Source: a virus
Taxonomy: Duplodnaviria; Heunggongvirae; Uroviricota; Caudoviricetes
Virus record (IMG/VR): IMGVR_UViG_2563366830_000016
Reading direction: 5' to 3' (one strand)
Length of the DNA: 14,107 bases
Shown here: one piece after another, positions 1-14,107 of the stretch
How positions within the stretch are numbered: position 1 is the stretch's first letter
How the letters are laid out: each line of letters opens with the position of its first letter
Program-made: the position numbers and the translations under genes
Notes under the pieces: generated by a model
Database searches by the model: none
What the model was told of the DNA's origin: nothing
Seen by the model: the letters and a program-made list of their open reading frames with translations, nothing else

Positions 1-1254
1 ATGCTGGAACAAATGGGCATTGCCGCGAAGCAAGCCTCGTATAAATTAGCGCAACTCTCCAGCCGCGAAAAAAATCGCGTGCTGGAAAAAATCGCCGATG
101 AACTGGAAGCACAAAGCGAAATCATCCTCAACGCTAACGCCCAGGATGTTGCTGACGCGCGAGCCAATGGCCTTAGCGAAGCGATGCTTGACCGTCTGGC
201 ACTGACGCCCGCACGGCTGAAAGGCATTGCCGACGATGTACGTCAGGTGTGCAACCTCGCCGATCCGGTGGGGCAGGTAATCGATGGCGGCGTACTGGAC
301 AGCGGCCTGCGTCTTGAGCGTCGTCGCGTACCGCTGGGGGTTATTGGCGTGATTTATGAAGCGCGCCCGAACGTGACGGTTGATGTCGCTTCGCTGTGCC
401 TGAAAACCGGTAATGCGGTGATCCTGCGCGGTGGCAAAGAAACGTGTCGCACTAACGCTGCAACGGTGGCGGTGATTCAGGACGCCCTGAAATCCTGCGG
501 CTTACCGGCGGGTGCCGTGCAGGCGATTGATAATCCTGACCGTGCGCTGGTCAGTGAAATGCTGCGTATGGATAAATACATCGACATGCTGATCCCGCGT
601 GGTGGCGCTGGTTTGCATAAACTGTGCCGTGAACAGTCGACAATCCCGGTGATCACAGGTGGTATAGGCGTATGCCATATTTACGTTGATGAAAGTGTAG
701 AGATCGCTGAAGCATTAAAAGTGATCGTCAACGCGAAAACTCAGCGTCCGAGCACATGTAATACGGTTGAAACGTTGCTGGTGAATAAAAACATCGCCGA
801 TAGCTTCCTGCCCGCATTAAGCAAACAAATGGCGGAAAGCGGCGTGACATTACACGCAGATGCAGCTGCACTGGCGCAGTTGCAGGCAGGCCCTGCGAAG
901 GTGGTTGCTGTTAAAGCCGAAGAGTATGACGATGAGTTTCTGTCATTAGATTTGAACGTCAAAATCGTCAGCGATCTTGACGATGCCATCGCCCATATTC
1001 GTGAACACGGCACACAACACTCCGATGCGATCCTGACCCGCGATATGCGCAACGCCCAGCGTTTTGTTAACGAAGTGGATTCGTCCGCTGTTTACGTTAA
1101 CGCCTCTACGCGTTTTACCGACGGCGGCCAGTTTGGTCTGGGTGCGGAAGTGGCGGTAAGCACACAAAAACTCCACGCGCGTGGCCCAATGGGGCTGGAA
1201 GCACTGACCACTTACAAGTGGATCGGCATTGGTGATTACACCATTCGTGCGTAA
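1..1254 (+). CDS. proA: Gamma-glutamyl phosphate reductase (glutamate-5-semialdehyde dehydrogenase), complete
   Basis: 417-aa ORF starting at base 1 with ATG; translation recognised as enterobacterial ProA over its whole length (ends ...[12 protein letters not shown]); lies directly upstream of tRNA-Thr, as at the E. coli proA-thrW locus. Confidence 0.95.
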
Positions 1255-1368
1255 ATAAAACCGGGTGATGCAAAAGTAGCCATTTGATTCACAAGGCCAT
1301 TGACGCATCGCCCGGTTAGTTTTAACCTTGCCCACCGTGATTCACGTTCGTGAACATGTCCTTTCAGG

Positions 1369-1444
1369 GCCGATATAGCTCAGTTGGTAGAGCAGCGCAT
1401 TCGTAATGCGAAGGTCGTAGGTTCGACTCCTATTATCGGCACCA
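1369..1444 (+). tRNA. thrW: tRNA-Thr (anticodon CGU)
   Basis: 76-nt sequence GCCGATATAGCTCAGTTGGTAGAGC...GGTTCGACTCCTATTATCGGCACCA with cloverleaf-compatible arms, anticodon loop TTCGTAA (CGT) and encoded 3' CCA; recognised as enterobacterial thrW, a known integration target for P4-like and P22-like elements. Confidence 0.95.
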
Positions 1445-1461
1445 TTCAAACATCTCCCCAA

Positions 1462-1545
1462 GTCTACTAAAGTCTTTCAAAACCCCTTATAATCCGCGTA
1501 TTAAAGCCCCGTTCGTCTTTTGACGTCTACTAAAGTCCCTCAAAA
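1462..1545 (+). repeat. Two 21-bp direct repeats (GTCTACTAAAGTCTTTCAAAA at 1462-1482; GTCTACTAAAGTCCCTCAAAA at 1525-1545) between the tRNA 3' end and int; candidate integrase arm-type sites in attL
   Basis: Read directly: 19/21 identical copies spaced about 63 bp apart, immediately downstream of the tRNA and upstream of the integrase start. Tyrosine integrases of tRNA-integrating elements commonly bind arm-type repeats in this position; the function is inferred. Confidence 0.4.
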
Positions 1546-1609
1546 TCTACGGTCAGATGGGGGTACTTATGGGGGTATTTGCTGTTCGGTTTAGTGGAGG
1601 TACCCCCAA

Positions 1610-2824
1610 GTGAAACTCAATGCCCGTCAAATAGACACAGCCAAGCCAAAAGAGAAGGCTTACAAGCTGGCCGATGGTGGCGGTTTGTATCTCTTGGTAA
1701 AACCTAATGGAGGTAAATACTGGCGACTTAAATATCGTGTAGATGGTAAAGAGAAGCTATTGGCACTAGGTGTGTATCCTGAGGTTACTCTAGCCGATGC
1801 TCGGGCAAAACGTGAAGATGCGAAAAGAGGTATCGCTGGTGGTATCGATCCGATGGAAGCGAAACGAGAGGAAAAGATTGCCCGGGAAACGCAGTTAAAC
1901 AACACCTTCAAAGATATTGCCCTTGAGTGGCACAGCAGCAAATTAAAAAAATGGTCTGCTGGTTATGCTTCAGACATCCTCGAAGCCTTCAACAAAGATG
2001 TGTTCCCTTACATTGGCAAAAAACCAATCGCCGAAATCAAACCACTTGAACTTCTGAATGTGCTGCGGCGCATCGAGGGGCGCGGTGCTACAGAAAAAGC
2101 CAAAAAAGTGAGGCAGCGGTGCGGGGAAGTTTTCCGCTATGCAATAGTCACTGGTCGCGCAGAGTATAACCCTGCACCAGACCTTACTAGCGCGATGCAA
2201 GGCCATGAATCTAATCATTACCCTTTCCTTACAGCTAAAGAATTACCTGATTTTTTCAAGGCATTGTCCAGTTACTCAGGAAGCGCATTGGTTGTTATGG
2301 CGGCTCGTCTACTGATTATCACCGGCTTGCGGACTGGCGAACTACGTGGCGCATTATGGGATGAAATTGATTTCAACAAGGCTATCTGGGAGATACCCGC
2401 TTCACGTATGAAAATGCGGCGGCCTCATATTGTGCCATTGTCTGATCAGGCTCTTTCGCTTATTGGGAAGATTAGAGAAATAACAGGCAATTACCCTCTT
2501 ATGTTTCCCGGGCGCAATGATCCAAGGAAAACAATGAGTGAGGCCAGCATAAACCAAGTGTTTAAGCGCATTGGCTACGCTGGACGTGTAACTGGTCATG
2601 GGTTCCGGCACACTATGAGTACGATTTTGCATGAGCAGGGCTATAACACCGCGTGGATAGAAACGCAGCTCGCTCACGTTGATAAGAACTCAATTCGTGG
2701 CACATACAACCATGCGCAATATCTGGATGGAAGGCGGGAGATGCTTCAATGGTATGCCGACTATATGGATTCTCTCGAGCATGGCGGAAATGTGGTGCAT
2801 ATGGTGTTTGAAAAACACGCATGA
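1610..2824 (+). CDS. Tyrosine-type site-specific integrase, P4-like family (GTG start)
   Basis: 404-aa ORF; N-terminus KLADGGGLYLLVKPNGGKYWRLKYRVDGKEKLLALGVYPEVTLADARAKR is the typical P4-type integrase arm-binding domain; C-terminal HGFRHT and catalytic-Tyr region (YNHAQY) consistent with tyrosine recombinases. GTG at 1610 is the only in-frame start; GGAGG lies 9 nt upstream. Adjacent to the tRNA. Confidence 0.9.
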   Translation: MKLNARQIDTAKPKEKAYKLADGGGLYLLVKPNGGKYWRLKYRVDGKEKLLALGVYPEVTLADARAKREDAKRGIAGGIDPMEAKREEKIARETQLNNTFKDIALEWHSSKLKKWSAGYASDILEAFNKDVFPYIGKKPIAEIKPLELLNVLRRIEGRGATEKAKKVRQRCGEVFRYAIVTGRAEYNPAPDLTSAMQGHESNHYPFLTAKELPDFFKALSSYSGSALVVMAARLLIITGLRTGELRGALWDEIDFNKAIWEIPASRMKMRRPHIVPLSDQALSLIGKIREITGNYPLMFPGRNDPRKTMSEASINQVFKRIGYAGRVTGHGFRHTMSTILHEQGYNTAWIETQLAHVDKNSIRGTYNHAQYLDGRREMLQWYADYMDSLEHGGNVVHMVFEKHA

Positions 2825-2967
2825 AACAACTGGACAAGTATACAGAGGTTTACTAAAGTATAGGGGAGTAGATTGATAAAAACTCACAGAGGATTGCTAT
2901 TTAACAGTTAGCCCTGGAGAAGGGCAATCGCTCTTTTATAAACGAAGGTGTATTGAGCCTTCTACGT

Positions 2968-3032
2968 CGCTGACAAAGCGGAATGTTCTTTAACAGGCTT
3001 TGGCGCTGACAAAGCGCAATTGTTCTTTAAAA
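2968..3032 (+). repeat. Tandem imperfect direct repeats of about 28 bp (CGCTGACAAAGCGGAATGTTCTTTAACA / GCGCTGACAAAGCGCAATTGTTCTTTAAAA) in the int-alpA intergenic region
   Basis: Read directly at 2968-2995 and 3003-3032. Position between int and the regulator gene suggests a protein-binding or regulatory site; function unknown. Confidence 0.4.
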
Positions 3033-3131
3033 CTACTGGATGTCACGCCTAATAGCGTGATCCTGCCGAAATGCAGGGTAGCTCTACCCTTGTGGAGCGA
3101 ACAAACCAAAACAATCTGACTATCTTTTATA

Positions 3132-3166
3132 AAAGACCGCAATATGTTTTTCATATTGTGGTCTTT
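3132..3166 (+). promoter_or_regulatory. Long inverted repeat (15-bp arms, 5-nt centre): AAAGACCGCAATATG-TTTTT-CATATTGTGGTCTTT, upstream of alpA
   Basis: Read directly; one mismatch in 15 bp; no U-tract follows on either strand, so operator-like or RNA-structure rather than an intrinsic terminator. A TTGACG motif follows at 3181-3186. Confidence 0.4.
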
Positions 3167-3252
3167 GGCGTATTCGACATTTGACGCAAATAAAACTCTC
3201 GCCATTCGTTGCAGGAGGGGGTTATTGCGTCATTAGTACAGGATATTAATAA

Positions 3253-3456
3253 ATGGCTAATTACAATTCATTAATTCGTCTCTCTGAAGTTCAAAGGCGA
3301 ACTGGTTATAGCAAAGCATGGATTTATCGTCTTATTAGTCAGGGGAGGTTCCCTAAACAGGTAAAAATTGGAAGTCGGGCAATTGCTTTTGTTGAGTCTG
3401 AAATAGATGAATGGATTGAGAAGTGTATATTAGAATCTAGAGACGAGGTGGCCTGA
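3253..3456 (+). CDS. alpA: AlpA-family phage/island transcriptional regulator (small HTH protein)
   Basis: 67-aa ORF with ...GYSKAWIYRLISQGRFPKQVKIGSRAIAFVESEIDEWIE..., the characteristic AlpA (prophage CP4-57 regulatory protein) pattern; AGGA about 10 nt upstream; same orientation as int, as in P4-like and PICI-type elements. Confidence 0.85.
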   Translation: MANYNSLIRLSEVQRRTGYSKAWIYRLISQGRFPKQVKIGSRAIAFVESEIDEWIEKCILESRDEVA

Positions 3457-3887
3457 TGGAAAAGAAAAACCGCCCATTACAGGCGGCTAATTCAGATATT
3501 CGTGTATCTGATGTTACGCCCCTTACAAAATCCCTTCAAGCACCAAAGCGCACACCGAAAAAGCATCGTGCCAGAGTCTATATGCTGCGTACTGGTATAG
3601 AGGGATGGACAGAAAATGACATTCTTCGCTACTGCCGTCTGTCTTCTGGTCGTAACTATGCAACAGAGTTAGAACGCCAGCTTGGAATCACTCTGGAGCG
3701 TATCGACGAAAAGAATCCTGATGGTATCGGAACACACCTTCGCTACCGTTTCTCCTGCCGTGGTGATGTTCTGAAAGTGATCACTCATATTAACCATCTT
3801 GCGAACATAAATGATCACAACGGACTTTCTCAGCAGGAAATTGCCGACATTCTGAAACTCTACCCGGACGCGTTTAACGCCGCCTAA
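3456..3887 (+). CDS. Hypothetical protein, 143 aa, basic N-terminus; translationally coupled to alpA
   Basis: ATG overlaps the alpA stop (TGATG). N-terminal Lys/Arg-rich segment (PKRTPKKHRARVY) suggests nucleic-acid binding. No family recognised. Confidence 0.6.
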   Translation: MEKKNRPLQAANSDIRVSDVTPLTKSLQAPKRTPKKHRARVYMLRTGIEGWTENDILRYCRLSSGRNYATELERQLGITLERIDEKNPDGIGTHLRYRFSCRGDVLKVITHINHLANINDHNGLSQQEIADILKLYPDAFNAA

Positions 3888-3899
3888 CGGAGACTGAAA

Positions 3900-4733
3900 A
3901 TGAACATCGAAAAAAGCAGATTAATTTCTGAGGCCGCCCCTCATCTGAACGCCTCTCTGGGCACAATTAACGGTAATGAATTTGCCGCAATTGTCCCGGT
4001 TATTCCAGGTCACATCGGTGGGCGTGAAACCAATATTGTTAGCGCAAAAGCGTTACACAAAGCGTTGGGCGTGGGAAAAGACTTCTCTACATGGATCACT
4101 GATCGCATCTCTGAATATGACTTCACCATTGGGCACGATTACTCAGTCCATAAAACAATTTCCCCAAATTTGGGGAAAAGCCCGAATGGCACGGCTTACA
4201 GCAAGATTAAGCAGTCTGGCAGACCCGGCAAAGACTATCTGTTAAGTGTCGGAATGGCGAAAGAGCTGGCAATGATCGAACGCAATGATCAGGGTCGCGC
4301 TATCCGTCGTTATTTCATCCAGTGCGAGGAAGAATTACAGCGTAGCGTGCCTGAAATCGCCGCCCGCTATCGTCGCCAGCTAAAAGCCCGTATCAGTGCC
4401 GCAAACAACTTTAAGCCAATGTGCGATGCGCTGAATATGGCCCGTGCCGAGCAGGGGAAAACGACGCAGCAACACCACTACACAAACGAGAGCAATATGA
4501 TTTCTCGTATCGTTCTTGGAGGGCTAACTGCTAAGCAGTGGGCGCGGATAAATGGCTATTCTGGCGAACCTCGCGACCATATGAACGCAGAACAGCTTGA
4601 GCACCTCTCATATCTCGAAAGCACCAATATCACGTTAATTGATATGGGCATGGAATATGAGCAGCGCAAAGGAGAACTCACCCGCCTGTCGCAACGCTGG
4701 CTCGCCAAGCGTCTGGAGGCGGTCCATGTTTAA
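3900..4733 (+). CDS. Putative phage regulatory/antirepressor-like protein (Rha/KilAC-like region)
   Basis: 277-aa ORF; GGAGA RBS 7 nt upstream; segment DYLLSVGMAKELAMIERNDQGRAIRRYFIQCEEEL resembles the conserved core of phage antirepressor (KilAC/Rha-type) domains. Family assignment is from memory of the motif, not a search. Confidence 0.55.
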   Translation: MNIEKSRLISEAAPHLNASLGTINGNEFAAIVPVIPGHIGGRETNIVSAKALHKALGVGKDFSTWITDRISEYDFTIGHDYSVHKTISPNLGKSPNGTAYSKIKQSGRPGKDYLLSVGMAKELAMIERNDQGRAIRRYFIQCEEELQRSVPEIAARYRRQLKARISAANNFKPMCDALNMARAEQGKTTQQHHYTNESNMISRIVLGGLTAKQWARINGYSGEPRDHMNAEQLEHLSYLESTNITLIDMGMEYEQRKGELTRLSQRWLAKRLEAVHV

Positions 4734-4908
4734 GCCGACAGGAACACCACAACCTCAAAAACGCTACAAAGATGCCCACGGAGCACTCGTTACTGTCGAA
4801 AGCGTGTCTCACAACCGAGTGACGTTTTATCGCGACGGGTATCAATCGCCATGCGTACAACCGCTGGCGCGCTTCATGAAGGAGTTCGCGGAGGTTAACA
4901 AATGCTAA
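4726..4908 (+). CDS. Hypothetical small protein (60 aa)
   Basis: ATG at 4726 preceded by GGAGG (8 nt spacing) and overlapping the stop of the upstream gene; in frame with track ORF 4639-4908. No family recognised. Confidence 0.5.
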   Translation: MFKPTGTPQPQKRYKDAHGALVTVESVSHNRVTFYRDGYQSPCVQPLARFMKEFAEVNKC

Positions 4909-5339
4909 CCGTCCAGAAGAAGATATTTTCACTGACTGCTATGTCGCAAAAATCCAGCAATATGACAGCAAAGTCTGGCATTAATACAGCAGATACAAGC
5001 AAAGCTTATCATTTTATGGTGGTAGGAGCGGATGCCTTAACTATGTCAGAAATTACGGTCGATGGTGTTAGCGTTGAGAAGGTCAGCGGCTGCGCCAGAG
5101 AATTTCTGGTCGTAGATGACCTGTTCTGCTCGCGTAGTGACTCCACAAAAATCTTCGTCCGCACGCGCGACGTTAACGAAATGAGCGCGATGTACTGTGC
5201 CTCTGGTTCTTCCAATAGTGAGTTTTCGGAGTCCATAAAAAAGAGCTTGCCGTTATGCGGCAACACGGTTTATGGTTATAAGGCACCTCATAAAACGGGT
5301 GCCGGGATTAGGACCCCGCAGGCAATCGAGGCGATACAT

Positions 5340-5360
5340 GACGCGCCAGCGTCTTTTTTT
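5340..5360 (+). terminator. Candidate intrinsic terminator / attenuator: GACGC-gcca-GCGTC hairpin followed by T7
   Basis: Read directly: 5-bp GC-rich stem, 4-nt loop, then TTTTTTT at 5354-5360. Short stem, so moderate-to-low confidence. Lies inside the gap with no convincing gene (4909-5524). Confidence 0.35.
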
Positions 5361-5524
5361 GTATCGGCGCACACGCACACCTTATCAATGGTGGGCTGTA
5401 TGGGGCTGACTTCGGTCAGGCTGGTTTCCTTGATTGCCAGTAGTCCTAACCCTGTACAGTCCACCGCCAGCGAGCTTAGGACCTCCGGCGGTGGCTATAA
5501 ACCATCAATCAAGGAGGCTGCCAC

Positions 5525-5719
5525 ATGCTGGCTACTACCCCTACCCAAAAACCGCAATTTATCTGGATTATCGCCGCAGTTCGCCGCGATTGCCCGACAA
5601 TTACCGCCAAAATTCATCATATTGCTGCCGAGTCTGAACGCGATGCTCGCCGTTCTCTGGTGCGCGATCACATCTGCTTTTTTGCTGGTCGTATCCGCAT
5701 GGAGGTGGCACATGATTAA
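5525..5719 (+). CDS. Hypothetical small protein (64 aa); first gene of the coupled operon leading to the primase
   Basis: Strong RBS AAGGAGG at 5511-5517, 7 nt before ATG; host-like codon usage (CTG, CGC, GCC, ATC); its stop overlaps the next gene's start. Confidence 0.7.
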   Translation: MLATTPTQKPQFIWIIAAVRRDCPTITAKIHHIAAESERDARRSLVRDHICFFAGRIRMEVAHD

Positions 5720-5930
5720 AACCTACGATGTGCATATGGATCCCCTCGAACGCACAAGCCAGATCATCACACTGACAGAAGTGATTAACGACATTCTGGT
5801 GAGCAACTCTCCCTCACGAGACGAAAGACTGAAGGCGTTACTCGCGATATTGGATCTCGCCGTTCGTGACGTTCATTTCCTGCTGGAAGGTGGACAAATG
5901 CCATGCAAAACGGGGGCAACCAATGAATAA
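5712..5930 (+). CDS. Hypothetical small protein (72 aa)
   Basis: ATG at 5712 with GGAGGTG 4-10 nt upstream; overlaps the upstream stop; forms the 3' part of track ORF 4902-5930. Confidence 0.6.
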   Translation: MIKTYDVHMDPLERTSQIITLTEVINDILVSNSPSRDERLKALLAILDLAVRDVHFLLEGGQMPCKTGATNE

Positions 5931-6117
5931 CTCAATTAATACCCCTCGCCTTACGTCCGCACTTCAATTAATCGAGCAAGCAGCGGCTGTCCTGGTTGCT
6001 GTCAGTCTTTCGGCTGAAGAAATGGACGCTGCTGATGTCGTGGATGCGATTAAAGCGTGCTCATCTTTGGTTAACGATGCCCGTGCCGAGCTGGTAATTC
6101 TTGGGGGTGAAAAATGA
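5923..6117 (+). CDS. Hypothetical small acidic protein (64 aa)
   Basis: ATG at 5923 (GGGGG 6 nt upstream), overlapping the upstream stop (ATGAATAA); acidic, predicted helical (SAEEMDAADVVDAIKA...). Confidence 0.6.
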   Translation: MNNSINTPRLTSALQLIEQAAAVLVAVSLSAEEMDAADVVDAIKACSSLVNDARAELVILGGEK

Positions 6118-6377
6118 ATATCAACTTAATTTATCGTCATCCGTGTGAGCTGGAAATTGAATCATTGCTGGGGCGCGAAGAGCCATATCCAGACACATTC
6201 ACTCCCGCAGATTGCGCGACTGAACGGCTTACCAGAGCGCGCACAGGTCTGGTTCATGTGATGAATGAGATTGTTCCCTCGGTGGGAGGGGAACAGGCGA
6301 CAGTAATCAATAGCTGGCTACAAAAAGTTACCTCCCTGATAGATATCGGTTTAATCGATGTGGAGAGTGCGAAATGA
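6114..6377 (+). CDS. Hypothetical small acidic protein (87 aa)
   Basis: ATGA start/stop overlap with upstream gene; GGGGGTG RBS. Confidence 0.65.
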   Translation: MNINLIYRHPCELEIESLLGREEPYPDTFTPADCATERLTRARTGLVHVMNEIVPSVGGEQATVINSWLQKVTSLIDIGLIDVESAK

Positions 6378-6595
6378 CCAACATCCAGCTCATTGAAGCG
6401 CAATGTCGCATCGAACAGGTTCAGACTGTTTTAGGGTTCTGGCTTGAAGGGGCCAGCCCCAGCAACAGAGACAAGTTAATGATTGGCGCGGTTATGTCAC
6501 TGCTCAATGGCGTACCAGAAGCTATTCAGGAAGCGGACGAATTGTTGGGCAAATATGAGTTACAGAATCATTCAGGCGAGGCGAAACATGAATAA
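6374..6595 (+). CDS. Hypothetical small protein (73 aa)
   Basis: ATGA overlap with upstream gene; GGAGAG RBS. Confidence 0.65.
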   Translation: MTNIQLIEAQCRIEQVQTVLGFWLEGASPSNRDKLMIGAVMSLLNGVPEAIQEADELLGKYELQNHSGEAKHE

Positions 6596-7190
6596 TTTCT
6601 TAACTTTCCATGCAGAAGCAACGCCTGACGGCGTAAACATCATGTACCGCAGCAACGATGGCATGACAGAACGCGTTGAGACCGTCTCATATATTGATGC
6701 CGTAAATCGTCTGGATGCCGGGGATTATGACGATAAACCAGATGAAGGCATGTTTATACATCTCGCTATTGCCAGTGGCGGCAACCAGGGATATTTCGAT
6801 TACACATCACAGCATCACGTGATTATGTGGCGCTGGCTGATAGCAACAGCATTCATCAATGAAATGAGAAAGGAAAACGGCACTGTCAGCATCATTGATG
6901 ATACTGGCAATCCTTCCGAAGTGGCTGTTTATTCCAACGGCATCGTCGCCATGCCGCTGTATCCAGTAGCAGAGCGCCTCGCTATGGCAAACAACATTGA
7001 GGGCGCGATGATAGAACGTTTTGGCATCGAGTCTGGCACAGAACGCGCCATCATTTTCTACAGAGCCATGATGGATGTGGAACAAGGAGCACTGACTCCA
7101 TTTGGTCGTGAAACGCTTGCTGAACTTCACAACAGCTTTATAGCTGAACTGAATGAAAACGGCATGCCAGCGGAACCAGTGACGCACTGA
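6588..7190 (+). CDS. Hypothetical protein (200 aa)
   Basis: ATG at 6588 overlaps upstream stop (ATGAATAA); GAGG RBS; internal part of track ORF 6483-7190. No family recognised. Confidence 0.7.
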   Translation: MNNFLTFHAEATPDGVNIMYRSNDGMTERVETVSYIDAVNRLDAGDYDDKPDEGMFIHLAIASGGNQGYFDYTSQHHVIMWRWLIATAFINEMRKENGTVSIIDDTGNPSEVAVYSNGIVAMPLYPVAERLAMANNIEGAMIERFGIESGTERAIIFYRAMMDVEQGALTPFGRETLAELHNSFIAELNENGMPAEPVTH

Positions 7191-7200
7191 GGATGGAGCC

Positions 7201-7542
7201 ATGATTACTAAAAATTTCCGACTGAATGCGCTGGCAAATAAGTATGCGTCAGCACTGTATAACCACATTACCTCCACCAGCGGCGGGGACTATTTCATGA
7301 TTGATGCGGACGGAGAGGCCGTCCGTGTGGAAATCGTCAATGGAGTAAAAGGCGTTCGCAGCCTGATCGATAGTTACGCACTGGCAGCCATGAAAGTGTT
7401 CTACCCGCAGTGGGAAACCGTGGGGATCGAGCTTCTTGATCGTTGCGTCACTAAGGACAGATTGACTGACGTCGGGCGTGAGATATGGCAAAGCATGGTT
7501 AATGACATGGGCGCAACTGTAGCGGGAGGTTCTCATGCGTGA
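7201..7542 (+). CDS. Hypothetical protein (113 aa)
   Basis: GAGGATGGAG RBS directly upstream; overlaps downstream gene start. Confidence 0.7.
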   Translation: MITKNFRLNALANKYASALYNHITSTSGGDYFMIDADGEAVRVEIVNGVKGVRSLIDSYALAAMKVFYPQWETVGIELLDRCVTKDRLTDVGREIWQSMVNDMGATVAGGSHA

Positions 7543-7906
7543 AAATGTAGAAATGGCGCTTAGCTCCGCAATCGGAGAGCAGGTGGCAAAGATTGCTGGT
7601 GCTGTGTGGATTCATAACCTTCATTCTACTGGTGAAGAGAAAATGGCAATTCAGACGCCAGAGGGACGCACCATTACTACATCTCTGAAGCCGTCAGATG
7701 TTTGTGATCTGATTTGCGCATTCATGTACCCAGCAATGAGGACTGTCCACGGCGATAAGTGGAAACTTGCGACAACCGCTGAATTTGATATGTGGCTAAA
7801 CAATGATGGCATGCTGACTGATTACGGAATAACCAAGTGGCAGATGCTAGTTAGCCATATCGCAAACGCTATAGACCACGTGGGGTACGGTGATGCGAAA
7901 CATTGA
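7535..7906 (+). CDS. Hypothetical protein (123 aa)
   Basis: GGGAGG RBS 6 nt upstream; 3' end overlaps the primase start by 14-17 nt. Confidence 0.7.
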   Translation: MRENVEMALSSAIGEQVAKIAGAVWIHNLHSTGEEKMAIQTPEGRTITTSLKPSDVCDLICAFMYPAMRTVHGDKWKLATTAEFDMWLNNDGMLTDYGITKWQMLVSHIANAIDHVGYGDAKH

Positions 7907-10649
7907 TCTTATCCGTCAGGTTATCAGTGCGTCTGAAAACAACTGGCCTCATGTGCTGGGCTGCCTGAACATAAATGTCCCTGACTCTCCGCGCCGTCAT
8001 GCTCCCTGCCCTGCATGTGGGGGCAAAGATCGATTCCGGTTCGATGACAACGGGCGCGGTAGCTTCATCTGTAATCAGTGCGGCGCTGGTGATGGGCTGG
8101 ATTTAATTAAACGCGTAAATAACTGCGACACAACAGAGGCGGCGCTTCTTGCCGCTGATGTTCTGGGTATTGATTACCGGACAACGGAAACACCAGAAGC
8201 CACCAGCCAGAAACGGGAACAACTGGAAACCGAGCGCCAGCGACGCGAACAGGAGCGCCTGAAAAGGGCAGAGAAGGACGAACAACAAAGACGGGATACG
8301 TTTTCCCGTCAGTTTGATGACATGCGCAGAAAGGCTGTAAACGGCAAATCTGATTATCTGGTTGCGAAAGGGGTAGGTGATTTTACATTCCCCGTGTTGC
8401 CCGATGGATCTCTGTTGCTGGCGCTGGTGGATAAATCCGGCGCAGTAACAGCAGCACAGACTATTACCTCACATGGTGAAAAAAGACTCCTGACAGGTTC
8501 AGCAAAGCGAGGGGCATATCACGCCATAAACGCACCAGAAACAACACAGAGCATCTTAATCGCAGAAGGGCTGGCAACGGCATTATCTGCCCATTTAATG
8601 CGTCCAGAGGCGCTGACAGTGGCGGCGATTGATGCCGGGAACCTGTTATATGTCGCCCAGGTACTGCGGGATAAATTTCCTTCAGCACAAATCATCATTG
8701 CTGCGGATAACGACCACAGCGAAGGAAGACAAAACACGGGGAGAATAGCAGCAGAAAAAGCAGCTTTATCTGTTTCTGGATGGGTGGCATTACCCCCGAC
8801 AGATCACAAAGCAGACTGGAATGATTACCACCAAAAACACGGCATTAAATGCGCCACAGAAGCGTTCAATAAGTCAATGTACCAACCACAGGGTAATGGC
8901 GTGAAACAGGAGCCACAGACCATTGAGGGAAGCGATTTTAAGGTTATGGATACCGATCCACTGAAACCAAGAATAGAAAGCCGCGAGGATGGTATTTATT
9001 GGGTATCTCCGAGAGCTGACAGCCAGAGTGGAGAAATCATCAATAACGAAAGCTGGTTATGTTCTCCGTTAAGCGTTATCGGTACTGGCAGAGACGATAA
9101 AGACCAGTATCTCATTCTTCGCTGGCTGTCGTTTGGTTCTGAAACGCCGACAACCGCTGCCATTCCACTGGCTGATATTGGTGAACGTGAAGGATGGCGC
9201 ACACTTAAAGCTGGTGGGGTAAATGTCACGACCAAAAGCAGCCTCAGAGCAATACTGGCAGACTGGCTACAACGCAGTGGCTCTCGTGAATTGTGGCGTG
9301 TTGCTCATGCCACTGGCTGGCAATGCGGAGCGTACATCATGCCTGATGGGGAAATCATCGGAACACCTGAAAATCCTGTGCTGTTCAGCGGGAGAAGCTC
9401 AGCCGCAGCCGGATATACCGTCTCAGGGAGCGCGAAAAGCTGGCGTGATAACGTGGCGCGTCTGGCCTTTGGTAACTATTCAATGATGACCGGGATCGGC
9501 GCAGCACTGGCAGCGCCATTGATTGGGCTGGTGGGCGCTGACGGGTTCGGCATTCATTTCTATGAGCAGTCGAGCGCAGGTAAGACCACCACGGCAAACG
9601 TGGCGAGCAGCTTATACGGCAACCCTGATTTACTGCGGCTGACGTGGTACGGAACCGCGCTGGGGCTGGCAAATGAGGCCGCCGCCCACAATGACGGACT
9701 AATGCCGCTTGATGAAGTTGGTCAGGGCGCTGATCCTGTCAGCGTTTCACAGTCTGCCTATGCGTTATTTAACGGTGTAGGGAAACTGCAAGGCGCTAAA
9801 GATGGTGGAAACCGGGATCTAAAACGCTGGCGTACAGTGGCAATCAGCACCGGAGAAATGGATTTAGAAACATTTATCGCTACTTCCGGGCGAAAAACCA
9901 AAGCCGGGCAACTGGTGCGACTGCTGAATATTCCGTTGAGTAAAGCAGTACGCTTTCACGATTACCAGAACGGAAAACAGCACGCAGACGCACTGAAAGA
10001 CGCTTACCAGCATCACCACGGCGCGTCCGGGCGTGAGTGGATTAAATGGCTGGCAGACCACCAGCAACAGGCTATTAAAACCGTTCGTGACTGCGAAAGC
10101 AGATGGAGAAGCCTGATCCCATCCGATTATGGTGAGCAGGTTCACCGTGTAGCCGCGCGATTTGCCATTCTGGAGGCCGCATTGTTGTTAGGCGAGGTTG
10201 TAACAGGCTGGGATGCTCAGACATGCCGTGATGCGATACAGCACAGCTATAACGCATGGTTGCGCGAGTTCGGCACAGGTAACAAAGAGCATCAGCAGAT
10301 TATTGAACAAACGGAGGCATTTCTTAATGCCTATGGGCTTAGCCGTTTTGCACCATTTCCATACAGCCCGGCAGATTTGCCCATCAAAGATTTAGCCGGA
10401 TACCGTCAGCGTGGAGAACATGACGAAAGCCCAATGATTTTCTACACATTCCCGGCCACATTTGAAAAGGAGATCGCATGTGGTTTCAACGCAAAACAGT
10501 TTGCTGAAGTGTTGAAAAAAGCCGGGATGCTAACCCCACCAAACAGCGGTCGTGGATACCAAAGAAAATCACCACGTATTCAGGGACGACAAATAAACGT
10601 TTATGTACTCAATTACCAGCCAGGAGATTATAACTCATCTGAAGAATGA
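7890..10649 (+). CDS. Satellite/phage-type DNA primase-helicase (primase Zn-ribbon + TOPRIM + P-loop NTPase, P4 alpha-like)
   Basis: 919-aa ORF. N-terminal zinc-ribbon CPACGG...FICNQCG typical of primase-helicase Zn-binding domains; charged linker (EQLETERQRREQERLKRAEKDEQQRR); TOPRIM-like acidic motif (IAADNDHSEGRQ); Walker A (SSAGKTTT). Track start is GTG 7890; ATG at 7893 is the alternative. Confidence 0.9.
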   Translation: MMRNIDLIRQVISASENNWPHVLGCLNINVPDSPRRHAPCPACGGKDRFRFDDNGRGSFICNQCGAGDGLDLIKRVNNCDTTEAALLAADVLGIDYRTTETPEATSQKREQLETERQRREQERLKRAEKDEQQRRDTFSRQFDDMRRKAVNGKSDYLVAKGVGDFTFPVLPDGSLLLALVDKSGAVTAAQTITSHGEKRLLTGSAKRGAYHAINAPETTQSILIAEGLATALSAHLMRPEALTVAAIDAGNLLYVAQVLRDKFPSAQIIIAADNDHSEGRQNTGRIAAEKAALSVSGWVALPPTDHKADWNDYHQKHGIKCATEAFNKSMYQPQGNGVKQEPQTIEGSDFKVMDTDPLKPRIESREDGIYWVSPRADSQSGEIINNESWLCSPLSVIGTGRDDKDQYLILRWLSFGSETPTTAAIPLADIGEREGWRTLKAGGVNVTTKSSLRAILADWLQRSGSRELWRVAHATGWQCGAYIMPDGEIIGTPENPVLFSGRSSAAAGYTVSGSAKSWRDNVARLAFGNYSMMTGIGAALAAPLIGLVGADGFGIHFYEQSSAGKTTTANVASSLYGNPDLLRLTWYGTALGLANEAAAHNDGLMPLDEVGQGADPVSVSQSAYALFNGVGKLQGAKDGGNRDLKRWRTVAISTGEMDLETFIATSGRKTKAGQLVRLLNIPLSKAVRFHDYQNGKQHADALKDAYQHHHGASGREWIKWLADHQQQAIKTVRDCESRWRSLIPSDYGEQVHRVAARFAILEAALLLGEVVTGWDAQTCRDAIQHSYNAWLREFGTGNKEHQQIIEQTEAFLNAYGLSRFAPFPYSPADLPIKDLAGYRQRGEHDESPMIFYTFPATFEKEIACGFNAKQFAEVLKKAGMLTPPNSGRGYQRKSPRIQGRQINVYVLNYQPGDYNSSEE

Positions 10650-10672
10650 GCTTCTTCATGTGCGTAGAAAAG

Positions 10673-10787
10673 GTGTTGGTTCAGTTGGTTTAGTTGGTTC
10701 AATTTGTAAAGAGTATTGTTTTATAAGGATTTTATTCTTTTTATTGAACCAACACTGAACCAACAACACGGTATTTTGAACCAACAC
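10673..10787. repeat. Iteron-type origin candidate: 3 direct repeats GTTGGTT(C/T)A (10673-10701), AT-rich spacer, 3 inverted copies TGAACCAAC(A)AC (10745-10787)
   Basis: Read directly. Clustered 9-11 bp repeats in opposing orientation around an AT-rich core, immediately downstream of the primase-helicase gene, is the classic arrangement of a satellite/phage replication origin. Confidence 0.65.
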
Positions 10788-10893
10788 AATGTGACTGAAT
10801 TGATGCGCACAACACCTGGCTGGCATCAGAGAGTGTTTTACGAGACTTTCGTAAAATCCTGTGTACAAGGGCGTGACGTTTTTGAAAGTGAGC

Positions 10894-10912
10894 ACTACGA
10901 AATTTTCGTAGT
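10894..10912. promoter_or_regulatory. 19-bp palindrome ACTACGAAA-T-TTTCGTAGT (operator-like), with an additional TTTCGTA half-site about 45 bp upstream
   Basis: Read directly; 9-bp arms, perfect. Related half-site within ACTTTCGTAAAAT at 10845-10857. Function inferred. Confidence 0.35.
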
Positions 10913-11105
10913 TCAGAAAACAGCCTCTGAGAAGTTGTTATGCCTGTTCAGCAAACCATCCGCATAGCTGATCGCGAATCAAATTACCAATGGAGCCAGA
11001 AGCAAGGGCAGAACTGAAAAGCGCCTGCCGTGAAGAGTAATGCGACACCATAAATATAGTTTTTAGAGTCCATAAAAAACCTGTCAAAACCTGACACACA
11101 GAACG

Positions 11106-11138
11106 ATGCCACCAGCTACTGAGCGGTGGCATTTTTTT
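11106..11138 (+). terminator. Rho-independent terminator (8-bp stem ATGCCACC/GGTGGCAT, 11-nt loop, T7 tract)
   Basis: Read directly: perfect 8-bp GC-rich stem followed by TTTTTTT at 11132-11138. Confidence 0.65.
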
Positions 11139-11171
11139 GTGCTATTTGTTTCATATTTTGCAATTACGATG

Positions 11172-11200
11172 ATGAATATTGCGATTTGTGAAACTATAAT
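11172..11200 (+). promoter_or_regulatory. Candidate sigma70 promoter: consensus -10 TATAAT (11195-11200) with weak -35 ATGAAT at 17-bp spacing
   Basis: Perfect TATAAT hexamer 34 nt upstream of the ATG at 11234 and just downstream of the terminator; the -35 is weak, so low confidence. Confidence 0.35.
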
Positions 11201-11233
11201 AACTGTTGTTTTATACAGTTCTAAGGGGGCGTT

Positions 11234-11395
11234 ATGGCTATTTCAGTAAAGCCGGTATTGATAAGTGAGAAGCAAATGGAAGCGATAAAGAAAATTCAGG
11301 AAGAGCAGCGTAAAAAATCAGGAATTGGAGTAGCGCCAACTCTGCATGAAATTGCACGAGGGTTAATAGATAAGGCGCTGGCAGGCTGTATGTGA
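11234..11395 (+). CDS. Small ORF (53 aa), ribbon-helix-helix-like predicted fold; putative DNA-binding regulator or antitoxin-like protein
   Basis: Below the 60-aa track cutoff; found by reading. AAGGGGG RBS 4-5 nt upstream. MAISVKPVLISEKQMEAIKKIQEEQRKKSGIGVAPTLHEIARGLIDKALAGCM shows a beta-strand/helix/helix pattern typical of Arc/MetJ/CopG-type proteins. Fold assignment is inference. Confidence 0.45.
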   Translation: MAISVKPVLISEKQMEAIKKIQEEQRKKSGIGVAPTLHEIARGLIDKALAGCM

Positions 11396-11411
11396 AAATG
11401 GATGGCATCGC

Positions 11412-11873
11412 ATGGAACTAAAATTTATTGATAACCCTGTGCGATTACAGGCCTTTCTTAACGAGCCAGGCAATACCGAAAATATTGTTGAGCCGGGGCA
11501 CACGTACTACATCAAGCCTGATGCGGTATATCTCGGCATCTACGAAGGATTAGTGCTGGCTGGCGTTCATGAAGTGCGTAACTTCTGGCATAGCGTTGTT
11601 GAATGCCATGCGGTGTACGACCCCGGATTCCGTGGTGAATATGCACTGCAAGGACATCGATTATTCTGCAAATGGCTTCTCGAAAACTCACCATTCCTTA
11701 ACAGCATCACTATGGTTCCTGACACCACGAAATACGGACGGGCAATTATCCGTTTGCTTGGCGCTACCCGTGTTGGTCACCTTGATGATGCTTATATCAG
11801 ATGTGGTAAACCCGTCGGCGTAACGCTTTATCAGTTAACTCGGCAACAATATAAGGAATTCAGCGAATGTTAA
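11412..11873 (+). CDS. Hypothetical protein (153 aa), possibly P22 gp14-like; co-transcribed with downstream ejection-protein-like genes
   Basis: 153-aa ORF; its stop overlaps the next gene's start (ATGTTAA). Position and size match the gene preceding gp7 in P22-like clusters; the homology is recalled, not verified. Confidence 0.6.
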   Translation: MELKFIDNPVRLQAFLNEPGNTENIVEPGHTYYIKPDAVYLGIYEGLVLAGVHEVRNFWHSVVECHAVYDPGFRGEYALQGHRLFCKWLLENSPFLNSITMVPDTTKYGRAIIRLLGATRVGHLDDAYIRCGKPVGVTLYQLTRQQYKEFSEC

Positions 11874-12544
11874 TTACCCATATAGCTCATAAACATCTCA
11901 ATCGTGCCGTATACGAAAAAGGCGGTGATGGTGGTGCCTCTAAAGCTCAGGCGAAGGCCCAGCAGCAGGCAATTGATTTGCAGCGCGAGCAGTGGAATAC
12001 GGTGATGAATAATCTCAAGCCGTATGCAGAAGTCGGATTGCCTGCTTTACAACAACTACAAGGACTGATGACTCTGGAAGGGCAGAATAAAGCCGCGAAT
12101 GATTTCTTTGGTTCTGGTTTATATAAAACACAGGCAGATCAGGCCCGTTATCAGAACCTTGTCTCAGCAGAAACTACCGGGGGGCTTGGCTCAACAGCTA
12201 CCAGTAACCAGTTATCTTCCATTGCGCCCATGCTTTATAACAATTGGCTTAGTGGGCAAATGCAAAATTATGGAAACCTGCTAAATGTCGGGATGAATGC
12301 GGCATCAGGGCAGGCAACGGCAGGGCAAAACTACGCCAATAATACCGGACAACTCTTGCAGGGGCTTGGCGCTATTCGTGCAGGTCAGGCGCAGCAGCCA
12401 TCCAGTCTTGCGCGTGGTATTGGTGGGGCAGCATCAGGCGCTTTAGCGGGTGCGCAACTTGGTTCCGTTGTTCCTGGAATAGGAACTGCGGCCGGCGCTA
12501 TTGGTGGTGGGCTTATTGGTCTTGTTGGGGGGCTTGGATTCTAA
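11867..12544 (+). CDS. P22 gp7-like DNA-transfer (ejection) protein candidate, Gln/Gly/Ala-rich with glycine-zipper hydrophobic C-terminus
   Basis: 225-aa ORF, AAGGA RBS; low-complexity Q/G/A-rich composition and C-terminal GIGTAAGAIGGGLIGLVGGLGF segment. Size and composition match podovirus ejection protein gp7 (about 229 aa). Assignment by composition and synteny only. Confidence 0.55.
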   Translation: MLITHIAHKHLNRAVYEKGGDGGASKAQAKAQQQAIDLQREQWNTVMNNLKPYAEVGLPALQQLQGLMTLEGQNKAANDFFGSGLYKTQADQARYQNLVSAETTGGLGSTATSNQLSSIAPMLYNNWLSGQMQNYGNLLNVGMNAASGQATAGQNYANNTGQLLQGLGAIRAGQAQQPSSLARGIGGAASGALAGAQLGSVVPGIGTAAGAIGGGLIGLVGGLGF

Positions 12545-13863
12545 TGGCGACATGGCAACTTGGCGGGCTGCCTAGCATGGCACCGCAAAATGATAATGCT
12601 CCTCGTTCTTCCGTTCCTCAGCCTGTGCAGTATCAGCAGCAGCCAAACGTAGGTTTAATGGCGCTACAGGGGCTAAGAGGCGTTGCTGAGATTAATCAGC
12701 AGGCGCAAATTTCCCAGCAGCTAAAAGAATATCAGGCACGGTTGGGTAGTGCGGTAGCTAATAATGATCGTGTTGGCGTGCAGAAGTTAATGGCCCAGTA
12801 TCCCCAGTTTATGGCTGATTCTCAAAAACAGATGGGATTCATTGATGCTGAGCAAAATCGGCAGACCGCTGACGCTGCCATGAATCTGCGTCTTGCGTCA
12901 CAAACTGGAGATCCACTGACCATGCAGAAGGCCATTCAGCAGGCAAATCCAGTATTACAGCGATTTGGTCTTCCTGCTGAAGAGGTTTATCAGTCTTGGC
13001 AGAATGACCCACAGGAATTCAACAGAATCACTGACCTCATCCACCTCCATGCTGATCCAAATAGTTACTTTAGTGTTCAAGAGAAGCAGCAAGGGCAGAG
13101 TATTGCACAGCAGAACGCAGATACATCTGCATATAATGCTCAGGTTAATGCGGAGCAGGGTAATCGGCGGCTCGATATGGAGCAGTTCAAAGTCCTATCC
13201 GATAACCAACTACGCACGAGAGAAATGGTTCTGAAAGCACGACTTGGACGTGCTCAAAATGACATCGAGAGAGACAAGCTCAATGCTGAACTGAGCAAGG
13301 TACAGCAGGCGAAAGTGGAGAAGATGAACGATAAAATTAATACTGTTGCAGGTAATATCGACTCCTTGAACTCTGCGCTTGAAGTGGGTCATGAACTGGC
13401 GGGAATTGTAGGGAAACATCCTTCGGCCGTTACCCGTTCGCAGAACTATAACCCCCTGACGCTGGGGTTTGGATTCCTCCCTGATGTAGCAGAAGACACA
13501 CGAAGCCTACGCGCCAAAGCTGATGAATACAACCTAAAGGTTATTCTGCCTAGCCTAAAAGGTACTTTTGGCTCTAACCCAACCGAAGGGGAAAGGGCTG
13601 CCCTTATGCAATCTCAAAATGGCATTAAGTCAGCAACCAGCAATGAGGCATTTTTGCGAGAGTTGAATAAAGCGCAGGACGTAATTATTCGAATGCAGAA
13701 ACGACAGATTGCCGGGCTCGGTATTCCTGTAACCAAATCTAAGGACGAAGAAACTGATACCAAAATGCTGTTGCAGGATCCTTCACTGGTTAAGGATTAT
13801 GTGACCGCACATGGCTATCTGCCGGAAAGTTACTATCAGGCAAAACTTAAGGGATGGCAATGA
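12544..13863 (+). CDS. P22 gp20-like DNA-transfer (ejection) protein candidate, Gln-rich coiled-coil protein
   Basis: 439-aa ORF starting at TAATG overlap with the upstream gene; Q-rich, helical/coiled-coil character; size and position match gp20 (about 470 aa) of P22-like phages. Assignment is inference. Confidence 0.55.
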   Translation: MATWQLGGLPSMAPQNDNAPRSSVPQPVQYQQQPNVGLMALQGLRGVAEINQQAQISQQLKEYQARLGSAVANNDRVGVQKLMAQYPQFMADSQKQMGFIDAEQNRQTADAAMNLRLASQTGDPLTMQKAIQQANPVLQRFGLPAEEVYQSWQNDPQEFNRITDLIHLHADPNSYFSVQEKQQGQSIAQQNADTSAYNAQVNAEQGNRRLDMEQFKVLSDNQLRTREMVLKARLGRAQNDIERDKLNAELSKVQQAKVEKMNDKINTVAGNIDSLNSALEVGHELAGIVGKHPSAVTRSQNYNPLTLGFGFLPDVAEDTRSLRAKADEYNLKVILPSLKGTFGSNPTEGERAALMQSQNGIKSATSNEAFLRELNKAQDVIIRMQKRQIAGLGIPVTKSKDEETDTKMLLQDPSLVKDYVTAHGYLPESYYQAKLKGWQ

Positions 13864-13888
13864 TGGCACAACTGACAGAAAAACAGAA
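13863..13888 (+). pseudogene. 5' stub (about 9 codons, MAQLTEKQN...) of the next gene in the cluster (gp16-like position), truncated by IS insertion
   Basis: ATG at 13863 overlaps the upstream stop (TGATG), continuing the coupling pattern; the reading frame runs into the IS terminal repeat beginning at 13889. Confidence 0.35.
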
Positions 13889-14107
13889 TGAACCGCCCCG
13901 GGAATCCTGGAGACTAAACTTCCTGAGAAAGAGGTAAACAGGATGACTAAAAATACTCGTTTTTCCCCTGAAGTCCGTCAACGGGCAGTCCGTATGGTTC
14001 TGGAAAGTCAGGGCGAATATGACTCACAATGGGCGACAATTTGTTCCATTGCTCCAAAGATTGGCTGTACGCCGGAGACTCTGCGTGTCTGGGTTCGCCA
14101 GCATGAG
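13889..14107 (+). mobile_element. IS3-family insertion sequence, IS629/IS1203-like, left end (partial; continues beyond window)
   Basis: Terminal sequence TGAACCGCCCCGGGAATCCTGGAGACTAAAC followed by orfA encoding [55 protein letters not shown], recognised as the IS629-type OrfA N-terminus (HTH transposase subunit). Identity recalled, not searched. Confidence 0.8.
13943..14107 (+). CDS. IS3-family transposase OrfA (N-terminal 55 codons; truncated by window end)
   Basis: ATG at 13943 with GAGG RBS; translation matches IS629-like OrfA N-terminus; ORF open to the last base of the window. Confidence 0.85.

Follow-up and report, generated by a model that had tools for sequence, protein, structure and literature searches.

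The closest described relative of the locus analyzed here is EcCIMP1, a PICI-type satellite of E. coli MP1 (Pick, Stadel & Raivio 2025, ISME J, PMC11773190). EcCIMP1 is excised and circularized only with the P22-like helper Kapi1, and its excision needs both int and alpA, the latter being induced by the helper (PMC11773190). Kapi1 transduces EcCIMP1 at low frequency, the helper titre is unchanged, and the island contributes to superinfection immunity against Kapi1 (PMC11773190). A second point of reference, unrelated in backbone and host, is provided by the PLEs of Vibrio cholerae, in which a satellite-encoded alternative TMP, TAC and baseplate hub are built into chimeric tails (bioRxiv 10.1101/2025.01.29.635557).

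The window, by which we mean the whole stretch of 14,107 nucleotides under study, spans proA and thrW and then the leftmost 12.4 kb of a PICI-like satellite of the EcCIMP1 type. We consider it highly probable that the complete element is an EcCIMP1-type satellite of P22-like (Lederbergvirus) helpers that combines C4 immunity, iteron replication and an ejection module. Neither the ejection proteins nor the predicted antisense-RNA immunity switch is in the published description of EcCIMP1.

Identity and Extent of the Element

By blastn, the window is 97.8% identical to EcCIMP1 (GenBank OR778291; CP139039 3565708-3585670, 19,963 bp) over positions 1-5362 and 98.2% identical over 5419-13888. Genes follow in the same order in both, starting with int and up to the ejection genes, and the two have a common att core and insertion site in thrW, between proA and yagU. 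Because the window is 98% identical to a satellite known to be excised, circularized and transduced with Kapi1 (PMC11773190), the satellite class assigned in the original prediction was right but already in print; the element is a close variant of EcCIMP1, not a new one.

E. coli N25 has an uninterrupted copy of the element, 99.98% identical to the window. In that copy a second att core, TCCTATTATC, follows 19,550 bp downstream of the first (19,963 bp in MP1), supplying the repeat of the tRNA 3' end that had been expected beyond the window. The element is therefore ~19.5 kb long from att to att and runs past the window end, rather than closing at 10790 after about 9.3 kb as first proposed. An intact prophage beyond the window, the circumstance named in the original prediction as speaking against a satellite, is absent, the N25 element ending at an attR 19.55 kb away from its attL. 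Three differences set the window apart from EcCIMP1: an immunity cassette (~5300-5520) with another C4 specificity; a right arm that, in the N25/window type, lacks alpA_1 and has another ~0.9-kb segment; and an IS3-family insertion in the gp16-SLT gene of the window copy.

Neither the window nor the complete elements of N25 and MP1 contain capsid, tail, terminase-large or lysis genes, although ejection-protein genes are present. Within the window, Pfam, PHROG and comparison with P4 gave no terminase, capsid, sid, psu or delta gene, and Pfam and PHROG gave no TerS, Rpp, Ppi or capsid-morphogenesis family. The earlier statement that capsid and packaging genes are lacking thus holds for capsid, terminase, sid, psu and delta, but virion-protein genes begin at 11412, past the end first assigned to the element and still within the window. 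Pick et al. likewise reported EcCIMP1 to be without a packaging-redirection gene (PMC11773190). We rejected pac-like DNA common to island and helper, nucleotide homology with Kapi1 being limited to 596 bp of gp14-gp7 and a 69-bp match within gp7. PADLOC identified no known defence system in the ORFs of unknown function save a weak PDC-S22 match on the AntA C-terminus, and EcCIMP1 has no known defence cargo (PMC11773190).

Like the Gram-negative PICIs EcCICFT073 and EcCIEDL933 (Fillol-Salom et al. 2018), the element has an integrase gene beside att followed by alpA on the same strand, its own primase gene with an adjoining iteron origin, a PerC-like gene, no capsid or lysis genes, and a helper-induced life cycle (shown for EcCIMP1). 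It differs from them in being longer (19.5 kb), in lacking rpp, terS and capsid-morphogenesis genes, and in having C4/icd RNA immunity and ejection genes. EcCIMP1 is phylogenetically far from these PICIs (PMC11773190).

Table 1. Features of the window, in order of position
Feature	Position	Strand	Basis or remark
thrW tRNA-Thr(CGU)	1369-1444	+	ARAGORN, Rfam
attL core TCCTATTATC	1428-1437		Inside thrW 3' end; equals published EcCIMP1 att (PMC11773190)
CTACTAAAGT, two copies (at 1464 and 1527)	1464-1536	+	Pattern search
P4-type tyrosine integrase	1610-2824	+	Pfam Arm-DNA-bind_3, Phage_int_M, Phage_integrase
Direct repeat CGCTGACAAAGCG, two copies, upstream of alpA	2968-3016	+	Sequence, terminator-scan matches
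AlpA regulator/excision factor	3253-3456	+	Pfam Phage_AlpA, E 7e-20
Conserved 143-aa protein	3456-3887	+	Disordered N-terminus, then possible winged-helix domain
AntA/Ant-type antirepressor homologue	3900-4733	+	Pfam AntA 1e-21; PHROG anti-repressor
DUF4222 protein	4726-4908	+	Pfam 6e-25
"Ash family" ORF, 342 aa	4902-5930	+	Annotated; Pfam-matching part aa 124-219 (nt 5271-5559)
isrK-like leader RNA with own terminator	5283-5359	+	Rfam RF01394, 63 bits (threshold 50)
Putative upstream targets a1 and b1, within isrK-like RNA	5306-5313 (a1), 5321-5329 (b1)	+	Complementarity
C4-type antisense (immunity) RNA	5384-5471	+	Rfam RF01695, 80.2 bits (gathering score 45)
Putative C4 recognition sequences b' CCUUGAUUG and a' GUCCUAA	5427-5435 (b'), 5444-5450 (a')	+	
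Putative downstream targets a2 CTTAGGAC and b2 CAATCAAGG	5475-5482 (a2), 5507-5515 (b2)	+	
Icd-like protein	5525-5719	+	NCBIfam NF033153, 70 bits (cut-off 25)
Six small overlapping ORFs (64, 87, 73, 200, 113, 123 aa), running into primase gene	5923-7906	+	
Primase-helicase	7893-10649	+	Pfam Zn_Ribbon_Prim, Toprim_3, DUF927 with P-loop
Candidate origin	10675-10785		GTTGGTTYA three times, 43-bp AT-rich spacer, TGAACCAAC three times (inverted)
Intrinsic terminator, closing the alpA-primase side	11105-11139	+	
Dyad TTTCAT-N5-GCAAT...ATTGC-N5-GTGAAA abutting TATAAT	11150-11200	+	Alignment of 14 relatives with different cargo types
Conserved 53-aa protein	11234-11395	+	Always directly upstream of virion-protein cargo
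P22 gp14 homologue (DUF2824, head morphogenesis)	11412-11873	+	Pfam 1.5e-61; phrog_651
P22 gp7-type ejection protein	11867-12544	+	Pfam P22_gp7 2e-72
P22 gp20-type ejection protein	12544-13863	+	Pfam Inj_translocase 4e-22; PHROG 917/2534
gp16-type ejection protein, first 9-10 codons, cut by IS	13860-13888	+	
IS3-family left end (TGAACCGCCCCGGG..., then orfA start)	13889-14107	+	Missing from N25 and MP1 at the same position

Integration, Regulation and Replication Genes

The backbone read in the original prediction was recovered throughout (Table 1): insertion at thrW, a P4-family integrase beside the tRNA, alpA in the same orientation, a large primase-helicase with Zn-ribbon, TOPRIM and P-loop domains, and an iteron origin after it. 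The integrase shares 42% identity with P4 Int along its entire length and 50% with the integrase of Kapi1. The two CTACTAAAGT copies and a third copy, TACTAAAGT, located at 2851 by the same pattern search, are candidate integrase arm-type sites. The AlpA protein is 100% identical in amino acid sequence to the EcCIMP1 alpA product, and the CGCTGACAAAGCG repeats ahead of its gene may be regulator sites. No homologue of the second AlpA-family gene, alpA_1 (the helper Xis surrogate in EcCIMP1), is present in the N25-type right arm, which lies outside the window.

About 11 genes of unknown function had been counted between alpA and the primase gene. The six small ORFs answer to that description, but the interval also contains AntA, DUF4222 and Icd-like genes and the isrK-like and C4 RNAs. 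Two of the small ORF products (200 and 113 aa) are conserved in relatives. The 143-aa protein encoded next to AlpA is kept in most relatives (611 clusters) and has no sequence match in Pfam, PHROG or PDB; its AF2 model (pLDDT 71) gave weak MarR/RTP-like matches, all with E values of at least 0.12 and none significant.

The N-terminal 355 aa of the primase-helicase are 33% identical to P4 alpha, and relatives of the protein (52-81% identity) occur in ~65 Enterobacterales species. Iterons following the gene number six, three direct and three inverted, against 0.28 expected, and none of 200 shuffles reached six. Beyond the window, N25 and MP1 both have a second, inverted iteron cluster, 8.2 kb downstream of the first. 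We predict that the primase-helicase would fire replication at the GTTGGTTYA iterons and that the second cluster, some 8 kb away, may act like P4 crr. Because the element is about half the size of the helper genome, a headful would hold roughly two copies.

A Predicted Antisense-RNA Immunity Switch

The annotated "Ash family" ORF is probably not one real protein. Its Pfam-matching part overlies the isrK-like and C4 RNA genes, its frame is not conserved in MP1, whose 98%-identical copy differs by indels of 1 nt and 32 nt, and in MP1 it is annotated as a pseudogene. A 39-nt stretch at the isrK-like region matches the P4 immunity region at 90% identity, and the Icd-like ORF, annotated in the same way in MP1, shares 41% identity with the P4 "cI ORF" region. 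The b2 site overlaps the icd Shine-Dalgarno sequence, and the C4 loop is complementary to that region over 9-15 nt. Across relatives, changes in the C4 loop are matched by changes in its target, giving at least seven specificity types; between the window and MP1, the a and b sites are swapped in a coordinated way. Read by homology and analogy, the isrK-like and C4 RNAs followed by icd are a P1/P4-type immunity switch, with a predicted specificity unlike that of EcCIMP1.

This arrangement resembles ImmI of P1 and P7 in having a C4-family RNA with an adjoining downstream icd-like ORF whose ribosome-binding site is complementary to the C4 loop, in the duplication of target sites upstream and downstream, and in heteroimmune variants that differ in recognition bases. 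It departs from ImmI in what surrounds the switch: the Ant homologue (AntA) is upstream of C4 and not downstream of icd, where the small ORFs and primase gene are found instead. In the quiescent state, a C4-type RNA would come from the same leader transcript as the isrK-like RNA and pair with two sites, one over the icd ribosome-binding site, and the icd/small-ORF/primase operon would be held shut by the same logic as in P1 ImmI and P4 cI. Because the small ORFs and primase lie downstream of icd, replication would be under the control of the switch, as it is in P4. The proposed mechanism rests on complementarity and analogy, and its recognition specificity would differ from that of EcCIMP1 at all six interacting sites. 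The label "Ash family protein" hides what appears to be an isrK/C4/icd switch with interchangeable specificities, and the swapped specificities would explain a possible heteroimmunity between near-identical satellites.

A P22-Type Ejection-Protein Cassette

Downstream of the terminator that closes the alpA-primase side, the conserved dyad and TATAAT are a putative promoter/operator of the 53-aa gene and the cargo that follows it. A sigma-70 scan returned fewer promoter-like sites than shuffles. The 53-aa protein is possibly of the ribbon-helix-helix type according to its AF2 model (pLDDT 84.5, two helices), the best Foldseek match being the PutA RHH domain, at a nonsignificant E value of 0.79.

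Genes annotated as "hypothetical" or "DNA transfer" turn out to form a complete P22-type ejectosome cassette. It is collinear with Kapi1_055-058, identities falling from 84% (gp14 homologue) and 57% (gp7 type) to 26% (gp20 type) and 24% (gp16 type). The order and families are those of the P22 block 14-7-20-16 (DUF2824, P22_gp7, Inj_translocase and gp16, phrog_770). Unlike the P22 block, the cassette lies by itself in a satellite and is not accompanied by coat, portal or tail genes, and its gp16 bears an additional SLT domain at the N-terminus, as do the gp16 proteins of phages Dewey and Huey. An intact gp16-type gene (locus L001, 31860-34580) encodes 906 aa, with the SLT lytic transglycosylase domain recognized by Pfam and a phrog_770 match at 1.8e-120.

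Among 50,697 phage records, none matches the gp20-type protein at more than 28% identity; a copy in a Leclercia satellite is 89% identical to it (dN/dS 0.065). Homologues of this protein at 49-99% identity all come from satellites built in the same way (Pectobacterium, Leclercia and metagenomic contigs), and those at 46% and 38% belong to complete P22-like prophages. Judged by these comparisons, the cassette is a satellite-specific lineage, and that lineage occurs with differing integrases and primases. Across the ejection genes, dN/dS against the Leclercia satellite is 0.055-0.084 with dS > 1; the cassette is under purifying selection. An ejection module is present in 2 of ~65 species loci of primase relatives, and because it is missing from most of them it is cargo, not core.

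Pick et al. proposed a packaging role (PMC11773190). We predict a separately controlled module, comprising the dyad operator/promoter, the 53-aa gene and the gp14/gp7/gp20/gp16-SLT homologues, that would most likely supply satellite-specific ejection proteins to be built into the helper capsids carrying the satellite, as what would be the equivalent, for a podovirus, of the alternative tape-measure proteins found in PLEs. Relatives have solitary tape-measure, lytic tail or baseplate hub proteins in this slot behind the 53-aa gene, so these satellites, like PLEs, may provide DNA-delivery proteins of their own. The parallel lies in satellite-encoded, diverged homologues of helper DNA-delivery proteins (here 24-84% identical to those of Kapi1); incorporation into virions has been shown for PLEs and is predicted here. 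Because the helper is a podovirus, the window proteins would be capsid-borne ejection proteins rather than tail-core proteins. A literature search for PICIs encoding tape-measure or ejection proteins gave only reports on PLEs and on mycobacterial EPIPs.

We tentatively suggest, while doubting it slightly more than we believe it, that EcCIMP1-family satellites of Enterobacterales reserve the slot behind the operator/promoter and the 53-aa gene for virion proteins of DNA delivery that replace those of the helper and suit its morphotype. With podovirus helpers these would be P22-type ejection proteins (gp7/gp20/gp16-SLT, gp14 optional); with tailed helpers, a solitary tape-measure, baseplate-hub or lytic tail protein. 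The chimeric particles would inject via the satellite's own conduit, which may possibly permit entry into helper lysogens despite superinfection exclusion. If true, this would be the first capsid-borne (ejectosome) case and the first enterobacterial case of the PLE tape-measure strategy.

Alternative Explanations

The most serious alternative, though still an unlikely one, is that the cassette is defence or interference cargo, with divergent gp20 and gp16 blocking DNA entry of superinfecting P22-like phages or spoiling helper virions. EcCIMP1 does raise superinfection immunity against Kapi1, yet has no known defence system; the module has its own promoter/operator, apart from the replication operon, and defences that interfere with assembly are common among satellites. 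However, the gp14 homologue is 84% identical to that of the helper and the N-terminal part of gp7 is kept, which looks like a working assembly set, and some relatives keep the full four-gene set in phage order. EcCIMP1 also leaves helper titres unaffected (PMC11773190), and the analogous TMP of PLE satellites is a virion component. The gene order int...gp14-gp7-gp20-gp16 fits the map of a P22 prophage, and a decaying P22-like prophage at thrW, with the ejection genes as relics and int and primase as its own, would also suit the use of thrW-type sites by P22-like phages and the 50% identity of the Kapi1 integrase. But the att repeats are 19.5-20 kb apart and EcCIMP1 excises as a unit, no capsid, portal, terminase or lysis remnants are present, and the ejection genes are under purifying selection in a satellite-only lineage with varied integrases and primases. 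Between the att sites there is no terminase, portal, scaffold, coat, tail-accessory or tailspike gene, only the gp14/gp7/gp20/gp16 homologues (compare the true prophages L087 and L088, which carry the 46% and 38% gp20 homologues). A prophage remnant, improbable in the extreme, is rejected on the att bounds, the purifying selection and the satellite-only lineage.

Dependence on a P2-type helper, as a P4-like satellite, is very unlikely. Features in common with P4 are the integrase (42%), an AlpA/Vis-type regulator, a Zn-ribbon/Toprim primase domain (33%), C4/cI-type RNA immunity within the replication-operon leader, including the 39-nt match to the P4 immunity region, and two separate iteron clusters like ori and crr. 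P4 membership fails on the absence of sid, delta, psu and epsilon homologues and of a P2/P4 cos site (the complete N25 element has no P2-type cos site). DUF927, not the P4 alpha C-terminus, forms the helicase domain, and the demonstrated helper of the 98%-identical EcCIMP1 is a P22-like podovirus (PMC11773190) rather than a P2-like phage. It is equally hard to credit a helper-independent island, whether an integrative mobilizable element or a defence island, that shares only int, alpA and primase with satellites; we regard it as scarcely probable. De Sousa-type scoring gives an uncertain "type C" PICI and EcCIMP1 is transduced at low frequency (PMC11773190), but its excision, circularization and alpA induction are strictly helper-dependent (PMC11773190), and the element contains no relaxase or conjugation gene. 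The reading as an EcCIMP1-type satellite of P22-like helpers with an ejection module is accordingly the one we prefer.

Significance and Insertion Sequences

Because it is a close variant of a satellite characterized experimentally in 2025, what the element contributes is a further copy and a corrected map. Its ejection genes, by comparison with relatives, represent a satellite-specific lineage kept by selection. With relatives in many genera carrying tape-measure, hub and lytic tail proteins in the slot, they would extend the chimeric-virion idea of PLEs to Enterobacterales and podoviruses, for which Kapi1/EcCIMP1 is a genetically tractable system.

Because an IS interrupts the gp16-SLT gene, the window copy may be impaired. 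In other strains, too, this gene has been hit, by IS3, IS4 or IS66. The best match to the whole window is M15, whose IS elements are at other positions than that of the window.

Identity and Extent of the Satellite

The window is a stretch of Escherichia coli chromosome that runs from proA through thrW into an island with every gene on the plus strand (see table). At least 80% of it is present in 129 of 5,426 complete E. coli genomes, strain N25 being the best uninterrupted match (99.98% identity across 1-13888). The element is already known, having been published as EcCIMP1, a 19,963-bp PICI at the tRNA-Thr site between proA and yagU of E. coli MP1 (Pick, Stadel and Raivio 2025, PMC11773190). 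Identity of the window to the MP1 locus is 97.8% over 1-5362 and 98.2% over 5419-13888, and the gene order is the same. EcCIMP1 excises and circularizes only in the presence of the P22-like helper vB_EcoP_Kapi1, requires int and alpA, has an alpA promoter that is induced by the helper, and is transduced by Kapi1 at low frequency (PMC11773190). Its published att core, TCCTATTATC (PMC11773190), lies within the 3' end of thrW in the window; a second copy is found 19,963 bp further on in MP1, a spacing equal to the published length, and 19,550 bp further on in N25. The 98% identity to EcCIMP1 and the spacing of the N25 repeats bear out the original prediction of a satellite instead of a prophage, and no intact prophage lies beyond the window. 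The predicted size of ∼9.3 kb was too small, as the element measures ∼19.5 kb from att to att in N25, and the right end placed at 10790 marks no more than where the iteron block stops.

The alpA_1 gene of EcCIMP1, a surrogate for the helper Xis, is absent from the N25/window-type right arm (N25 locus L001, 35981-36725, vs. MP1 locus L002), where two other small minus-strand genes take its place. DNA homology to Kapi1 is limited to gp14-gp7, where it covers 596 bp with a further 69-bp stretch inside gp7, and the element has no terminase gene. Because the element is about half the length of the helper genome (39.4 kb), about two copies would fit in a P22-type headful.

Features of the window
Feature	Coordinates	Strand
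proA	1-1254	
thrW tRNA-Thr(CGU)	1369-1444	
att core	1428-1437	
(C)TACTAAAGT repeats	1464-1473, 1527-1536, 2851-2859	
Integrase	1610-2824	
CGCTGACAAAGCG repeats	2968-2980, 3004-3016	
AlpA	3253-3456	+
143-aa protein	3456-3887	
Annotated 342-aa "Ash family" ORF	4902-5930	
Phage_ASH match (residues 124-219)	5271-5559	
isrK-like RNA	5283-5359	
C4 antisense RNA	5384-5471	
C4 loop	5427-5435	
C4 loop target	5507-5515	
Icd-like ORF	5525-5719	
Possible 72-aa ORF	5712-5930	
Primase-helicase (918 aa)	7893-10649	
Iterons	10675-10785	
Palindromic pair	10839-10853, 10896-10910	
Short ORF	10938-11132	-
Intrinsic terminator	11105-11139	
53-aa ORF	11234-11395	
P22 gp14 homologue (DUF2824)	11412-11873	
P22 gp7 homologue (P22_gp7)	11867-12544	
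P22 gp20 homologue (Inj_translocase)	12544-13863	
IS3-family element, left end	13889-14107	

Integration and Replication Genes

The core of the island is as anticipated: a P4-type int beside thrW, alpA, a large Zn-ribbon/TOPRIM primase-helicase, and an iteron origin. The integrase has the Arm-DNA-bind_3, Phage_int_M, Phage_integrase architecture and is 42% identical to P4 Int; the primase-helicase carries Zn_Ribbon_Prim, Toprim_3, and DUF927 domains, with 33% identity to P4 alpha over residues 1-355. Directly past the primase stop codon, three direct copies of GTTGGTTYA are separated from three inverted ones by an AT-rich spacer of 43 bp. Six copies were observed versus 0.28 expected, a count reached in none of 200 shuffles. 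A search for capsid, terminase, sid, psu, and delta genes detected none, in agreement with the prediction.

A second cluster of six GTTGGTTYA copies, an inverted copy of the first, lies 8.2 kb downstream beside perC in N25 (L001, 36840-36960), and MP1 has the same arrangement. These two separated clusters recall the ori and crr of P4, and the second may be a crr-like element or the trace of a module insertion.

Between int and alpA, two copies of the direct repeat CGCTGACAAAGCG, spaced 36 bp apart, may provide sites for AlpA or a helper-encoded inducer. The (C)TACTAAAGT repeats on both sides of int are candidate arm-type integrase sites. Between origin and terminator, ∼300 bp (10800-11100) carry no annotated gene; a palindromic pair (TACGAGACTTTCGTA/TACGAAATTTTCGTA) lies there, as does a short minus-strand ORF.

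A Probable C4-Type Immunity Module

The genes between alpA and the primase were originally described as being of unknown function, which stands only in part: AntA, an isrK-like RNA, a C4 antisense RNA, and an Icd-like ORF are recognizable among them, the RNA genes having been missed. The isrK-like RNA (63 bits, Rfam threshold 50) and C4 RNA (80 bits, threshold 45) both lie inside the annotated "Ash family" ORF, and its Pfam Phage_ASH match coincides with them. This long ORF is probably not one protein, because 1-nt and 32-nt indels separate it from the 98%-identical MP1 copy, in which the frame is broken and which PGAP calls a pseudogene. The "Ash family" annotation, and possibly the Pfam family too, may largely represent translated RNA genes.

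The Icd-like ORF (NF033153, 70 bits vs. a cut-off of 25) is directly downstream of C4. The C4 loop CCUUGAUUG is complementary to CAAUCAAGG, which overlaps the icd Shine-Dalgarno sequence, and also pairs with CAAUCGAGG in the isrK-like RNA, with one G-U pair; UUAGGAC, which occurs on both sides of C4, is matched by a second C4 segment, GUCCUAA. Loop and target co-change in at least seven combinations across relatives. Relative to EcCIMP1, the window has every one of the six a/b sites (paired C4 recognition and target sequences) swapped in concert (5300-5520) within flanks that are still 98% identical, a pattern suggesting that the two elements are likely heteroimmune variants. The module has the c4/icd logic of P1/P7 ImmI, although its Ant homologue is upstream, unlike in P1, and it resembles P4 cI: the P4 immunity region likewise has an Icd-like ORF and matches 39 nt of the module at 90%. 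Such a C4 switch would gate the small ORFs and the primase.

The last 8 nt of icd, stop codon included, are shared with a possible 72-aa ORF, which reads in the frame of the long "Ash" ORF in this strain and may be translationally coupled to icd. Conservation of the 143-aa protein, which translationally abuts alpA, extends to more than 600 protein clusters from Enterobacterales; no family assignment was found for it, and modelling hints at a winged-helix-like core behind a disordered N-terminus.

A Proposed Cargo Slot for DNA-Delivery Proteins

The boundary at 10790 misses a cassette of virion-protein genes, homologues of P22 gp14, gp7, and gp20 followed by the start of a gp16-type gene with an N-terminal SLT domain. 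The latter encodes 906 aa in N25 (phrog_770, E 1.8e-120) and is cut at about codon 10 in the window by an IS3-family element starting TGAACCGCCCCGGG; IS3, IS4, and IS66 insertions occur in the same gene or island in other strains (M15, DLI.6n). In gene order the four match Kapi1_055-058, identity dropping from 84% through 57% and 26% to 24%.

A primase scan of one genome per species recovered ∼65 Enterobacterales loci (52-81% identity), in which the backbone is kept according to a tblastn table (int, alpA, 143-aa, AntA, DUF4222, icd, 200-aa, 113-aa, primase, 53-aa, PerC, and right-arm genes). Only two of them contain the P22-type cassette. Other cargo in the slot directly after the 53-aa gene comprises a 108-aa protein with a solitary tape-measure protein (TMP) of 584-1136 aa (Pfam TMP_3, 3e-57; PHROGs 1107, 1538, 2854, 2276; loci L008, L010, L015, L018, L023-L025, L029, L030, L043, L047, L054, L057), an SLT-bearing "lytic tail/internal virion" protein (L006, L016, L019, L022, L027, L031, L041, L046, L062, L067), and, in one case, a baseplate hub (L021). 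The 108-aa protein (phrog_19131) precedes the TMP gene in the position of a tail assembly chaperone. No further tail genes were found beside these cargoes in the relatives' loci, and no such cargo occurs at loci without the 53-aa gene. The ∼50 bp upstream of that gene (window 11150-11200) contain a putative operator with dyad symmetry, TTTCAT-N5-GCAAT...ATTGC-N5-GTGAAA, abutting TATAAT, which is kept in the window and the relatives (L006-L067) whatever the cargo. The modelled 53-aa protein, an extended N-terminus and two helices, is compatible with a ribbon-helix-helix fold, the fold match being nonsignificant.

That the cassette is a prophage relic is ruled out by purifying selection, divergence from phage records, and satellite-bound homologues. 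All four genes give a dN/dS of 0.055-0.084, with dS above 1, in comparison with a satellite from Leclercia adecarboxylata. The cassettes of these two elements are 83-89% identical whereas their integrases share 27% and their primases 68% identity, indicating that the module has been exchanged between backbones. Among 50,697 phage records, nothing exceeds 28% identity to the gp20 homologue or 52% to gp16-SLT. In a large protein collection gp20 homologues occur at graded identity: those inspected at 49-84% are all in satellites of the same architecture (int, AlpA, 143-aa protein, AntA, "Ash," DUF927 primase, 53-aa protein, cassette), from a Logan contig, Pectobacterium carotovorum, and two further contigs, and those at 46% (Serratia) and 38% (Providencia) are in complete P22-like prophages. 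The smallest conserved set comprises gp20 and SLT-gp16, with gp7 and gp14 absent in some relatives.

We infer that the satellite's particles may contain its own cassette proteins, which would form a chimeric ejectosome. The closest precedent for satellite-encoded DNA-delivery proteins is provided by the Vibrio cholerae PLEs, all of which carry genes for alternative TMP, TAC, and hub proteins that enter chimeric tails; "no other satellites" were then known to encode a TMP (bioRxiv 10.1101/2025.01.29.635557). One further case comes from a mycobacterial preprint. Our literature search found no reports of TMP or delivery-protein cargo in PICI-like enterobacterial satellites, or of satellite ejection proteins. 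A defence or exclusion function for the cassette is a serious rival to the chimeric ejectosome, given that superinfection immunity against Kapi1 is increased by EcCIMP1, an element without a known defence system. Being published, the element itself is of modest interest, beyond correction of its right boundary and addition of its virion and RNA genes; the unpublished aspects are the proposed conserved slot for satellite-encoded DNA-delivery proteins and the likely heteroimmune C4 cassettes, testable in an existing experimental system.

Two relatives deserve separate mention. A contig labelled Chryseobacterium sp. (L007, CACSKA010000004.1) carries an enterobacterial-type satellite with a 79% identical primase and is probably a mislabelled or contaminated assembly. 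A satellite from a Logan assembly has, at 5854-8896 of L084/L085, an SSB gene and a HipA_2-domain gene between primase and cassette, and lacks gp14.

Follow-up and report, generated by a model that had tools for sequence, protein, structure and literature searches.

Candidate integrase arm-type sites, probable excisionase sites and a putative embedded int promoter in the attL of a P4/PICI-type island at Escherichia coli thrW

Positions 1428–1609 of the window (the whole 14,107-nt stretch of DNA analyzed here) are the attL, comprising the core and the complete P′ arm, of a P4/PICI-type island in the Escherichia coli thrW gene. Sequence comparison suggests that the GGGGGTA repeats in this arm are sites for the island's integrase (Int), that two hexamer arrays are sites for its recombination directionality factor (RDF), and that the int promoter (Pint) is embedded in the P′ arm; to this model as a whole we assign a probability of about 0.75. 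An attL was already recognized here in the first-pass annotation, while the tandem 12-bp unit, the 10-bp phasing of the hexamers and the conservation of fixed offsets in related loci are additions of this study.

Results

The island and its attachment sites

The features of the locus are as follows.

1369–1444, plus strand: thrW, tRNA-Thr(CGT), the integration target (ARAGORN; Rfam tRNA, 71.8 bits; RefSeq annotation agrees)
1428–1446, no strand assigned: attL core, identity block TCCTATTATCGGCACCATT, recurring at attR minus one G in strain DLI.6n
1452–1477, plus strand: hexamer array 1, proposed RDF (AlpA) sites ATCTCC (1452), GTCTAC (1462) and GTCTTT (1472); holds the first 21-mer
1515–1550, plus strand: hexamer array 2, proposed RDF (AlpA) sites GTCTTT (1515), GTCTAC (1525), GTCCCT (1535) and ATCTAC (1545)
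1540–1545, plus strand: −35-equivalent of Pint, TCAAAA (TTGAAA in 34/68 homologues)
1557–1568, plus strand: predicted Int arm-type site P′1, ATGGGGGTACTT
1564–1569, plus strand: −10-equivalent of Pint inside P′1, TACTTA (2/6 match)
1569–1580, plus strand: predicted Int arm-type site P′2, ATGGGGGTATTT, in tandem with P′1 at a 12-bp period
1584–1590, plus strand: conserved GTTCGGT (GTTCAAT in many homologues) between P′2 and P′3, seen by eye in stacked sequences
1596–1600, plus strand: Shine–Dalgarno (SD) sequence GGAGG of int, 9 nt ahead of the GTG
1600–1608, minus strand: predicted Int arm-type site P′3, TGGGGGTAC, inverted, between the SD and the start codon
1610–2824, plus strand: int, P4-type tyrosine integrase, 404 aa, GTG start
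3253–3456, plus strand: alpA, AlpA/Vis-family HTH protein, candidate RDF for the hexamer arrays (Pfam Phage_AlpA, 7.4e-20)

The thrW gene has proA upstream and is separated from int by a spacer of 165 bp; the GTG start and GGAGG given for int in the first-pass annotation were confirmed. Int is heterobivalent, with an arm-binding Arm-DNA-bind_3 domain (residues 3–88; Pfam match 1.1e-28), a core-binding Phage_int_M domain (100–194; 1.3e-34) and a catalytic domain (206–371; Phage_integrase, 1e-26), as is characteristic of integrases adjoining P4-type attachment sites. Residues 2–99 match PDB entries 3JU0 and 3JTZ/3RMP, and the protein is 43% identical to P4 Int and 38% to IntA of CP4-57. The element also encodes its own AlpA/Vis-family RDF candidate, which is 39, 38 (over 39 aa) and 33% identical to P4 Vis, TorI and the AlpA of CP4-57, respectively. 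All genes lie on the plus strand in the order int, AlpA, AntA, Ash, TOPRIM/DUF927 primase and P22-type DUF2824/gp7/injectosome genes, that is, the unidirectional int–alpA–Bro-like zone–primase order of Gram-negative PICIs with their optional captured late genes, in agreement with the PICI zones laid out in PMC10111431. The island is about 24.9 kb long, more than the 10–20 kb usual for a Gram-negative PICI. The tRNA–int region, used as a query, was covered to at least 80% by a match in 799 of 5,426 complete genomes.

In strain DLI.6n, a second copy of the core was found about 24.9 kb downstream (L083, minus strand, TCCTATTATCG-CACCATT), so that the 19-bp block at the tRNA 3′-end is duplicated at attR with one G missing; no second copy was found within 21 kb in strain M15 (L001). 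Since the attR core is one G short in DLI.6n, the single strain examined, the element may be poorly mobile. About 80 bp from this core, the attR arm carries the tandem pair TGGGGGTACTTTTGGGGGTAT, and arm-type repeats whose sequence differs from the core are thus present on both sides of it, while neither the hexamer arrays nor the 21-bp repeats occur in the attR arm of the DLI.6n island.

G-rich 12-bp repeats as predicted Int arm-type sites

GGGGGTA is present four times in the window, against 0.68 copies expected, and three copies fall inside 50 bp, two direct (1559–1565 and 1571–1577) and one inverted (1601–1607). The two direct copies belong to a tandem 12-bp unit, ATGGGGGTACTT/ATGGGGGTATTT, that spans 1557–1580. 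The inverted repeat had been placed at 1599–1606 and described as overlapping the GGAGG ribosome-binding site; it does exist, but GTACCCCC lies one nucleotide further on, at 1600–1607, and shares only its first G with GGAGG.

Among 80 loci encoding Int homologues (61–97% aa identity, seven different tRNA targets), one group of which sits at the tRNA-Sec gene selC as identified by ARAGORN, 76 combine a tandem pair of exactly 12-bp period with an inverted repeat of the motif at the start codon; in most loci the inverted copy begins 7–9 nt ahead of that codon. Because these offsets are kept in related loci, the arrangement is far beyond chance.

The arm motif was then compared with Int itself. 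The difference between GGGGGTA and GGGGGCA corresponded without exception to the identity of three Int residues, namely 29 (L vs. E/Q), 50 (L vs. R) and 53 (L/V/I vs. F), and P4 Int, which has GGGGGCA arms and was outside the training set, carries the predicted E29/R50/F53. All 12 alignment columns that perfectly separate G5 from TATAG motifs are at residues 5–85. Among pairs matched for C-domain identity (0.8–1.0), N-domain identity was 0.88 for those sharing a motif versus 0.63 for those with different motifs. The motif class changed 3 times on the N-domain tree, which is the minimum, versus 13 times on the C-domain tree, while the tRNA target showed the reverse pattern with 14 and 7 changes, respectively. 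In a single-sequence AlphaFold model of Int 1–105, which is of low confidence (pLDDT 61), residues 29, 50 and 53 are placed in predicted strands. This covariation points to recognition of the arm repeats by the Int N-terminal domain.

Taken with the annotation of the P4 record (described below) and the attR pair, the covariation identifies the GGGGGTA repeats as Int arm sites: comparison showed the three elements of the P′ arm to be predicted arm-type sites for the Arm-DNA-bind_3 domain at the N-terminus of the integrase that the island itself encodes, and likewise the tandem pair of the attR arm to be predicted P-arm sites.

Phased hexamer arrays as probable AlpA sites

The two near-identical 21-bp direct repeats noted earlier in the 165-bp spacer are present at 1462–1482 and 1525–1545, with 19 of 21 positions identical (2 matches vs. 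0.01 expected). They proved to be the best-matching stretches of two hexamer arrays with a spacing of exactly 10 bp, the second 21-mer being held by array 2, which flanks the −35. The pattern RTCY-N6-RTCY-N6-RTCY occurs three times in the window, each time in the tRNA–int spacer, against 0.07 occurrences expected. In related loci the hexamers conform to RTCYNN with the same 10-bp phasing; relative to the first arm site, array 1 keeps the offsets −107/−97/−87 and array 2 those of −34/−24/−14, with a further conserved hexamer at −44 in the stacked sequences, and the position of array 2 has zero shift in all but one of 68 tabulated loci. Array 1 occupies the same position as the TorI block I1;2 of KplE1, and array 2 that of block I3;4;5, which mediates TorI repression there.

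The hexamers also followed the excisionase type. Within the 44 loci to which this test was limited, position 4 of the −34 hexamer was T in 36/36 with an AlpA-like RDF and A in 7/8 with a TorI-like RDF. In the GGGGGCA arm class alone, hexamers split into 11 A and 11 T, and where the RDF gene was found, the A-type went with a TorI-like RDF in 7/7 and AlpA-like RDFs with the T-type in 8/8; the hexamer class thus varies independently of that of the Int N-domain. In evolutionary terms the hexamer–RDF link is weak, since all seven TorI-like/GTCAAC loci belong to a single clade and amount to one event, and locus L008 is an exception. For 30 loci, no AlpA gene was found within the 3-kb flanks, a wider HMM search included.

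Sites for RDFs tend to be directly repeated at intervals of one helical turn, and P4 Vis is reported to leave footprints in attP. Given that the hexamers take the position of the TorI sites in KplE1 and follow the excisionase type, the 21-bp repeats and the arrays that contain them are probably AlpA (excisionase) sites. Counting against this, no hexamer-like phased array was found upstream of alpA, although AlpA activates its own promoter in EcCICFT073; a different repeat is present upstream of alpA.

A putative int promoter within the P′ arm

Consistent with the class of attL-embedded promoters (Panis et al., 2010), int is oriented away from the tRNA gene, and a promoter-like signal is found family-wide at the expected offset. 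At this −35/18-nt spacer/−10 position the family mean is 7.74/12 versus 3.33 for the background, with TACATT, CATAAT or TATATA as the −10-equivalent in homologues; the window itself reaches 5/12, and its promoter match is weak. A generic sigma-70 scan of 1250–1750 returned no promoter. A terminator scan of the same region gave one terminator-like match, which lies inside int and was discarded as meaningless.

By homology, the −35 would fall between the third and fourth hexamers of array 2 and the −10 inside P′1, and because the promoter would thus be embedded in the arm, Int bound at P′1, P′2 and P′3 could repress its own transcription, which RDF binding to array 2 may modulate as well. Negative autoregulation of int has been shown for IntS/TorI, P4 Int/Vis, IntF, IntC, IntL and the PAI I-536 IntI. 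The autoregulation of int proposed in the first-pass annotation is therefore plausible by analogy with the homologous layouts of P4, KplE1 and PAI I-536, as repression at the DNA level rather than through an RNA hairpin, while for the inverted repeat to which it had been ascribed, a third Int site acting as DNA is the better reading, ahead of a hairpin sequestering the ribosome-binding site. Against a control of Pint by the RDF, AlpA of EcCICFT073 is without effect on Pint; P4 Vis is reported to act on the int mRNA too. In view of the degenerate promoter hexamers in this lineage and the GTG start, int is probably expressed only weakly. Given the poor promoter match, autoregulation might have little relevance in this island, or transcription reading through from thrW might supply int expression.

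Comparison with known systems

The layout is identical to that of attP/Pint in satellite phage P4, where the core in the tRNA 3′-end is followed by two hexamer clusters between core and int, then by TTGAAA-18-CATAAT, a tandem pair of 12-bp G5 repeats and, at the int ATG, a further copy in inverted orientation. The P4 sequence reads TGGGGGCATAAT TGGGGGCATCTT ... TGCCCCCAaATG. In the GenBank record of P4, the label "attP arm sequence repeat" is given to a tandem pair of 12-mers, to an inverted 12-mer overlapping the int start and to another tandem pair in the opposite arm. Viewed from the core centre, and by our own arithmetic, the tandem pairs are at about 75 and 134 bp in P4 and at about 80.5 and 131 bp in the window's island. 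P4 differs in its arm motif (GGGGGCA with E29/R50/F53, vs. GGGGGTA), its target (leuX vs. thrW), its GTCC/ATCCG-type hexamers and a much better Pint −10. Two boxes between core and int are reportedly footprinted by P4 Vis, which we do not count as evidence. In P4, both Int and Vis repress Pint.

In the KplE1/CPS-53 attL (IntS, TorI) of E. coli K-12, the sites have been experimentally mapped: there are four P′ IntS sites, two direct and two inverted, and five TorI sites, of which I4/I5 beside the −35 mediate repression, while P′1 overlaps the −10; repression is dual, by Int and RDF. Shared with the window are RDF sites (TorI pentamers in KplE1) grouped into two blocks, of which the one nearer the promoter has 10-bp phasing and adjoins the −35 position, a −10 position inside P′1 with a weak match in the window, P′ sites that are direct and then inverted with the last at the ATG, and the geometry of PintS (TTGACA-18-TAAAAA). 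KplE1 differs in its arm motif (GGGTAAAA), its four P′ sites, its five RDF sites versus seven in the window, its target argW and its RDF, a member of the TorI subfamily with the 38% identity to AlpA over 39 aa given above; the nearest phage integrases, which are of the IntS type, share about 50% identity with the window's Int.

CP4-57 of E. coli K-12 (IntA, AlpA) is the founding AlpA system. Its attL is laid out in the same way, TAGGCCCATTGA/TAGGCCCAACGA forming the tandem pair, TTGGGCCTA the inverted copy and RTCCGA the hexamers, but its arm motif is AGGCCCA and its hexamer blocks are separated by an inserted terminator-like hairpin; its target, from RefSeq context, we take to be ssrA. Lambda follows the same logic: its Int is heterobivalent, the arm domain being N-terminal, both arms carry arm sites, and the RDF sites are phased direct repeats that bend DNA. 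However, the lambda arm domain is of another family than DUF4102/Arm-DNA-bind_3, Xis has its sites in the P arm and int transcription does not originate within attL; an inverted P′ site at the start codon characterizes the P4/KplE1 type.

Helper-embedded PICIs (HE-PICIs), which share with the window the int–alpA order, Bro-like zone, primase and captured late genes, carry a "doubled motif" that is tandem with a 12-bp period and occurs twice per attP in the same orientation, 81 ± 2 bp from the attP centre on the upstream side and 132 ± 2 bp from it on the downstream side (PMC10111431), compared with the values of about 80.5 and 131 bp for the window's island. Its sequence, TGTATTGC, is unlike GGGGGTA. 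The authors left the binding protein as the Int arm domain, AlpA or another, and reported the motif as unique to HE-PICIs (PMC10111431), whereas the layout described here is family-wide and the covariation points to the Int N-domain; a possible answer for the binder would be Int rather than AlpA.

Discussion

In the proposed mechanism, the arrays of three and four hexamers, phased by one helical turn, would be bound cooperatively by monomers of the AlpA/Vis-family RDF, and the bending of the P′ arm by the RDF would let arm-bound Int bridge to the core for excision. The first-pass annotation took the 21-bp repeats for the arm-type sites and the GGGGGTAC/GTACCCCC inverted repeat for a separate regulatory element of int. 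The 21-mers are indeed the longest repeats in the spacer and statistically unexpected, and direct repeats are common as arm sites; but the attR arm contains the GGGGGTA pair without hexamers, the Int N-domain class is perfectly tracked by the G-rich motif and decoupled from the hexamer class, and the P4 record and the KplE1 mapping put arm sites at 12-bp tandem and inverted repeats. Being 10-bp phased and at TorI-site positions, the 21-mers are very improbable as arm sites: the region does carry such sites, yet at the GGGGGTA repeats. A different binder of the phased hexamers in place of the island's AlpA, be it Int or a host factor (IHF or Fis, for example), is unlikely, although the RTC core is common to all lineages whatever their RDF, the 30 loci mentioned above have no AlpA gene within 3 kb, an IHF-like match is present at 1491–1503, and the P4 Pint region contains an IHF site. 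In KplE1, mutating the positionally equivalent 10-bp-phased TorI pentamers abolishes TorI repression, and hexamer positions 4–6 change with the RDF subfamily; the IHF consensus scan was at background (125 matches vs. 136 expected), with its single spacer match between the arrays and not on them.

It is also conceivable that in the leader RNA of int the inverted repeat folds into a hairpin, sequestering the SD and start codon for translational control. The 96-nt RNA of 1545–1640 folds at −30.1 kcal/mol with GGGGGUA paired to UACCCCC, the direct copies covary with the inverted one from locus to locus, binding of P4 Vis to int RNA has been reported, and the hairpin could still form in thrW read-through transcripts. 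However, the fold has a z-score of only −1.82, with 10 of 200 shuffles equal or better, and the hairpin was dropped as the main model on account of this modest score. A hairpin has no need of two direct copies at a fixed 12-bp period, the attR arm has the same motif as a tandem pair with no inverted partner, the motif covaries with Int residues, and the tRNA was the sole Rfam match at permissive E-values, with no family at the repeats. Further, transcription in KplE1 has been mapped to start some 28 nt ahead of the ATG, a point that both direct sites precede, and by homology the G-run would be outside the Pint transcript. We consider the hairpin improbable. That the repeats are chance or relic sequence without function has the degenerate promoter of this lineage as its sole support, and is already refuted by conservation, the offsets being kept in 76/80 loci and across genera, with shuffle controls likewise arguing against chance.

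With its attL of an already known P4-family kind, the locus adds another example, and the gain at this level is annotation, in that each repeat in the attL of this common thrW island of E. coli is assigned its identity. A broader reading, to which we give even odds, is that the N-domain and 12-bp motif form one swapped cassette with a residue code. If true, P4/PICI-type integrases would consist of two modules, the N-domain/arm motif moving independently of the C-domain/tRNA core, and arm specificity would be set by a small code that matches residues 29/50/53 to the T or C found at motif position 6. Orthogonality of arm motifs would then allow a single tRNA gene to host several islands in tandem with no cross-excision between them; the neighbour's P arm has a different 12-bp motif at 4/4 tandem junctions where it was readable, and the attR arm of the L036 element has its own motif while the next island in the array has GGGGGCA. 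The "doubled motif" thought specific to HE-PICIs would be one allele of a universal arm site. More useful than the annotation of a single locus is the comparative template, that is, the fixed geometry of hexamer arrays, promoter, 12-bp tandem pair and inverted copy together with the N-domain-to-motif correspondence. Used on sequence only, it may allow the arm sites and probable Int cross-reactivity of any P4/PICI-type island to be predicted, attR ends to be located and the tandem occupancy of tRNA sites to be explained.

Genetic setting of the thrW–int region

The proBA–thrW context of the island was borne out by RefSeq annotation. Across window positions 1300-2900 (1.6 kb, thrW plus int), the sequence matched E. 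coli chromosomes at 100% identity, and 799 of 5,426 complete genomes carried 80% or more of this stretch. The int product is a P4-type tyrosine integrase: Arm-DNA-bind_3 occupies residues 3-88, and Phage_int_M and catalytic domains are also present.

Features of the window
start of window: proA, last 417 codons
1369-1444: thrW, tRNA-Thr(CGT)
1452/1462/1472: hexamer array 1
1515/1525/1535/1545: hexamer array 2
1557-1568 and 1569-1580: tandem 12-bp G-rich units, P'1 and P'2
1600-1608: inverted G-rich copy, P'3
1610-2824: int, 404-aa ORF, GTG start
3253-3456, same strand as int, downstream: alpA
beyond alpA, same strand as int: antA- and ash-family genes
7890-10649, same strand as int: TOPRIM/DUF927 primase
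beyond the primase, same strand as int: P22-type DNA-ejection genes

Gram-negative PICIs of the same family have been described in terms of zones: integration, with Int and AlpA; Bro-like genes; replication; and late genes that were captured (PMC10111431). The window's island fits this scheme. The P22-type ejection genes 3' of the primase (11412-13863 and beyond; 31426-39345 in L001, the strain M15 locus; also in L083, the strain DLI.6n locus) comprise DUF2824, gp7, an injectosome translocase and, last, a lytic-transglycosylase gene. They lie inside the att-bounded ~24.9-kb island and look like podovirus genes captured into the 'late zone' of a PICI, not a second prophage. IS3, IS4 and IS66 insertions in the island vary from strain to strain. 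The int–alpA intergenic region carries ~27-bp direct repeats (2968-2993 and 3004-3030, CGCTGACAAAGCGnAAT(T)GTTCTTTAA) and a hairpin with a 15-bp stem (3132-3166), candidates for the operator and the terminator of the alpA promoter; in a model PICI, this promoter is activated by AlpA.

Repeat organization of the thrW–int spacer

All spacer elements listed by the first-pass annotation were found in the sequence. The two 21-mers (1462-1482 and 1525-1545) match at 19 of 21 positions (two hits vs. 0.01 expected), and GGGGGTA starts at 1559 and 1571, with an inverted copy at 1601-1607 (four copies in the window vs. 0.68 expected); GTACCCCC, placed at 1599-1606, is present one base further right, at 1600-1607. 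A structure of hexamers and 12-bp units was more informative than the repeats as first listed: both G-rich copies form one tandem pair of 12-bp units (1557-1580), and the 21-mers are portions of two hexamer arrays with exact 10-bp spacing. RTCY-N6-RTCY-N6-RTCY occurred three times in 14 kb (0.07 expected), each time within the arrays.

Two further elements were observed. Between P'2 and P'3, within what is presumably the 5' UTR, lies a conserved GTTCGGT (1584-1590), which reads GTTCAAT in a large number of homologues and TTCGAT in P4, and which resembles TGTTCTTTAA within the repeats upstream of alpA. Inside int, an in-frame pair with a 12-bp period (AGAGGTAtcgctGGTGGTA, 1826-1844) encodes K-R-G-I-A-G-G-I, and in nine thrW-lineage homologues (L003-L010 and L012, +216 from the int start) synonymous codons yield an intact AGGGGTA/GGGGGTA arm-like pair; the P4 record likewise annotates one arm repeat within int. 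This pair may serve Int as an additional site, or may simply follow from what the gene encodes.

The layout was compared across 80 loci encoding Int homologues (one genome per species, 61-97% amino acid identity) that adjoin seven tRNA genes, Thr-CGT, Arg-TCT, Gly-CCC, Sec, Ser-TGA, Arg-CCT and Phe. The tandem pair was present with an exact 12-bp period in 76/80 loci, mostly ~50 bp upstream of the start codon, together with at least one inverted copy, the last beginning 7-9 nt upstream of the start codon. Counted from the first arm site, hexamers [G/A]TC[T/A/C]A[C/T] stood at -34/-24/-14 and -107/-97/-87, and a single locus of the 68 tabulated showed any shift. When 41 non-redundant sequences, P4 among them, were stacked without gaps, information peaks appeared at the hexamer positions and at -44, where a fourth hexamer lies.

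Known systems have the same layout. As 'attP arm sequence repeat', the P4 GenBank record annotates two tandem 12-mers by int, an inverted 12-mer over the int start and two more tandem 12-mers on the far side of the core; its sequence reads GTCTTC-cgag-GTTGTC-cgTTGAAATCCGG-atatcat-TGGGGGCATAAT-TGGGGGCATCTT-...-TGCCCCCAaATG. In KplE1/CPS-53, five TorI sites were mapped in two blocks, the proximal one 10-bp phased and abutting the -35, together with four IntS P' sites, of which P'1 overlaps the -10, and a transcription start site (TSS) ~28 nt upstream of the ATG; intS is repressed by both IntS and TorI (Panis et al.). Read against that map, the K-12 KplE1 sequence is GTTCG..GTCCG / GTTCGtcatgGTTCGcttcaGATCG-TTGACA-18 nt-TAAAAA, with the -10 inside GGGTAAAAagtgGATAAAA, then TTTTACCC twice, the final copy at the ATG. 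The CP4-57 attL holds RTCCGA hexamers, TAGGCCCATTGA/TAGGCCCAACGA and an inverted TTGGGCCTA. Judged by sequence, the window is therefore a further instance of a family-wide attL design.

The G-rich repeats as probable arm sites of Int

Four lines of evidence, namely occurrence in both arms, covariation with the Int N-domain, an ancestry control and a check on P4, point to the G-rich repeats as the Int arm sites. The far junction of the island in strain DLI.6n reads ...GATATGGGGGTACTTTTGGGGGTATCTATAAAAAATG...(A-rich)...TCCTATTATCG-CACCATT, so that attR carries the same tandem pair as attL, ~80 bp from the thrW 3'-end copy; no hexamer arrays were found in this attR arm. An island of the GGGGGTA class in Photorhabdus asymbiotica (L036) bears GGGGGGTACATTTGGGGGTAT in its attR arm, which immediately precedes a second island with GGGGGCA sites.

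The tRNA 3'-end copy in the DLI.6n attR (L083 minus strand 23654-23637) lacks one G. Deletions are reported in PICI attR tRNA fragments (PMC10111431), and the missing G is consistent with such 'damage' at Thr and other tRNA genes; it may lower excision.

In an alignment of 77 Int homologues, T vs. C at motif position 6 coincided without exception with residue 29 (L vs. E/Q), residue 50 (L vs. R) and residue 53 (L/V/I vs. F), and 12 columns, all within residues 5-85, perfectly split G5 from (G/T)TGTATAG motifs. The motif variant thus covaries solely with the N-domain, which matches the solved arm-binding domains of P4-like integrases (3JU0, 3JTZ/3RMP); residues 29, 50 and 53 fall in strands in a low-confidence single-sequence model.

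At C-domain identities of 0.8-1.0, pairs sharing a motif had an N-domain identity of 0.88, and pairs with unlike motifs one of 0.63. For example, the homologous loci L014 and L015-17 stand at the same C-domain identity to the window (0.83) and have hexamer regions that are almost alike, yet their arm motifs differ, as do their N-domain identities to the window (0.80 vs. 0.65). By Fitch parsimony, motif class required three changes on the N-domain tree (window residues 1-88), the minimum for four states, vs. 13 on the C-domain tree (residues 100-404), where shuffled labels gave a mean of 30.9. These results indicated that the association goes beyond common ancestry. P4 Int, 43% identical, outside the set from which the rule was derived and with GGGGGCA arms, has E29, R50 and F53, as predicted.

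A 'doubled motif' of helper-embedded PICIs (HE-PICIs), tgTGTATTGCan twice, is reported on both sides of the attP centre, at 81±2 bp on the upstream side and 132±2 bp on the downstream side; its authors left the binder open and held the motif to be unique to HE-PICIs (PMC10111431). Since the calculated distances of the doubled pairs are ~80.5 and 131 bp in the window's island and ~75 and 134 bp in P4 (from the annotated record), the doubled motif appears to be the general P4-type arm site, and the covariation of arm motif with N-domain residues would assign its binding to the Int N-domain.

The hexamer arrays as predicted RDF sites

The hexamer arrays are predicted, inferentially, to be sites of the recombination directionality factor (RDF; AlpA/Vis/TorI type). 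RDFs typically bind direct repeats that recur at intervals of one helical turn, and the arrays equal in position and 10-bp phasing the TorI sites of KplE1, which were studied by mutation; P4 Vis has a footprint within attP, and the island has an AlpA/Vis-family gene of its own. Position 4 of the -34 hexamer was T in 36/36 loci with AlpA-like RDFs (conserved RTGYSKAWIY) and A in 7/8 loci with TorI-like RDFs, although these seven TorI-like/GTCAAC loci form a single clade and L008 is exceptional. Within arm class GGGGGCA alone, hexamers were split 11 vs. 11 (A-type/T-type); where an RDF gene was found, 7/7 A-type loci had a TorI-like RDF and 8/8 AlpA-like loci were T-type. Hexamer identity therefore tracks the RDF subfamily, not the Int arm class. 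No phased array of similar kind was found upstream of alpA, where the different 27-bp direct repeat lies instead.

In the thrW islands L008 and L019-L025, a TorI-like rather than AlpA-like RDF is encoded ~1-1.5 kb downstream of int. It occurs together with GTCAAC-type hexamers in L019-25, while L008 retains GTCTAC-like hexamers and lacks the distal array.

Promoter geometry, autoregulation and the leader hairpin

At the offset that corresponds to the promoters of KplE1 and P4 (-35 at -19..-14, 18-nt spacer, -10 at +5..+10 within the first arm site), 68 loci scored a mean of 7.74/12, vs. a background of 3.33 and 5.34 at the next-best offset; the commonest -35 was TTGAAA, and the commonest -10 was TACATT, CATAAT or TATATA. 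The window's own hexamers, TCAAAA/TACTTA, scored 5/12, and a generic scan of its thrW–int region returned no promoter. Based on these two results and the GTG start, we infer weak int expression in this island, possibly with a contribution of thrW read-through.

With the -10 placed in P'1, Int occupying P'1, P'2 and P'3 would cover the -10, the start site and the region transcribed first, and the RDF array would flank the -35 on both sides. Negative autoregulation has been demonstrated for P4 Int, IntS, IntF, IntC, IntL and the PAI I-536 integrase, while the RDF effect on the int promoter differs: TorI and Vis repress, and AlpA is without effect in EcCICFT073. By homology, autoregulation of int is plausible here. 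The initial interpretation stands as to attL, the presence of arm sites and possible autoregulation, but the roles assigned to the two repeat types were swapped.

The G-rich copies could alternatively act in an int-leader RNA hairpin, as the leader folds at -30.1 kcal/mol with GGGGGUA paired with UACCCCC (z = -1.82). However, the motif is present in attR without a pairing partner, is duplicated with a fixed 12-bp period, covaries with protein residues and, by homology to the mapped KplE1 TSS, would lie mostly upstream of the transcript. The DNA-site reading is more economical and ranks above the hairpin, for which a role in thrW read-through transcripts is possible.

Module shuffling and tandem neighbours

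Opposite to the arm motif, the tRNA target required seven changes on the C-domain tree vs. 14 on the N-domain tree. Judged from these sequence trees, the reciprocal incongruence indicates repeated shuffling of arm-binding and catalytic modules. At the tandem-island junctions L014, L047, L053 and L063, the attR arm of the upstream neighbour holds its own 12-bp tandem pair, 200-300 bp upstream of a partial tRNA. The neighbour motifs (GCGTACTTA, GGTCAAGTTA twice, and GGGGGTA) are each unlike that of the downstream island, and thus neighbours on one tRNA core would have distinct arm specificities. The attL of the window is one more example of a well-known kind of site; the novelty is confined to the modular covariation and to the unlike arm motifs of tandem neighbours, seen in 4/4 readable junctions.

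Follow-up and report, generated by a model that had tools for sequence, protein, structure and literature searches.

The spacer between the integrase gene (int) and alpA in an EcCIMP1-type phage satellite carries an array of lambdoid nut sites. Judged by their sequence, its direct repeats and its TCACGC/GCGTGA dyad are boxA plus boxB elements, which make up four consecutive nut sites that each appear to represent a different N-specificity class (lambda-like, 933W/HK97-like, P22-type and phi21/Kapi1-like). We consider it fairly probable that the spacer is a transcribed leader acting as a helper-phage sensor by processive antitermination. The satellite probably borrows the N protein of its helper to switch on alpA. 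The original prediction for this DNA described the repeats and dyads as a likely control region and did not identify them as nut sites.

Element and setting of the spacer

The window, i.e., the whole analyzed stretch of 14,107 nucleotides, is an EcCIMP1-type phage satellite (PICI) of E. coli, inserted at tRNA-Thr (thrW). The int and alpA genes lie in this order and in the same orientation (Table 1), separated by a spacer of 428 nt that runs from after the int stop codon (2822-2824) to the ATG of alpA (3253). The spacer is present in 294 out of 5426 complete E. coli genomes. A search with the Rfam 15 covariance models gives no match at E <= 1 in 2825-3252; the matches elsewhere in the window are the tRNA, isrK and C4. 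The latter two belong to a P4-type RNA immunity locus (isrK/C4, 5283-5471) with an internal terminator at 5340-5359. The island also carries captured P22-like late genes. A minus-strand open reading frame within the spacer (2990-3205, 71 aa) has no Pfam match, is absent from the RefSeq annotation and was treated as spurious.

The predicted role of the spacer in alpA control is borne out by its 99% identity to the EcCIMP1 region for which a helper-inducible reporter (-449..+50) has been described (PMC11773190). Lytic induction of phage Kapi1 switches this alpA-lux reporter on, whereas treatment with just mitomycin C does not, and the response persists in the absence of AlpA (PMC11773190). AlpA autoactivates (PMC6092414, PMC11773190), and alpA of EcCICFT073 is likewise helper-induced (PMC6092414). 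PMC6092414 and PMC11773190 name no phage inducer and no cis element acting on alpA, and we found no published description of a nut array upstream of alpA.

boxA and boxB modules of the array

The structured and repeat-rich character of the spacer is real. A fold of -126 kcal/mol is predicted for the 395-nt leader (z = -5.9 versus shuffled sequences), and its motifs occur above chance. For instance, the window contains seven boxA-like matches versus 1.35 expected, the three best of which all lie in the spacer on the + strand. Similarly, the P22 boxB pattern is found twice (0.07 expected) and the lambda boxB pattern once (0.01 expected). The 28-bp direct repeats are recovered as two pairs of similar segments (2968-2984/3004-3020, 16/17 matches; 2984-2993/3021-3030, 10/10), which are not strictly head-to-tail as their description as tandem repeats implied: with offsets of 36 and 37 nt, they correspond to a unit of about 27 nt whose copies differ by one indel and lie about 9 nt apart. 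The array starts some 70 nt upstream of these repeats with a module (2895-2939) that the first reading had missed.

Table 1. Features of the int-alpA spacer and its flanking genes (positions in the window).
Feature	Position	Strand	Basis or description
tRNA-Thr, adjoining the integrase gene	1369-1444		tRNA scan
Integrase gene (P4-type tyrosine recombinase)	1610-2824	+	Pfam Phage_integrase, Arm-DNA-bind_3, Phage_int_M; RefSeq annotation of identical locus
Candidate sigma-70 promoter, TGGACA-17-TAAAGT	2831-2859	+	Promoter scan; predicted start near 2866
boxA-1, TGCTATTTAACAG	2895-2907	+	1 mismatch in 12 vs boxA consensus TGCTCTTTAACA
boxB-1, GCCCT-GGAGA-AGGGC, lambda type	2911-2925	+	14/15 vs lambda nutL boxB GCCCTGAAGAAGGGC; fold -9.4 kcal/mol
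boxA-2, CGCTCTTTTAT	2929-2939	+	First 7 nt (CGCTCTT) common to boxA of lambda (CGCTCTTA) and P22 (CGCTCTTTA)
Hairpin GAAGG...CCTTC, then TACG	2944-2962	+	Fold -7.5 kcal/mol, z = -3.7
boxB-2, TCGCT-GACAA-AGCGG, P22/933W type	2967-2981	+	U.G closing pair; first copy of direct repeat
boxA-3, TGTTCTTTAACAG	2984-2996	+	1 mismatch in 12 vs consensus
boxB-3, GCGCTGACAAAGCGC	3003-3017	+	Identical to P22 nutL boxB; second copy of direct repeat
boxA-4, TGTTCTTTAAAAC	3021-3033	+	2 mismatches in 12 vs consensus
boxB-4, GTCACGC-CUAAUA-GCGTGAT, phi21/Kapi1 type	3042-3061	+	7-bp stem, 6-nt loop starting CUAA
Hairpin CCTGC-CGAAAT-GCAGG	3062-3077	+	Fold; A-rich loop
AGGGTAG/CTACCCT dyad	3075-3090	+	Overlaps 3062-3077 hairpin; not conserved
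C-rich, G-poor stretch	3095-3131	+	Predicted unstructured; unpaired in centroid fold
Long hairpin, candidate leader terminator	3132-3166	+	-20.8 kcal/mol, z = -7.5
Hairpin GACGCAA...TTGCGTC enclosing AGGAGG	3183-3231	+	Just 5' of alpA ribosome-binding site; -19.7 kcal/mol, z = -3.7
alpA, island master activator	3253-3456	+	Pfam Phage_AlpA 7e-20; protein identical to EcCIMP1 AlpA (WP_000035054)

What the nut elements are, how they are ordered and spaced, and on which strand they lie was observed directly. Lambdoid boxA sequences, i.e., NusB-NusE sites resembling CGCUCUU(U)A or UGCUCUUUAACA, are found at 2895-2906, 2984-2995 and 3021-3032, in addition to boxA-2. For boxB, the reference classes were the lambda loop (GAAGA/GAAAA), the P22 loop (GACAA) and the phi21-type stem with a CUAACC hexaloop. 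boxB-1, boxB-2 and boxB-3 each comprise the lambdoid 5-bp stem with a GNRA-like pentaloop. Every element sits on the sense strand of alpA, and the gap between boxA and boxB measures 3, 6 and 8 nt in three modules, next to 9 nt in P22 nutL, 8 nt in P22 nutR, 7 nt in lambda nutL and 8 nt in lambda nutR. The best local match of the spacer is a nut site in each of Kapi1, P22, the lambda immunity region and mEp234, these sites being annotated in the P22, lambda and mEp234 records and assigned by eye in Kapi1.

The individual modules differ in their affinities. boxA-1 is the best local match of the spacer in the Kapi1 genome, where it aligns with the boxA of nutR (16/17). The second module follows the layout of 933W/mEp234-type nutL, with boxA, a hairpin, TACG and boxB in the same order as in the annotated mEp234 nutL. 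Its extra hairpin (GAAGA/TCTTC in other alleles) is placed like the one that precedes boxB there, and the boxB-2 region including TCTACG matches mEp234 nutL at 19 out of 20 positions. boxB-3 is also identical to the annotated nutL boxB of mEp234, HK106, 933W-type, H-19B and HK97 phages, and this 15-mer also serves as the RNA partner of the P22 N peptide in their complex (PMC11480772). The predicted TCACGC/GCGTGA dyad is indeed present (3043-3048/3055-3060) and corresponds to boxB-4. Its stem is 100% paired across alleles, with three G-C/G-U changes. When positions 3018-3062 are compared with the whole Kapi1 genome, the top score (19, against a mean of 3.0 and a standard deviation of 1.6) is unique and lies at nutR. 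Phage-database searches with module 1 or module 4 alone yield no significant match; both modules are similar to known phage nut sites without being copies.

Kapi1 encodes an N-like protein (Kapi1_020; phrog_271, 3.7e-32) and has nut sites that are directly seen to be of the phi21 type. Both its nutL and nutR have stems of 6-7 bp and a CUAACC loop, which the CUAAUA loop of boxB-4 approaches without being identical. Since the fold of the phi21 boxB involves UAAC and a C-C pair that flanks it (PMC12550061), binding of Kapi1 N to boxB-4 is uncertain. The hairpin that follows (3062-3077) keeps its stem in all alleles, including one compensatory U-A to C-G change, and is possibly a fifth boxB with no assigned specificity. 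The AGGGTAG/CTACCCT dyad that overlaps it was placed 1-2 nt away from where we find it (3075-3081/3084-3090); it is not conserved in glyU-type alleles.

Other readings of the repeats were tried and rejected. Tandem Repeats Finder reports no CRISPR-like or tandem array, and the spacing varies irregularly from allele to allele. Integrase arm sites or iterons are contradicted by the distance of 1.5 kb to the att core, the real iterons being located at 10675-10765. A target of the C4/CI RNA of the island is limited to an 8-nt complement at 3032-3039, which is at chance level; a seqC-like complement is found at 5506-5515.

Promoter and terminator-like structures

The candidate promoter upstream of the array matches 9 out of 12 consensus positions and holds a GTATAC-N4-GTTTAC dyad in its spacer. 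In a comparison of thrW with glyU alleles, the promoter block is more conserved than anything else in the 5' half of the int-alpA spacer, with a weaker -10 in the glyU alleles, and homologous TGGA(C/A)A-17-TAT... sites precede the arrays of Pantoea and Yokenella described below.

Downstream of the array, the C-rich stretch is the sole region of the spacer with a negative GC skew (-0.25 to -0.375). It is a candidate Rho-loading (rut-like) site, Rho dependence being suggested by base composition alone. The long inverted repeat directly behind it has the predicted 15-nt arms (3132-3146/3152-3166; 14/15 complementary), and across alleles it shows a single compensatory pair and a single change from G.U to A-U. 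Its reported lack of a U-tract applies to the window allele, in which the tail UUUGGCGU contains just UUU and the terminator scan does not call it; in glyU alleles, T5 follows the hairpin, which has the canonical terminator form there and is scored as terminator-like. The Pantoea homologue has the long hairpin plus a second strong canonical terminator before alpA. Finally, the hairpin next to the ribosome-binding site is conserved (90% paired across alleles), and an ATTTG-ACG-CAAAT dyad is present at 3179-3191. The spacer is more than a simple promoter, in line with the original prediction.

Allelic variation and distribution among islands

The differences between the spacer alleles (391, 428, 543, 642 and 651 nt) consist of entire boxB/boxA modules, a variation that is directly observed, and the copy number of the repeat ranges from one to three while the island is retained. 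Scans of IMG/VR and metagenomes for further alleles returned the same five architectures only. The L003 allele contains the lambda nutR boxB without any mismatch, together with 45 nt that are 93% identical to mEp234 nutL (E = 2e-14). When its region 3150-3440 was compared with the phage collection, a single segment matched: 48 nt that share 92-96% identity with nutL from mEp234 and 933W-type Stx phages. H40 is an IS1-disrupted remnant and uninformative. Stem changes among alleles include G-C to G-U and compensatory changes and keep pairing only in the + strand RNA, a covariation that rests on essentially two lineages and has weak statistics.

Conservation across homologous islands, which the original prediction named as a check, is partial. 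Module arrays occur in the E. coli alleles and, among the 80 AlpA loci scanned in other species, in three: Pantoea L012, Yokenella L025 and Providencia L072. In these, a promoter followed by boxA sequences and hairpins lies 3' of int with differing sequences. The other 77 loci have no strict motifs upstream of alpA, and the int-alpA spacer of EcCICFT073 has no nut motifs. The nut array is not universal among AlpA islands.

A model for helper sensing and its alternatives

In our best model we infer the transcription start, termination in the leader, the binding of N and the dependence on N. The promoter-like site would start an untranslated RNA of about 385 nt carrying the four nut sites, each consisting of a boxA (the NusB/NusE site) followed by a boxB hairpin. 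The rut-like stretch and the strong long hairpin would stand between this array and alpA, and leader transcripts in a quiet lysogen would stop short of the gene. Once a lambdoid helper is induced or infects the cell, its immediate-early N protein would bind its cognate boxB on the nascent satellite RNA and, with host NusA, NusB, NusE and NusG, make RNA polymerase termination-resistant. The resulting transcription of alpA would allow AlpA to raise its own expression and to start excision and replication. Probably, the N-modified polymerase would read through the isrK/C4 terminator as well. The scanned island open reading frames contain no N-like gene (no N_peptide or phrog_271 match) and Kapi1 does encode an N-like protein; therefore, the nut sites would be used in trans. 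Another early Kapi1 product could be the alpA inducer. A nut-independent route exists in related islands, since alpA of EcCICFT073 is helper-induced from a spacer that has no nut motifs.

A tentative extension, plausible rather than probable, is that the array constitutes an evolvable nut cassette. Its modules would serve as receptors for the N proteins of different lambdoid groups, and their gain, loss and swapping would set which phages induce the island. The N-modified polymerase would also pass the isrK/C4 terminator, in which case one protein of the helper would turn on alpA and cancel the immunity of the satellite together, and the array may in addition drain N. If so, the array would be the first RNA-based helper sensor acting in cis to be reported from a phage satellite, and the inducer that is missing for one class of Gram-negative PICIs would be found.

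An unlikely alternative is antitermination of the rrn type by host factors only, in which boxA recruits NusB/E, NusA, NusG and SuhB to protect the leader from Rho with no phage protein involved, the boxB-like hairpins are incidental and the helper is sensed elsewhere, e.g., at the promoter. Several features recall rrn leaders (boxB-boxA-boxC, Nus factors, SuhB): the boxA copies are nearer to the rrn consensus TGCTCTTTAACA than to the boxA of lambda, the leader appears untranslated, and the repeats can be read as hairpins adjacent to, and preceding, boxA. EcCICFT073 moreover senses helpers without nut sites. Nonetheless, the hairpins match phage boxBs from three specificity classes, with full or almost full identity, rather than rrn boxB, including the 15/15 and 45-nt nutL matches, and the spacer has no boxC-like motif (TGTG[TG]GG). 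A constitutive anti-Rho device would also leave the silence of the reporter before helper induction unexplained (PMC11773190).

We regard it as improbable that the array mainly is a decoy that soaks up the N of lambdoid phages and delays or blocks their early genes (as superinfection immunity or to interfere with the helper), any control of alpA being secondary or lacking altogether. An array of multiple specificities is what a broad decoy is expected to look like, but a leader RNA present in a single copy makes a poor sink for N. The arrays in four genera always lie between a promoter and alpA with terminator-like structures downstream; a decoy accounts neither for this placement nor for the induction of a reporter fused after the array. 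Titration of N and the preferred antitermination model are not mutually exclusive.

Even less credit can be given to the possibility that the modules are functionless relics, i.e., pL-nutL and pR-nutR fragments captured from lambdoid prophages. The island did take up P22-like late genes, and the 45-nt stretch of L003 is nearly identical to an Stx-phage nutL. Yet the phage-derived matches end at the edges of the nut elements with no flanking phage sequence, all copies are sense-oriented, the same arrangement is built from other sequences in Pantoea, Yokenella and Providencia, and the spacer is retained in the E. coli genomes counted above. A tandem of four nut sites from different classes is, to our knowledge, found in no phage.

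The original prediction also offered a choice between multiple regulator binding sites and a structured RNA. We favor the latter because the elements correspond to known RNA signals, are without exception on the sense strand and differ between alleles by, among others, G-C to G-U changes that preserve pairing in the + strand RNA only; the repeats do not resemble multiple regulator sites on DNA. That the repeats and dyads are operators through which AlpA, integrase or a helper transcription factor activates the alpA promoter is very unlikely: the match of the repeats to RNA elements is exact, the G-C to G-U stem changes become C.A mismatches on the other strand and break the DNA palindrome, copy number varies from one to three without loss of the island, and the spacer has neither a LexA box (CTGT-N8-ACAG, its absence agreeing with the first reading) nor an Ogr/delta-type TGT-N12-ACA site, the P2/P4 late-promoter dyad being absent from the whole window as well. 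AlpA autoactivation (PMC6092414, PMC11773190) does require an AlpA site somewhere in the spacer, for which the GTATAC dyad of the promoter and the ATTTG-ACG-CAAAT dyad are candidates.

Comparison with known systems

The array shares its boxA and boxB motifs with the nutL and nutR sites that mediate N-dependent processive antitermination in lambdoid phages (lambda, P22, phi21, 933W/H-19B/HK97). The likeness includes the 15/15 match to P22 nutL boxB and the exact lambda nutR boxB of another allele, and extends to boxA-boxB spacing, sense orientation and the predicted place between a promoter and terminator-like structures. Lambdoid phages carry one nut site per operon, whereas the satellite has four of different classes in tandem. 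Likewise, phage nut sites control delayed-early genes, while the satellite array precedes its own master activator, and the satellite, unlike these phages, has no recognizable N gene, so that N would come from another genome. The satellite is an element of the same type as the Gram-negative PICIs EcCICFT073 and EcCIMP1, which have in common an alpA that is induced by the helper lytic cycle independently of SOS and AlpA autoactivation. With nut motifs in the spacer it shares with EcCIMP1 and none in that of EcCICFT073, EcCICFT073 and EcCIMP1 probably sense helpers differently.

Other satellites follow a shared logic in staying silent until a specific early helper product appears. The Stl repressor of SaPIs is inactivated by helper proteins and P4 is activated by P2 Cox/Ogr (a P2/P4-type Ogr/delta site is what the satellite spacer lacks). 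These are protein-protein or protein-DNA contacts, whereas the proposed sensor of EcCIMP1-type islands would be a cis-acting RNA that captures the antiterminator of the helper. AlpA of Pseudomonas aeruginosa, the antiterminator of alpBCDE, similarly combines an AlpA-family protein with leader terminators; there, AlpA itself antiterminates and loads at a promoter DNA element, while the nut RNA upstream of the satellite alpA would act before AlpA.

How Gram-negative PICIs detect their helpers has been an open question since 2018, and the nut array falls exactly in the region that was shown to be helper-responsive. If the antitermination model is true, the satellite hijacks the very first protein made by a lambdoid phage. 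The helper range would then be readable from the sequence as the boxB classes present, differences in the number of modules would visibly record how satellite and helper co-evolved, and the arrays would provide natural, multi-specific N-responsive switches that are usable for engineering.

The Spacer and Its Island

The window is a stretch of E. coli chromosome in which proA, a tRNA-Thr gene, a P4-type integrase gene (int), a 428-nt spacer, alpA and a co-oriented operon follow one another. The operon comprises an AntA/Bro-type gene, isrK-like and C4/P4-CI-like RNAs, ash, a primase gene, and P22-like head-morphogenesis and ejection genes. The island is of the type of EcCIMP1, the PICI of E. coli MP1 with helper phage Kapi1. 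EcCIMP1 occupies the same tRNA-Thr site, its AlpA is identical (WP_000035054) and its spacer is 99% identical. Strain Ec1120 carries a locus 100% identical to that of the window, and the spacer is present in 294 of 5426 complete E. coli genomes, being chromosomal in all. One E. coli genome (locus L094, NZ_AP045810; 2501-3351) has an IS1 insertion that cuts the spacer past its first 138 nt, with loss of the alpA side, and is read as a decayed island copy.

Further elements lie downstream. An isrK-like RNA (5283-5359; 63 bits) and a C4/P4-CI-like antisense RNA (5384-5471; 80 bits) are located inside an ORF annotated as "ash family protein", with an intrinsic terminator in the isrK region (5340-5353, then T7) and a 10-nt complement to the C4 loop just downstream of the C4-like RNA (5506-5515). 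Taken together, these elements resemble a P4-type RNA immunity module with CI and a seqC-like target. Just after the end of the primase gene (10649), three tandem GTTGGTTCA units and two inverted TGAACCAAC(AC) units (10675-10701 and 10745-10765) are probably iterons of the island's replication origin. Virion genes resembling those of P22 and Kapi1 lie at 11412-14107. They include a head morphogenesis gene (phrog_651, 1e-66) and one for a "phage DNA ejection protein", are consistent with a P22-like helper and agree with reports that Gram-negative PICIs capture late genes from their helpers.

An Array of nut-Like Sites

The original prediction described the spacer as rich in repeats and dyads, suggestive of multiple regulator binding sites or a structured RNA. 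On re-examination, all listed features were found, including the AGGGTAG/CTACCCT dyad (3075-3090), the inverted repeat with 15-nt arms and the absence of a LexA box. The supposed tandem repeat is a unit of ~27 nt that does recur, offset by 36-37 nt (2968-2993, 3004-3030), but not head-to-tail, and Tandem Repeats Finder gave no report. The turning point was an alignment with other alleles, namely the 391- and 651-nt forms at tRNA-Thr (thrW) and the 543- and 642-nt forms at tRNA-Gly, which vary by entire copies of a single module, in which a 5-bp hairpin precedes (T/C)G(C/T)TCTTTAA. At the sequence level, this module is a lambdoid nut site (boxA plus boxB hairpin), and we regard it as secure, with little doubt left, that the elements are nut-like sites. 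All are located on the alpA sense strand (see table); their density in the spacer is well above chance and they are nearly absent elsewhere in the window on both strands.

Features of the spacer and its flanks
Feature	Position	Strand	Description
tRNA-Thr	1369-1444		
P4-type integrase	1610-2824		
Promoter-like site	2831-2859		TGGACA-17-TAAAGT, directly 3' of int stop codon; promoter scan
boxA	2895-2907	+	TGCTATTTAACAG; extra module 5' of the originally noted repeats
boxB	2911-2925	+	GCCCTGGAGAAGGGC; single loop base from lambda nutL boxB
boxB, first repeat copy	2967-2981	+	TCGCTGACAAAGCGG; GACAA loop as in 3003-3017
boxA	2984-2996	+	TGTTCTTTAACAG; 1 mismatch to consensus, 6-nt gap before boxB 3003-3017
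boxB	3003-3017	+	GCGCTGACAAAGCGC; identical to P22 nutL boxB
Fourth boxA	3021-3033	+	8 nt before TCACGC/GCGTGA stem
phi21-type boxB-like dyad	3043-3060	+	TCACGC/GCGTGA confirmed; 7-bp stem, CUAAUA loop
Hairpin with A-rich loop	3062-3077		After fourth nut site; one compensatory change between allele lineages
Sole C>G stretch of spacer	about 3095-3131		
Long hairpin	3132-3166		-20.8 kcal/mol, z = -7.5; the 15-nt-arm inverted repeat
Conserved hairpin	3183-3231		GACGCAA...TTGCGTC, strong AGGAGG inside; ~20 nt 5' of alpA ribosome-binding site
alpA	3253-3456		Pfam Phage_AlpA 7e-20

The annotated nutL of P22 reads CGCTCTTTAAC-ttcgatgat-GCGCTGACAAAGCGC and thus shares its boxB 15-mer with the spacer. 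The same 15-mer is the annotated nutL boxB of mEp234, HK106, 933W-type, H-19B and HK97 phages, and it is the RNA in the P22 N-peptide complex (PMC11480772). Upstream of the first repeat copy (2967-2981), CGCTCTTTTAT, a hairpin and TACG follow in order, a layout equal to the annotated mEp234/933W-type nutL (19/20 match, TCTACG included). With blastn-short, the top match of the spacer was a nut site in Kapi1, P22, the lambda immunity region and the mEp234 immunity region, of which the P22, lambda and mEp234 sites are annotated as nut and the Kapi1 site was identified by eye. The 651-nt allele additionally contains the lambda nutR boxB without a mismatch, as well as 45 nt that are 93% identical to mEp234 nutL (E = 2e-14); when the phage collection was searched with this allele, one 48-nt segment matched, with 92-96% identity to nutL in mEp234 and in 933W-type Stx phages. 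About 220 additional nt lie between its nut modules (3160-3400 in locus L003; also in L004), containing clean hairpins such as CTTTCCTG-ATG-CAGGAAAG, ATGCA-N9-TGCAT and CCGATAG-ATTT-CTATCGG. These had no match in the phage collection and might serve so far uncharacterised N proteins as boxB-like sites.

Kapi1 encodes an N-like protein (phrog_271, 3.7e-32), and both its nut sites are phi21-type, each combining a near-consensus boxA with a CUAACC loop on a stem of 6-7 bp. When window 3018-3062 was aligned to each 50-nt window on both Kapi1 strands, nutR was the single best place (score 19; mean 3.0, sd 1.6). Recognition of the fourth module by Kapi1 N is nonetheless uncertain, as its loop is CUAAUA rather than CUAACC and the phi21 fold makes use of UAAC and a C-C pair flanking it (PMC12550061).

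Compared with shuffled sequence, the leader is much more structured (z = -5.9). Across alleles, pairing in the phi21-type stem stays at 100%, and its three G-C/G-U changes would create mismatches if read on the opposite strand; with effectively two lineages, the covariation statistics are weak. These changes favour an RNA-level element on the + strand, so that of the two original interpretations the structured RNA is the better supported, while repeats and dyads acting as DNA operators are disfavoured by the G.U-type changes. The AGGGTAG dyad, which sits after the A-rich hairpin, is not conserved among alleles.

A Proposed N-Dependent Switch

In classic N-dependent antitermination, a promoter is followed by nut sites, terminators and the controlled gene. 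The spacer would present the same order: candidate promoter, nut sites, candidate terminator hairpin, alpA. The promoter-like site falls within the best-conserved block of the spacer's 5' half, and homologous TGGA(C/A)A-17-TAT... sites precede the Pantoea and Yokenella arrays. The dyad GTATAC-AGAG-GTTTAC within it (2838-2853) reads as a perfect GTATAC-N4-GTATAC in tRNA-Gly alleles and is a possible operator, either for a repressor or for autoactivation by AlpA. The long hairpin was not called by the terminator scan because only UUU trails it in this allele; the homologous stem of the tRNA-Gly alleles, which shows a compensatory pair as well as one change from G.U to A-U, is followed by T5 and is called a terminator. 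The Pantoea island has a second, textbook terminator between the homologous hairpin and alpA, immediately before the gene. Another dyad, ATTTG-ACG-CAAAT, occurs at 3179-3191.

Published reporter data fit this layout. An EcCIMP1 reporter spanning -449 to +50 of alpA, and hence the entire spacer, is switched on when Kapi1 goes lytic, is not induced by mitomycin C in a non-lysogen, and keeps a weaker response in an alpA deletion (PMC11773190). A phage product therefore acts directly on the spacer region, and we propose N as this product. Before induction, leader transcripts would stop short of alpA. Upon derepression of a lambdoid phage, immediate-early N would bind its cognate boxB on the satellite's nascent RNA and, with host Nus factors at boxA, let polymerase run on into alpA. 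As no N-like gene was found among the scanned island ORFs, N would act in trans. N-modified polymerase should, we infer, also clear the internal isrK terminator (5340-5353), which belongs to the P4-type RNA immunity region. N/nut modules are mosaic among lambdoid and P22-like phages, and with several boxB classes phages with different N alleles could serve as inducers.

We consider an N-dependent switch the best explanation of the array, albeit with moderate confidence. The array could also be a decoy that titrates N, a reading that agrees with the superinfection immunity reported and may coexist with the switch. A host-only, rrn-like anti-Rho leader would leave the phage-identical boxBs and the silence before induction unexplained, and a motif search found no boxC in the spacer. 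Functionless recombination relics are at odds with the common orientation, the tandem arrangement of several classes, the absence of flanking phage DNA and the recurrence of arrays in four genera.

Distribution and Implications

The related PICI EcCICFT073 is likewise helper-induced (PMC6092414), and a motif search found no nut motif in its int-alpA spacer. That spacer (locus L093, 24161-24525) has a run of GAAACAACG/GACACAACG/GAACAACAAG-type repeats immediately 3' of int, while a CA-rich tract precedes alpA, and is a different helper-sensing region. Nut motifs were also absent from 77 of 80 AlpA loci of other species. The mechanism would therefore be limited to a subset of islands, and the existence of a nut-independent route lowers our confidence that the array is the sole sensor here. 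The subset consists of the E. coli thrW and tRNA-Gly islands and those of Pantoea, Yokenella and Providencia, each with its own boxA/hairpin arrays. In Pantoea septica (L012, 2258-3000), Yokenella regensburgei (L025, 1080-1270) and Providencia alcalifaciens (L072, 2046-2700), a promoter-like site 3' of int is followed by several hairpin-paired boxA-like motifs. Providencia has five boxA copies across about 600 nt; Yokenella has hairpins such as GCGCT-GAAAA-AGCGC and an additional 297-aa gene between array and alpA.

A full-text search, covering few subscription journals so that an earlier report is possible, found no paper on nut sites in a satellite or on N as PICI inducer; the EcCIMP1 paper (PMC11773190) uses neither the stem "terminat" (terminator, termination) nor the word "inducer". 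The component parts are of a well-known kind. What is new is a tandem nut array of multiple specificities that would gate the master activator of a satellite without N, and its interest is high because it allows a direct test of helper sensing in this class of Gram-negative satellites.

Follow-up and report, generated by a model that had tools for sequence, protein, structure and literature searches.

The stretch of DNA analysed here (hereafter the window; 14,107 nt in full) begins in proA and carries a tRNA-Thr(CGT) gene at 1369–1444 with the core TCCTATTATC. Its genes are arranged in the order integrase, AlpA, AntA/AntB (3900–4733), DUF4222, the cassette that is the subject of this study and a TOPRIM/DUF927 primase (7890–10649), and its late genes are homologues of P22 gp14, gp7 and gp20. 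Gram-negative PICIs have been divided into integration, Bro, replication and late zones, and the Rfam models C4 and isrK match several of them (PMC10111431); the layout of the window corresponds to this scheme, with integrase, AlpA, an antirepressor-type zone, primase and late genes in that order. The island resembles EcCIMP1, the PICI of E. coli MP1, in that it occupies the same site (the tRNA-Thr next to proA, TCCTATTATC), has the same gene order and is 97.8–98.2% identical to it; it differs in that the MP1 copy carries another immunity type and a spacer that is 39 nt longer. Judged by its sequence, the island is an EcCIMP1-like PICI with a swapped immunity cassette. According to the EcCIMP1 paper (PMC11773190), Kapi1, a Lederbergvirus, mobilises that island, though at a very low frequency, and the packaging mechanism is reported there as unknown; the helper phage induces alpA, and an 'Ash family protein' is among the conserved genes. 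A term search of that paper returned no occurrence of 'small RNA', 'Icd' or 'pac site'.

The region downstream of DUF4222 is traversed by one long open reading frame, the 342-aa ORF at 4902–5930 that an earlier note on this DNA had reported, and its frame (frame 0) indeed lacks an internal stop. The ATG at 4902 overlaps the TAA (4906–4908) of the DUF4222 gene; from this start, which lies 5′ of a candidate internal promoter, the ORF spans a leader RNA, a C4 RNA and their associated target sites (5247–5517 in all), crosses an icd/kil-like gene that is read in another frame, and has a further small gene as its in-frame end. The coordinates of these features are collected in Table 1.

Table 1 Features at the locus, with positions numbered from the first nucleotide of the window.
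Feature	Positions	Strand	Remarks
Long eta-like ORF	4902–5930	+	342 aa, ATG start; PGAP name 'ash family protein'
Inverted P22 gp3-type small-terminase fragment	5050–5165	−	Starts at pac site; candidate packaging signal
Candidate constitutive internal promoter, P4 PLE equivalent	5247–5276	+	TTGCCG (5247–5252), 18 nt, TATGGT (5271–5276)
isrK / P4 seqA-type leader RNA	5283–5359	+	Rfam RF01394, model positions 1–77 of 77
C4 / P4 CI-type antisense RNA	5384–5471	+	Rfam RF01695, model positions 1–87 of 87
Downstream targets	5476–5517	+	a2 TTAGGAC (5476–5482); b2 CAATCAAGGAGG (5506–5517)
Icd / P4 Kil-like gene	5525–5719	+	64 aa; +2 frame relative to long ORF
72-aa gene	5712–5930	+	Own GGAGG; in frame with long ORF, its terminal part

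Leader RNA, C4 RNA and the adjoining genes

An Rfam scan of the window returned two full-length matches, one to the isrK model with 63 bits against a curated threshold of 50 (E = 9e-12) and one to the C4 model with 80.2 bits against a curated threshold of 45. The hairpin and T7 run that the earlier note had pointed out at 5340–5360 are present (GACGC-GCCA-GCGTC at 5340–5353, T7 at 5354–5360) and constitute the intrinsic terminator of the isrK match; its stem has five pairs only, and terminator-like sites counted as a bare pattern are not above chance (2 versus 1.0 expected in shuffles). The leader contains the target sites a1, TTAGGAC (5308–5314), which lies in the loop of the second leader hairpin, and b1, CAATCGAGG (5323–5331). 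The C4 RNA in turn carries the recognition elements b′, a loop with the sequence CCTTGATTG (5428–5436), and a′, a junction with the sequence GTCCTAA (5443–5449). The element b′ is complementary to b1 and b2, and a′ to a1 and a2, at the leader and at the downstream sites alike; predicted duplex energies range overall from −9.5 to −19.7 kcal/mol, with −16.3 and −15.5 for the pairing of C4 with the leader and −19.7 for b′ with b2. The Rfam c4-a1b1 model was tried on the upstream targets and set aside, as it reaches 14.8 bits versus 46.7 and these sites are better covered by the isrK model. The isolated leader folds with a stability like that of shuffled sequences (z = −0.84), and the 258-nt transcript 5283–5540 folds with z = −3.85, the leader being paired with the C4 region.

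The spacer between the terminator and the C4 RNA measures 24 nt in the window. Four aligned homologues and MP1 have an extra 38 nt with a TATAAT at this place; the window type is without it, so that its supply of C4 RNA would depend on read-through of the terminator. An ATG at 5388 lies at the 5′ end of the C4 RNA in frame 0 and is conserved in 97 of the 98 cassettes described below.

The earlier note had placed promoter hexamers 3′ of the hairpin, namely TTGCCA (5434–5439) with TACAGT (5455–5460), and TATAAA (5496–5501). These hexamers are not conserved in other immunity types and a promoter scan was negative for them, and we rejected them as a promoter; TTGCCA and TACAGT, moreover, lie inside C4 RNA helices with a 15-nt spacer. 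The candidate promoter is found 5′ of the hairpin instead. Its −10 element ends 6 nt before the start of the isrK match, which places the predicted transcription start near 5283, and it matches the consensus at 8 of 12 positions, with no call at this place by the promoter scan. It is identical in all eight aligned sequences (the window and seven homologues), and it aligns with the P4 element TTGCCT-18-TATAGT, which shares its layout and is equally far from the isrK start, and also with two promoter-like hexamers in a Stx phage. We infer that this element acts as an internal constitutive promoter.

Two genes follow the RNA elements, and both had been anticipated by the earlier note, as coding in another frame from 5525 and as a separate gene at 5712–5930. 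The first is real: its product matches the NCBIfam model phage_ICD_like (NF033153) with 70.4 bits against a cut-off of 25 and is 42% identical to P4 Kil, which corresponds to the final 65 codons of the long P4 ORF (E = 5e-11), and its homologues in strains LA3, FORC_031 and MP1 are named Icd-like by PGAP. Its Shine-Dalgarno sequence, AAGGAGG (5511–5517), is included in b2. As the first gene after the cassette it would also be the first gene under C4 control. Its displacement from the long ORF amounts to a spacing of 53 nt instead of 54 nt, and two related island variants (L141 and L146) show the in-frame arrangement of P4. The second gene is annotated separately by PGAP in a strain in which a 1-nt deletion breaks the long ORF; searches of Pfam, NCBIfam and PHROG returned no family match for its 72-aa product.

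Co-variation of the RNA elements and openness of the long frame

When seven E. coli island homologues are aligned with the window, few flanking positions vary, and only 5300–5510 is hypervariable between these otherwise near-identical islands. At least five immunity types occur among the island variants, and in each of them a′ varies in concert with a1 and a2, and b′ with b1 and b2; for instance, TTAGGAC / GTCCTAA / TTAGGAC is replaced by TTCGCAG / CTGCGAA / TTCGCAG. A genome scan with the terminator pattern, limited to one genome per species, gave 120 loci, mostly from Enterobacterales, of which 109 were usable, and a C4 RNA lies no more than 330 nt away on the same strand in 99 of these 109. 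The 98 distinct cassettes from Enterobacterales contain 28 variants of a′ and 56 of b′. Pairing over at least 7 contiguous bp is found in 95–98% of cognate combinations for each of the four interactions, compared with 16–32% of non-cognate ones. The earlier note had proposed a check of covariance and structure across homologues, and the C4 helices do co-vary, as do the three-way a and b sites: 99% of helix pair cells are canonical among the 98 distinct homologues, compared with 33–48% when partners are shifted, and compensatory (double) changes occur in 16 of 27 helix pairs. Conservation of the cassette extends to many Enterobacterales genera. The cognate co-variation and the compensatory changes in the helices together indicate that selection acts on RNA structure and RNA-RNA pairing.

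The same two Rfam models match P4 on its minus strand, isrK at 8615–8692 (the seqA leader) and C4 at 8420–8507 (the CI RNA), with both matches between ORF88 and the ORF annotated 'cI gene product'. Because both models match P4 and the next gene in the window is a Kil homologue, the region is homologous to the P4 immunity region, and the co-varying targets are in keeping with this; the earlier note, which had suggested a P4-like leader or non-coding RNA for immunity, had gone only as far as analogy. We regard it as near certain, for homology and anatomy, that 5247–5524 is an RNA immunity module of a phage satellite, homologous to P4 PLE-seqA-CI-seqC and to P1 c4.

The long frame itself is strongly non-random. 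Between 4902 and 5711 frame 0 has no in-frame stop, whereas the other two frames have 11 and 17. Of 20,000 shuffles of this segment that preserved dinucleotides, not one was stop-free; for 4902–5282 alone the stop-free fraction of shuffles was 0.0002. None of the 19 distinct island variants has a stop in this frame across the cassette, although their lengths differ by 1+38 nt (two spacer lengths). Over 97 cassettes, reading forwards in the frame of the conserved C4 ATG encounters no stop for a median of 88 codons versus 14–27 for the other frames; read backwards, this frame is open as far as the 5′ end of the extract in 76% of them versus 11–14%. The earlier note had raised a diverged or decaying protein gene as its alternative; one may postulate that this stretch is such a gene, or a non-functional spacer, in which the hairpin and T7 run are an ordinary operon-end terminator and the frame is open by chance. 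The absence of a family match for aa 1–123, the mosaic content including a terminase fragment and the chance density of terminator-like patterns would agree with this. The shuffles and the 19 open variants speak against it, however, as do the full-length covariance-model matches and the spread of the cassette, and we consider it scarcely credible. The open frame corresponds to P4 eta and is the product of neither chance nor gene decay.

A further alternative is that the 342-aa 'Ash family protein' is a conventional gene product that acts as a protein, e.g., as a regulator, with the RNA-like features secondary. The PGAP annotation, the Pfam and PHROG matches (several of them named 'transcriptional repressor'), the non-random frame and the translational coupling to the upstream gene are in its favour, and so is the pN/pS of 4908–5282, which is 0.50 in frame 0, below the 0.68 and 1.08 of the other two frames. 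The Pfam domain Phage_ASH (PF10554) is matched with 54.3 bits against a gathering threshold of 26, at aa 124–219, equivalent to nt 5271–5558; the P4 eta ORF matches the same domain with 82.2 bits, at aa 37–161 of the 214-codon P4 ORF 8812–8168. All Pfam and PHROG matches are confined to aa ~106–220, which is the RNA cassette, however, and the 'repressor' names trace to an ORF in the P4 record that is annotated 'cI gene product ... transcriptional repressor' and overlaps the CI RNA. We therefore do not accept Phage_ASH as evidence for a protein, as the domain maps onto the RNA cassette; its identification with P4 epsilon, for which PF10554 has served as a marker, was likewise rejected, since it does not match epsilon, which matches PF25738. 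Against a conventional gene there are also the compensatory changes in the cassette helices and the N-terminal 127 aa, which are without a family (NCBIfam and PHROG searches returned no match for the first ~123–127 aa) and contain an inverted terminase fragment, whose variation is conservative when read in the terminase frame. The real Icd/Kil gene, moreover, overlaps in another frame.

The earlier note had named amino-acid conservation across homologous islands as an observation that would speak for a protein. Across the window and the seven homologues, substitutions in 5283–5524 are spread evenly over the codon positions (39/32/36), and the pN/pS of 0.50 in 4908–5282 compares with 0.14 in the neighbouring DUF4222 gene. 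A conventional protein gene is an unlikely explanation for the locus. The frame appears to be kept open under weak amino-acid constraint, which fits the P4 eta model, and the pN/pS of 4908–5282 leaves room for some function of the protein product.

In P4, a constitutive promoter within eta produces early-terminating transcripts that yield the CI RNA, and Kil represents a truncated form of Eta; translation of the complete Eta occurs only from the upstream late promoter, is coupled to an alpA homologue and prevents termination (Forti 1999 via PMC10111431). Evidence of translation from 4902, which the earlier note took as sufficient to overturn an RNA function, would accordingly not refute the RNA mechanism, because the P4 frame is translated alongside a real RNA immunity.

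An inverted terminase fragment and shared recognition sequences

The 5′ half of the region, upstream of the RNA module, contains a piece of a small-terminase gene in reverse orientation. The segment 5050–5156 is 92.5% identical to nt 4–110 of P22, annotated as gene 3 plus the pac site, and corresponds to nt 268–374 of the 162-aa terS of P22-like prophages; the pac core, GAAGATTTTTGTGGAGTCACTA, lies at 5135–5156 on the minus strand. Mismatches to the P22-type terS cluster in the pac core, and three phage contigs (L138, L145 and L147) have a full terS with exactly the same core variant, their homology to the fragment extending to 5165. The P22 pac consensus is AAGATTTATCTG, and cuts fall within about 120 bp around pac (PMC10996546); the pac core of the window, AAGATTTTTGTG, matches that consensus at 10 of 12 positions and gives no exact match to the published pseudo-pac pattern. 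Island copies of the fragment vary conservatively in the terminase frame (pN/pS 0.36, pS 0.17), and the differences among them resemble natural terS alleles. Kapi1 was considered as a source of the fragment and rejected: its TerS belongs to a different family and its DNA gives no match. A literature search for pac-site capture by E. coli PICIs found nothing relevant, which is weak evidence of absence.

The RNA cassette of the window also has relatives outside islands. Stx-converting phages (e.g., LC710660, in which both RNAs are annotated) are 92% identical to the window over 5284–5523 and have the same a and b recognition cores; they differ in that the cassette there precedes a 215-aa hypothetical protein and in the promoter sequence. 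Among the matches listed, the immunity types L012 and L011 had no full-length close match, and sharing with Stx phages is thus limited to the window type. As the window-type cassette and those of the Stx phages share recognition sequences, cross-regulation between island and prophage at the RNA level is possible. Taking the two observations together, one may tentatively read the 5′ half as a packaging signal of the island, consisting of a 116-bp inverted pac plus cleavage segment, with RNA cross-regulation between island and prophage as a further possibility, a combination that we consider conceivable but doubtful. If it were true, phages of the Lederbergvirus type with this terS allele, rather than Kapi1, would serve EcCIMP1-like islands as efficient helpers, and the very low transduction by Kapi1 would be explained, the Kapi1 terminase being unrelated.

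Proposed control of the operon and comparison with known systems

Our observations are best explained by an RNA immunity module of the P4/P1 type inside an eta-like ORF, and we hold this explanation, including its mechanism of repression, with considerable confidence. In the quiescent island, transcripts from 5247–5276 would start near 5283 and most of them would stop at the terminator, leaving a leader of ~77 nt, and those that read through would be processed to a C4/CI-like RNA of ~88 nt. On read-through transcripts, the b′ loop and the a′ junction would pair with b2 and a2 and thereby cover the icd/kil-like Shine-Dalgarno sequence; the untranslated transcript would then terminate early, and the operon up to the primase would remain silent. 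Pairing of C4 with a1 and b1 could aid termination, as in P4, or alternatively the leader could titrate C4, like IsrK of Gifsy-1.

Upon induction, the helper phage would induce the upstream alpA promoter, and ribosomes would follow an unbroken chain of overlapping ORFs that includes 4902–5930. Translation across the terminator, the C4 RNA and the targets would free these transcripts from immunity. From alpA (3253) as far as the primase (7890), each gene overlaps or abuts the next, so that an untranslated gap of 800 nt would otherwise break this chain. We consider such a bypass of immunity by translation through the eta-like ORF somewhat more probable than its absence, with less assurance than for the module and its repression. 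The nested-gene logic of P4 is not exactly transferable, because here the long ORF and the kil-like gene are read in different frames.

One may also postulate that the main logic of the locus is activation of the IsrK type, in which the leader, acting in trans, would open a closed structure on read-through transcripts such that the ATG at 5388 (orf45-like) and the genes coupled to it are translated. The leader matches the isrK model, the ATG is almost universally conserved and lies in the open frame, and in the minimum-energy fold of the long transcript the leader is paired with the C4 region, like 'structure A' of Gifsy-1 (PMC4825925). The context is that of a P4-like satellite (AlpA, a Kil-like gene, primase) and not of an antirepressor operon, however, and b2 directly covers the Kil-like Shine-Dalgarno sequence, as in repression by P1 and P4. 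Activation as the main logic is therefore a possibility to which we give the smaller share of our confidence; the two modes are compatible and not mutually exclusive. Repression of the P4/P1 type remains the reading that we prefer.

These results have consequences for annotation. The single 'ash family protein' of PGAP in most E. coli genomes hides two regulatory RNAs and an Icd/Kil-like gene, and PF10554, together with several 'transcriptional repressor' PHROGs, consists largely of translations of an RNA locus. EcCIMP1, a PICI that has been studied experimentally, gains a concrete and testable immunity mechanism as well as a candidate packaging site, and the island variants show that RNA immunity types are exchanged in nature between islands that are nearly identical elsewhere. 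The kind of locus is well known and is recognised by curated models, and the term search of the EcCIMP1 paper (PMC11773190) gave no description of this member as such. Only two findings might add to the known picture, namely the terminase fragment and a cassette shared with Stx phages.

The window and P4 have the same order of parts: an internal promoter at equal distance, a leader of the isrK model with its terminator, an RNA of the C4 model, a target at the ribosome-binding site of a Kil homologue, an AlpA/Vis-type gene upstream and a primase downstream, with a long ORF that spans everything and has Phage_ASH in its centre. They differ in the spacer between the terminator and C4, which is ~107 nt in P4 versus 24 nt in the window, and in their recognition sequences. 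Whereas kil is the in-frame terminal part of eta in P4, the Kil-like gene of the window is in the +2 frame, and the nested in-frame position of P4 kil is held by the 72-aa gene. The N-terminal part of the window ORF, which holds the P22-type terminase fragment, is unrelated to P4 eta.

RNA immunity as a principle has been familiar since the 1990s, from P4 and P1, and the mechanism of P1 c4 belongs to the established literature (Citron and Schuster 1990; Biere et al. 1992). The immI region of P1 and P7 (c4, icd, ant) resembles the window in having an antisense RNA whose a′ and b′ elements match upstream and downstream sites, the downstream site covering the ribosome-binding site of an Icd-type gene (RF01695; NCBIfam Icd-like). 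In contrast to P1 and P7, the window has satellite replication genes rather than an antirepressor after Icd, and its AntA/AntB gene lies upstream. Finally, the IsrK, orf45 (STnc1160) and anrP locus of Gifsy-1 in Salmonella shares with the window a leader sRNA with a terminator, read-through into a structured region, a small ORF from a conserved ATG (5388 in the window corresponds to the position of orf45) and pairing of the leader with that region (PMC4825925); the short RNA there activates an antirepressor, whereas in the window the frame has no stop ahead of the next gene and continues for 181 codons.

Island identity and late genes

The window is an EcCIMP1-like phage-satellite island (PICI); outside the immunity cassette, positions 1-14107 share about 98% identity with the island published for E. 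coli MP1 (L155). The island site lies at a tRNA gene. Late genes for P22-type head-morphogenesis and ejection proteins are present, and the gp14-like gene among them shares 81% DNA identity with Kapi1, the helper phage of EcCIMP1. Ejection proteins of its own are unusual on a satellite.

Features of the island, with positions in the window
Feature	Position	Strand	Remarks
tRNA-Thr(CGT)	1369-1444		adjoins proA; island site
att core TCCTATTATC	1428-1437		
P22 gp3-type small terminase gene fragment, 116 bp	5050-5165	minus	inverted; begins at pac site; within long ORF
Hairpin TTGCCG-TTATG-CGGCAA	5247-5263		overlaps putative -35 box
Late zone	11412-13863		encodes proteins homologous to P22 gp14 (phrog_651, head morphogenesis) and to the P22 ejection proteins gp7 and gp20

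Variation of the immunity cassette

When compared with five E. coli island homologues (L008-L012) and L155, the segment 5300-5510 was found to be hypervariable between strongly conserved flanks, and at least five specificity types of the cassette occur within this one island family. The cassette is apparently a module that can be swapped between islands. The cassettes of Stx-converting phages are 92% identical to the window type and their recognition cores are identical, such that RNA cross-immunity between islands of this type and these phages would be possible.

Length also varies upstream of the C4 antisense RNA. L009-L012 and L155, which carry other immunity types, have 38 nt more between the leader terminator and C4, with a TATAAT-like box immediately 5' of C4 that may give the antisense RNA an additional promoter; the window lacks this insert, which would fall at 5383/5384. 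The same islands also carry an insertion of one nucleotide at 5347, which brings the total to 39 nt and keeps the long ORF in frame. When read on the minus strand, the hairpin at the putative -35 box precedes a T-run, and the two together resemble a terminator for antisense transcription.

Annotation and layout of the long ORF

The differences among island variants within the terminase fragment parallel natural terS alleles. Kapi1 has a TerS unrelated to this P22 gp3-type fragment. Among the best E. coli matches listed, 17 of 20 name only the long 'ash family protein' and omit the Icd/Kil-like gene at 5525-5719; this gene is annotated in LA3, FORC_031 and MP1, the three records examined in which the long ORF is labelled a pseudogene. 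Pfam PF10554 (Phage_ASH) corresponds to the translated seqA/CI RNA region (eta of satellite phage P4; 8330-8704 in L007), as do several PHROGs that carry the name 'transcriptional repressor'. PF10554 served as the epsilon marker in a search for P4-like satellites (PMC8628076); P4 epsilon itself matches PF25738, not PF10554.

In two viral contigs with variants of the island (L141 and L146), the long ORF (283 and 288 aa) shares a frame with the Icd/Kil-like gene, and both frame arrangements therefore occur side by side in one island family; these two contigs resemble the nested layout of P4, in which the long ORF is in frame with Kil.

Follow-up and report, generated by a model that had tools for sequence, protein, structure and literature searches.

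The island and its early operon

The DNA analysed here (the window, a stretch of 14,107 nt taken at its full length) is an E. coli proA-thrW island with a Gram-negative PICI / P4-related layout, in agreement with the earlier note on this stretch, which had taken it for a satellite-type island. Its zones follow one another in the order int, alpA, AntA/Ash zone, primase, iteron origin and late zone, and the small genes are framed by the following features:

1369-1444: tRNA-Thr, adjoining int
1610-2824: int
3253..3456, + strand: alpA-type regulator (Pfam Phage_AlpA, 7.4e-20)
3900-4733: AntA-type gene, upstream of the small-gene module
7890..10649, + strand: primase-helicase of 918/919 aa (Pfam zinc ribbon, Toprim and DUF927; phrog_1139, 2.4e-178)
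10673..10787, no strand: origin-like region, three GTTGGTTYA iterons and three inverted copies (TGAACCAAC) around an AT-rich spacer

A four-zone organisation has been described for Gram-negative PICIs (PMC10111431), with which the layout of the window agrees, and int, alpA and pri are co-directional beside the tRNA-Thr gene, as is typical of these elements. AlpA is the activator that induces Gram-negative PICIs (PMC6092414). Its gene is here the first of a co-directional, tightly spaced chain (alpA-orf143-antA-DUF4222-ash ORF) that runs into the small-gene module, in which successive genes first overlap by 1 nt, are then 12 nt apart, and overlap again by 8 nt and by 7 nt. The primase is 33% identical to the N-terminal part of P4 alpha, and the origin-like region 3' of pri has the layout of a Gram-negative PICI origin (compared with PMC6092414). 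The 3' end of the tRNA, of which a second copy was looked for as a sign of attL/attR, is present in the window only once; in strain A20 the entire island is found between yicC and dinD.

The late zone encodes P22-type gp14, gp7, gp20 and gp16-like ejection proteins, from which a P22-like podovirus may be guessed to be the helper. It has been considered that these genes are the remnant of a P22 prophage resident at thrW; this was ruled out because the island at yicC/dinD, which has a different integrase, is followed by the same cluster, and because the island gp7 copies form a clade of their own, whose identity to the phage copies does not exceed 64%. The psu-delta-sid capsid-redirection operon is absent among the window ORFs and from the annotation of the complete A20 copy. 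A close relative (L008) carries capsid and protease genes and is in this respect cf-PICI-like.

Between the AntA/Ash zone and the primase, the earlier note had listed eight ORFs. All of them were confirmed, on the + strand; each starts with ATG and is preceded by a purine-rich, SD-like stretch:

5525..5719, + strand: g1, Kil/Icd-like small basic protein of 64 aa (NF033153, Icd-like)
5712..5930, + strand: g2, acidic, 72 aa, in the position of P4 epsilon; no family match
5923..6117, + strand: g3, acidic, 64 aa; only sub-threshold Pfam/PADLOC noise
6114..6377, + strand: g4, acidic, 87 aa; present in 49 of 56 related loci at 25-54% identity, dN/dS 0.20
6374..6595, + strand: g5, acidic, 73 aa; phrog_20558 (2.9e-9), a function-unassigned family
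6588..7190, + strand: g6, strongly acidic, 200 aa
7201..7542, + strand: g7, 113 aa; phrog_37628 (3.1e-50)
7535..7906, + strand: g8, 123 aa, a distant g7 paralogue (hhalign, AF2 model)

The eight small genes are real genes. A coverage-maximising ORF-chain caller returns exactly the same eight, every family is under purifying selection (median dN/dS 0.16-0.23), junctions overlap in 165 of 190 cases across 56 related loci, mainly by 4 or 8 nt, and a consensus scan of the + strand from 5360 to 9537 found neither promoter-like nor terminator-like sites; for these reasons the arrangement is not one of chance. The idea of one tightly coupled operon leading into the primase is supported. In the window the overlaps measure 8 nt (g1/g2, g2/g3, g5/g6 and g7/g8) or 4 nt (g3/g4 and g4/g5), and g8 overlaps the primase by 17 nt if translation starts at GTG 7890 or by 14 nt if it starts at ATG 7893, the start chosen by PGAP. 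The overlap of 4-17 nt that had been claimed for the whole series thus holds for these junctions but fails from g6 to g7, which are separated by a 10-nt gap. In the same way, the products had been called mostly acidic, which is correct for seven of the eight (pI 4.2-5.6), whose acidity is conserved across their families, but not for g1, which is basic (pI 9.5).

The interval from icd to the primase takes 28 architectures of 1-10 genes in the 56 related loci and is built from about a dozen families whose order is conserved; it is not a hypervariable cargo hotspot. The gene that comes after icd varies, being g2 in 24 loci, a basic 59-aa gene (u1) in 30 and others elsewhere.

g1 and the antisense RNA region upstream

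It had been stated that none of the eight products belongs to a characterised family. This is wrong for g1, which matches NCBIfam NF033153 (9.8e-20; 70.4 bits against a cut-off of 25) and is a homologue of P4 Kil, with 41% identity. The g1 family is present in 55 of the 56 related loci and has a median pI of 11.1. Overexpression of P4 Kil kills cells (as summarised in PMC10111431). The region that precedes and overlaps g1 holds the following features:

4902..5930, + strand: 'ash family'/eta-like ORF (Pfam Phage_ASH)
5247..5276, + strand: possible constitutive promoter, P4 PLE analogue (TTGCCG-18 nt-TATGGT, read from the sequence; weak)
5283..5359, + strand: IsrK/SeqA-like RNA (Rfam RF01394, 63 bits against a gathering score of 50)
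5384..5471, + strand: C4/CI-type antisense (immunity) RNA (Rfam RF01695, full length, 80.2 bits against a gathering score of 45)
5476..5516, + strand: downstream (seqB-like) C4 target (TTAGGAC...CAATCAAGG), overlapping the g1 Shine-Dalgarno AAGGAGG

The candidate promoter, which the consensus scan missed, would start transcription near 5283. The IsrK/SeqA-like RNA contains the upstream C4 target (TTAGGAC...CAATCGAGG, 5308-5331) and is closed by an intrinsic terminator at 5340-5360, and the C4/CI-type RNA is encoded 54 nt 5' of g1. The predicted duplex of the C4 loop with the IsrK site has an energy of -37.1 kcal/mol (0 of 500 shuffles as strong) and that with the downstream target -32.2 kcal/mol (1 of 500 shuffles reaches the same). 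The bipartite motif occurs in two sense copies and in one reverse complement inside C4, with 0.00 expected by chance. The sequence elements of a P4/P1-type immunity module are found: a C4/CI RNA upstream on the same strand, targets on its two flanks and a first gene of the Kil/Icd family. The same RF01695 and RF01394 models also recognise the corresponding regions of P4 (CI and seqA) and give matches in 10 of 10 related loci, and an IsrK/SeqA plus C4/CI antisense device has previously been noted in Gram-negative PICIs (PMC10111431).

Complementarity of at least 8 nt between the loop and the SD is kept in 37 of 38 distinct upstream regions, where it covaries, with at least 13 different variable cores. 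The variable core of the pairing is CAATCAAGG/CCTTGATTG in the window, and GTACAAGG is another natural specificity. Otherwise near-identical islands differ in their C4 loop/SD cores, which points to an exchange of immunity specificities between islands. Very probably, then, an island-encoded antisense RNA gates the early operon via g1.

The ash/eta-like ORF stays open through the RNA genes and overlaps g1 out of frame, sharing its frame and its stop codon with g2. Its Phage_ASH match (aa 124-219, window 5272-5559) coincides with the isrK and C4 RNA genes. PGAP annotates a 342-aa ash family protein in one of the loci (L001), and in another (L003) it is split. Among 55 relatives, 13 have this upstream ORF in the frame of icd, and in most of the others it is open in another frame. 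Since it is not in frame with g1, unlike P4 eta and kil, the read-through mechanism may differ in detail.

The proteins g2 to g8

Searches of g2-g8 against Pfam, NCBIfam and PADLOC returned noise-level matches only (E ~0.005 or weaker), and with regard to P4 epsilon (PF25738) and Cnr (PF17345, DUF5375) there is no Pfam match at E<=1, even if both models do recognise the P4 proteins themselves. Among these seven proteins g5, g6 and g7, and only these, fall in PHROGs, all of them unannotated. When 35 diverse members of the small-gene families were compared with Pfam and PHROG, the matches were to unannotated PHROGs, together with one integrase-like outlier. With profiles of the g6 and g7 families, nothing was found among PDB sequences. 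A fold search of structure models, the check that the earlier note had recommended, yielded no informative fold match for g6 and g8, whose models are largely helical. No enzymatic signature was found for g2-g8 in Pfam, NCBIfam and PADLOC or in the g6 and g8 models, and no homology to known replication accessory proteins, a result that the earlier note had named as contrary to its own proposal, came to light. The public names of the exact proteins are all 'hypothetical', and no paper citing their accessions was found.

The families differ in how widely they are distributed. Homologues of g2 occur in 24 loci at 39-51% identity (dN/dS 0.20), and g3 is found in 15 loci only, corresponding to the close E. 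coli/Salmonella lineage (dN/dS 0.22, 7 pairs); g5 is present in 40 of the 56 loci (dN/dS 0.16). A public name of g4, 'nicotinic acetylcholine receptor subunit beta', is spurious. The g6 family is also found in early regions of temperate phages, as in phiP27, where it lies between the repressor and int/xis, and an exhaustive profile search showed it to be small (144 clusters), with no informative domain fusions. A relationship of g6 to P4 Cnr/DUF5375 had been considered from precomputed PF17345 flags on three g6 homologues and was rejected: a direct Pfam scan did not reproduce the flags, and hhalign gives g6 versus Cnr a probability of 1.8%.

The tandem pair g7-g8 and the ejection-gene cluster

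Profile comparison of the g8 and g7 families (hhalign probability 79%, E 1.6e-5, 93 columns) identifies g7 and g8 as tandem, distant paralogues. This is the sole paralogy in an all-against-all hhalign comparison of the small-gene families, where the C-terminus of g6 versus g7/g8 reaches a probability of 20%. The g7 family extends across Enterobacterales and usually provides the final gene before the primase in the relatives. The AF2 model of g8 (pLDDT 88.9) consists of three long helices and a beta-hairpin; it matches no known fold, the beta-grasp (ubiquitin-like) fold included. As far as comparison shows, g7 and g8 appear to be dispensable for the primase: g7-g8 are missing from L007, whose primase is 99.8% identical, and from L017 (99%), and DUF927 primases that are 79-86% identical are often found without g8.

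A second feature of g8 is its almost perfect co-occurrence with the island-borne P22-type ejection-protein gene cluster; one locus (L106) carries g8 without the cluster. This association could in part reflect shared ancestry. The tie to islands with an ejection-protein late zone suggests that the role of g8 may be connected with a P22-type helper. One could go further and suppose that g8, as a neofunctionalised duplicate of g7, with or without other members of the module, would be an early factor that adapts the island to P22-like podovirus helpers, alongside the gp14/gp7/gp20/gp16-like ejection proteins of the island itself; we consider this a speculative and rather unlikely proposal. If true, it would represent a previously undescribed satellite strategy, in which helper DNA-ejection proteins are supplied or replaced, and the small-gene block would be a helper-manipulation toolkit.

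Interpretation and alternative explanations

The explanation that we favour, with a probability of roughly 0.65, places the eight genes at the promoter-proximal end of an early operon that drives replication of a Gram-negative PICI / P4-related satellite at thrW. The operon would be the counterpart of the P4 left operon, gated by a C4-type RNA and with g2-g8 in accessory roles. The equation with the immunity-controlled left operon of P4 is made because the complementarity between the C4 loop and the SD of g1 covaries and because the operon lies downstream of IsrK/SeqA-like and C4/CI-like RNAs. By analogy with P4, P1 and Gifsy-1 IsrK, in the quiescent island C4 would pair with both of its sites, so that translation of g1 would be blocked and transcription would terminate prematurely. 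Induction would override the block through transcription from the alpA promoter, itself activated via the helper phage, and through translation of both the RNA-spanning ORF and g1. The overlapping stop and start codons may then hand ribosomes from g1 through g2-g8 to the primase, and such coupled translation would keep the message translated and Rho-resistant, the whole operon being turned on as one unit. It has been shown experimentally in Gifsy-1 that AUGA junctions couple translation downstream of IsrK (PMC4825925). As for g2-g8, their most likely role is that of binding or modulator proteins, non-catalytic and produced upon induction, to judge from the missing homology, the lack of a fold match for g6 and g8, their composition and their context. 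They would be accessory to the core replication machinery and not part of it, an assignment drawn from the varied architectures of the interval, from L007 and L017 and from the pri-ori segment of EcCICFT073, which replicates alone when cloned (PMC6092414).

The earlier note had offered another reading, a helper-interference or anti-defence module in which g2-g8, or several of them, would be small acidic inhibitors or DNA mimics acting against host immunity or the helper. Seven acidic products whose acidity is kept across their families would suit such a task, and so would the occupied P4 epsilon position, the g6 relatives in accessory early regions of temperate phages (phiP27), the way in which g8 tracks a helper-type-specific late module and the fact that, judged by comparison, the primase needs none of these genes. 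The claim that the position is one used for helper manipulation is in fact borne out, the genes sitting where P4 keeps its helper-derepression gene epsilon. However, no PADLOC, Pfam or NCBIfam family is matched, epsilon (PF25738) included, and the g8 structure, modelled with confidence, is a common helical bundle without informative neighbours. Few families, conserved order and purifying selection are not the marks of a fast-turnover cargo hotspot, and the known defence or interference genes of PICIs and P4 are located elsewhere in those elements (PMC8628076; PMC10085698). Overall we judge this reading improbable, and nothing points to its anti-defence half, g2-g8 having no matches in the three family collections and g6 and g8 no informative fold match. 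A role towards the helper would concern mainly g8, whose co-occurrence with the ejection-gene cluster is the single positive hint of one. The description of the module as undescribed does not apply to g1, a Kil/Icd homologue, or to the antisense-RNA device, which is known, and is retained for g2-g8, which lack a characterised family.

Two further readings assign more specific functions to individual genes. The last gene before the primase is always g7 or g8, with an overlap of 11-17 nt with the primase start, cnr lies directly 5' of alpha in P4, and Kluyvera-type islands have g8 as their single small gene ahead of the primase, all of which would fit replication accessory or regulatory proteins (g7/g8 and possibly g6) that, as functional analogues of P4 Cnr, would adjust copy number or the firing of the origin by binding the primase. 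This is quite unlikely, given that hhalign comparison with P4 Cnr reaches probabilities of only 1.8% (g6) and 0.2% (g8), that a 99% identical primase occurs in islands without g7 and g8, that the more distant DUF927 primases (79-86%) often do without g8, and that the EcCICFT073 segment replicates on its own. It can also be imagined that an acidic protein following g1 is the antidote to the basic Kil/Icd, the two forming a toxin-antitoxin-like pair; the basic character of g1 and its family, the 8-nt overlap with acidic g2 and the lethality of overexpressed P4 Kil (PMC10111431) would agree with it, but the follower of icd is not constant, being g2 in some loci and basic u1 or other genes in the rest, and in P4 it is epsilon that comes after kil, which makes the idea a very remote one.

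Under the favoured reading as a gated early operon, the operon is for the most part an ordinary one for a satellite, with a single lead of interest, and current understanding remains unchanged unless the gene functions prove new. The practical value lies in annotation, since g2-g8 are now labelled 'hypothetical' or carry nonsense names, while the g2-g5 block occurs in about 9% of complete E. coli genomes and parts of the surrounding region match in 18% of them. Placement in a P4-type gated operon shows how the block could be switched on, by removing the C4 pairing or by inducing AlpA, and warns that polar effects would reach the primase. The link between g8 and the ejection cluster provides one concrete, testable hypothesis on helper exploitation.

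Comparison with known systems

The P4 left operon has the order PLE-seqA-cI-seqB-kil/eta-epsilon-orf151-cnr-alpha. Like P4, the island has a Kil homologue preceded by IsrK/SeqA-like and C4/CI RNAs in that order, an antisense RNA with targets on both sides, and small genes joined by 8-nt overlaps (also 8 nt between P4 kil and epsilon) that lead into a zinc-ribbon/Toprim primase-helicase. Unlike in P4, the ash/eta-like ORF upstream is in a different frame from g1, and the C-terminus of the primase is DUF927 and not of the P4 type; g2-g8 have no detectable kinship to the P4 genes epsilon, orf151 and cnr. The island also differs from P4-like satellites sensu Moura de Sousa & Rocha in that neither the window nor the full A20 copy has sid, delta or psu.

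With EcCICFT073-type PICIs and cf-PICIs it shares the unidirectional int-alpA-...-pri arrangement, an origin 3' of pri in which an AT-rich spacer separates two iteron sets, and a late zone of phage-derived genes. The late zone of the island encodes P22-type ejection proteins and not the capsid, terS or Rpp functions of PICIs and cf-PICIs, and no description of an island late zone with P22-type ejection proteins was found in the literature searched.

In P1 immI, antisense RNA control is combined with translational coupling to downstream genes. The island resembles both P1 immI (c4-icd-ant) and Gifsy-1 isrK-orf45-anrP in that a short first ORF has its ribosome-binding site under the control, predicted for the island, of an antisense or structured RNA, and Gifsy-1 in that AUGA translational coupling, predicted here, relays the decision downstream (PMC4825925). 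Unlike P1 and Gifsy-1, the island has its AntA-type gene upstream (3900-4733), and where the downstream cargo of those two systems is an antirepressor, that of the island consists of seven uncharacterised proteins and a replication primase.

Identity and Layout of the Element

The best-supported reading of the eight small genes located between the regulatory region and the primase (g1 to g8) is that they make up the early operon, gated by an antisense RNA, of a PICI/P4-related satellite. On this reading the operon is an ordinary member of its kind, in which the first gene and the control logic are already known and the other seven genes encode conserved uncharacterised accessory proteins. Judged from its sequence, the window is E. 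coli DNA, and its main features are as follows.

Features of the window
Window start: proA
1369-1444: tRNA-Thr gene (thrW), after proA
After thrW, in this order: P4-type integrase, AlpA regulator, 143-aa ORF, AntA-family protein, DUF4222 protein, 'ash family' ORF
5283-5359: IsrK-family RNA (Rfam, 63 bits), upstream of g1
5308-5331: sense copy 1 of TTAGGAC-N-CAATCRAGG, inside the IsrK-like RNA
5340-5360: intrinsic terminator, end of the IsrK-like RNA
5384-5471: C4 antisense RNA (Rfam, 80 bits), directly upstream of g1
5476-5514: sense copy 2 of TTAGGAC-N-CAATCRAGG, overlapping the g1 Shine-Dalgarno AAGGAGG
5525-5719, + strand: g1
5712-5930, + strand: g2
5923-6117, + strand: g3
6114-6377, + strand: g4
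6374-6595, + strand: g5
6588-7190, + strand: g6
7201-7542, + strand: g7
7535-7906, + strand: g8
7890-10649: primase (zinc ribbon, Toprim and DUF927 domains)
10673-10787: origin-like region, adjoining the primase stop codon
11234-13863: conserved 53-aa ORF, then DUF2824 (P22 gp14), P22_gp7 and gp20 (Inj_translocase) genes; late zone, continuing past the window end

The origin-like region contains three direct GTTGGTTYA iterons with 9-nt spacing and three inverted copies (TGAACCAAC) around an AT-rich spacer. Part of the 4700-8000 interval is matched in 987 of 5,426 complete genomes, 249 of which match at least 80% of it, and the g2-g5 block is found at 95% identity or more in 490.

The primase is modular: its first ~345 residues are 72-85% identical to those of primases with other C-terminal halves (DUF5906 in the related locus L003, 'P4 family' in L008 and L009), which points to a putative recombination joint after the Toprim domain. 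An IS3-family element interrupts the primase in some otherwise identical copies (L001, 12467-13680; H1 of strain M15), and such islands are probably defective for replication. The Rfam 'int-alpA RNA' (RF02996) lies between int and alpA in L008, L026, L031, L052, L056 and L069; in the window it was undetected even at E<=1. Many other E. coli prophage regions contain DNA 86-92% identical to positions 5050-5167, where it is annotated as a partial 'DNA-packaging protein'; in L003, PGAP places a minus-strand pseudogene fragment at the counterpart of this segment.

Organization and Conservation of the Small Genes

All eight ORFs are present on the + strand as the earlier note had proposed, each with an ATG and an upstream purine-rich stretch. 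The overlapping junctions described there are found from g1 to g6 (8, 8, 4, 4 and 8 nt) and again at g7/g8 (8 nt), the only error being g6/g7, which are separated by a 10-nt gap; g8 does overlap the primase, by 17 nt with the GTG start at 7890 or by 14 nt with the ATG start at 7893 that PGAP chooses. Seven products are acidic (pI 4.2-5.6), the exception being g1, which is basic (pI 9.5). The run is not a product of chance, since a coverage-maximising ORF-chain caller returned exactly g1-g8, all eight families are under purifying selection (median dN/dS 0.16-0.23), and no + strand promoter-like or terminator-like site was found between 5360 and 9537.

For comparison, 80 loci with the primase N-terminus were gathered, together with four E. 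coli genome loci and the window, and the 56 loci carrying both an Icd/Kil homologue and a primase formed the comparison set. They fall into 28 architectures, in which icd and the primase are separated by 1-10 small genes. Overlaps occur at 165 of 190 junctions (99 of 4 nt, 42 of 8 nt), the sole regular gap being that after g6, and acidity is conserved as a family trait. Only a few families are involved, and they keep a fixed order (icd in 55 loci, g6 in 50, g4 in 49, g5 in 40, g7/g8 in 36, the basic 59-aa u1 in 30, g2 in 24, g3 in 15, and a few rarer families), which argues for a semi-conserved island gene set with presence/absence variation and not for a hypervariable cargo hotspot. In the Kluyvera-type loci L104 and L109, the small genes separating the 143-aa ORF from the primase are reduced to g8 alone, and a second block (an Ash-like ORF and small ORFs with an icd-like match) follows the primase and SSB, before the ejection genes, a rearranged form of the module.

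The Predicted Antisense-RNA Control Region

The earlier note recognised no characterised family in any of the products. This does not hold for g1, which matches the NCBIfam Icd-like model at 70 bits (cut-off 25) and is 41% identical to P4 Kil (65 aa). The IsrK and C4 models match P4 at the seqA and CI immunity RNA positions, as well as all ten related loci tested, always directly before the icd-like gene. The two sense copies of the bipartite motif are accompanied by one reverse-complement copy within C4, none being expected by chance. The predicted duplex of the C4 loop with the IsrK-internal site reaches -37.1 kcal/mol, equalled by none of 500 shuffled targets, and that with the g1 Shine-Dalgarno site -32.2 kcal/mol, equalled by one of 500. 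In related islands, 37 of 38 distinct upstream sequences retain 8-15 nt of complementarity linking the C4 loop to the ribosome-binding region of icd, with a variable core of at least 13 sequences, each with its own matching loop. This comparative pairing is the strongest evidence for the predicted control device. Some islands have 99% identical primases and small genes, yet differ in their C4 loop/icd-SD cores (window 5384-5516; L011-L016, L021), with CAATCAAGG in the window versus GTACAAGG, TCGAATGG or TCTGAAGG in near-identical relatives, which implies that putative immunity specificities are exchanged between otherwise identical islands.

The P1 immI system is one model for the control steps that go beyond the sequence. 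These steps are also inferred from P4 (PMC10111431) and from the Gifsy-1 isrK-orf45-anrP locus, which has been dissected experimentally (PMC4825925). While the island is quiescent, C4 would hide the ribosome-binding site of g1 and favour premature termination. Upon induction, this block would be overcome by transcription from the AlpA-activated promoter combined with translation through the RNA region, and the stop/start overlaps would then pass ribosomes via g2-g8 to the primase. Nearly all relatives keep an ORF open across the RNA region, in a frame relative to icd that varies by lineage: 13 of 55 loci have it in frame, a P4-like nesting, and most of the rest, the window included, have it in another frame.

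The Pfam Phage_ASH family (PF10554) serves in the literature as an 'epsilon/Ash' marker of P4-like satellites. Its match in the window (5272-5559, within ORF 4902-5930) coincides with the isrK and C4 RNA genes, so the conservation behind this family may be largely RNA-driven. P4 epsilon belongs to a separate Pfam family, PF25738.

The g2-g8 Proteins

For g2-g8, searches of Pfam, NCBIfam and PADLOC gave no match above noise, the PHROGs that contain g5, g6 and g7 have no assigned function, diverse relatives added no further annotation, and no resemblance to P4 epsilon, orf151 or Cnr was found. In public records they are hypothetical or spuriously named, e.g., 'nicotinic acetylcholine receptor subunit beta' and 'ubiquinol-cytochrome C reductase' (g4, 6114-6377; L008, 5693-6007). 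Temperate phages carry homologues of g6 (~33-37% identity) in their early regions, namely phiP27 (with the gene between repressor and int/xis), Stx phages, Klebsiella prophages and Aeromonas AsXd-1, so that the role of g6 is not satellite-specific; the family is small, with no informative fusions, and its weak model (pLDDT 61) has no meaningful structural neighbour. The g8 model is confident (pLDDT 88.9), with three long helices and a beta-hairpin, and has no informative match in PDB or BFVD. An apparent similarity of g8 to polyubiquitin arises from summed repeats and receives no support from this model. As g7 and g8 share one blastp cluster and align with each other (blastp E 0.013; profile-profile probability 79%, E 1.6e-5, 93 colinear columns), they are distant paralogues.

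Linkage of g8 to Ejection-Protein Genes

The late zone carries P22-type ejection genes, and a ~900-aa SLT/P22_gp16-like protein is encoded just past the window end. Strain A20 has the same island at another site, between yicC and dinD, where it comes with a different integrase (L010, L091); its gp14/gp7/gp20 genes are also the same, and it further encodes a 906-aa protein with a lytic-transglycosylase domain. Counterparts of this protein in other islands have SLT and P22_gp16 Pfam matches. That these genes are debris of a P22 prophage at thrW is ruled out by their presence in A20, and is also contradicted by the island gp7 copies, which form their own clade at <=64% identity to phage copies. 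The cluster is also found in islands of Kluyvera, Serratia and Citrobacter (L104, L105, L107, L109, L110). No description of satellites carrying ejection-protein genes was found in the literature searched, and such islands are a more unusual item than the small-gene operon itself.

Among the 56 loci, those with g8, an intact primase and visible sequence downstream all carry the cluster except L014, in which gp14 and gp7 were both undetected; they span backbones with three different primase C-termini. The g8-less loci show no cluster within the fetched sequence, which ends ~7 kb beyond the start of the primase. Divergent g8 homologues (51-65% identity) from Kluyvera, Serratia, Citrobacter freundii and two metagenome contigs all accompany the cluster, the exceptions in this survey being one locus with a degraded remnant and one Citrobacter portucalensis island without it. 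Conversely, gp7 loci downstream of a PICI-type primase all have g8 just before the primase (L119 and L103 being paired as lying on the same contig). Shared ancestry is a possible explanation of this linkage; the comparison with L031, in which g8 is 87% identical to that of the window versus 70% for the flanking g7 and 68% for the primase N-terminus, argues for co-selection of g8 and the cluster.

The earlier note had suggested a helper-interference or anti-defence module. No positive support was obtained for an anti-defence role, and g8 is the most plausible bearer of any helper-related function. The main alternative, a Cnr-like role of g7/g8, is weakened by their being dispensable. A core replication role is likewise unlikely, since both are absent from islands with 99-99.8% identical primases and pri plus ori alone replicates in EcCICFT073 (PMC6092414).

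Relationship to Known Satellites

The element lacks psu, sid and delta genes, both in the window and in the A20 copy, which places it outside the published definition of a P4-like satellite. Its layout is the Integration/Bro/Replication/Late organisation of Gram-negative PICIs (PMC10111431), and its origin-like region matches the E. coli PICI origin architecture (PMC6092414). At the head of the operon the likeness is to P4, in which the kil stop overlaps the epsilon start by 8 nt, the same length as the g1/g2 overlap.

Follow-up and report, generated by a model that had tools for sequence, protein, structure and literature searches.

In the phage-inducible chromosomal island (PICI) EcCICFT073, pri and ori are both required for plasmid maintenance, and autonomous pri-ori replication that is lost on deletion of ori has been shown only for this island, for SaPIs, and for EfCIV583 (PMC6092414). 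In SaPIs, the iterons are read by the C-terminal winged helix of the Rep protein (PMC9371898). The island EcCIMP1 excises and is transduced by its helper phage Kapi1 (PMC11773190). The paper describing EcCIMP1 mapped no origin, and the Cf-PICI preprint makes no mention of origins.

Here, we analyzed a 14,107-bp stretch of DNA (the window) that is 98% identical to EcCIMP1 and has the gene order int, alpA, antA, ash, primase, beside tRNA-Thr/proA. Judged by its sequence, the window is a thrW-integrated PICI of the EcCIMP1 type, i.e., an Escherichia coli phage satellite. The stretch from 10400 to 11400, which spans the array described below, was matched in 540/5426 complete E. coli genomes. A megablast search of positions 7890 to 11400 against a phage database returned a single 39-bp match only. 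We argue below that, in this EcCIMP1-type PICI, the iterons at positions 10673 to 10787 are likely to form an origin-type array cognate to the neighboring primase-helicase, with the origin function predicted from comparison.

An iteron array follows the primase-helicase gene

To describe the array, we compared direct reading of the sequence with a repeat finder, TRF, and a pattern search (Table 1). These four analyses agreed on both the direct and the inverted repeats, bearing out the preliminary description, which had reported three direct repeats facing three inverted copies. Iteron 1 begins 25 bp past the stop codon of the primase-helicase gene, and the middle direct copy carries a rare C-to-T variant, a point against the origin reading given below. 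In the inverted arm, start-to-start spacings of 11 and then 21 bp place the iterons on one helix face. The outer iteron copies have an extended 11-mer form (GTGTTGGTTCA / TGAACCAACAC), and this reach to 11 bp explains the earlier limits of the array at 10673 and 10787. Only five exact copies of the 9-mer were found in the whole window, all of them inside one 111-bp stretch, whereas the chance expectation for a given 9-mer is roughly 0.1 exact copies per window (arithmetic estimate). Besides the array, the pattern search of the window found only three scattered matches with one mismatch. A full-text literature search for the iteron strings found the tandem 16-mer and 20-mer in no paper.

Table 1. 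Features of the primase-helicase gene and the downstream repeat array (window coordinates unless given as amino acids)
Feature	Position	Strand	Description and source
Primase-helicase (initiator) gene	7890-10649	+	919 aa; ORF list and Pfam domains
Zn ribbon	aa 35-70		Pfam
Toprim_3	aa 222-319		Pfam
DUF927 helicase core	aa 366-644		Pfam, E = 3.5e-47
Co-varying C-terminal segment	10548-10610	+	aa 887-907 (GRGYQRKSPRIQGRQINVYVL); alignments
Hairpin GAAGAA-tgagc-TTCTTC	10641-10657	+	Overlaps TGA stop, 10647-10649
Direct arm	10673-10701	+	Three tandem 9-bp iterons, period 9, preceded by GT of the extended 11-mer
Direct iteron 1	10675-10683	+	GTTGGTTCA
Direct iteron 2	10684-10692	+	GTTGGTTTA, one mismatch to GTTGGTTCA
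Direct iteron 3	10693-10701	+	GTTGGTTCA
A+T-rich spacer	10702-10744	.	43 bp, 84% A+T; putative DNA-unwinding element
Inverted arm	10745-10787	-	Three TGAACCAAC iterons: 10745-10753, 10756-10764, 10777-10785
Boundary between replication module and downstream ejection-protein cassette	10788-10829	.	BLAST and conservation drop

The AT-rich core described between the arms was likewise confirmed. The spacer has the highest A+T content of all 43-mers in the window, and no 40-mer duplex of the window is less stable (−40.5 kcal/mol; the mean for the window is −54.9 [SD, 3.8]). Across related loci (n = 74), spacer length and A+T content have medians of 43 bp and 79.5%, and the spacer sequence itself is divergent (mean conservation, 0.63).

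We also searched the locus for other signals. Neither a DnaA box (TTWTNCACA) nor an IHF consensus nor GATC occurs within 10500 to 11250, an oriC-type 13-mer was not found at the array region, and a promoter scan returned no sigma-70-like promoter in 10400 to 11500. At E ≤ 1, Rfam gave nothing at the locus except a miRNA-precursor match (RF04128; E = 0.67), which is spurious because the array is an inverted repeat. The mechanical open reading frames at 10603 to 10758 (+), 10656 to 10895 (−), and 10716 to 10967 (+) were rejected as genes, as RefSeq leaves this part unannotated and conservation collapses outside the iterons.

The small hairpin that had been noted across the primase stop codon is present in the sequence. 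Folded as RNA together with its flanks, the window copy reaches −9.0 kcal/mol (z = −2.2); over 83 distinct sequences of the family, the median z was −0.08, and we rejected the hairpin as a conserved element. It was also rejected as an intrinsic terminator: the stem is A/T rich, there is no T-run, and it is absent from a terminator scan that does detect 11115 to 11130 plus a T-run. With neither conservation across the family nor a T-run, no function is supported for the hairpin, and it is probably incidental.

The adjacent gene encodes a Rep/Cch-type primase-helicase

The product of the upstream gene, named "TOPRIM and DUF927 domain-containing protein" in RefSeq, is completed after the DUF927 core by a C-terminal domain; the D5_N and DUF5906 domains are absent from it (Pfam). 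Sequence searches of the PDB matched 8tch_A, "Pathogenicity island protein" (E = 1.4e-11; aa 403 to 814), and 5dgk_A, the Cch "Active helicase" (E = 0.011). At the sequence level, the window protein is thus a homologue of SaPI Rep and SCCmec Cch, and it is predicted to be a helicase of the self-loading type.

To characterize the C-terminal domain, we combined profile searches with structure prediction. The Pfam model of the Cch helix-turn-helix (HTH_56) scored weakly and below the cut-off both in the window protein (E = 0.24) and in the homologue from locus L007 (E = 6.8e-4), and a profile built from 28 C-terminal domains gave no meaningful match in the PDB. The AF2 model of the domain has low confidence (pLDDT, 64.7) and the order helix-helix-strand-wing-strand; its best Foldseek match was the winged helix-turn-helix protein 5vfy (E = 0.14). 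Because the model is of low confidence and all Foldseek matches lie above E = 0.1, we treat the winged-helix assignment as a prediction, and the segment at aa 887 to 907 may, tentatively, be its DNA-reading wing.

Iteron words co-vary with the initiator C terminus

We then examined how the array is kept in related loci. The common layout was retained in 74 of 87 loci, across Enterobacterales. Iteron 1 lies 21 to 30 bp past the stop codon in most of the 74; the tandem period is 9, and the inverted arm starts at 93 to 99 bp, with an 11/21 spacing as the rule (EcCIMP1 itself has 21/21 instead). Conservation was concentrated on the repeats. Within the iteron group of the window (39 distinct sequences, from many genera), the direct arm had a mean conservation of 0.90 and the three inverted iterons had values of 0.98, 0.98, and 0.92, as opposed to 0.45 in the gap at 10767 to 10776 and 0.28 past 10788. 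The numbers of copies in the arms may differ: L007 and L009 have two direct and four inverted copies. In L036, the array is decayed, which illustrates the effect of lost constraint.

The iteron word itself varies by lineage. We found at least 14 words, each paired with its own C-terminal protein segment. Of the 40 loci with the QRKSPR motif, 39 have GTTGGTTC, a word that occurs in none of the 47 loci without the motif; the QGRVRE segment is paired with GTTGTCTC in six of six loci. Two loci illustrate the pairing: the protein of L003 is the more distant from the window protein (54/71/79% identity by segment) and has the same wing and word, whereas that of L002 is closer (74/83/89%) and has another wing, with GTTGTCTCA in all copies. 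In these mosaic islands, the word follows the helicase C terminus and not alpA or other regulators. Linkage contributes to the co-variation, as under 130 bp separate the codons of the segment from the iterons. The iteron word nonetheless appears to be specific to the initiator allele.

The shared layout, the co-variation of word and protein, the conservation on the repeats, and the published PICI/SaPI design all support what the preliminary description had proposed, namely, a cognate origin in which predicted binding sites flank an unwinding element.

Module boundary and a second repeat cluster

The array had also been taken to mark where the replication module functionally ends. In BLAST, the matches to diverged elements reach as far as 10786 (H33) and 10789 (H34), one match (H54) covers the iterons only (10668 to 10789), and an unrelated DUF5906 primase is also followed by the stretch from 10829 to 10950 (H49). 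The placement of the boundary is therefore supported: homology ends at 10786 to 10789, and from 10829 onward the sequence belongs with another cassette.

In complete elements, a mirror-image cluster (cluster B) lies about 8 kb downstream of the array described here (cluster A), upstream of perC and outside the window. Clusters A and B with the same word in inverted orientation were found in L001 (20276 to 20386 and 28418 to 28538), in L012 (20988 to 21098 and 31904 to 32024), and in EcCIMP1. The distance between them is 8.1 to 8.6 kb in elements without insertion sequences (IS); in L012, which is laden with IS, it is 10.9 kb. Cluster B stops 36 bp short of the perC start codon, with CTATATAATC after it; in other islands, the second cluster is followed by a TATATATA element. 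A second cluster is present within 420 bp in 38 of 75 related loci, and 36 of the 75 have none in the 2.5-kb flank.

These arrangements invite a more speculative model, which we consider rather unlikely as a whole. The EcCIMP1-type origin could be split, or bipartite, with cluster A after the primase gene and its exact mirror image, cluster B, next to the perC promoter region some 8 kb off. In sister islands, the A+B origin is contiguous; here, a mobile P22-type ejection-protein cassette would have inserted into it and parted the two. The initiator would then bridge the arrays, as in P4 ori-crr, or they would act as two convergent origins; in both cases, initiation would be coupled to perC expression. 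The short wing of DUF927 initiators would, in addition, be a code for recognizing the central bases of the GTTGnnnCA word.

Alternative explanations of the repeats

Cluster A could also be a cis enhancer like P4 crr, with replication starting at cluster B or requiring both clusters, bridged by the initiator. Complete elements do carry two same-word arrays in inverted orientation, the P4 record has crr directly after the alpha stop codon and a terminator, with ori 4.5 kb away and the same type 1 repeat, and the loci with a nearby second cluster favor a two-array arrangement. Yet, cluster A is the invariant one, at a fixed offset in 74 loci, whereas nearly half of the loci lack a second cluster in the flank. 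Its design is complete, with two arms and the least stable spacer, published PICI and SaPI origins lie at its position (PMC6092414, PMC9371898), and the window initiator falls outside the P4 alpha family; an enhancer role in place of an origin is therefore improbable. It is harder still to see the repeats as transcriptional operators of the initiator or of an island regulator, serving cassette read-through or, at cluster B, perC, instead of as an origin. The iterons of plasmid initiators often double as operators, and the position of cluster B ahead of perC, together with the sequences that follow the second cluster here and elsewhere, would suit such a role. Cluster A, however, is downstream of the gene and away from its promoter, the locus has no sigma-70-like site, the word tracks the helicase C terminus rather than the regulators, and a conserved spacer of extreme A+T content between facing arms is the design of an origin. 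The repeats could serve as operators and origin at once; an operator role in place of the origin we regard as very improbable.

That the arms act as a hairpin or cruciform (a single-strand initiation signal, a terminator, or a small RNA) and not as protein sites seems barely credible, even though single-stranded DNA from 10668 to 10792 folds to −25.3 kcal/mol (z = −5.05) and the weak RF04128 match also reflects the array hairpin. The arms are not collinear mirror images, given the 9-bp tandem on one side and the 11/21 spacing on the other, the two arms have unequal copy numbers in relatives, conservation falls on the 9-mers only and not on a pairing register, and no Rfam family reaches the threshold. 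As the arms differ in spacing and copy number, the whole-array hairpin was rejected. Chance or decaying, functionless repeats can practically be dismissed. With one mismatch allowed, the 9-mer has nine hits in the window, while shuffled sequences averaged 3.4 and reached nine in 4 of 200 cases, so the word is not globally enriched; but the exact copies are confined to a single cluster, word and layout are conserved at 0.90 to 0.98 over the 39 distinct sequences, and the decayed L036 shows what lost constraint looks like. The comparative data thus already contradict this reading.

Proposed mode of initiation and implications

Taking the array as the cognate origin, we infer that binding, melting, and initiation occur there. 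Induction of the island by a helper phage would lead to production of the Zn-ribbon/Toprim/DUF927 protein, whose C-terminal domain would read the 9-bp GTTGGTTCA at three head-to-tail sites on one side and at three opposed sites with helical-repeat spacing on the other. Oligomers of the self-loading, SaPI-Rep/Cch-type helicase could then assemble on both facing arms, melt the 43-bp, 84% A+T spacer, load on the single strands, and prime through their own Toprim primase. DnaA boxes would play no part in this initiation.

The EcCIMP1 family thereby gains a concrete candidate origin, previously unrecorded for the element, and is tied to the self-loading helicases of the SaPI-Rep/Cch class. The words and their matching protein segments, at least 14 in number, offer a natural series for studying how initiators read DNA and may be useful for predicting replicon incompatibility or cross-talk among co-resident satellites. 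The displaced second array poses the question of whether PICI origins are bipartite like that of P4. The current picture of island replication is unchanged by these results.

Comparison with known systems

Like the window, iteron-plasmid origins (RepA, pi, and TrfA) have repeated initiator words beside an AT-rich unwinding region. Their iterons are about 17 to 22 bp long and in one orientation, and these origins have DnaA boxes and depend on loading of the host DnaB. The window, in contrast, has 9-mers in two orientations, no DnaA box, IHF consensus, or GATC, and an initiator that is itself a helicase. We rejected membership in this class, given the two orientations of the 9-mers and the lack of TTWTNCACA in 10500 to 11250.

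Satellite P4 is closer. It is enterobacterial, encodes a fused primase-helicase-DNA-binding protein, and, as here, has one array (crr, 4291 to 4590) right after the stop codon of the gene and a same-word array (ori) kilobases away; its facing iterons are parted by AT-rich spacers of 69% and 83% A+T. However, the P4 alpha helicase is of the D5_N/DUF5906 type (an SF3 helicase), as opposed to DUF927 without D5_N or DUF5906 in the window, the P4 iteron is an octamer (TGTTCACC) and not a 9-mer, and half of the window's relatives have no visible remote array. Of the marks of a P4-type origin, two separated same-word arrays were found in L001, L012, and EcCIMP1, and an alpha-family initiator was not.

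The closest likeness is to the origins of PICIs and SaPIs. The Gram-negative PICI origin of EcCICFT073, like the array of the window, has tandem 9-bp iterons after the stop codon, an AT-rich stretch, and an inverted copy (PMC6092414); reading it directly, we found two tandem copies of CTGTCTACC 14 bp past the stop. It differs in its word (CTGTCTACC versus GTTGGTTCA) and in its initiator (D5_N/DUF5906/Pox_D5 versus Zn ribbon/Toprim/DUF927), and the second cluster of the window-type element is displaced by about 8 kb. SaPI origins also lie directly after the rep ORF, with iterons opposed around a central AT-rich region (PMC9371898), and SaPI Rep and SCCmec Cch share with the window a homologous protein (8tch, 5dgk, DUF927) and an allele-specific specificity. 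SaPI iterons are 5 to 6 nt long and present in 6 to 12 copies, unlike the 9-mers of the window, whose arms are built differently from each other (tandem period 9 versus 11/21 spacing), whose helicase is fused to a Toprim primase, and whose host is Gram negative. The window nevertheless has an array 3′ of the initiator gene, at least two opposed iterons per side, an AT-rich center, an initiator that is Rep/Cch-type by sequence, and a PICI as its host element. With these features, the array is very probably a further PICI/SaPI-type origin, of a design known from earlier work and shown to function in EcCICFT073.

An iteron array follows the primase gene

The window DNA belongs to Escherichia coli; its 10400-11400 segment is present in 540 of 5,426 complete genomes, and positions 1-13888 share 98% identity with EcCIMP1 of strain MP1. 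EcCIMP1 is a PICI inserted in tRNA-Thr, with proA and yagU on either side; it excises and circularizes, and it is transduced only with the helper phage Kapi1 (PMC11773190). No origin was mapped in that paper. In the ash gene region, Rfam matches at 5283-5359 and 5384-5471 (plus strand) to isrK (63 bits) and C4 antisense RNA (80 bits) represent a P4 CI/seqA-like RNA immunity system, as noted for other PICIs. The related E. coli cq9 locus (L001, 10380-29000) has the window's replication module and cargo but lies between yicC and dinD rather than in tRNA-Thr, with a different integrase; compared with window 1369-2824, the integration module has been exchanged.

Reading of the sequence from 10400 to 11100 placed the TGA closing the primase open reading frame (ORF) at 10647-10649. 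Downstream of it, three 9-mers run head-to-tail and face three inverted copies across a spacer. A repeat finder, TRF, and a pattern search agreed on this layout, and the repeats of the preliminary description, which had proposed an iteron origin at 10641-10800, are confirmed far beyond chance. The pattern search found five exact copies of the 9-mer in the 14.1-kb window, every one inside the array's 111 bp. The limits given earlier for the array, 10673 and 10787, arise because the outer iterons extend to a shared 11-mer (GTGTTGGTTCA/TGAACCAACAC). The spacer (84% A+T) has the highest A+T content of any 43-mer in the window and contains its least stable 40-mer duplex by nearest-neighbor energies (-40.5 kcal/mol; mean, -54.9 [SD, 3.8]). 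At 10691, in direct iteron 2, the window has a T that under 10% of the 39 related sequences share; strains cq9, M15, and MP1 carry C at the equivalent position. The inverted arm of EcCIMP1 has 21/21 instead of 11/21 spacing, via a 21-bp duplication.

Features of the element and of the two iteron clusters. Positions are those of the window unless a locus is named; conservation is the share of sequences with the window's base in the GTTGGTTCA group (39 distinct sequences from many genera)
Feature	Position	Strand	Sequence or content	Conservation
proA	1-1254			
tRNA-Thr(CGT)	1369-1444			
Tyrosine integrase	1610-2824			
AlpA	3253-3456			
AntA	3900-4733			
Ash	4902-5930		C4 and isrK RNA matches within, 5283-5471	
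919-aa protein	7890-10649		Zn ribbon, Toprim_3, DUF927	
Noncoding stretch	10650-11233		585 bp	
Direct arm				0.90
Direct iteron 1	10675-10683	+	GTTGGTTCA	
Direct iteron 2	10684-10692	+	GTTGGTTTA	
Direct iteron 3	10693-10701	+	GTTGGTTCA	
Spacer	10702-10744		ATTTGTAAAGAGTATTGTTTTATAAGGATTTTATTCTTTTTAT (43 bp)	0.63
Inverted iteron 1	from 10745		TGAACCAAC (reverse complement of the 9-mer)	0.98
Inverted iteron 2	from 10756		TGAACCAAC	0.98
Gap between inverted iterons 2 and 3				0.45
Inverted iteron 3	from 10777		TGAACCAAC	0.92
Downstream sequence	beyond 10788			0.28
53-aa ORF, then P22 ejection-protein homologues	from 11234		DUF2824, gp7, gp20-like	
Cluster B, L001	28418-28538			
Cluster B, L012 (strain M15, ~100% identical to the window)	31904-32024			
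Cluster B, EcCIMP1 (NZ_CP139039)	3567855-3567735			

Iteron words change together with the end of the primase

The comparison drew on diverged E. coli copies and on 80 loci of other Enterobacterales; an array was scored where the top 8-mer recurred to give four or more copies in the 260 bp downstream of the stop codon. This was the case in 74 loci, in which the first direct copy lies 21 to 30 bp past the stop, tandem spacing is 9 bp (62 gaps) or 18 bp if the middle copy is imperfect, the first inverted copy usually lies 93 to 99 bp past the stop with spacings of 11 and then 21 bp, and the spacer has a median length of 43 bp and a median A+T content of 79.5%. The repeated word differs by lineage (GTTGGTTCA, GTTGTCTCA, GTTGCCTCA, GTTGTCCCA, GTTGTACCA, GTCGGTTCA, CGTGGTTCA, TGCGGGTTA, ACGGGTTA, GTGGGTTA, GTCGGGTA, ATGGGTTTC, GCGGGATAT, TGGGATAA, and others), and each word is paired with its own version of an approximately 20-residue segment near the C terminus (window aa 887-907; here, the wing). 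GTTGGTTC was found in 39 of 40 loci with the wing sequence QRKSPR and in 0 of 47 without it, the sole exception (L036) having visibly decayed repeats; GTTGTCTC was found in all six QGRVRE loci.

Together with the conservation profile, this pairing is the signature of putative protein-binding sites read by the product of the adjacent gene. Linkage contributes to the covariation, as under 130 bp separate the wing codons from the repeats. The stronger argument for such predicted sites is that all copies change in concert while the geometry is kept. One locus (L003), with 54/71/79% identity to the window protein in three successive segments, retains both wing and word; another (L002) is closer (74/83/89%) but has the wing QGRV-REG, and all of its iterons are GTTGTCTCA around a spacer still recognizably like the window's.

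Between the stop and the first iteron (10650-10672), most relatives have a loose CA(C/T)(A/G)T(G/A)CGTAG-like stretch and then an A-run (AAAAGG, AAAAAT), conserved across iteron specificity groups. Enterobacterial-type primase-origin modules also occur, at 78% and 61% identity, in assemblies labeled Chryseobacterium sp. 18061 and Pseudomonas lundensis I31, the latter with its own word, TTGTACCA; these could reflect contamination or wide transfer.

Sequence searches place the 919-aa protein in the SaPI-Rep/Cch class: its aa 403-814 matched 8tch_A, a solved structure titled "Pathogenicity island protein" (E = 1.4e-11), and a weaker match was to 5dgk_A, the Cch helicase of SCCmec (E = 0.011). In this class, the helicase doubles as the initiator, and iterons directly 3′ of its ORF flank an AT-rich region and are read by a C-terminal winged helix (PMC9371898). 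The C-terminal domain of the 919-aa protein may likewise be a winged helix.

The replication module ends at the array

Homology to diverged elements ends at 10786 or 10789 (two BLAST matches), and another match covers the repeats only (10668-10789). The 10829-10950 segment, the 53-aa ORF, and the ejection-protein genes recur in a second E. coli island (L097), 3′ of a DUF5906 primase that is unrelated. These boundaries support the proposal that the replication module functionally ends at the array.

The cassette (window 11234-13863 and beyond; L097 2906-5122) comprises the 53-aa ORF and P22 ejection-protein homologues in the order DUF2824, gp7, gp20-like, and then a lytic transglycosylase/gp16-like gene, and both islands have the same 5′ leader. 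Possession of its own DNA-ejection proteins is unusual for a satellite; the EcCIMP1 paper labels these genes only "DNA transfer" (PMC11773190). Two related palindromes in the leader, TTTTACGAGACTTTCGTAAAA (10836-10856) and ACTACGAAATTTTCGTAGT (10894-10912), 57 bp apart, look like paired operator sites and travel with the cassette, not the origin (five BLAST matches). A strong intrinsic-terminator-like hairpin (11105-11141, plus strand; GATGCCACC...GGTGGCATTTTTTTG) separates the putative origin from the 53-aa ORF; the ~310 nt from the iterons to this hairpin are untranslated. An unannotated 64-aa ORF occupies the minus strand at 10938-11132.

A second array lies near perC

Complete elements carry, outside the window and just upstream of perC, a mirror image of the first array (cluster A, 10673-10787) built from the same word, GTTGGTTCA: three copies with 21-bp spacing, an AT-rich spacer, and three tandem copies. 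This cluster B, with CTATATAATC following it, stops 36 bp short of the perC start codon. The clusters are 8.1 kb (L001) to 8.5 kb (EcCIMP1) apart without insertion sequences (IS) and 10.9 kb apart in the IS-laden L012. Of 75 related loci, 38 have a further cluster no more than 420 bp from the first, and 36 show none in the 2.5-kb flank. In sister islands, the clusters are adjacent (primase, A, B, [ssb], perC), which suggests that in the EcCIMP1 type the ejection-protein cassette may have been inserted between them.

P4 has a related design in its annotated record: crr lies directly 3′ of the alpha gene and ori 4.5 kb away, both built from the same type 1 repeat. By position, cluster A could correspond to crr; we consider a crr-like role unlikely, since cluster A is the invariant part of the layout, which makes it the leading origin candidate.

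Neither a DnaA box, an IHF consensus, nor GATC was found in 10500-11250, which fits a self-loading helicase, and a promoter scan of 10400-11500 found no promoter-like site. As single-stranded DNA, the inverted arms fold at -25.3 kcal/mol (z = -5.05); because the arms differ in spacing and, among relatives, in copy number, we regard their pairing as a by-product. The hairpin described at the primase stop codon (10641-10657) is real (-9.0 kcal/mol; z = -2.2) and lacks a T-run, but the family as a whole does not share it (median z, -0.08; 83 sequences).

Comparison with known origins

The iteron array is real, cognate, and under strong constraint; with its putative central unwinding element, we infer, it quite probably functions as a PICI/SaPI-type origin for a satellite of the EcCIMP1 type. 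We found no description of this origin in the searchable literature, including the EcCIMP1 paper and a full-text search with the iteron string. The kind of origin is already known; this member is new to that literature. An origin organization like that of the SaPI-Rep/Cch class has been reported for Gram-negative PICIs, and for EcCICFT073 plasmid maintenance was shown to depend on both pri and ori (PMC6092414). EcCICFT073, whose origin sequence we read here, has the same kind of origin, functionally tested, whereas its initiator is of the D5_N/DUF5906 type and the predicted initiator of the window belongs to the DUF927 family.

Follow-up and report, generated by a model that had tools for sequence, protein, structure and literature searches.

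A putative LexA- and ribbon-helix-helix-gated promoter where the replication module of a thrW satellite-like island adjoins its injection-protein operon

Sequence comparison supported the view that the interval 10801–11233 is a non-coding seam between the replication module and the injection-protein operon of a thrW satellite-like island. The interval lies in a 14,107-nucleotide stretch of viral DNA (hereafter the window), which was 99.6% identical to the thrW island of Escherichia coli ABU 83972 and in which Pfam identified a primase and P22 gp14, gp7, and gp20. The island would be an integrative, satellite-like element inserted at tRNA-Thr (thrW), and its parts would be arranged from left to right as primase, iteron origin (to approximately 10790), debris, a 48-bp block, a terminator, and a promoter (Table 1). 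The model as a whole, in which debris and a terminator precede a promoter gated by LexA and a ribbon-helix-helix protein for the injection operon, is in our judgment reasonably probable.

Table 1 Positions of the features in and around the interval 10801–11233.
Feature	Position	Strand	Remark
Primase gene	end 10649		Left of the interval
Candidate iteron replication origin	10673..10790	.	Repeat search; outside the interval, forms the left module
Left recombination seam, replication module/variable accessory slot	10829..10844	.	Homology limits in relatives
Hairpin/dyad TTTTACGA-GACTT-TCGTAAAA	10836-10856	.	'Related half-site' of the initial annotation, inverted repeat I25
Remnant of ant (anti-repressor) gene of P22-like phage, frameshifted	10872..10981	+	aa 49-88 of phiKp_30 gp080
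19-bp perfect palindrome ACTACGAAA-T-TTTCGTAGT	10894-10912	.	Inside the ant fragment, encodes H-Y-E-I-F-V-V
3'-end remnant of 152-aa ORF	10934..11052	+	ORF intact in sister island L004
Conserved 48-bp block, GAAGAGTAATGCGACACCATAA then AGTTTTTAGAGTCCATAAAAAA	11032..11079	+	Kept in Leclercia, Citrobacter, Serratia
TGTCA-N5-TGACA dyad (spacer aaacc)	11082-11096	.	Alternative reading: 10-bp direct repeat AAAACCTGWC x2
Predicted intrinsic terminator, hairpin and T7 run	11105..11138	+	Terminator scan and folding
Operator-like dyad O1 TTTCATATTTTGCAA (TTKCA-N5-TGMAA)	11150..11164	.	Approximately -57 to -43
Weak -35 ATGAAT	11172..11177	+	3/6 matches, 17 bp from -10; read from sequence
Operator-like dyad O2 TTGCGATTTGTGAAA	11179..11193	.	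Fills the spacer, abuts -10
-10 hexamer TATAAT	11195..11200	+	Read from sequence
LexA (SOS) box-form site AACTGTTGTTTTATACAGTT	11201..11220	.	Between -10 and ribosome-binding site, over predicted start
Shine-Dalgarno AAGGGGG	11223..11229	+	Read from sequence
Gene for 53-aa ribbon-helix-helix protein, first of operon	11234..11395	+	Candidate O1/O2 ligand

An initial annotation, made without database searches, had found no convincing ORF in the interval, had proposed a boundary between two mobile-element modules, and had suggested alignment with related islands to locate the breakpoint. This alignment was performed and placed breakpoints at approximately 10829–10844, at 10984–11004, and at 11382. 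Homology to two relatives (L005 and L007) begins at 10829–10832, that to a third (L004) stops at 10843, and the match classes of a similarity search begin at query 190–196. Modules were swapped among the relatives, with three primase families at the left and several cargos at the right, and the interval itself contained decayed gene fragments and no intact gene; both proposals were therefore borne out. The segment 11125–11449 of the window was one of only three blocks kept across genera, and the promoter block (11139–11233) was conserved over six genera. The cassette was always located upstream of virion or injection genes, namely P22 gp14/7/20/16, T7 core proteins, or a tape measure, and approximately 10% of complete E. 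coli genomes contain the junction. Every motif listed in the annotation was present exactly where it had been placed, and its interpretation was partly supported overall: the predicted terminator and promoter agree with an insulated, separately regulated unit, whereas the regulators had been misidentified. The conserved elements that it overlooked are the two TTKCA-N5-TGMAA dyads, the LexA-box-form site, and the iteron origin.

A predicted sigma-70 promoter with a perfect -10 and a weak -35 would drive the 53-aa gene and then the gp14/gp7/gp20/gp16 injection genes. TATAAT was found four times in the window, and the annotated copy carries weight only because its position is conserved in other genera: the -10 was TATAAT in E. 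coli, Leclercia, Citrobacter, Serratia, and one Klebsiella locus, and TAAAAT or TAAATT elsewhere. ATGAT(C/T) occupied the place of the -35 in other genera, and a purine-rich GGAGG/GGGGG run was conserved at the place of the Shine-Dalgarno sequence. A scan for consensus sigma-70 promoters reported no site in the interval, since the -35 matches at three of six positions only. The half-sites of O1 were invariant in E. coli, Leclercia, Pectobacterium, and Pantoea (alignment A1), and the dyad form was also found in Serratia, Klebsiella, and Citrobacter; over both dyads and the -10, conservation was complete or nearly so. A protein bound to O2 would occlude RNA polymerase.

The first gene of the operon encodes a 53-aa protein whose N-terminal strand, KPVL(I/L)(S/T), was conserved together with the operators. 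Its predicted monomer had a beta-alpha-alpha fold with an N-terminal strand, which would place the protein in the ribbon-helix-helix (MetJ/Arc/CopG) class. Searches with its sequence against Pfam (E<=0.01), PHROG, and PDB yielded no match; Foldseek with the predicted monomer gave nothing significant, and the protein was not found in sequenced phages. The half-sites of O1 and O2 are 10 bp apart, a spacing compatible with dimer-of-dimers binding. Most likely, O1 and O2 are bound by the operon's own ribbon-helix-helix protein, a link that consists of adjacency and co-conservation only. The two dyads bracket the -35 region, and their occupation by this protein as a dimer of dimers would result in negative feedback.

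The site AACTGTTGTTTTATACAGTT is the sole CTGT-N8-ACAG in the 14-kb window (0.18 expected) and agrees with the LexA consensus TACTG(TA)5CAGTA (PMC6590174) at 14 of 20 positions. Its heterology index (HI), calculated with an approximate matrix, was about 4.5, the best in the 14 kb; in 300 shuffles the best HI was 5.2 and the median 12.3, all above the value of AACTGTTGTTTTATACAGTT. The matrix was rebuilt from approximately 20 LexA boxes and differs from the published one, so that absolute HI values, including those of these boxes themselves (0.3–9.6), are approximate. With the same approximate matrix, HI at the same position was 4.0 in Serratia, 6.5 in Pantoea, and 8.1–9.6 in Citrobacter/Leclercia, and this position was the best-HI site of each E. 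coli, Serratia, and Pantoea locus. The LexA-binding sites of E. coli K-12 form a low-HI class peaking near 7 (PMC12527982). Hence, AACTGTTGTTTTATACAGTT has the CTGT-N8-ACAG core of a LexA box and, by the approximate matrix, an HI in the range of such boxes. Klebsiella has a box that is 1 bp short, and the box of Pectobacterium and that of Leclercia sp. L011 are degenerate, so LexA control would not be universal to the cassette. The site and the dyads together suggest that LexA and a small repressor encoded on the island control the promoter. A LexA box over the start site would keep the operon shut in undamaged cells and release it in the SOS response, which is the same signal as that for helper prophage induction.

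The predicted terminator, annotated earlier as a strong one at 11106–11138, was recovered with a folding energy of -25.1 kcal/mol (z = -6.8); its GC-rich stem GAUGCCACC.../...GGUGGCAU is followed by U7. The sole variant in the E. coli clade falls in the loop. Unrelated GC hairpins with a T-run, which would be its functional substitutes, were found at the same position in three other lineages, Leclercia, Citrobacter, and Pantoea (L010, L022–24, L011, and L013); L012, L017, and L020, whose upstream gene has the opposite orientation, showed no such hairpin. These observations indirectly supported the prediction that the terminator closes the primase/accessory transcription unit, so that replication-module transcription would end there and the downstream promoter would be insulated.

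The approximately 220 bp to the left of the terminator region (roughly 10830–11052) would be the debris of a variable accessory-gene slot. In relatives the slot content was intact and consisted of SSB, ProQ, and 329-aa genes, of a 152-aa gene, or of 76- and 245-aa genes. The ant remnant was identified by a blastn match to Lederbergvirus phiKp_30 inside a 243-aa CDS, and tblastn against the phage ant gene gave two frames, +3 then +2; phiKp_30 gp080 belongs to phrog_1726 'anti-repressor' (E = 3e-100). The remnant of the 152-aa ORF showed 41% identity over 39 aa by blastx and is cut by a TGA at 11016–11018 of the window, which in the alignment is TGG in L005 and L009. A minus-strand ORF for a 29-aa hydrophobic peptide (11073..10984) looked conserved in Leclercia, with an in-frame indel, but was rejected, as frame and length were not maintained in L004, L022, and L023.

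The 19-bp palindrome lies inside this debris. Perfect palindromes with arms of at least 8 bp were found at three independent places in the window, two of them within the interval, and amounted to six overlapping hits against a mean of 1.3 in shuffles. The related upstream dyad of the initial annotation, TACGAGACTTTCGTA at 10839–10853, is part of a hairpin with 8-bp arms (-7.6 kcal/mol), the 19-nt core of which was found in only seven viral contigs of one and the same island type. In contrast, 112 exact copies of the 19-bp palindrome were present in IMG/VR viral contigs, in or beside Ant-family genes and in some cases with unrelated flanks. At least three of its haplotypes remain palindromic by compensatory changes; 4 of its 8 pairs change on both sides, and 96% of cells were paired, compared with 23–49% in slid controls. 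These data suggest that the palindrome is a selected element of phage ant genes. A mere coding accident (self-complementary YExFV codons) was rejected in view of variant alleles in which the peptide changes and the palindrome persists, and of the unrelated flanks around the 19-mer. Its reading as a known E. coli operator, PurR-like or other, was also rejected: the spacing does not fit, and a literature search for the palindrome sequence returned no paper with a match. In ABU 83972, two further tandem copies, 21 bp apart, are located approximately 9 kb downstream.

The TGTCA dyad stood where the annotation had placed it, and its supposed significance did not hold. The window contains 26 dyads in which 5-bp arms surround a 5-nt spacer, and shuffles contain approximately 14; those of such size are common, and this one is therefore unremarkable on its own. 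It was confined to the E. coli clade, its hairpin was weak (-3.8 kcal/mol), and the two C-to-T changes of L006 affect an identical position within the direct repeat. The late promoters of P2/P4, which are activated by Ogr/Delta, carry a TGT-N12-ACA dyad centred near -55. No TGT-N12-ACA was found upstream of the -10, and the TGTCA dyad (TGT-N9-ACA, at approximately -118, upstream of the terminator) has the wrong spacing and position for an Ogr/Delta site. As for the conserved 48-bp block, its AGTTTTTAGAGTCCATAAAAAA motif recurs at 5220–5241 of the window, upstream of isrK, and was present two to three times per island, on the + strand in every case. A nut-like reading of GAGTCCATAAAAA and a dyad behind it as motif plus hairpin was discarded, the downstream hairpin being inconsistent across loci; so was a promoter at 11080–11125 downstream of the GAGTCCATAAAAA motif, where there is no -10.

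The candidate origin to the left of the interval consists of GTTGGTTCA x3 (10675–10703), an AT-rich core, and TGAACCAAC x3 inverted (10744–10787), that is, 3 + 3 inverted 9-mers around a core of approximately 40 bp, starting 24 bp past the primase stop. Identical iterons with identical spacing were found behind every DUF927 primase in five genera, and the iteron sequence differed by primase family, the DUF927, DUF5906, and P4-family primases each having their own set. This covariation points to initiator-specific iterons, and two iteron sets with an AT-rich region 3' of the initiator gene are the layout of a PICI-type origin.

Several other explanations of the interval were considered. In the model of the initial annotation, the TGTCA dyad, the palindrome, and the related half-site of the latter would be junction operators for the ribbon-helix-helix protein or AlpA, with the origin or the downstream unit under their control. 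In its favor, both TACGA...TCGTA dyads are rare long palindromes, 57 bp apart, and the 19-mer is under selection in phages and has the extra tandem copies in ABU 83972. However, the dyads lie 285–340 bp upstream of the promoter, ahead of the strong predicted terminator and in a frameshifted gene fragment; L004 and L006, sister islands with the flanks retained (this origin or this cassette), have neither of them, nor does any relative outside E. coli; the ribbon-helix-helix gene accompanies O1/O2 everywhere, not the palindrome; and the TGTCA dyad occurs at chance frequency. We therefore regard operators of this kind as very unlikely. The two hairpins at 10836–10856 and 10894–10912 are 50–120 bp from the iterons and both stable, with stems of 7–8 bp and loops of 5 nt, as parts of the replication machinery such as single-strand initiation or primase-loading signals might be. 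Yet DUF927-primase islands with identical iterons (L004, L011, L014, L017, and L022) have no such hairpins, and the 19-mer is at home in phage ant genes rather than origins, which makes a replication role extremely unlikely. Judged from this context, the eye-catching palindromes are phage debris carried along in the island and not junction operators, and the 19-bp palindrome would have been brought in with the piece of anti-repressor gene.

Two further alternatives concern transcription. A small RNA parallel to the isrK/C4 RNAs could start near the block at 11032–11079 and end at the terminator at 11138, given that the interval lacks an ORF, that a conserved block stands directly upstream of a strong predicted terminator, and that the 24-bp motif is also just upstream of the predicted isrK promoter. 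We consider it improbable: no Rfam match was found even at E = 10, scan and inspection revealed no -10/-35 pair in 11030–11105, the terminator stem and the segment 11080–11124 vary across genera, and the region is complementary to neither C4 nor isrK. Rfam 15 covariance models on 10640–11260 gave only spurious microRNA-type matches to the iteron inverted repeat, far below gathering, and P4-type immunity-RNA control was rejected, as 10650–11300 contains no stretch complementary to C4 or isrK. The more serious alternative is that a protein of the island or of a helper uses the CTGT-N8-ACAG site as a third operator, in which case a helper phage factor (e.g. AlpA or an anti-repressor) and not SOS directly would switch the operon. 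The homologous box sequence could serve another protein, as the homologous TTGTAT... retained in L011, L012, and the Klebsiella loci has lost its likeness to a LexA site, and Gram-negative PICIs are described as helper-induced (PMC6092414). On the other hand, CTGT and ACAG were retained in four lineages despite different 8-bp spacers, the approximate HI values are within the range of genuine boxes, and a location over the predicted start site is what LexA-repressed promoters typically show. A non-LexA operator is thus rather unlikely, and LexA control of the promoter remains the preferred reading.

A broader proposal can be made tentatively, with less confidence than the model of the seam itself: enterobacterial satellite-like islands may share an SOS (LexA)/ribbon-helix-helix-gated cassette for their own injection proteins matched to the helper morphotype, the palindrome being a separate, selected ant-gene element. 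The cargo would then comprise P22 E-proteins, the T7 internal core, tape-measure or hub proteins, and sometimes TerS, and the cassette would correspond, in Gram-negative hosts, to SaPI operon I, while its cargo would be of a class that has not been linked to satellites before. The palindrome would be an undescribed hairpin or dyad that travels with anti-repressor genes and is kept despite amino-acid replacements. Literature searches for LexA-controlled Gram-negative satellites or satellites with ejection proteins retrieved nothing relevant. If the gating by LexA and the ribbon-helix-helix protein holds, thrW islands would time injection-protein synthesis to the SOS response, which would offer a testable handle on 'cryptic' islands as active satellites of P22-like or other phages and would bear on why a satellite brings its own ejection proteins. 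thrW islands are widespread and carry vat in extraintestinal pathogenic E. coli. The regulatory map is also corrected, in that the palindromes would be debris in the island; even so, the 19-bp palindrome appears to be a structural element under selection in the anti-repressor loci of phages.

The arrangement resembles several known systems. In P22, the immI region (mnt-arc-ant, beside genes 16 and 9) is preceded by genes 14-7-20-16, the same cargo as here; the debris is likewise a fragment of an ant-locus gene, and the adjoining 53-aa ribbon-helix-helix protein has the size and fold class of Arc. The order is permuted, however, to ant remnant, ribbon-helix-helix gene, and 14-7-20-16, the operators differ, and no similarity in sequence was detectable between the 53-aa protein and Arc or Mnt. 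Promoters under LexA and a second repressor include those of colicin operons, PrstA of CTXphi (LexA and RstR), and dinJ-yafQ (a LexA box and a ribbon-helix-helix autorepressor). They share with the predicted promoter an SOS box over the promoter core and an element-specific DNA-binding protein, here a ribbon-helix-helix protein from the first gene that is probably autoregulatory; they differ in that virion injection genes, not toxins or colicins, lie downstream in the island, and the operators are unrelated.

The tested origin of Gram-negative PICIs follows directly 3' of the rep gene and has its AT-rich region between two iteron sets (PMC6092414). The predicted origin of the window shares with that of EcCICFT073 the two iteron sets, the AT-rich middle, the location 3' of primase/rep, and the specificity of iterons for the initiator family. 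Unlike EcCICFT073-type PICIs, the island has P4-type immunity RNAs (C4 and isrK) and a DUF927 primase, and the window contains neither the capsid/Rpp genes of PICIs nor sid, delta, or psu of P4. The closest parallel in regulation may be SaPI operon I of Staphylococcus aureus, which is described as a LexA-controlled packaging and morphogenesis operon (Ubeda et al. 2007, as summarized in PMC6092414). Both are satellite operons for virion-related functions, located downstream of a replication module and origin, and both would have their own promoter with a LexA box that fires at SOS induction of the helper, LexA control being predicted for the island. In contrast to SaPI operon I, the island has a Gram-negative host and unrelated proteins, its cargo consists of injection proteins (P22 gp14/7/20/16, T7 core, or tape measure) with TerS in some relatives only, and two dyad operators and a ribbon-helix-helix gene would add a further layer of control.

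The window matches, at 99.6% identity, an island at tRNA-Thr (thrW) of Escherichia coli ABU 83972, and the junction (10801–11233) was present in 539 of 5,426 complete E. coli genomes. The island order is proA, tRNA-Thr, integrase, AlpA-like HTH protein, AntA/B anti-repressor, isrK and C4 RNAs and, directly before the junction, a TOPRIM-DUF927 primase; after it come the 53-aa ORF, P22 gp14 (DUF2824), gp7 and gp20, with gp16 just past the window end. The two RNAs lie in tandem within an annotated 'ash family' ORF, and 10 nt of complementarity at 5506 is a likely C4 target; this P4/P1-type RNA immunity occurs in an island without sid, delta or psu within the window.

Identical iterons with identical spacing accompanied every DUF927 primase (five genera). 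The iteron sequence changed with the primase family, sister E. coli islands with a DUF5906 or P4-family primase having wholly different iterons. The layout is shared with the tested origins of the Gram-negative satellites termed PICIs (PMC6092414). Because a predicted iteron origin of PICI type follows the primase stop, the replication module probably ends at ~10790–10830.

Homology to relatives was broken at 10829–10844, 10984–11004 and 11382, which locates the module boundary proposed in the initial annotation. In other islands, the slot ~10830–11052 is occupied by SSB, ProQ and a 329-aa gene, by a 152-aa gene, by 76-aa and 245-aa genes, or by a 93-aa fusion; the window has only debris there and no intact gene, as had been supposed. 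The right-hand breakpoint lies inside the 3' end of the 53-aa gene (11382–11395; equivalents in the relative loci L004–L008), and the final 3–8 residues of its product vary with cargo type (AGCM, ASLASEGA or AYTLTGRG).

Features of the junction and its surroundings
Feature	Position	Sequence or detail
isrK	5283–5359	63 bits
C4 antisense RNA	5384–5471	80 bits
TOPRIM-DUF927 primase	7890–10649	
Iteron origin	10673–10790	GTTGGTTCA x3, AT-rich core, TGAACCAAC x3; 3+3 inverted repeats directly past primase stop
Upstream related dyad	10839–10853	more fully, 8-bp-arm hairpin at 10836–10856
ant remnant	10872–10981	residues 49–88 of 243-aa gene, Klebsiella Lederbergvirus phiKp_30; match split over two reading frames
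19-bp palindrome	10894–10912	codon run H-Y-E-I-F-V-V of ant fragment
152-aa-gene remnant	10934–11052	3' end of gene; interrupted by TGA (TGG in relatives)
Conserved 48-bp block	11032–11079	second half AGTTTTTAGAGTCCATAAAAA
TGTCA-N5-TGACA dyad	11082–11096	
Terminator	11105–11138	hairpin + T7 run; −25.1 kcal/mol, z = −6.8
Conserved cassette	11125–11449	
O1 (predicted, operator-like)	11150–11164	TTTCATATTTTGCAA
Weak −35	between O1 and O2	ATGAAT
O2 (predicted, operator-like)	11179–11193	TTGCGATTTGTGAAA
−10	11195–11200	TATAAT
LexA-box-form site	11201–11220	AACTGTTGTTTTATACAGTT
AAGGGGG, then ATG	after LexA-box-form site	
53-aa gene (+)	11234–11395	

Conservation of the intergenic space among E. coli, Leclercia, Citrobacter, Serratia, Klebsiella, Pectobacterium and Pantoea was limited to three pieces: the origin, the 48-bp block and the cassette. 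Terminator stems were unrelated between lineages yet at the same position, and no terminator was found there where the upstream gene was on the opposite strand. This strong terminator and the predicted promoter downstream agree with the insulated, separate unit of the initial annotation. TATAAT alone is unremarkable (four in the window). The second half of the 48-bp block recurs in two to three copies per island, on the transcribed strand, one of them directly ahead of the predicted isrK promoter. A ~24-bp motif, RAGTTTTnnnGAGTCCATAAAAA, was observed two to three times per island and always on the transcribed strand: in the window at 5220–5241, 11056–11079 and, partially, 4145, and in the relative loci L014 (670, 4743, 10065), L010 (3792/3827) and L022 (4794/4828). 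One copy adjoins the −35 element predicted for isrK; a further copy lies 26 nt ahead of the junction terminator and is doubled in Citrobacter and Leclercia.

The initial annotation had taken the palindromes and the TGTCA dyad for operators. All the motifs that it named are in place, and long perfect palindromes are rare (three independent ones in the window, two of them at the junction); dyads in which 5-bp arms enclose a 5-nt spacer are frequent (26 vs ~14 in shuffles). The upstream hairpin is confined to this island type. The 19-bp palindrome lies inside the ant fragment, ahead of the terminator and ~300 bp upstream of the predicted promoter; it is missing from the sister islands L004 and L006, which share the origin or the downstream cassette with the window, and none was found in the non-E. 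coli relatives examined. By position and distribution, it is not part of the junction's logic. Thus, junction, insulation and separate unit stood, and the identity of the operators did not.

The exact 19-mer was found in 112 IMG/VR contigs (estimated chance expectation <1), within anti-repressor genes or adjoining Ant-family genes of other families with wholly unrelated flanks; the phiKp_30 gene itself belongs to phrog_1726 'anti-repressor'. Among 60 distinct ant homologues gathered by protein similarity, all 60 were palindromic at this position, in three haplotypes (CAC TAC GAA ATT TTC GTA GTT, CAC TAC ACA AAA AGT GTA GTG and ACC TAC ACA AAA AGT GTA GGT). Base pairing was preserved despite the peptide changes H/T, E/T, I/K, F/S and V/G: 96% of cells were paired (slid controls, 23–49%), with both-sided change in 4 of 8 pairs, and the covariation score was reached by 0 of 500 shuffles, the independent evolutionary events being few. 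These sequences point to selection on the palindrome in its native ant setting, where it may form an RNA hairpin (stem of 7–8 bp, loop of 5 nt) or be a DNA site for a dimeric protein. A literature search found no paper with its sequence.

In three P22-like IMG/VR prophages (L037, L048, L113), a truncated ant remnant is flanked on one side by an intact Ant gene and the terminator of that gene, and on the other by the tailspike gene (MTDITANV...). Because these remnants begin almost exactly at the palindrome, it may mark immI-region recombination joints. The third long perfect palindrome of the window, TTTCCCCAAATTTGGGGAAA (4159–4180), lies within the island's own AntA/AntB gene, a second case of embedding in anti-repressor coding sequence. 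Two tandem near-copies of the 19-bp palindrome, CTGCGAAAATTTCGTAG and TTACGAAAATTTCGTAG, 21 bp apart, occur at ~21050–21095 of the ABU 83972 island (L001), ~9 kb beyond the junction; the DNA there is non-coding and is bordered by a PerC-family gene and a truncated integrase.

The LexA-box-form site (consensus, PMC6590174) is the sole CTGT-N8-ACAG in 14 kb (0.18 expected). With an approximate matrix rebuilt from E. coli boxes, its heterology index was 4.5, the window's best and better than the best site of all 300 shuffles; LexA-binding sites are of the low-HI class (PMC12527982). By the same approximate matrix, equivalent sites scored 4.0 in Serratia, 6.5 in Pantoea and 8.1–9.6 in Citrobacter/Leclercia, with CTGT and ACAG kept and the spacer varying; the site was decayed in L011 (another relative locus), Pectobacterium and Klebsiella. 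The 53-aa protein, for which a monomer model predicts a ribbon-helix-helix fold, had no sequence match in Pfam, PHROG or PDB and was absent among 50,697 phage genomes searched. Four TTKCA-type half-sites are spaced by 10, 19 and 10 bp, which would allow each dyad to be bound by a dimer of dimers, and O2 occupancy should repress because O2 fills the −35/−10 spacer.

The cassette was always ahead of virion-internal or DNA-injection protein genes, whose type differs by lineage (window 11234–14107; relative loci L010–L013, L014–16, L017, L020, L022–24): P22 gp14/gp7/gp20/gp16; gp20 and gp16 alone; a T7 gp14-like internal virion protein with an 888-aa SLT transglycosylase; a 1188-aa tape-measure protein; 605–844-aa 'injection transglycosylase' proteins; or a baseplate-hub-like protein. 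Klebsiella versions also carry TerS-like genes, and one E. coli variant has a 223-aa protein of no known function and PerC in place of injection cargo. This cargo and the ant-associated palindrome are perhaps more interesting than the seam.

Here, we propose that the terminator would halt transcription coming from the replication operon, and that the downstream operon would be served by its own promoter. LexA would keep this promoter silent until the SOS response, which also induces helper prophages, and after release the promoter would be trimmed by its own ribbon-helix-helix product. A literature search found no report of a LexA-type arrangement in Gram-negative satellites. LexA and ribbon-helix-helix control, not described for these islands, is plausible at this otherwise ordinary-looking terminator-promoter seam, and the closest analogue of the proposed control would be the LexA-controlled operon I of the Staphylococcus aureus satellites (SaPI).

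Follow-up and report, generated by a model that had tools for sequence, protein, structure and literature searches.

EcCIMP1 is a phage-inducible chromosomal island (PICI) that occupies the thrW site of E. coli MP1. The P22-like phage Kapi1 mobilises it, and its excision and transfer were reported to depend on this helper phage (PMC11773190). The authors of that paper (Pick, Stadel and Raivio, ISME J 2025, PMC11773190) had already seen DUF2824 and "DNA transfer" genes downstream of the EcCIMP1 primase gene and viewed them as packaging candidates; a 53-aa gene lying between the primase and these genes, its promoter, and the pattern of swapped cargo behind it are absent from their discussion. 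In P22, an internal virion protein A (IVP-A) homologue is encoded just before gene 7, and IVP-A has been described as an assembly protein that is non-structural and has an acetyltransferase match (HHpred, T7 IVP-A), being "required for morphogenesis, not retained in the virion"; an acetyltransferase/GNAT fold is already known for the T7 gp13/P22 gp14 "IVP-A" class (PMC4819975).

Other known systems resemble the locus in the layout of their genes. Small ribbon-helix-helix (RHH) repressors such as P22 Arc and Mnt, CopG and omega are encoded at the head of the operon that they repress. The AtaT-AtaR, TacT-TacA and KacT-KacA toxin-antitoxin (TA) systems have a similar gene order, with a small RHH-like gene followed by a GNAT-fold gene of ~150-175 aa. 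Here, we compare with these systems a small gene at the head of an operon of virion proteins in an EcCIMP1-type island.

The island and its virion-protein operon

The DNA that we analyzed is a stretch of 14,107 nucleotides, referred to below as the window. Positions 1254-13888 of the window displayed 98.2-98.3% nucleotide identity to EcCIMP1 of E. coli MP1, with the same integration site and gene order (proA, tRNA-Thr, integrase, AlpA, AntA, Ash, DUF927 primase), and the window is a variant of this published PICI. As in EcCIMP1-type islands, an integrase, AlpA and a primase are followed by a downstream module, all in a single orientation and at a tRNA site, and no capsid or lysis genes were found in the island as contained in the window. 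One difference concerns the gp16-like gene, which is intact in EcCIMP1 and is cut by an insertion sequence in the window (Table 1).

Inverted repeat and terminator scans identified a terminator-like hairpin (inverted repeat I1, with 17-nt arms that are 82% complementary and GGTGGCATTTTTTT at its end), which closes the primase/origin region, so that the operon below it has its own promoter. The genes that follow form a separate operon, placed after the primase gene, the origin iterons and the terminator. Among its products, the 225-aa protein is 57% identical to Kapi1_056 and 55% identical to P22 gp7, while the 439-aa protein is 26-28% identical to the Kapi1 and P22 gp20 proteins; for the island's gp16 homologue, identity to the helper protein is ~24%. 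We considered whether these cargo genes could be the flanking genes of a helper prophage, as in a "helper-embedded satellite" (PMC10111431), and rejected this idea because additional island genes (PerC, HTH) and chromosomal genes follow them, with no prophage present. Tai tail-assembly-interference systems (PMC11364771) were also ruled out, as the genes are unrelated.

Table 1. Positions in the window of the features of the cargo operon and its promoter region.
Feature	Position	Strand	Remarks
Hairpin then T-run	11097..11141	+	Terminator-like, at end of primase/origin region
O1, 17-bp palindrome GTTTCA-N5-TGCAAT, candidate operator	11148..11164		~-59 to -43 from the inferred transcription start
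-35 region ATGAAT, weak	11172-11177	+	From sequence
O2, 17-bp palindrome ATTGCG-N5-TGAAAC, candidate operator	11178..11194		Occupies the spacer between -35 and -10, directly adjacent to the -10 hexamer
-10 hexamer TATAAT	11195..11200	+	From sequence; TATAAT kept in 13/16 aligned loci
LexA-box-like site AACTGTTGTTTTATACAGTT	11201..11220		Over the inferred transcription start (predicted near 11207)
Shine-Dalgarno AAGGGGG of the 53-aa gene	11223..11229	+	4 nt before the ATG
53-aa gene, predicted ribbon-helix-helix-like protein (WP_001018524.1)	11234..11395	+	First gene of the cargo operon; ATG 11234, stop 11395
153-aa DUF2824 protein, P22 gp14/IVP-A homologue, GNAT fold	11412..11873	+	16 nt after the 53-aa ORF
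225-aa P22 gp7 ejection-protein homologue	11867..12544	+	Pfam P22_gp7 E 2.3e-72; 7-nt overlap with the 153-aa gene
439-aa P22 gp20 ejection-protein homologue	12544..13863	+	Pfam Inj_translocase E 3.7e-22; PHROG 917/2534; 1-nt overlap with the preceding ORF
gp16-like gene, first 26 nt	13863..13888	+	Cut by IS629/IS1203-type insertion starting at 13889

The 53-aa gene, its promoter and its predicted fold

The preliminary description of this DNA had reported a good ribosome-binding site for the 53-aa ORF, the two ORFs and the spacer between them, and both ORFs lie exactly at the positions that it gave. It had also called the 53-aa ORF unannotated, which is correct in that the ORF has no assigned function and falls below a 60-aa cutoff, whereas RefSeq does annotate it, as a hypothetical protein, in hundreds of E. 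coli genomes. The small ORF was intact, with a length of 53-66 aa, in all 21 related loci examined, which came from Escherichia, Serratia, Klebsiella, Citrobacter, Leclercia, Cedecea, Raoultella, Pantoea, Rahnella, Lonsdalea, Pectobacterium and Chimaeribacter. A ribosome-binding site of the GGAGG/GGGGG type was located 5-9 nt upstream in 18 of 19 distinct start contexts, the sole exception being L016, an island in which the small gene is internal to its operon. Nei-Gojobori counts gave a mean pS of 0.77 (saturated) versus a mean pN of 0.28, and dN/dS was 0.05-0.17 in the non-saturated pairs. The small gene is real, conserved and under purifying selection, and is more than a chance ORF. When 1.84 billion representatives were searched with a profile, 60 cluster representatives related to the small protein were returned, nearly all of 45-90 aa, with no bridge from it to any named family.

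The promoter of the 53-aa gene was not called by a default sigma-70 scan because its -35 region is poor. Upstream of the small gene, the O1/O2 pair was present at every locus examined, with a fixed spacing of 30 bp between centres and no indels, and the position and half-site sequence of O1 are conserved across genera. This was also true of L016, where the backbone order is different and the small gene is third in the operon, with the pair still found 0.8 kb upstream. No second pair of the O1/O2 type was detected in the window and none in the helper phage Kapi1, which excludes O1/O2 as targets shared with the helper. From the comparison of loci, we concluded that the small gene is linked to the O1/O2 promoter rather than to the cargo; this linkage and the uniqueness of the pair are expected for a dedicated regulator encoded by the operon that it controls.

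Inverted half-sites ~10.5 bp apart are the geometry of the Arc operator, which is annotated in the P22 record. The promoter of the 53-aa gene resembles those of the Arc group in being overlapped by inverted half-sites at this distance, and differs in that its two palindromes are separate, at a distance of 30 bp, whereas the operator of Arc is one element of 21 bp. The O1/O2 half-sites and the strand residues of the small protein are both nearly invariant across loci, which leaves too little variation for a comparison of operator and strand by covariation.

The AlphaFold single-chain model of the 53-aa protein (mean pLDDT 85.8) is extended over residues 1-11 and helical over residues 12-29 and 37-52, which in this monomer gives the strand-helix-helix topology of the ~45-residue RHH domain. 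The model superposes on solved RHH domains, and its best structural match was the N-terminal RHH domain of TraM (pED208, PDB 3omy/3on0), to which it is 13% identical. The 53-aa protein is thus predicted to have an RHH-type fold, and the strand/helix/helix pattern that had been noted from the letters is upheld by the modeled topology and by structural superposition, but not by a sequence-profile match to an RHH family. Pfam searches with the protein and 35 relatives gave nothing at E<=1 and no RHH family match, a PDB profile search gave no RHH protein and nothing relevant, PHROG gave no match below E 0.1, NCBIfam gave nothing usable, BLASTP against P22 Arc gave no match, and there was no similarity to the Kapi1 Arc/Mnt proteins.

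The protein is like Arc in its length of 53 aa and its predicted strand-helix-helix arrangement, and like Arc/Mnt, CopG and omega in being encoded by the first gene of its operon; unlike this group, it has no sequence similarity or Pfam RHH match, a longer helix A (18 residues), a 7-residue loop and a hydrophobic strand. TraM, for its part, acts at a plasmid oriT and carries a tetramerisation domain at its C terminus, whereas the 53-aa gene has no conjugation context. The putative N-terminal strand of the small protein and its relatives reads x-(K/R/Q)-(P/V/A)-(V/I)-L-(L/I), of which V-K-P-V-L-I/L is unusually hydrophobic; its polar residues are confined to position 6 and the variable positions 3-4, and its register relative to CopG or TraM is uncertain. 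If the start of helix A is used to anchor an alignment with CopG or TraM, inspection shows that the DNA-facing positions would be V, P and L and not polar residues, and sequence-specific DNA reading is therefore not assured. The net charge calculated for the protein is ~+3.

Immediately downstream of the -10 hexamer, the LexA-box-like site is the sole CTGT-N8-ACAG of the window (0.18 expected by chance). With a provisional LexA weight matrix derived from 19 known E. coli SOS boxes, we obtained a score of 21.6 bits, which was reached in only 1 of 2000 window shuffles and lies within the range of 9-28 bits given by known boxes in leave-one-out scoring. The canonical CTGT-N8-ACAG was found in only ~6 of 16 lineages, the others carrying the variant CTGT-N8-CAGG, which is 1 nt off and scored 7-9 bits. 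By locus, the box was canonical in the window, L005-7, L009, L025, L018, L019 and L022, and 1 nt off or mutated in L002, L010-L015, L017, L020, L021 and L023. The case for the CTGTAT element downstream of the -10 as a conserved LexA box is weakened because most lineages are 1 nt off. In the lineage of the window, the site would add SOS control through LexA binding over the transcription start. A comparable arrangement is SaPI operon I, the packaging operon of staphylococcal islands, likewise a late virion-related satellite operon with an SOS box at its promoter, for which LexA control is given in PMC6739421 with reference to Ubeda 2007; the organisms, proteins and LexA motif differ, and the box described here is a predicted one and not found in all lineages.

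The 153-aa protein and the function of the small protein

The 153-aa protein matched Pfam DUF2824 (PF11039) with an E of 1.5e-61 and 207.2 bits against a cutoff of 25, over 148 of 151 profile positions, and the same family was matched by P22 gp14 (6e-53, 179 bits) and by Kapi1_055 (216 bits). In sequence identity it is far closer to Kapi1_055 (84%) than to P22 gp14 (only 23%). Its structure is acetyltransferase-like, with a GNAT fold, and among its structural neighbours from viruses are proteins that bear the names "Internal virion protein A" and "DUF2824". The preliminary description had seen no clear GNAT motif in the sequence, but the fold itself is present in the structure. Its fallback reading, a gp14-like gene within the ejection cluster, is borne out by the DUF2824 match and by the gp7-like and gp20-like genes that follow.

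Judging from these sequence relationships, the 153-aa protein is an ordinary phage assembly factor of the gp14/IVP-A family. By analogy with the P22 gene 14 product and T7 gp13 (internal virion protein A), with which it has in common the Pfam family of P22 gp14, a place upstream of a gp7 homologue and an acetyltransferase-like fold, the best explanation is a non-structural gp14/IVP-A assembly factor for virions. The gene lies directly upstream of the homologues of gp7 (IVP-B), gp20 and gp16; it differs from P22 gene 14 in being satellite-borne and in being preceded by a promoter and a small gene rather than by the tail-needle gene. P22 gene 14 is annotated as "virion stability factor" and its product is also termed "head assembly protein", and in the literature on its function most "gp14" matches referred to T7 gp14 or to the Sf6 tailspike.

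A type II TA layout had also been suggested for the two ORFs. In a system of the AtaR-AtaT/TacA-TacT/KacA-KacT type, the 53-aa protein would neutralise a tRNA-acetylating 153-aa toxin and autoregulate a bicistronic operon. The order and 16-nt distance of the genes are superficially right for this, and the 153-aa protein does have the GNAT fold, but the genes dissociate. The small gene precedes gp20/gp16, hub, tape-measure or T7-type genes; no DUF2824 gene accompanies it in Serratia, Klebsiella and other E. coli strains, with gp20/gp16 directly after it in Serratia and in those other E. coli strains, and DUF2824 occurs without the small ORF in phage Kapi1, P22 and an O157 prophage remnant, where it comes after the needle gene. 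Within E. coli, a recombination junction maps to the small gene's 3' end (position 11382 of the window). In addition, the 53-aa protein has the length of an RHH domain, with helix 2 ending at residue 52, and lacks the C-terminal toxin-neutralising segment of a DUF1778-type antitoxin (~90-100 aa); the Pfam DUF1778/Acetyltransf families, NCBIfam and PADLOC gave no TA or defence matches for the pair; and the 153-aa gene overlaps the structural gp7 gene, as it likewise does in phages. In contrast to the GNAT-RHH TA systems, then, linkage is not conserved and the GNAT protein is of the phage gp14/IVP-A family inside a structural operon. On account of the genomic dissociation, the missing neutralising tail and the lack of TA or defence profile matches, we rejected the TA pair, a reading that we regard as close to refuted, and on the evidence of gene neighbourhoods the 53-aa and 153-aa genes are not a dedicated pair. 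A false TA lead is thereby removed.

We consider it rather likely that the 53-aa protein is a dedicated RHH-type regulator at the head of the virion-protein cargo operon of the island, acting on O1/O2. It would bind O1 and O2 as a dimer of dimers. The promoter has a perfect -10, and its -35/spacer region is flanked and filled by the two palindromes, so that the most probable effect of binding would be repression. The payload of the operon is a copy of the DNA-ejection module of the helper phage, consisting of the GNAT-fold gp14/IVP-A factor and the gp7, gp20 and gp16 homologues. The hydrophobic strand and the lack of a sequence-level RHH family match count against such a regulator, and the strand, V-K-P-V-L-L, resembles a surface for contacts between proteins more than it does a ribbon that reads DNA. 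This would suit a DNA-processing or assembly accessory, either a TraM/TraY-like adaptor that marks island DNA for packaging or a loader of the next virion protein through beta-augmentation by the N-terminal strand, which we think unlikely. The best structural match, TraM, is indeed a relaxosome accessory and not a repressor, the small gene heads an operon of virion proteins (apart from L016, where it is third in its operon), and some contigs have a small terminase gene directly behind it or frameshift-fused to it (as in P0207). However, the cargo proteins (P22 E-proteins, tape measure, hub, SLT giants) have no relationship to one another, which makes it hard to propose one physical partner for all of them; what is strictly inherited together with the gene is the promoter with its paired palindromes; and the protein is basic and of RHH-domain size. 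It also counts against the regulator that O1/O2 would equally suit a helix-turn-helix dimer, as 17-bp palindromes do, and they could be bound by another factor (AlpA, a different conserved protein of the island, a host protein, or LexA by itself at the start site), with the small protein acting in trans, for example on helper-phage or host promoters. To this we give little credence, even though the island encodes AlpA and several conserved proteins of no known function and the superinfection immunity of EcCIMP1 is unexplained (PMC11773190). No trans target with the O1/O2 motif is visible, because the pair is single in the window and absent from Kapi1, and even in L016, a rearranged island, the small gene keeps its operator pair. 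The dedicated regulator provides a function-level hypothesis for this hypothetical 53-aa protein, for which the relatives described above provide a family definition.

Exchange of cargo between islands

The comparative pattern of the cargo matters more than the result for the small gene, which is itself modest. In sister islands, the small gene is followed directly by gp20/gp16, by T7-type internal virion proteins, or by tape-measure or baseplate-hub genes. In 20 of the 21 related islands examined, L016 being the exception, the genes after it encode proteins with which phages pierce the envelope and lead DNA into the cell, and the type of protein varies by island. The payload is swapped between islands behind the small gene.

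A tentative reading of this pattern, possible though short of probable, is that EcCIMP1-type islands are an Enterobacterales-wide family with a constant left arm (integrase, AlpA, Ash, DUF927 primase, origin) that ends in the O1/O2 promoter and the 53-aa gene and is followed by swapped, helper-matched "DNA-delivery cassettes". These cassettes may consist of P22-type ejection proteins, T7-type internal virion proteins with transglycosylase domains, siphovirus/myovirus tape-measure proteins or baseplate hubs. As for the purpose of ejection proteins in a satellite, which we infer, satellites may re-equip helper virions with their own genome-injection machinery or, as an alternative within the same family reading, might express the cargo to block superinfection, and the small protein may be a switch that keeps envelope-active proteins silent until induction. 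If satellites do put the cargo into helper particles, this would be a new way to exploit or sabotage a helper. In that case the cargo might also explain the superinfection immunity reported for EcCIMP1 (PMC11773190), and the promoter and small protein would be a compact and testable entry point for switching the cargo on or off. The intact gp16-like gene of EcCIMP1 encodes a 906-aa protein with a lytic transglycosylase domain.

The boundary between island arm and cargo

The island in this window is already published: its sequence from 1254 to 13888 is 98.2–98.3% identical to EcCIMP1, the phage-inducible chromosomal island of E. coli MP1, with which it shares the integration site thrW. Excision and transfer of EcCIMP1 occur only with the P22-like helper phage Kapi1 (PMC11773190); that paper proposes the DUF2824 and "DNA transfer" genes as candidates for packaging and does not discuss the 53-aa ORF (the small gene) that heads the cargo operon of virion-protein genes. 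Behind the integrase come AlpA, AntA, Ash, several small ORFs and a TOPRIM/DUF927 primase, and the junction of promoter, small gene and DUF2824 gene was present in 258 of 5426 complete E. coli genomes. The gp16-like gene, intact in MP1 (906 aa, lytic transglycosylase domain), is truncated in strain cq9 (L001).

Features of the island and its cargo operon (window coordinates)
Feature	Position	Strand	Remark
proA-like gene	1-1254		start of window
tRNA-Thr	1369-1444		anticodon CGT
Island integrase	1610-2824		
Hairpin with T-run	11097-11141		closes region preceding small gene
O1	11148-11164		17-bp palindrome
O2	11178-11194		17-bp palindrome, abuts TATAAT
TATAAT	11195-11200		-35 weak
LexA-box-like site AACTGTTGTTTTATACAGTT	11201-11220		overlaps expected transcription start
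AAGGGGG	4 nt before ATG 11234	+	RBS of small gene
Small gene (53-aa ORF)	11234-11395	+	ATG to stop
153-aa ORF	11412-11873	+	16-nt gap after 53-aa ORF
225-aa ORF	starts 11867	+	start inside 3' end of 153-aa ORF; gp7 homologue
439-aa ORF	starts 12544	+	gp20 homologue
gp16-like gene	starts 13863		broken after 26 nt by IS629/IS1203-type insertion sequence (region 13863-14107)
IS629/IS1203-type element	terminal repeat 13889; OrfA ATG 13943		terminal repeat TGAACCGCCCCGGG

The small ORF, whose position and spacing from the 153-aa ORF were accurate in the preliminary description, is a genuine coding gene. Searched with a word index, 5.8 billion proteins yielded 44 relatives of its product, all from Enterobacterales, and a profile search run exhaustively over 1.84 billion cluster representatives returned 60, nearly all of 45–90 aa. 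Across 21 related loci from twelve genera the frame was unbroken in every case, at a length of 53–66 aa, and a GGAGG or GGGGG site lay 5–9 nt before the start in 18 of 19 distinct start contexts, the sole exception being the Citrobacter amalonaticus locus (L016), where the gene is operon-internal. Codon alignment of 16 distinct loci gave a mean pS of 0.77, with synonymous sites saturated, versus a pN of 0.28, and dN/dS was 0.05–0.17 in the measurable pairs. The conserved core reads V-K-P-V-L-L ... Q..A(I/L)..IQE..R..S..G.AP(T/S)(I/L)H.IARGL.DKAL and is followed by a C-terminal tail that varies among relatives; the RefSeq entry is a hypothetical protein, WP_001018524.1. In one 189-aa protein, P0207, the N-terminal 40 residues of this family are joined to a small-terminase (Terminase_2) domain, probably through a frameshift or gene-calling error in a contig that has terS directly after the small gene.

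The same promoter precedes the small gene in every locus examined, and in 20 of the 21 loci the DUF927 primase gene lies upstream of it, with both genes in one orientation. The palindromes O1 and O2 share the consensus ATTKCA-N5-TGMAAY and are spaced 30 bp centre to centre, without an indel at any of the loci; neither a second pair in the window nor any pair in Kapi1 was found. In L016, which has a rearranged backbone and a small gene preceded by two further ORFs of 183 aa and 64 aa, the only pair (6175-6219) sits at the operon head, 0.8 kb upstream of the small gene and still with 30-bp spacing. A further pair of this type, also 30 bp apart, occurs in locus L020 at 4737-4781, 2.2 kb upstream of the small gene.

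Cargo types behind the small gene

The small gene and its two-palindrome promoter mark the boundary between a constant island arm and swappable cargo. Among E. coli cargo variants, homology ends at window position 11382, within the last codons of the small gene. In Serratia and another E. coli lineage, gp20- and gp16-type genes begin 5–18 nt after the small gene, and DUF2824 and gp7 are absent; Klebsiella michiganensis and Rahnella carry a baseplate-hub-like gene at this place, Leclercia and Klebsiella a T7 gp14-like gene with large SLT-domain proteins, and Cedecea, Raoultella and Pectobacterium giants of the SLT "injection transglycosylase" type. A conserved 108-109-aa ORF stands between the small gene and a tape-measure gene in Chimaeribacter, Pantoea, Lonsdalea and Serratia silvae. 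Over L002, L005-L007 and L010-L025, the cargo types were P22-type ejection, T7 gp14-like with SLT giants, tape-measure and baseplate-hub-like, and all except that of L016 are proteins of the virion with a part in piercing the envelope or conducting DNA; in L016, the small gene is followed by one whose product has a HEAGH metalloprotease-like motif. This cargo pattern is the part of the finding that merits pursuit; the literature searched in full text contained nothing on satellite-encoded ejection or tape-measure cargo. The 108-109-aa ORF (MEQLQRLAE.IAETYI..., phrog_19131, function unknown; L015, L018, L020, L022 and L023, about 7153-7488) precedes the tape-measure gene much as DUF2824 precedes gp7.

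As cargo, this island carries a copy of an ejection module of the helper type, with a GNAT-fold gp14/IVP-A factor at its head. The fallback suggestion that the 153-aa gene is gp14-like was borne out: the protein is an unremarkable representative of an established family, matching Pfam DUF2824 (E 1.5e-61) and PHROG 651 ("head morphogenesis", 1e-66). P22 gp14, which has 23% identity to the 153-aa protein, falls in that Pfam family too (E 6e-53), and the curated P22 record labels gene 14 "virion stability factor". The Kapi1 gp14 homologue is 84% identical to the 153-aa protein, and the family is very strongly conserved, at 72–85% identity between genera. Behind the 153-aa ORF lie homologues of gp7 (Pfam P22_gp7, E 2.3e-72) and gp20 (Inj_translocase, E 3.7e-22). 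In the AlphaFold model (pLDDT 92), strands and helices follow one another as in a classical GNAT fold, and the neighbours of this model among viral ones include "DUF2824", "putative acetyltransferase" and "Internal virion protein A", in agreement with the account of T7 IVP-A as a non-structural protein that is needed for morphogenesis and matches acetyltransferases, with its standard P22 homologue directly before gene 7 (Hardies et al., PMC4819975). Six residues (His53, Cys65, His66, His82, Cys86 and His123) were invariant in 30 DUF2824 proteins, and the acetyl-CoA loop motif typical of GNATs is degenerate, a combination that may point to a metal site or to non-canonical chemistry.

The two genes had also been proposed to form a toxin-antitoxin-like pair, a small ribbon-helix-helix (RHH) protein followed by a larger partner. 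We rejected this reading because the genes dissociate, the small protein lacks a neutralising tail and the 153-aa gene overlaps the gp7 gene. Each gene is found without the other: the DUF2824 gene comes straight after the tail-needle gene in Kapi1, in P22 and, bar an intervening IS, in an O157 prophage remnant, and none of the three has a small ORF upstream. No NCBIfam or PADLOC model matched either protein.

Proposed control of the cargo promoter

An RHH fold for the small protein is supported as a prediction. The AlphaFold2 model, built from a 17-sequence alignment (pLDDT 85.8), places an extended segment at residues 1-11 and helices at 12-29 and 37-52. Sequence methods returned no match, whether by Pfam (E<=1, the small protein or 35 relatives), by PDB profile search or by comparison with P22 Arc. 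In the alignment, the putative strand is hydrophobic, with only position 6 (K/R/Q) consistently polar, and the alternating base-reading residues expected of such a strand are not apparent; DNA reading by the ribbon is putative. The small protein represents a new family, so far without a name, whose kind of fold is known and whose likely role is conventional; the literature searched in full text contained nothing on RHH proteins in these islands.

Each palindrome consists of inverted 5-bp half-sites about 10.5 bp apart, a geometry compatible with a dimer of RHH dimers, the arrangement at the Arc operator, and equally with a helix-turn-helix dimer. On the simplest reading, the operon's first gene would encode its regulator: the small protein would bind O1/O2 and repress the promoter, with LexA adding SOS control. 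Such tight control would be needed because the cargo proteins are presumably envelope-active. AACTGTTGTTTTATACAGTT is the sole CTGT-N8-ACAG in the window and scored 21.6 bits against a weight matrix of 19 E. coli SOS boxes (which themselves score 9–28 bits in leave-one-out tests), a score reached by 1 of 2000 window shuffles. The canonical box also occurs in the Serratia, Pantoea coffeiphila, Pantoea sp. 1.19 and Lonsdalea loci, and most other lineages have CTGT-N8-CAGG at 7–9 bits; LexA control is therefore plausible in this lineage and is not a family trait. SaPI operon I offers a precedent for a LexA-controlled late operon of a satellite (Ubeda 2007, as cited in PMC6739421).

By carrying ejection, tape-measure or hub genes, a satellite could re-equip helper particles or escape exclusion systems that act on ejection proteins, and such genes could contribute to the reported superinfection immunity of EcCIMP1. 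Work on P22 SieA shows the extent of ejection-protein variation (PMC10461980).

Other elements of the island

Just past the primase stop, a block of repeats (10673-10787) comprises three direct copies of GTTGGTTCA with 9-bp spacing (10675-10707) facing three inverted copies, TGAACCAAC (10744-10787), an arrangement that is that of an iteron-type replication origin, like those of other phage-inducible islands. A minus-strand 29-aa ORF at 10984-11073 encodes a hydrophobic, Cys/Trp/Phe-rich peptide (MDSKNYIYGVALLFTAGAFQFCPCFWLHW), and the Serratia island (L005, start 9749) has MDSKNYLSLLICWFKILGCWFIVGSFLN at the same relative position, the two sharing their first six residues and hydrophobic character only; the product may be akin to type I toxins or may be a small membrane peptide. 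Within the ash ORF (4902-5930), adjoining matches at Rfam gathering level to the Hfq-binding RNA isrK (63 bits, 5283-5359) and the C4 antisense RNA (80 bits, 5384-5471) suggest a P1/P4-type RNA immunity element.

Follow-up and report, generated by a model that had tools for sequence, protein, structure and literature searches.

The 14,107-nucleotide stretch of DNA analysed here (the window) carries an EcCIMP1-type phage-inducible chromosomal island (PICI) located at tRNA-Thr beside proA, and the P22-like gene cluster in it is an integral, conserved module of this satellite, of which the window holds the first three of four ejection-protein genes. The element itself is already known as a published phage satellite of Escherichia coli. 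EcCIMP1 was described as a PICI of E. coli MP1 by Pick, Stadel and Raivio (ISME J 2025, PMC11773190), in whose study it excises, circularises and is transduced only with Kapi1, a P22-like phage. It is 19,963 bp in length, occupies a tRNA-Thr site, and has sequenced attP and excision boundaries that enclose the ejection genes. Its CDS 017–019 were annotated as DUF2824 and DNA transfer proteins with a proposed role in packaging (PMC11773190); the genes were not treated there as a complete P22-type ejection set. This paper alone was found when we searched the literature for ejection or DNA-transfer proteins in PICIs or satellites.

The window carries an EcCIMP1-type satellite

Positions 1–13888 of the window share 97.8–98.2% identity with EcCIMP1 of MP1 and 99.9% with DLI.6n. 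The window and EcCIMP1 share the tRNA-Thr site, the att core, ~98% nucleotide identity across the island part, and the gene order int, alpA, antA, ash, primase, 53-aa ORF, DUF2824, gp7-like and gp20-like. They differ in that the window copy carries IS629 in a gp16-like gene and has a full-length ash ORF, whereas MP1 has a partial ash together with an icd-like gene. Excision, circularisation and transfer of EcCIMP1 depend on Kapi1 as helper (PMC11773190); the window copy, with its IS, is known from sequence. The features of the window are as follows.

1369..1444, + strand: tRNA-Thr (cgt), the integration site of the island (ARAGORN)
1428-1437: att core TCCTATTATC (pattern search, 1 match against 0.01 expected; core from PMC11773190)
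1610..2824, + strand: tyrosine integrase of the satellite (Pfam Arm-DNA-bind_3, Phage_int_M and Phage_integrase)
3253..3456, + strand: AlpA-family regulator (Pfam Phage_AlpA, 7e-20)
7890..10649, + strand: primase-helicase of the satellite, Zn-ribbon/Toprim/DUF927 (Pfam)
10673..10787, no strand assigned: origin-like iterons, 3 x GTTGGTTYA and 3 inverted TGAACCAAC around an AT-rich core (repeat search)
11097..11141, + strand: intrinsic-terminator-like hairpin and T-run, end of the upstream unit
11158..11218, + strand: conserved control region of the cassette
11234..11395, + strand: conserved 53-aa ORF, head of the cassette
11412..11873, + strand: gp14-like gene, 153 aa (PF11039, DUF2824, 1.5e-61; phrog_651)
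11867..12544, + strand: gp7-like ejection protein gene, 225 aa, C-terminus hydrophobic and Gly/Ala-rich (PF25688, P22_gp7, 2.3e-72)
12544..13863, + strand: gp20-like ejection protein gene, 439 aa, cassette type A (PF16928, Inj_translocase (P22 gp20), 3.7e-22)
13860..13888, + strand: 5' stub of the gp16-like gene, 9 codons and 2 nt (collinearity with L001 and L002 stops at 13888)
13889..14107, + strand: left end of IS629 (IS3 family), disrupting the gp16-like gene (99-100% identity to annotated IS629 copies)

A preliminary description of this DNA had placed satellite DNA upstream of the ejection genes and an IS element downstream, and both are there: the upstream DNA encodes the integrase, AlpA, AntA, Ash and the DUF927 primase, and IS629 begins at 13889. 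The features that mark an EcCIMP1-type PICI, namely an integrase beside a tRNA att site, AlpA (the master regulator in EcCIMP1; PMC11773190), and a primase/replication module with a candidate origin, are all present in the window. The same description had seen no other virion genes, and we likewise found no capsid, portal, terminase, tail or lysis genes among the window ORFs or in the full islands of relatives. What does not hold is its placing of the cluster as stranded and adjacent to a satellite, as the cluster lies inside one.

Coupled genes encode homologues of the P22 ejection proteins

The three ORFs of 153, 225 and 439 aa that had been reported are present on the plus strand, and their starts and stops overlap (ATGTTAA, TAATG and ATGA, the last with the gp16-like ORF), an arrangement of translational coupling between neighbouring ORFs. 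They had been likened to P22 gp14, gp7 and gp20, in P22 order, and the likeness is borne out: in addition to the Pfam matches listed above, the proteins match, in turn, PHROG families 651 (1e-66), 598 (3e-69) and 917/2534 (3e-44). In direct BLASTP comparisons with P22, the 225-aa protein is 55% identical to gp7 (E 1.5e-52), the 439-aa protein is 28% identical to gp20 over its N-terminal 187 aa (2e-14), and the 153-aa protein is 23% identical to gp14 (2e-7, with a small database). Judged by these comparisons, the homology of the three proteins to the P22 ejection genes is far above chance. The Gln/Gly/Ala-rich composition ascribed to all three proteins is found in the 225-aa (41.8%) and 439-aa (27.8%) proteins but not in the 153-aa protein (17%), and the glycine-rich hydrophobic tail of the 225-aa protein is as described, with 16 Gly and 9 Ala in the last 50 residues.

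P22 gp14 may aid the assembly of the E-proteins. The gp14-like protein is 84% identical to Kapi1_055, which occupies the gene-14 position after the needle gene, and part of its gene is 90.7% identical to Kapi1 at the DNA level; identity to the Kapi1 counterparts is 57% for the gp7-like protein and 26% for the gp20-like protein. Over its full length the gp20-like protein is at most 28.5% identical to that of any INPHARED phage, and its C-terminal third is 75–78% identical to gp20 of a P22-like prophage of Klebsiella electrica. In the P22 structure gp7* docks on gp10 via residues 90–126, and residues 1–47 of gp20 lie inside the gp7* lumen; the gp7-like protein retains Y92, R100, Q102, N103, E108, S119, S123 and W133 of the gp10-docking fingertip of P22 gp7. 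PDB sequence searches gave no match for the gp14-, gp7-, gp20- or gp16-like proteins, an NCBIfam search of the cassette returned nothing informative, and a single-sequence AlphaFold2 model of the gp14-like protein had a pLDDT of 40.5, too low for use.

The preliminary description had missed a fourth coupled gene at 13860 as well as the 53-aa ORF. This fourth ORF, gp16-like and coupled to the gp20-like gene, is cut by the IS after codon 9. In intact relatives the gp16-like protein is 906 aa long, consists of an N-terminal SLT lytic transglycosylase domain (1e-12) and a P22_gp16-family body (phrog_770, 5e-120; PF26808 on homologues), and is 46–51% identical to gp16 of CUS-3, HK620, epsilon34, Dewey and Huey. 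An N-terminal SLT domain is also found in the gp16 homologues of Dewey, Huey and the K. electrica prophage and is missing from those of P22 and Kapi1. The IS629 transposase orfA begins at 13943 (HTH_Tnp_1 match), and the exact IS629/gp16-like junction is absent from the complete E. coli genomes in our collection. In P22, gp7 tolerates replacement by itself, but gp16 and gp20 have to match each other, and both of the latter are targets of SieA (PMC10883804). Given this need for a matched gp20/gp16 pair, the window copy, disrupted by IS629, is probably crippled for the ejection role proposed below.

The 53-aa ORF lies directly 5' of the cassette in most sampled islands, with 51–85% identity across genera; in the L015 island no gene was called at this position. 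It has no match in Pfam, PHROG or PADLOC, nor does its profile in the PDB. That it encodes an Arc/ribbon-helix-helix repressor was considered and rejected (no similarity to Arc, hhalign probability 0.2%).

The cassette is a conserved, mosaic module

Among 5426 complete E. coli genomes, the primase-through-gp7-like junction was found in 253. It occupies two integration sites, thrW and yicC/dinD, is accompanied by two different integrases, and can be linked to one or the other cassette type. Three allelic cassette types (A, B and C) were distinguished, the third of them paired with a different primase. Cassette homologues with at least 70% identity occur in a satellite context in Salmonella, Pectobacterium and metagenomes, and more distant ones (45% and 38%) lie inside complete P22-like prophages. 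The context in other genera was taken from a homologous-protein search and the contigs encoding the proteins found; a contig scan with the gp14 alignment gave only 2 loci because the peptide patterns derived from it were too specific. A scan of IMG/VR gave ten related contigs, which give no demonstration of packaging. All of the sampled cassette ORFs are intact, with pN/pS of ~0–0.3, and the cassette genes are under purifying selection. We note that of the two origins offered in the preliminary description, prophage remnant or cargo retained by the island, the latter came closer, although the cluster is an integral module rather than cargo.

The intact module runs from the 53-aa ORF through the gp14-, gp7-, gp20- and gp16-like genes to an envelope protein gene. 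Types A, B and C are 100% identical up to approximately residue 55 of gp20. The C-terminal two-thirds of type C gp20 are 93–100% identical to Kapi1 gp20; gp20 and gp16 of type A show only ~25% identity to their Kapi1 counterparts. The envelope protein is a 232-aa lipoprotein after type A, a multi-pass protein of 204 aa with 29% identity to P22 SieA (phrog_7745, E 4e-4) after type B, and a multi-pass protein of 131 aa after type C; PADLOC matched none of the cassette or downstream proteins. The 5' part of the cassette is constant, the satellite gp7 and gp20 N-terminus forming a separate lineage across genera, and the 3' part (gp20 C-terminus, gp16 and downstream membrane protein) is exchanged with P22-like phages.

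Comparison with P22-like phages, a remnant and other satellites

The gene families, order and tight coupling of the cassette are those of 14-7-20-16-sieA in P22 (and also in Kapi1, HK620, CUS-3 and Sf6), and in P22-like phages, as in the cassette, a gene for an envelope/exclusion-type protein lies 3' of gene 16. In contrast to the P22 late operon, the cassette is not preceded by head, tail and needle genes, the satellite primase and putative origin being found upstream instead, and it is served by a control region and a 53-aa leader ORF of its own. Whereas in Kapi1, P22 and two prophages (L017 and L018) the genes are located 3' of the tail needle and head genes, the cassette has a terminator-like hairpin upstream. 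The argW remnant of O157:H7 resembles the window in having DUF2824, gp7 and gp20 genes and in lacking neighbouring capsid genes, and is 97.6% identical in nucleotide sequence to window positions 11505–11791. Its differences are a truncated needle-knob gene upstream, a short, 378-aa gp20, a position beside intS, and the absence of gp16, primase and 53-aa ORF; it is a true stranded remnant, unlike the window cluster.

Capsid-forming PICIs, P4 and other satellites with virion components encode capsid, size-determination or packaging proteins. Capsid-forming PICIs and P4 are, like this island, helper-dependent and have some virion-related genes of their own while taking the rest from the helper, but the only virion-type genes of this island are those for internal ejection proteins.

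Control region of the cassette

The iterons at 10673..10787 are positioned directly 3' of the primase gene and may constitute the origin. The position of the terminator-like hairpin that follows is kept in an alignment with relatives from other genera. Beyond it, the control region is made up of an inverted repeat, TTGCAAT-N13-ATTGCG (11158–11183), a TATAAT (11195–11200), and a CTGT-N8-ACAG (11203–11218), with no -35 element; a scan for sigma-70 consensus promoters upstream of the cassette found none. In the islands of E. coli, Salmonella and a metagenome (L013), each of which contains the exact control motif once, the half-sites of the inverted repeat are constant and the spacer is variable. 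The Pectobacterium and L011 islands can be aligned at the control region, with diverged half-sites. The cassette promoter is probably activator-dependent.

Possible role of the cassette

There is, in our judgement, a slightly better than even chance that the satellite-encoded ejection proteins are made from a transcription unit of their own and loaded into helper-built capsids for delivery of the satellite. The cassette would be set apart by the terminator and the subsequent activator-type promoter with its conserved inverted repeat, and would be expressed when a P22-like helper (e.g. Kapi1) goes lytic. Its products would then enter helper-built procapsids, by analogy with foreign E-protein sets, which are incorporated into P22 and are functional there (PMC10883804), and on entry into a new cell would form a trans-envelope DNA conduit. 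The constant part (the gp14-like and gp7-like proteins together with gp20 up to residue ~55) would preserve contacts with the helper gp10 tail hub and among the proteins themselves, whereas the swappable part (gp20 C-terminus, gp16 and downstream membrane protein) would face the inner membrane, be the target of SieA-type exclusion, and allow satellite particles to enter cells on the satellite's own terms. Several observations count against such delivery. E-proteins are loaded before DNA packaging and so could not be reserved for satellite-filled heads, and mixed sets might harm rather than help; transduction of EcCIMP1 by Kapi1 is very low (~5e3 per ml; PMC11773190) and type A gp20 and gp16 are far from those of Kapi1; Kapi1-like prophages are rare among strains carrying EcCIMP1 (2/21; PMC11773190); and a sigma-70 promoter was not detected. 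Because the helper already provides working E-proteins, the selective benefit is conjecture.

EcCIMP1 contributes to immunity against superinfection by Kapi1 and contains no known defence system (PMC11773190). This, together with the negative PADLOC result for the cassette proteins, the envelope protein gene 3' of every cassette type (SieA-like in type B), and the non-infectious P22 particles that result from mismatched gp16/gp20 pairs, would fit a cassette directed against phages, either by making dominant-negative ejection proteins, which would ruin helper virions or incoming conduits, or mainly by carrying an envelope gene that excludes P22-like phages. We regard such an anti-phage function as rather unlikely, given that EcCIMP1 does not reduce the Kapi1 titre after induction, that a poison needs one gene whereas a complete coupled four-gene set is under purifying selection across genera, and that the immunity was observed in lysogens only. 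Very unlikely, in our view, is that the cassette redirects DNA packaging to the satellite, as Pick et al. suggested for EcCIMP1_017-019; it does lie 3' of the primase, where other PICIs have packaging modules, but in P22 the homologous proteins serve ejection, P22 prophages lacking gene 7, 16 or 20 still yield virion-like particles and fail in DNA delivery, and Pfam and PHROG searches found no terminase, TerS-binding or capsid-size motifs in the cassette proteins.

That the genes are the stranded ejection genes of a decayed P22-like prophage beside an unrelated satellite is barely credible. The window is without further virion genes, the gp14-like gene is in part closely similar in DNA to Kapi1, and remnants of this kind do exist, as at argW in O157:H7; but the sequenced excision boundaries of EcCIMP1 enclose the genes, the junction recurs in many genomes and in further genera, occupies two chromosomal sites and is found with shuffled alleles, the genes are under purifying selection, and the needle-gene fragment seen upstream in the O157 remnant is absent. 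The probability that an intact P22-like prophage continues past the IS element is negligible. Although the window ends within IS629, so that what lies beyond is unseen, no such prophage was found there in relatives, every one of which has accessory genes, PerC, the island end and then chromosome after the gp16-like gene, and P22-like head and tail genes stand upstream of gene 14, where the primase is found here.

Tentatively, and with somewhat less than even confidence, we extend the proposal of satellite delivery to a widespread family of Enterobacterales satellites with a complete ejectosome of their own, in which a constant docking half is combined with a swapped inner-membrane half and a linked exclusion gene. 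With a docking half that would fit a P22-like tail hub and an inner-membrane half that varies, delivery past SieA-type exclusion would be possible, and satellite particles could reach hosts closed to the helper's own set. Known satellites interfere with helper capsid size, packaging specificity and gene expression; a satellite providing proteins of the DNA-entry channel would extend this list to entry, so that piracy would act there and not on capsid size or packaging. The cassette might also explain the share of EcCIMP1 in superinfection immunity and the nature of its supposed packaging module. For the window itself the message is modest, a known element with an IS-disrupted cassette. The natural chimeras break at approximately gp20 residue 55, near the published 1–47 limit, and therefore offer ready constructs for the study of E-protein interface matching.

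A P22-type ejection gene set

The preliminary description had proposed that three ORFs form a podovirus-type ejection cluster, and Pfam, PHROGs and BLASTP comparisons with P22's own proteins confirm this.

Features of the window in and around the cassette
window start: proA
1369–1444: tRNA-Thr, downstream of proA
10673–10787: origin-like iterons just past the primase stop, three direct GTTGGTTYA and three inverted TGAACCAAC repeats around an AT-rich core
11097–11233: control region preceding the 53-aa ORF, with a terminator, then a TTGCAAT-N13-ATTGCG inverted repeat, TATAAT without a -35 element, and CTGT-N8-ACAG
11234–11395: conserved 53-aa ORF, directly upstream of the gp14-like gene
11412–11873, + strand: gp14-like ORF, 153 aa (Pfam DUF2824, 1.5e-61)
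11867–12544, + strand: gp7-like ORF, 225 aa (Pfam P22_gp7, 2.3e-72)
12544–13863, + strand: gp20-like ORF, 439 aa (Pfam Inj_translocase, the P22 gp20 family, 3.7e-22)
from 13889: left end of IS629, which cuts the gp16-like gene after 9 codons

The matching PHROGs families are labelled 'head morphogenesis', 'DNA ejection' and 'released from the phage upon host infection'. Against P22, the gp7-like protein is 55% identical to gp7, the gp20-like protein 28% identical to gp20 over its N-terminal 187 residues, and the gp14-like protein 23% identical to gp14 (E 2e-7; small database). Stops and starts overlap at the junctions of the three ORFs (ATGTTAA, TAATG), which are therefore translationally coupled. 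Of the three products, all described as Gln/Gly/Ala-rich, the 225-aa (41.8%) and 439-aa (27.8%) proteins bear this out and the 153-aa one (17%) does not; the 225-aa protein does end in a glycine-rich hydrophobic tail.

Overlooked in that description was a fourth coupled ORF, beginning at 13860 with an ATGA overlap, of which 9 codons are left. In close relatives the gene is intact; its 906-aa product combines an N-terminal SLT lytic-transglycosylase domain with a gp16-family body, hits phrog_770 (5e-120), shares 46–51% identity with the gp16 proteins of CUS-3, HK620, epsilon34, Dewey and Huey, and has homologues that are matched by PF26808. A junction search of complete E. coli genomes found the IS629 disruption to be private to the window's copy. 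In P22, gp7 is swappable alone; gp16 and gp20 need a matched pair (PMC10883804). Because the gp16 homologue is destroyed here, the window's copy is probably non-functional for the ejection role proposed below.

The cassette belongs to a known satellite

Following the tRNA-Thr gene are a tyrosine integrase, AlpA, AntA/AntB, Ash, several small ORFs, a Zn-ribbon/Toprim/DUF927 primase and the iterons, which are probably the replication origin. EcCIMP1 is a 19,963-bp phage-inducible chromosomal island (PICI) in tRNA-Thr, between proA and yagU, of E. coli MP1, and the P22-like Lederbergvirus Kapi1 is the sole helper with which it excises, circularises and is transduced (Pick, Stadel and Raivio 2025, PMC11773190). 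Over positions 1–13888 the window shares 97.8–98.2% identity with the EcCIMP1 region and 99.9% with strain DLI.6n, and the EcCIMP1 att core TCCTATTATC lies at 1428–1437. The element is thus a near-identical copy of EcCIMP1, and its genes have been mentioned in print: CDS 017–019 were labelled 'DUF2824 / DNA transfer' and a packaging role was proposed, the term 'ejection' being absent from that paper (PMC11773190), which was alone among the results of a literature search for ejection or DNA-transfer proteins tied to PICIs. New here are the recognition that the P22-type ejection set is complete and takes in the gp16 homologue and leader ORF, its prevalence, its three allelic types, whose chimeric boundaries fit the P22 channel structure, the purifying selection and conserved control region, and the private IS629 disruption.

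A 64-bp piece of the origin region (10668–10731) is repeated near the PerC gene of EcCIMP1 (L002 9846–9910, 94% identity). Within a 342-aa 'Ash family' ORF, Rfam places an isrK Hfq-binding RNA (5283–5359, 63 bits) and a C4 antisense RNA (5384–5471, 80 bits), which suggests a P1/P4-type antisense immunity locus at 5283–5471. The same region in MP1 and other relatives is annotated as a partial ash gene and an Icd-like gene, and the 342-aa ORF may be a fusion or mis-call.

The cassette is integral to the island

Several independent lines indicate that the cluster is integral to the island and contradict its earlier description as possibly a stranded prophage remnant. The cassette genes lie inside the sequenced excision boundaries of EcCIMP1 (PMC11773190). 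Positions 10560–12560, which join the primase 3′ end and origin to the 53-aa ORF and the gp14- and gp7-like genes, are present at a coverage of at least 80% in 253 of 5426 complete E. coli genomes (4.7%; matches listed are 98–100% identical) and occur in other genera besides; 71 of the 253 also carry the window's gp20 type. The module occupies two chromosomal sites, thrW and yicC/dinD, with unrelated integrases, each site hosting either of two cassette types, and a third type accompanies a different primase (DUF5906). Homologues of the window's gp20 at 70–89% identity come from Salmonella, Pectobacterium and metagenomes, and all those inspected lie in a satellite context (AlpA, Ash, DUF927 primase, then cassette) without capsid genes; complete P22-like prophages hold homologues only at 45% (Klebsiella electrica) and 38% (Providencia) identity. 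These comparative data on relatives likewise contradict an intact P22-like prophage continuing past the IS element. Every sampled cassette ORF is intact, and pairwise pN/pS is about 0–0.3 (small counts) for the gp14-, gp7-, gp20- and gp16-like and downstream lipoprotein genes; judged from these sequences, the cassette is under purifying selection.

A remnant does exist in E. coli O157:H7 and looks different: a truncated needle gene, DUF2824, gp7 and a short gp20 stand beside intS at argW, without a primase. In RIMD 0509939 it spans L020 6372–9188, with a truncated needle-knob gene and a 378-aa gp20. Between its DUF2824 gene and window 11505–11791 the DNA identity is 97.6%, which shows recent phage–satellite exchange of this gene.

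Sister islands carry lesions of their own: an IS3-family element in the primase gene of DLI.6n (L001 12254–13467), IS600 in alpA of strain 97_3250 (L010 3524–4680), and in PK8276 (L005 11827–12547) a deletion that joins alpA to the central part of the gp7-like gene and spares gp20, gp16 and the lipoprotein. With the window's IS629 added, these lesions suggest frequent decay of individual copies.

The half-sites of the control region are kept, with a variable spacer, in E. coli, Salmonella and one metagenome island, in which the exact inverted-repeat motif occurs once per island; the Pectobacterium and L011 metagenome islands align here with diverged half-sites. The 53-aa ORF has the same DNA sequence in seven E. 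coli islands, and its versions from Salmonella, Pectobacterium and metagenome islands are 51–85% identical. In most sampled islands it sits right before the cassette, and it is also found in L011, which lacks a DUF2824 gene; searches for a family, PDB or Arc-like match returned none.

Mosaic anatomy and proposed role

Identity to Kapi1, the experimentally shown helper, drops along the cassette, from 84% for the gp14-like protein (a 395-bp stretch of its gene being 90.7% identical in DNA) through 57% for gp7-like and 26% for gp20-like to 24% for gp16-like, the last over the C-terminal half only. The allelic cassette types A (carried by the window), B and C have identical gp14-like and gp7-like genes and agree fully over the first ~55 gp20 residues; beyond these they diverge, B and C from each other only after about residue 190. 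In type C, gp20 is 93–100% identical to Kapi1 gp20 over its C-terminal two-thirds, and the C-terminal third of type A gp20 is 75–78% identical to a K. electrica prophage protein; the gp16 homologues show the same kind of mosaic. Satellite gp7 forms a separate lineage across genera, with a satellite-specific segment (about residues 48–83) and a central block common with phage gp7.

In P22, gp7* docks on the tail hub gp10 via fingertip residues 90–126 and inserts its hydrophobic C-terminus into the outer membrane; residues 1–47 of gp20 lie within the gp7* lumen, and the C-terminal plinth of gp20 contacts both gp16 and the inner membrane (Yu et al. 2026, bioRxiv 10.64898/2026.09.03.749273). Satellite gp7 retains the fingertip residues Y92, R100, Q102, N103, E108, S119, S123 and W133, and the constant/variable boundary falls just beyond the gp7-contacting segment of gp20. 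P22 can have its ejection-protein set replaced by the whole set of Sf6, L, CUS-3 or HK620, which enters virions and works; SieA, the inner-membrane exclusion protein, targets gp16 and gp20 and is partly evaded by the HK620 set (Leavitt et al. 2024, PMC10883804).

The reading best supported by these comparisons is a satellite-encoded, complete ejectosome with a constant half that fits P22-like helper tails and a variable half, the target of SieA-type exclusion, that is swapped with phages. The sequences show the homology, the island membership, the conservation and the mosaic boundaries; beyond that, the cassette would be expressed upon helper induction, and its products loaded into helper procapsids and used to deliver satellite DNA, possibly with an advantage against exclusion. 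Weighing against these steps, ejection proteins are loaded before DNA packaging and so could not be reserved for satellite-filled heads, transfer of EcCIMP1 by Kapi1 is very inefficient (PMC11773190), and the helper already provides a working set. The main rival is a role in defence or interference: EcCIMP1 adds superinfection immunity without any recognised defence system (PMC11773190; PADLOC was negative here), yet it leaves helper yield undiminished, and a poison would not require a complete, conserved four-gene set. The packaging role put forward in print is unlikely, since P22 deletion mutants of the homologues still make virion-like particles and fail only at DNA delivery (PMC10883804). 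The finding itself is largely explained, and the role of a satellite-borne ejectosome is readily testable.

Envelope genes downstream of the cassette

Every cassette type is followed by a gene for an envelope protein.

Proteins encoded downstream of each cassette type
Type A, L001 20132–20830: 232-aa lipoprotein, no protein substitutions across five E. coli islands
Type B, L010 17539–18153, − strand: SieA-like multi-pass protein of 204 aa, 29% identical to P22 SieA
Type C, L019 13421–13816, − strand: 131-aa multi-pass protein

The position matches that of sieA downstream of gene 16 in P22, and these proteins are candidates for the unexplained superinfection immunity of EcCIMP1. The stretch between cassette and PerC is variable, its accessory genes differing from island to island and encoding an Abi-family protein, ImmA/IrrE with a partner, or hypothetical proteins (L004 17490–20103; L009 19847–21158; L010 19023–20470), and resembles a cargo or defence hotspot.
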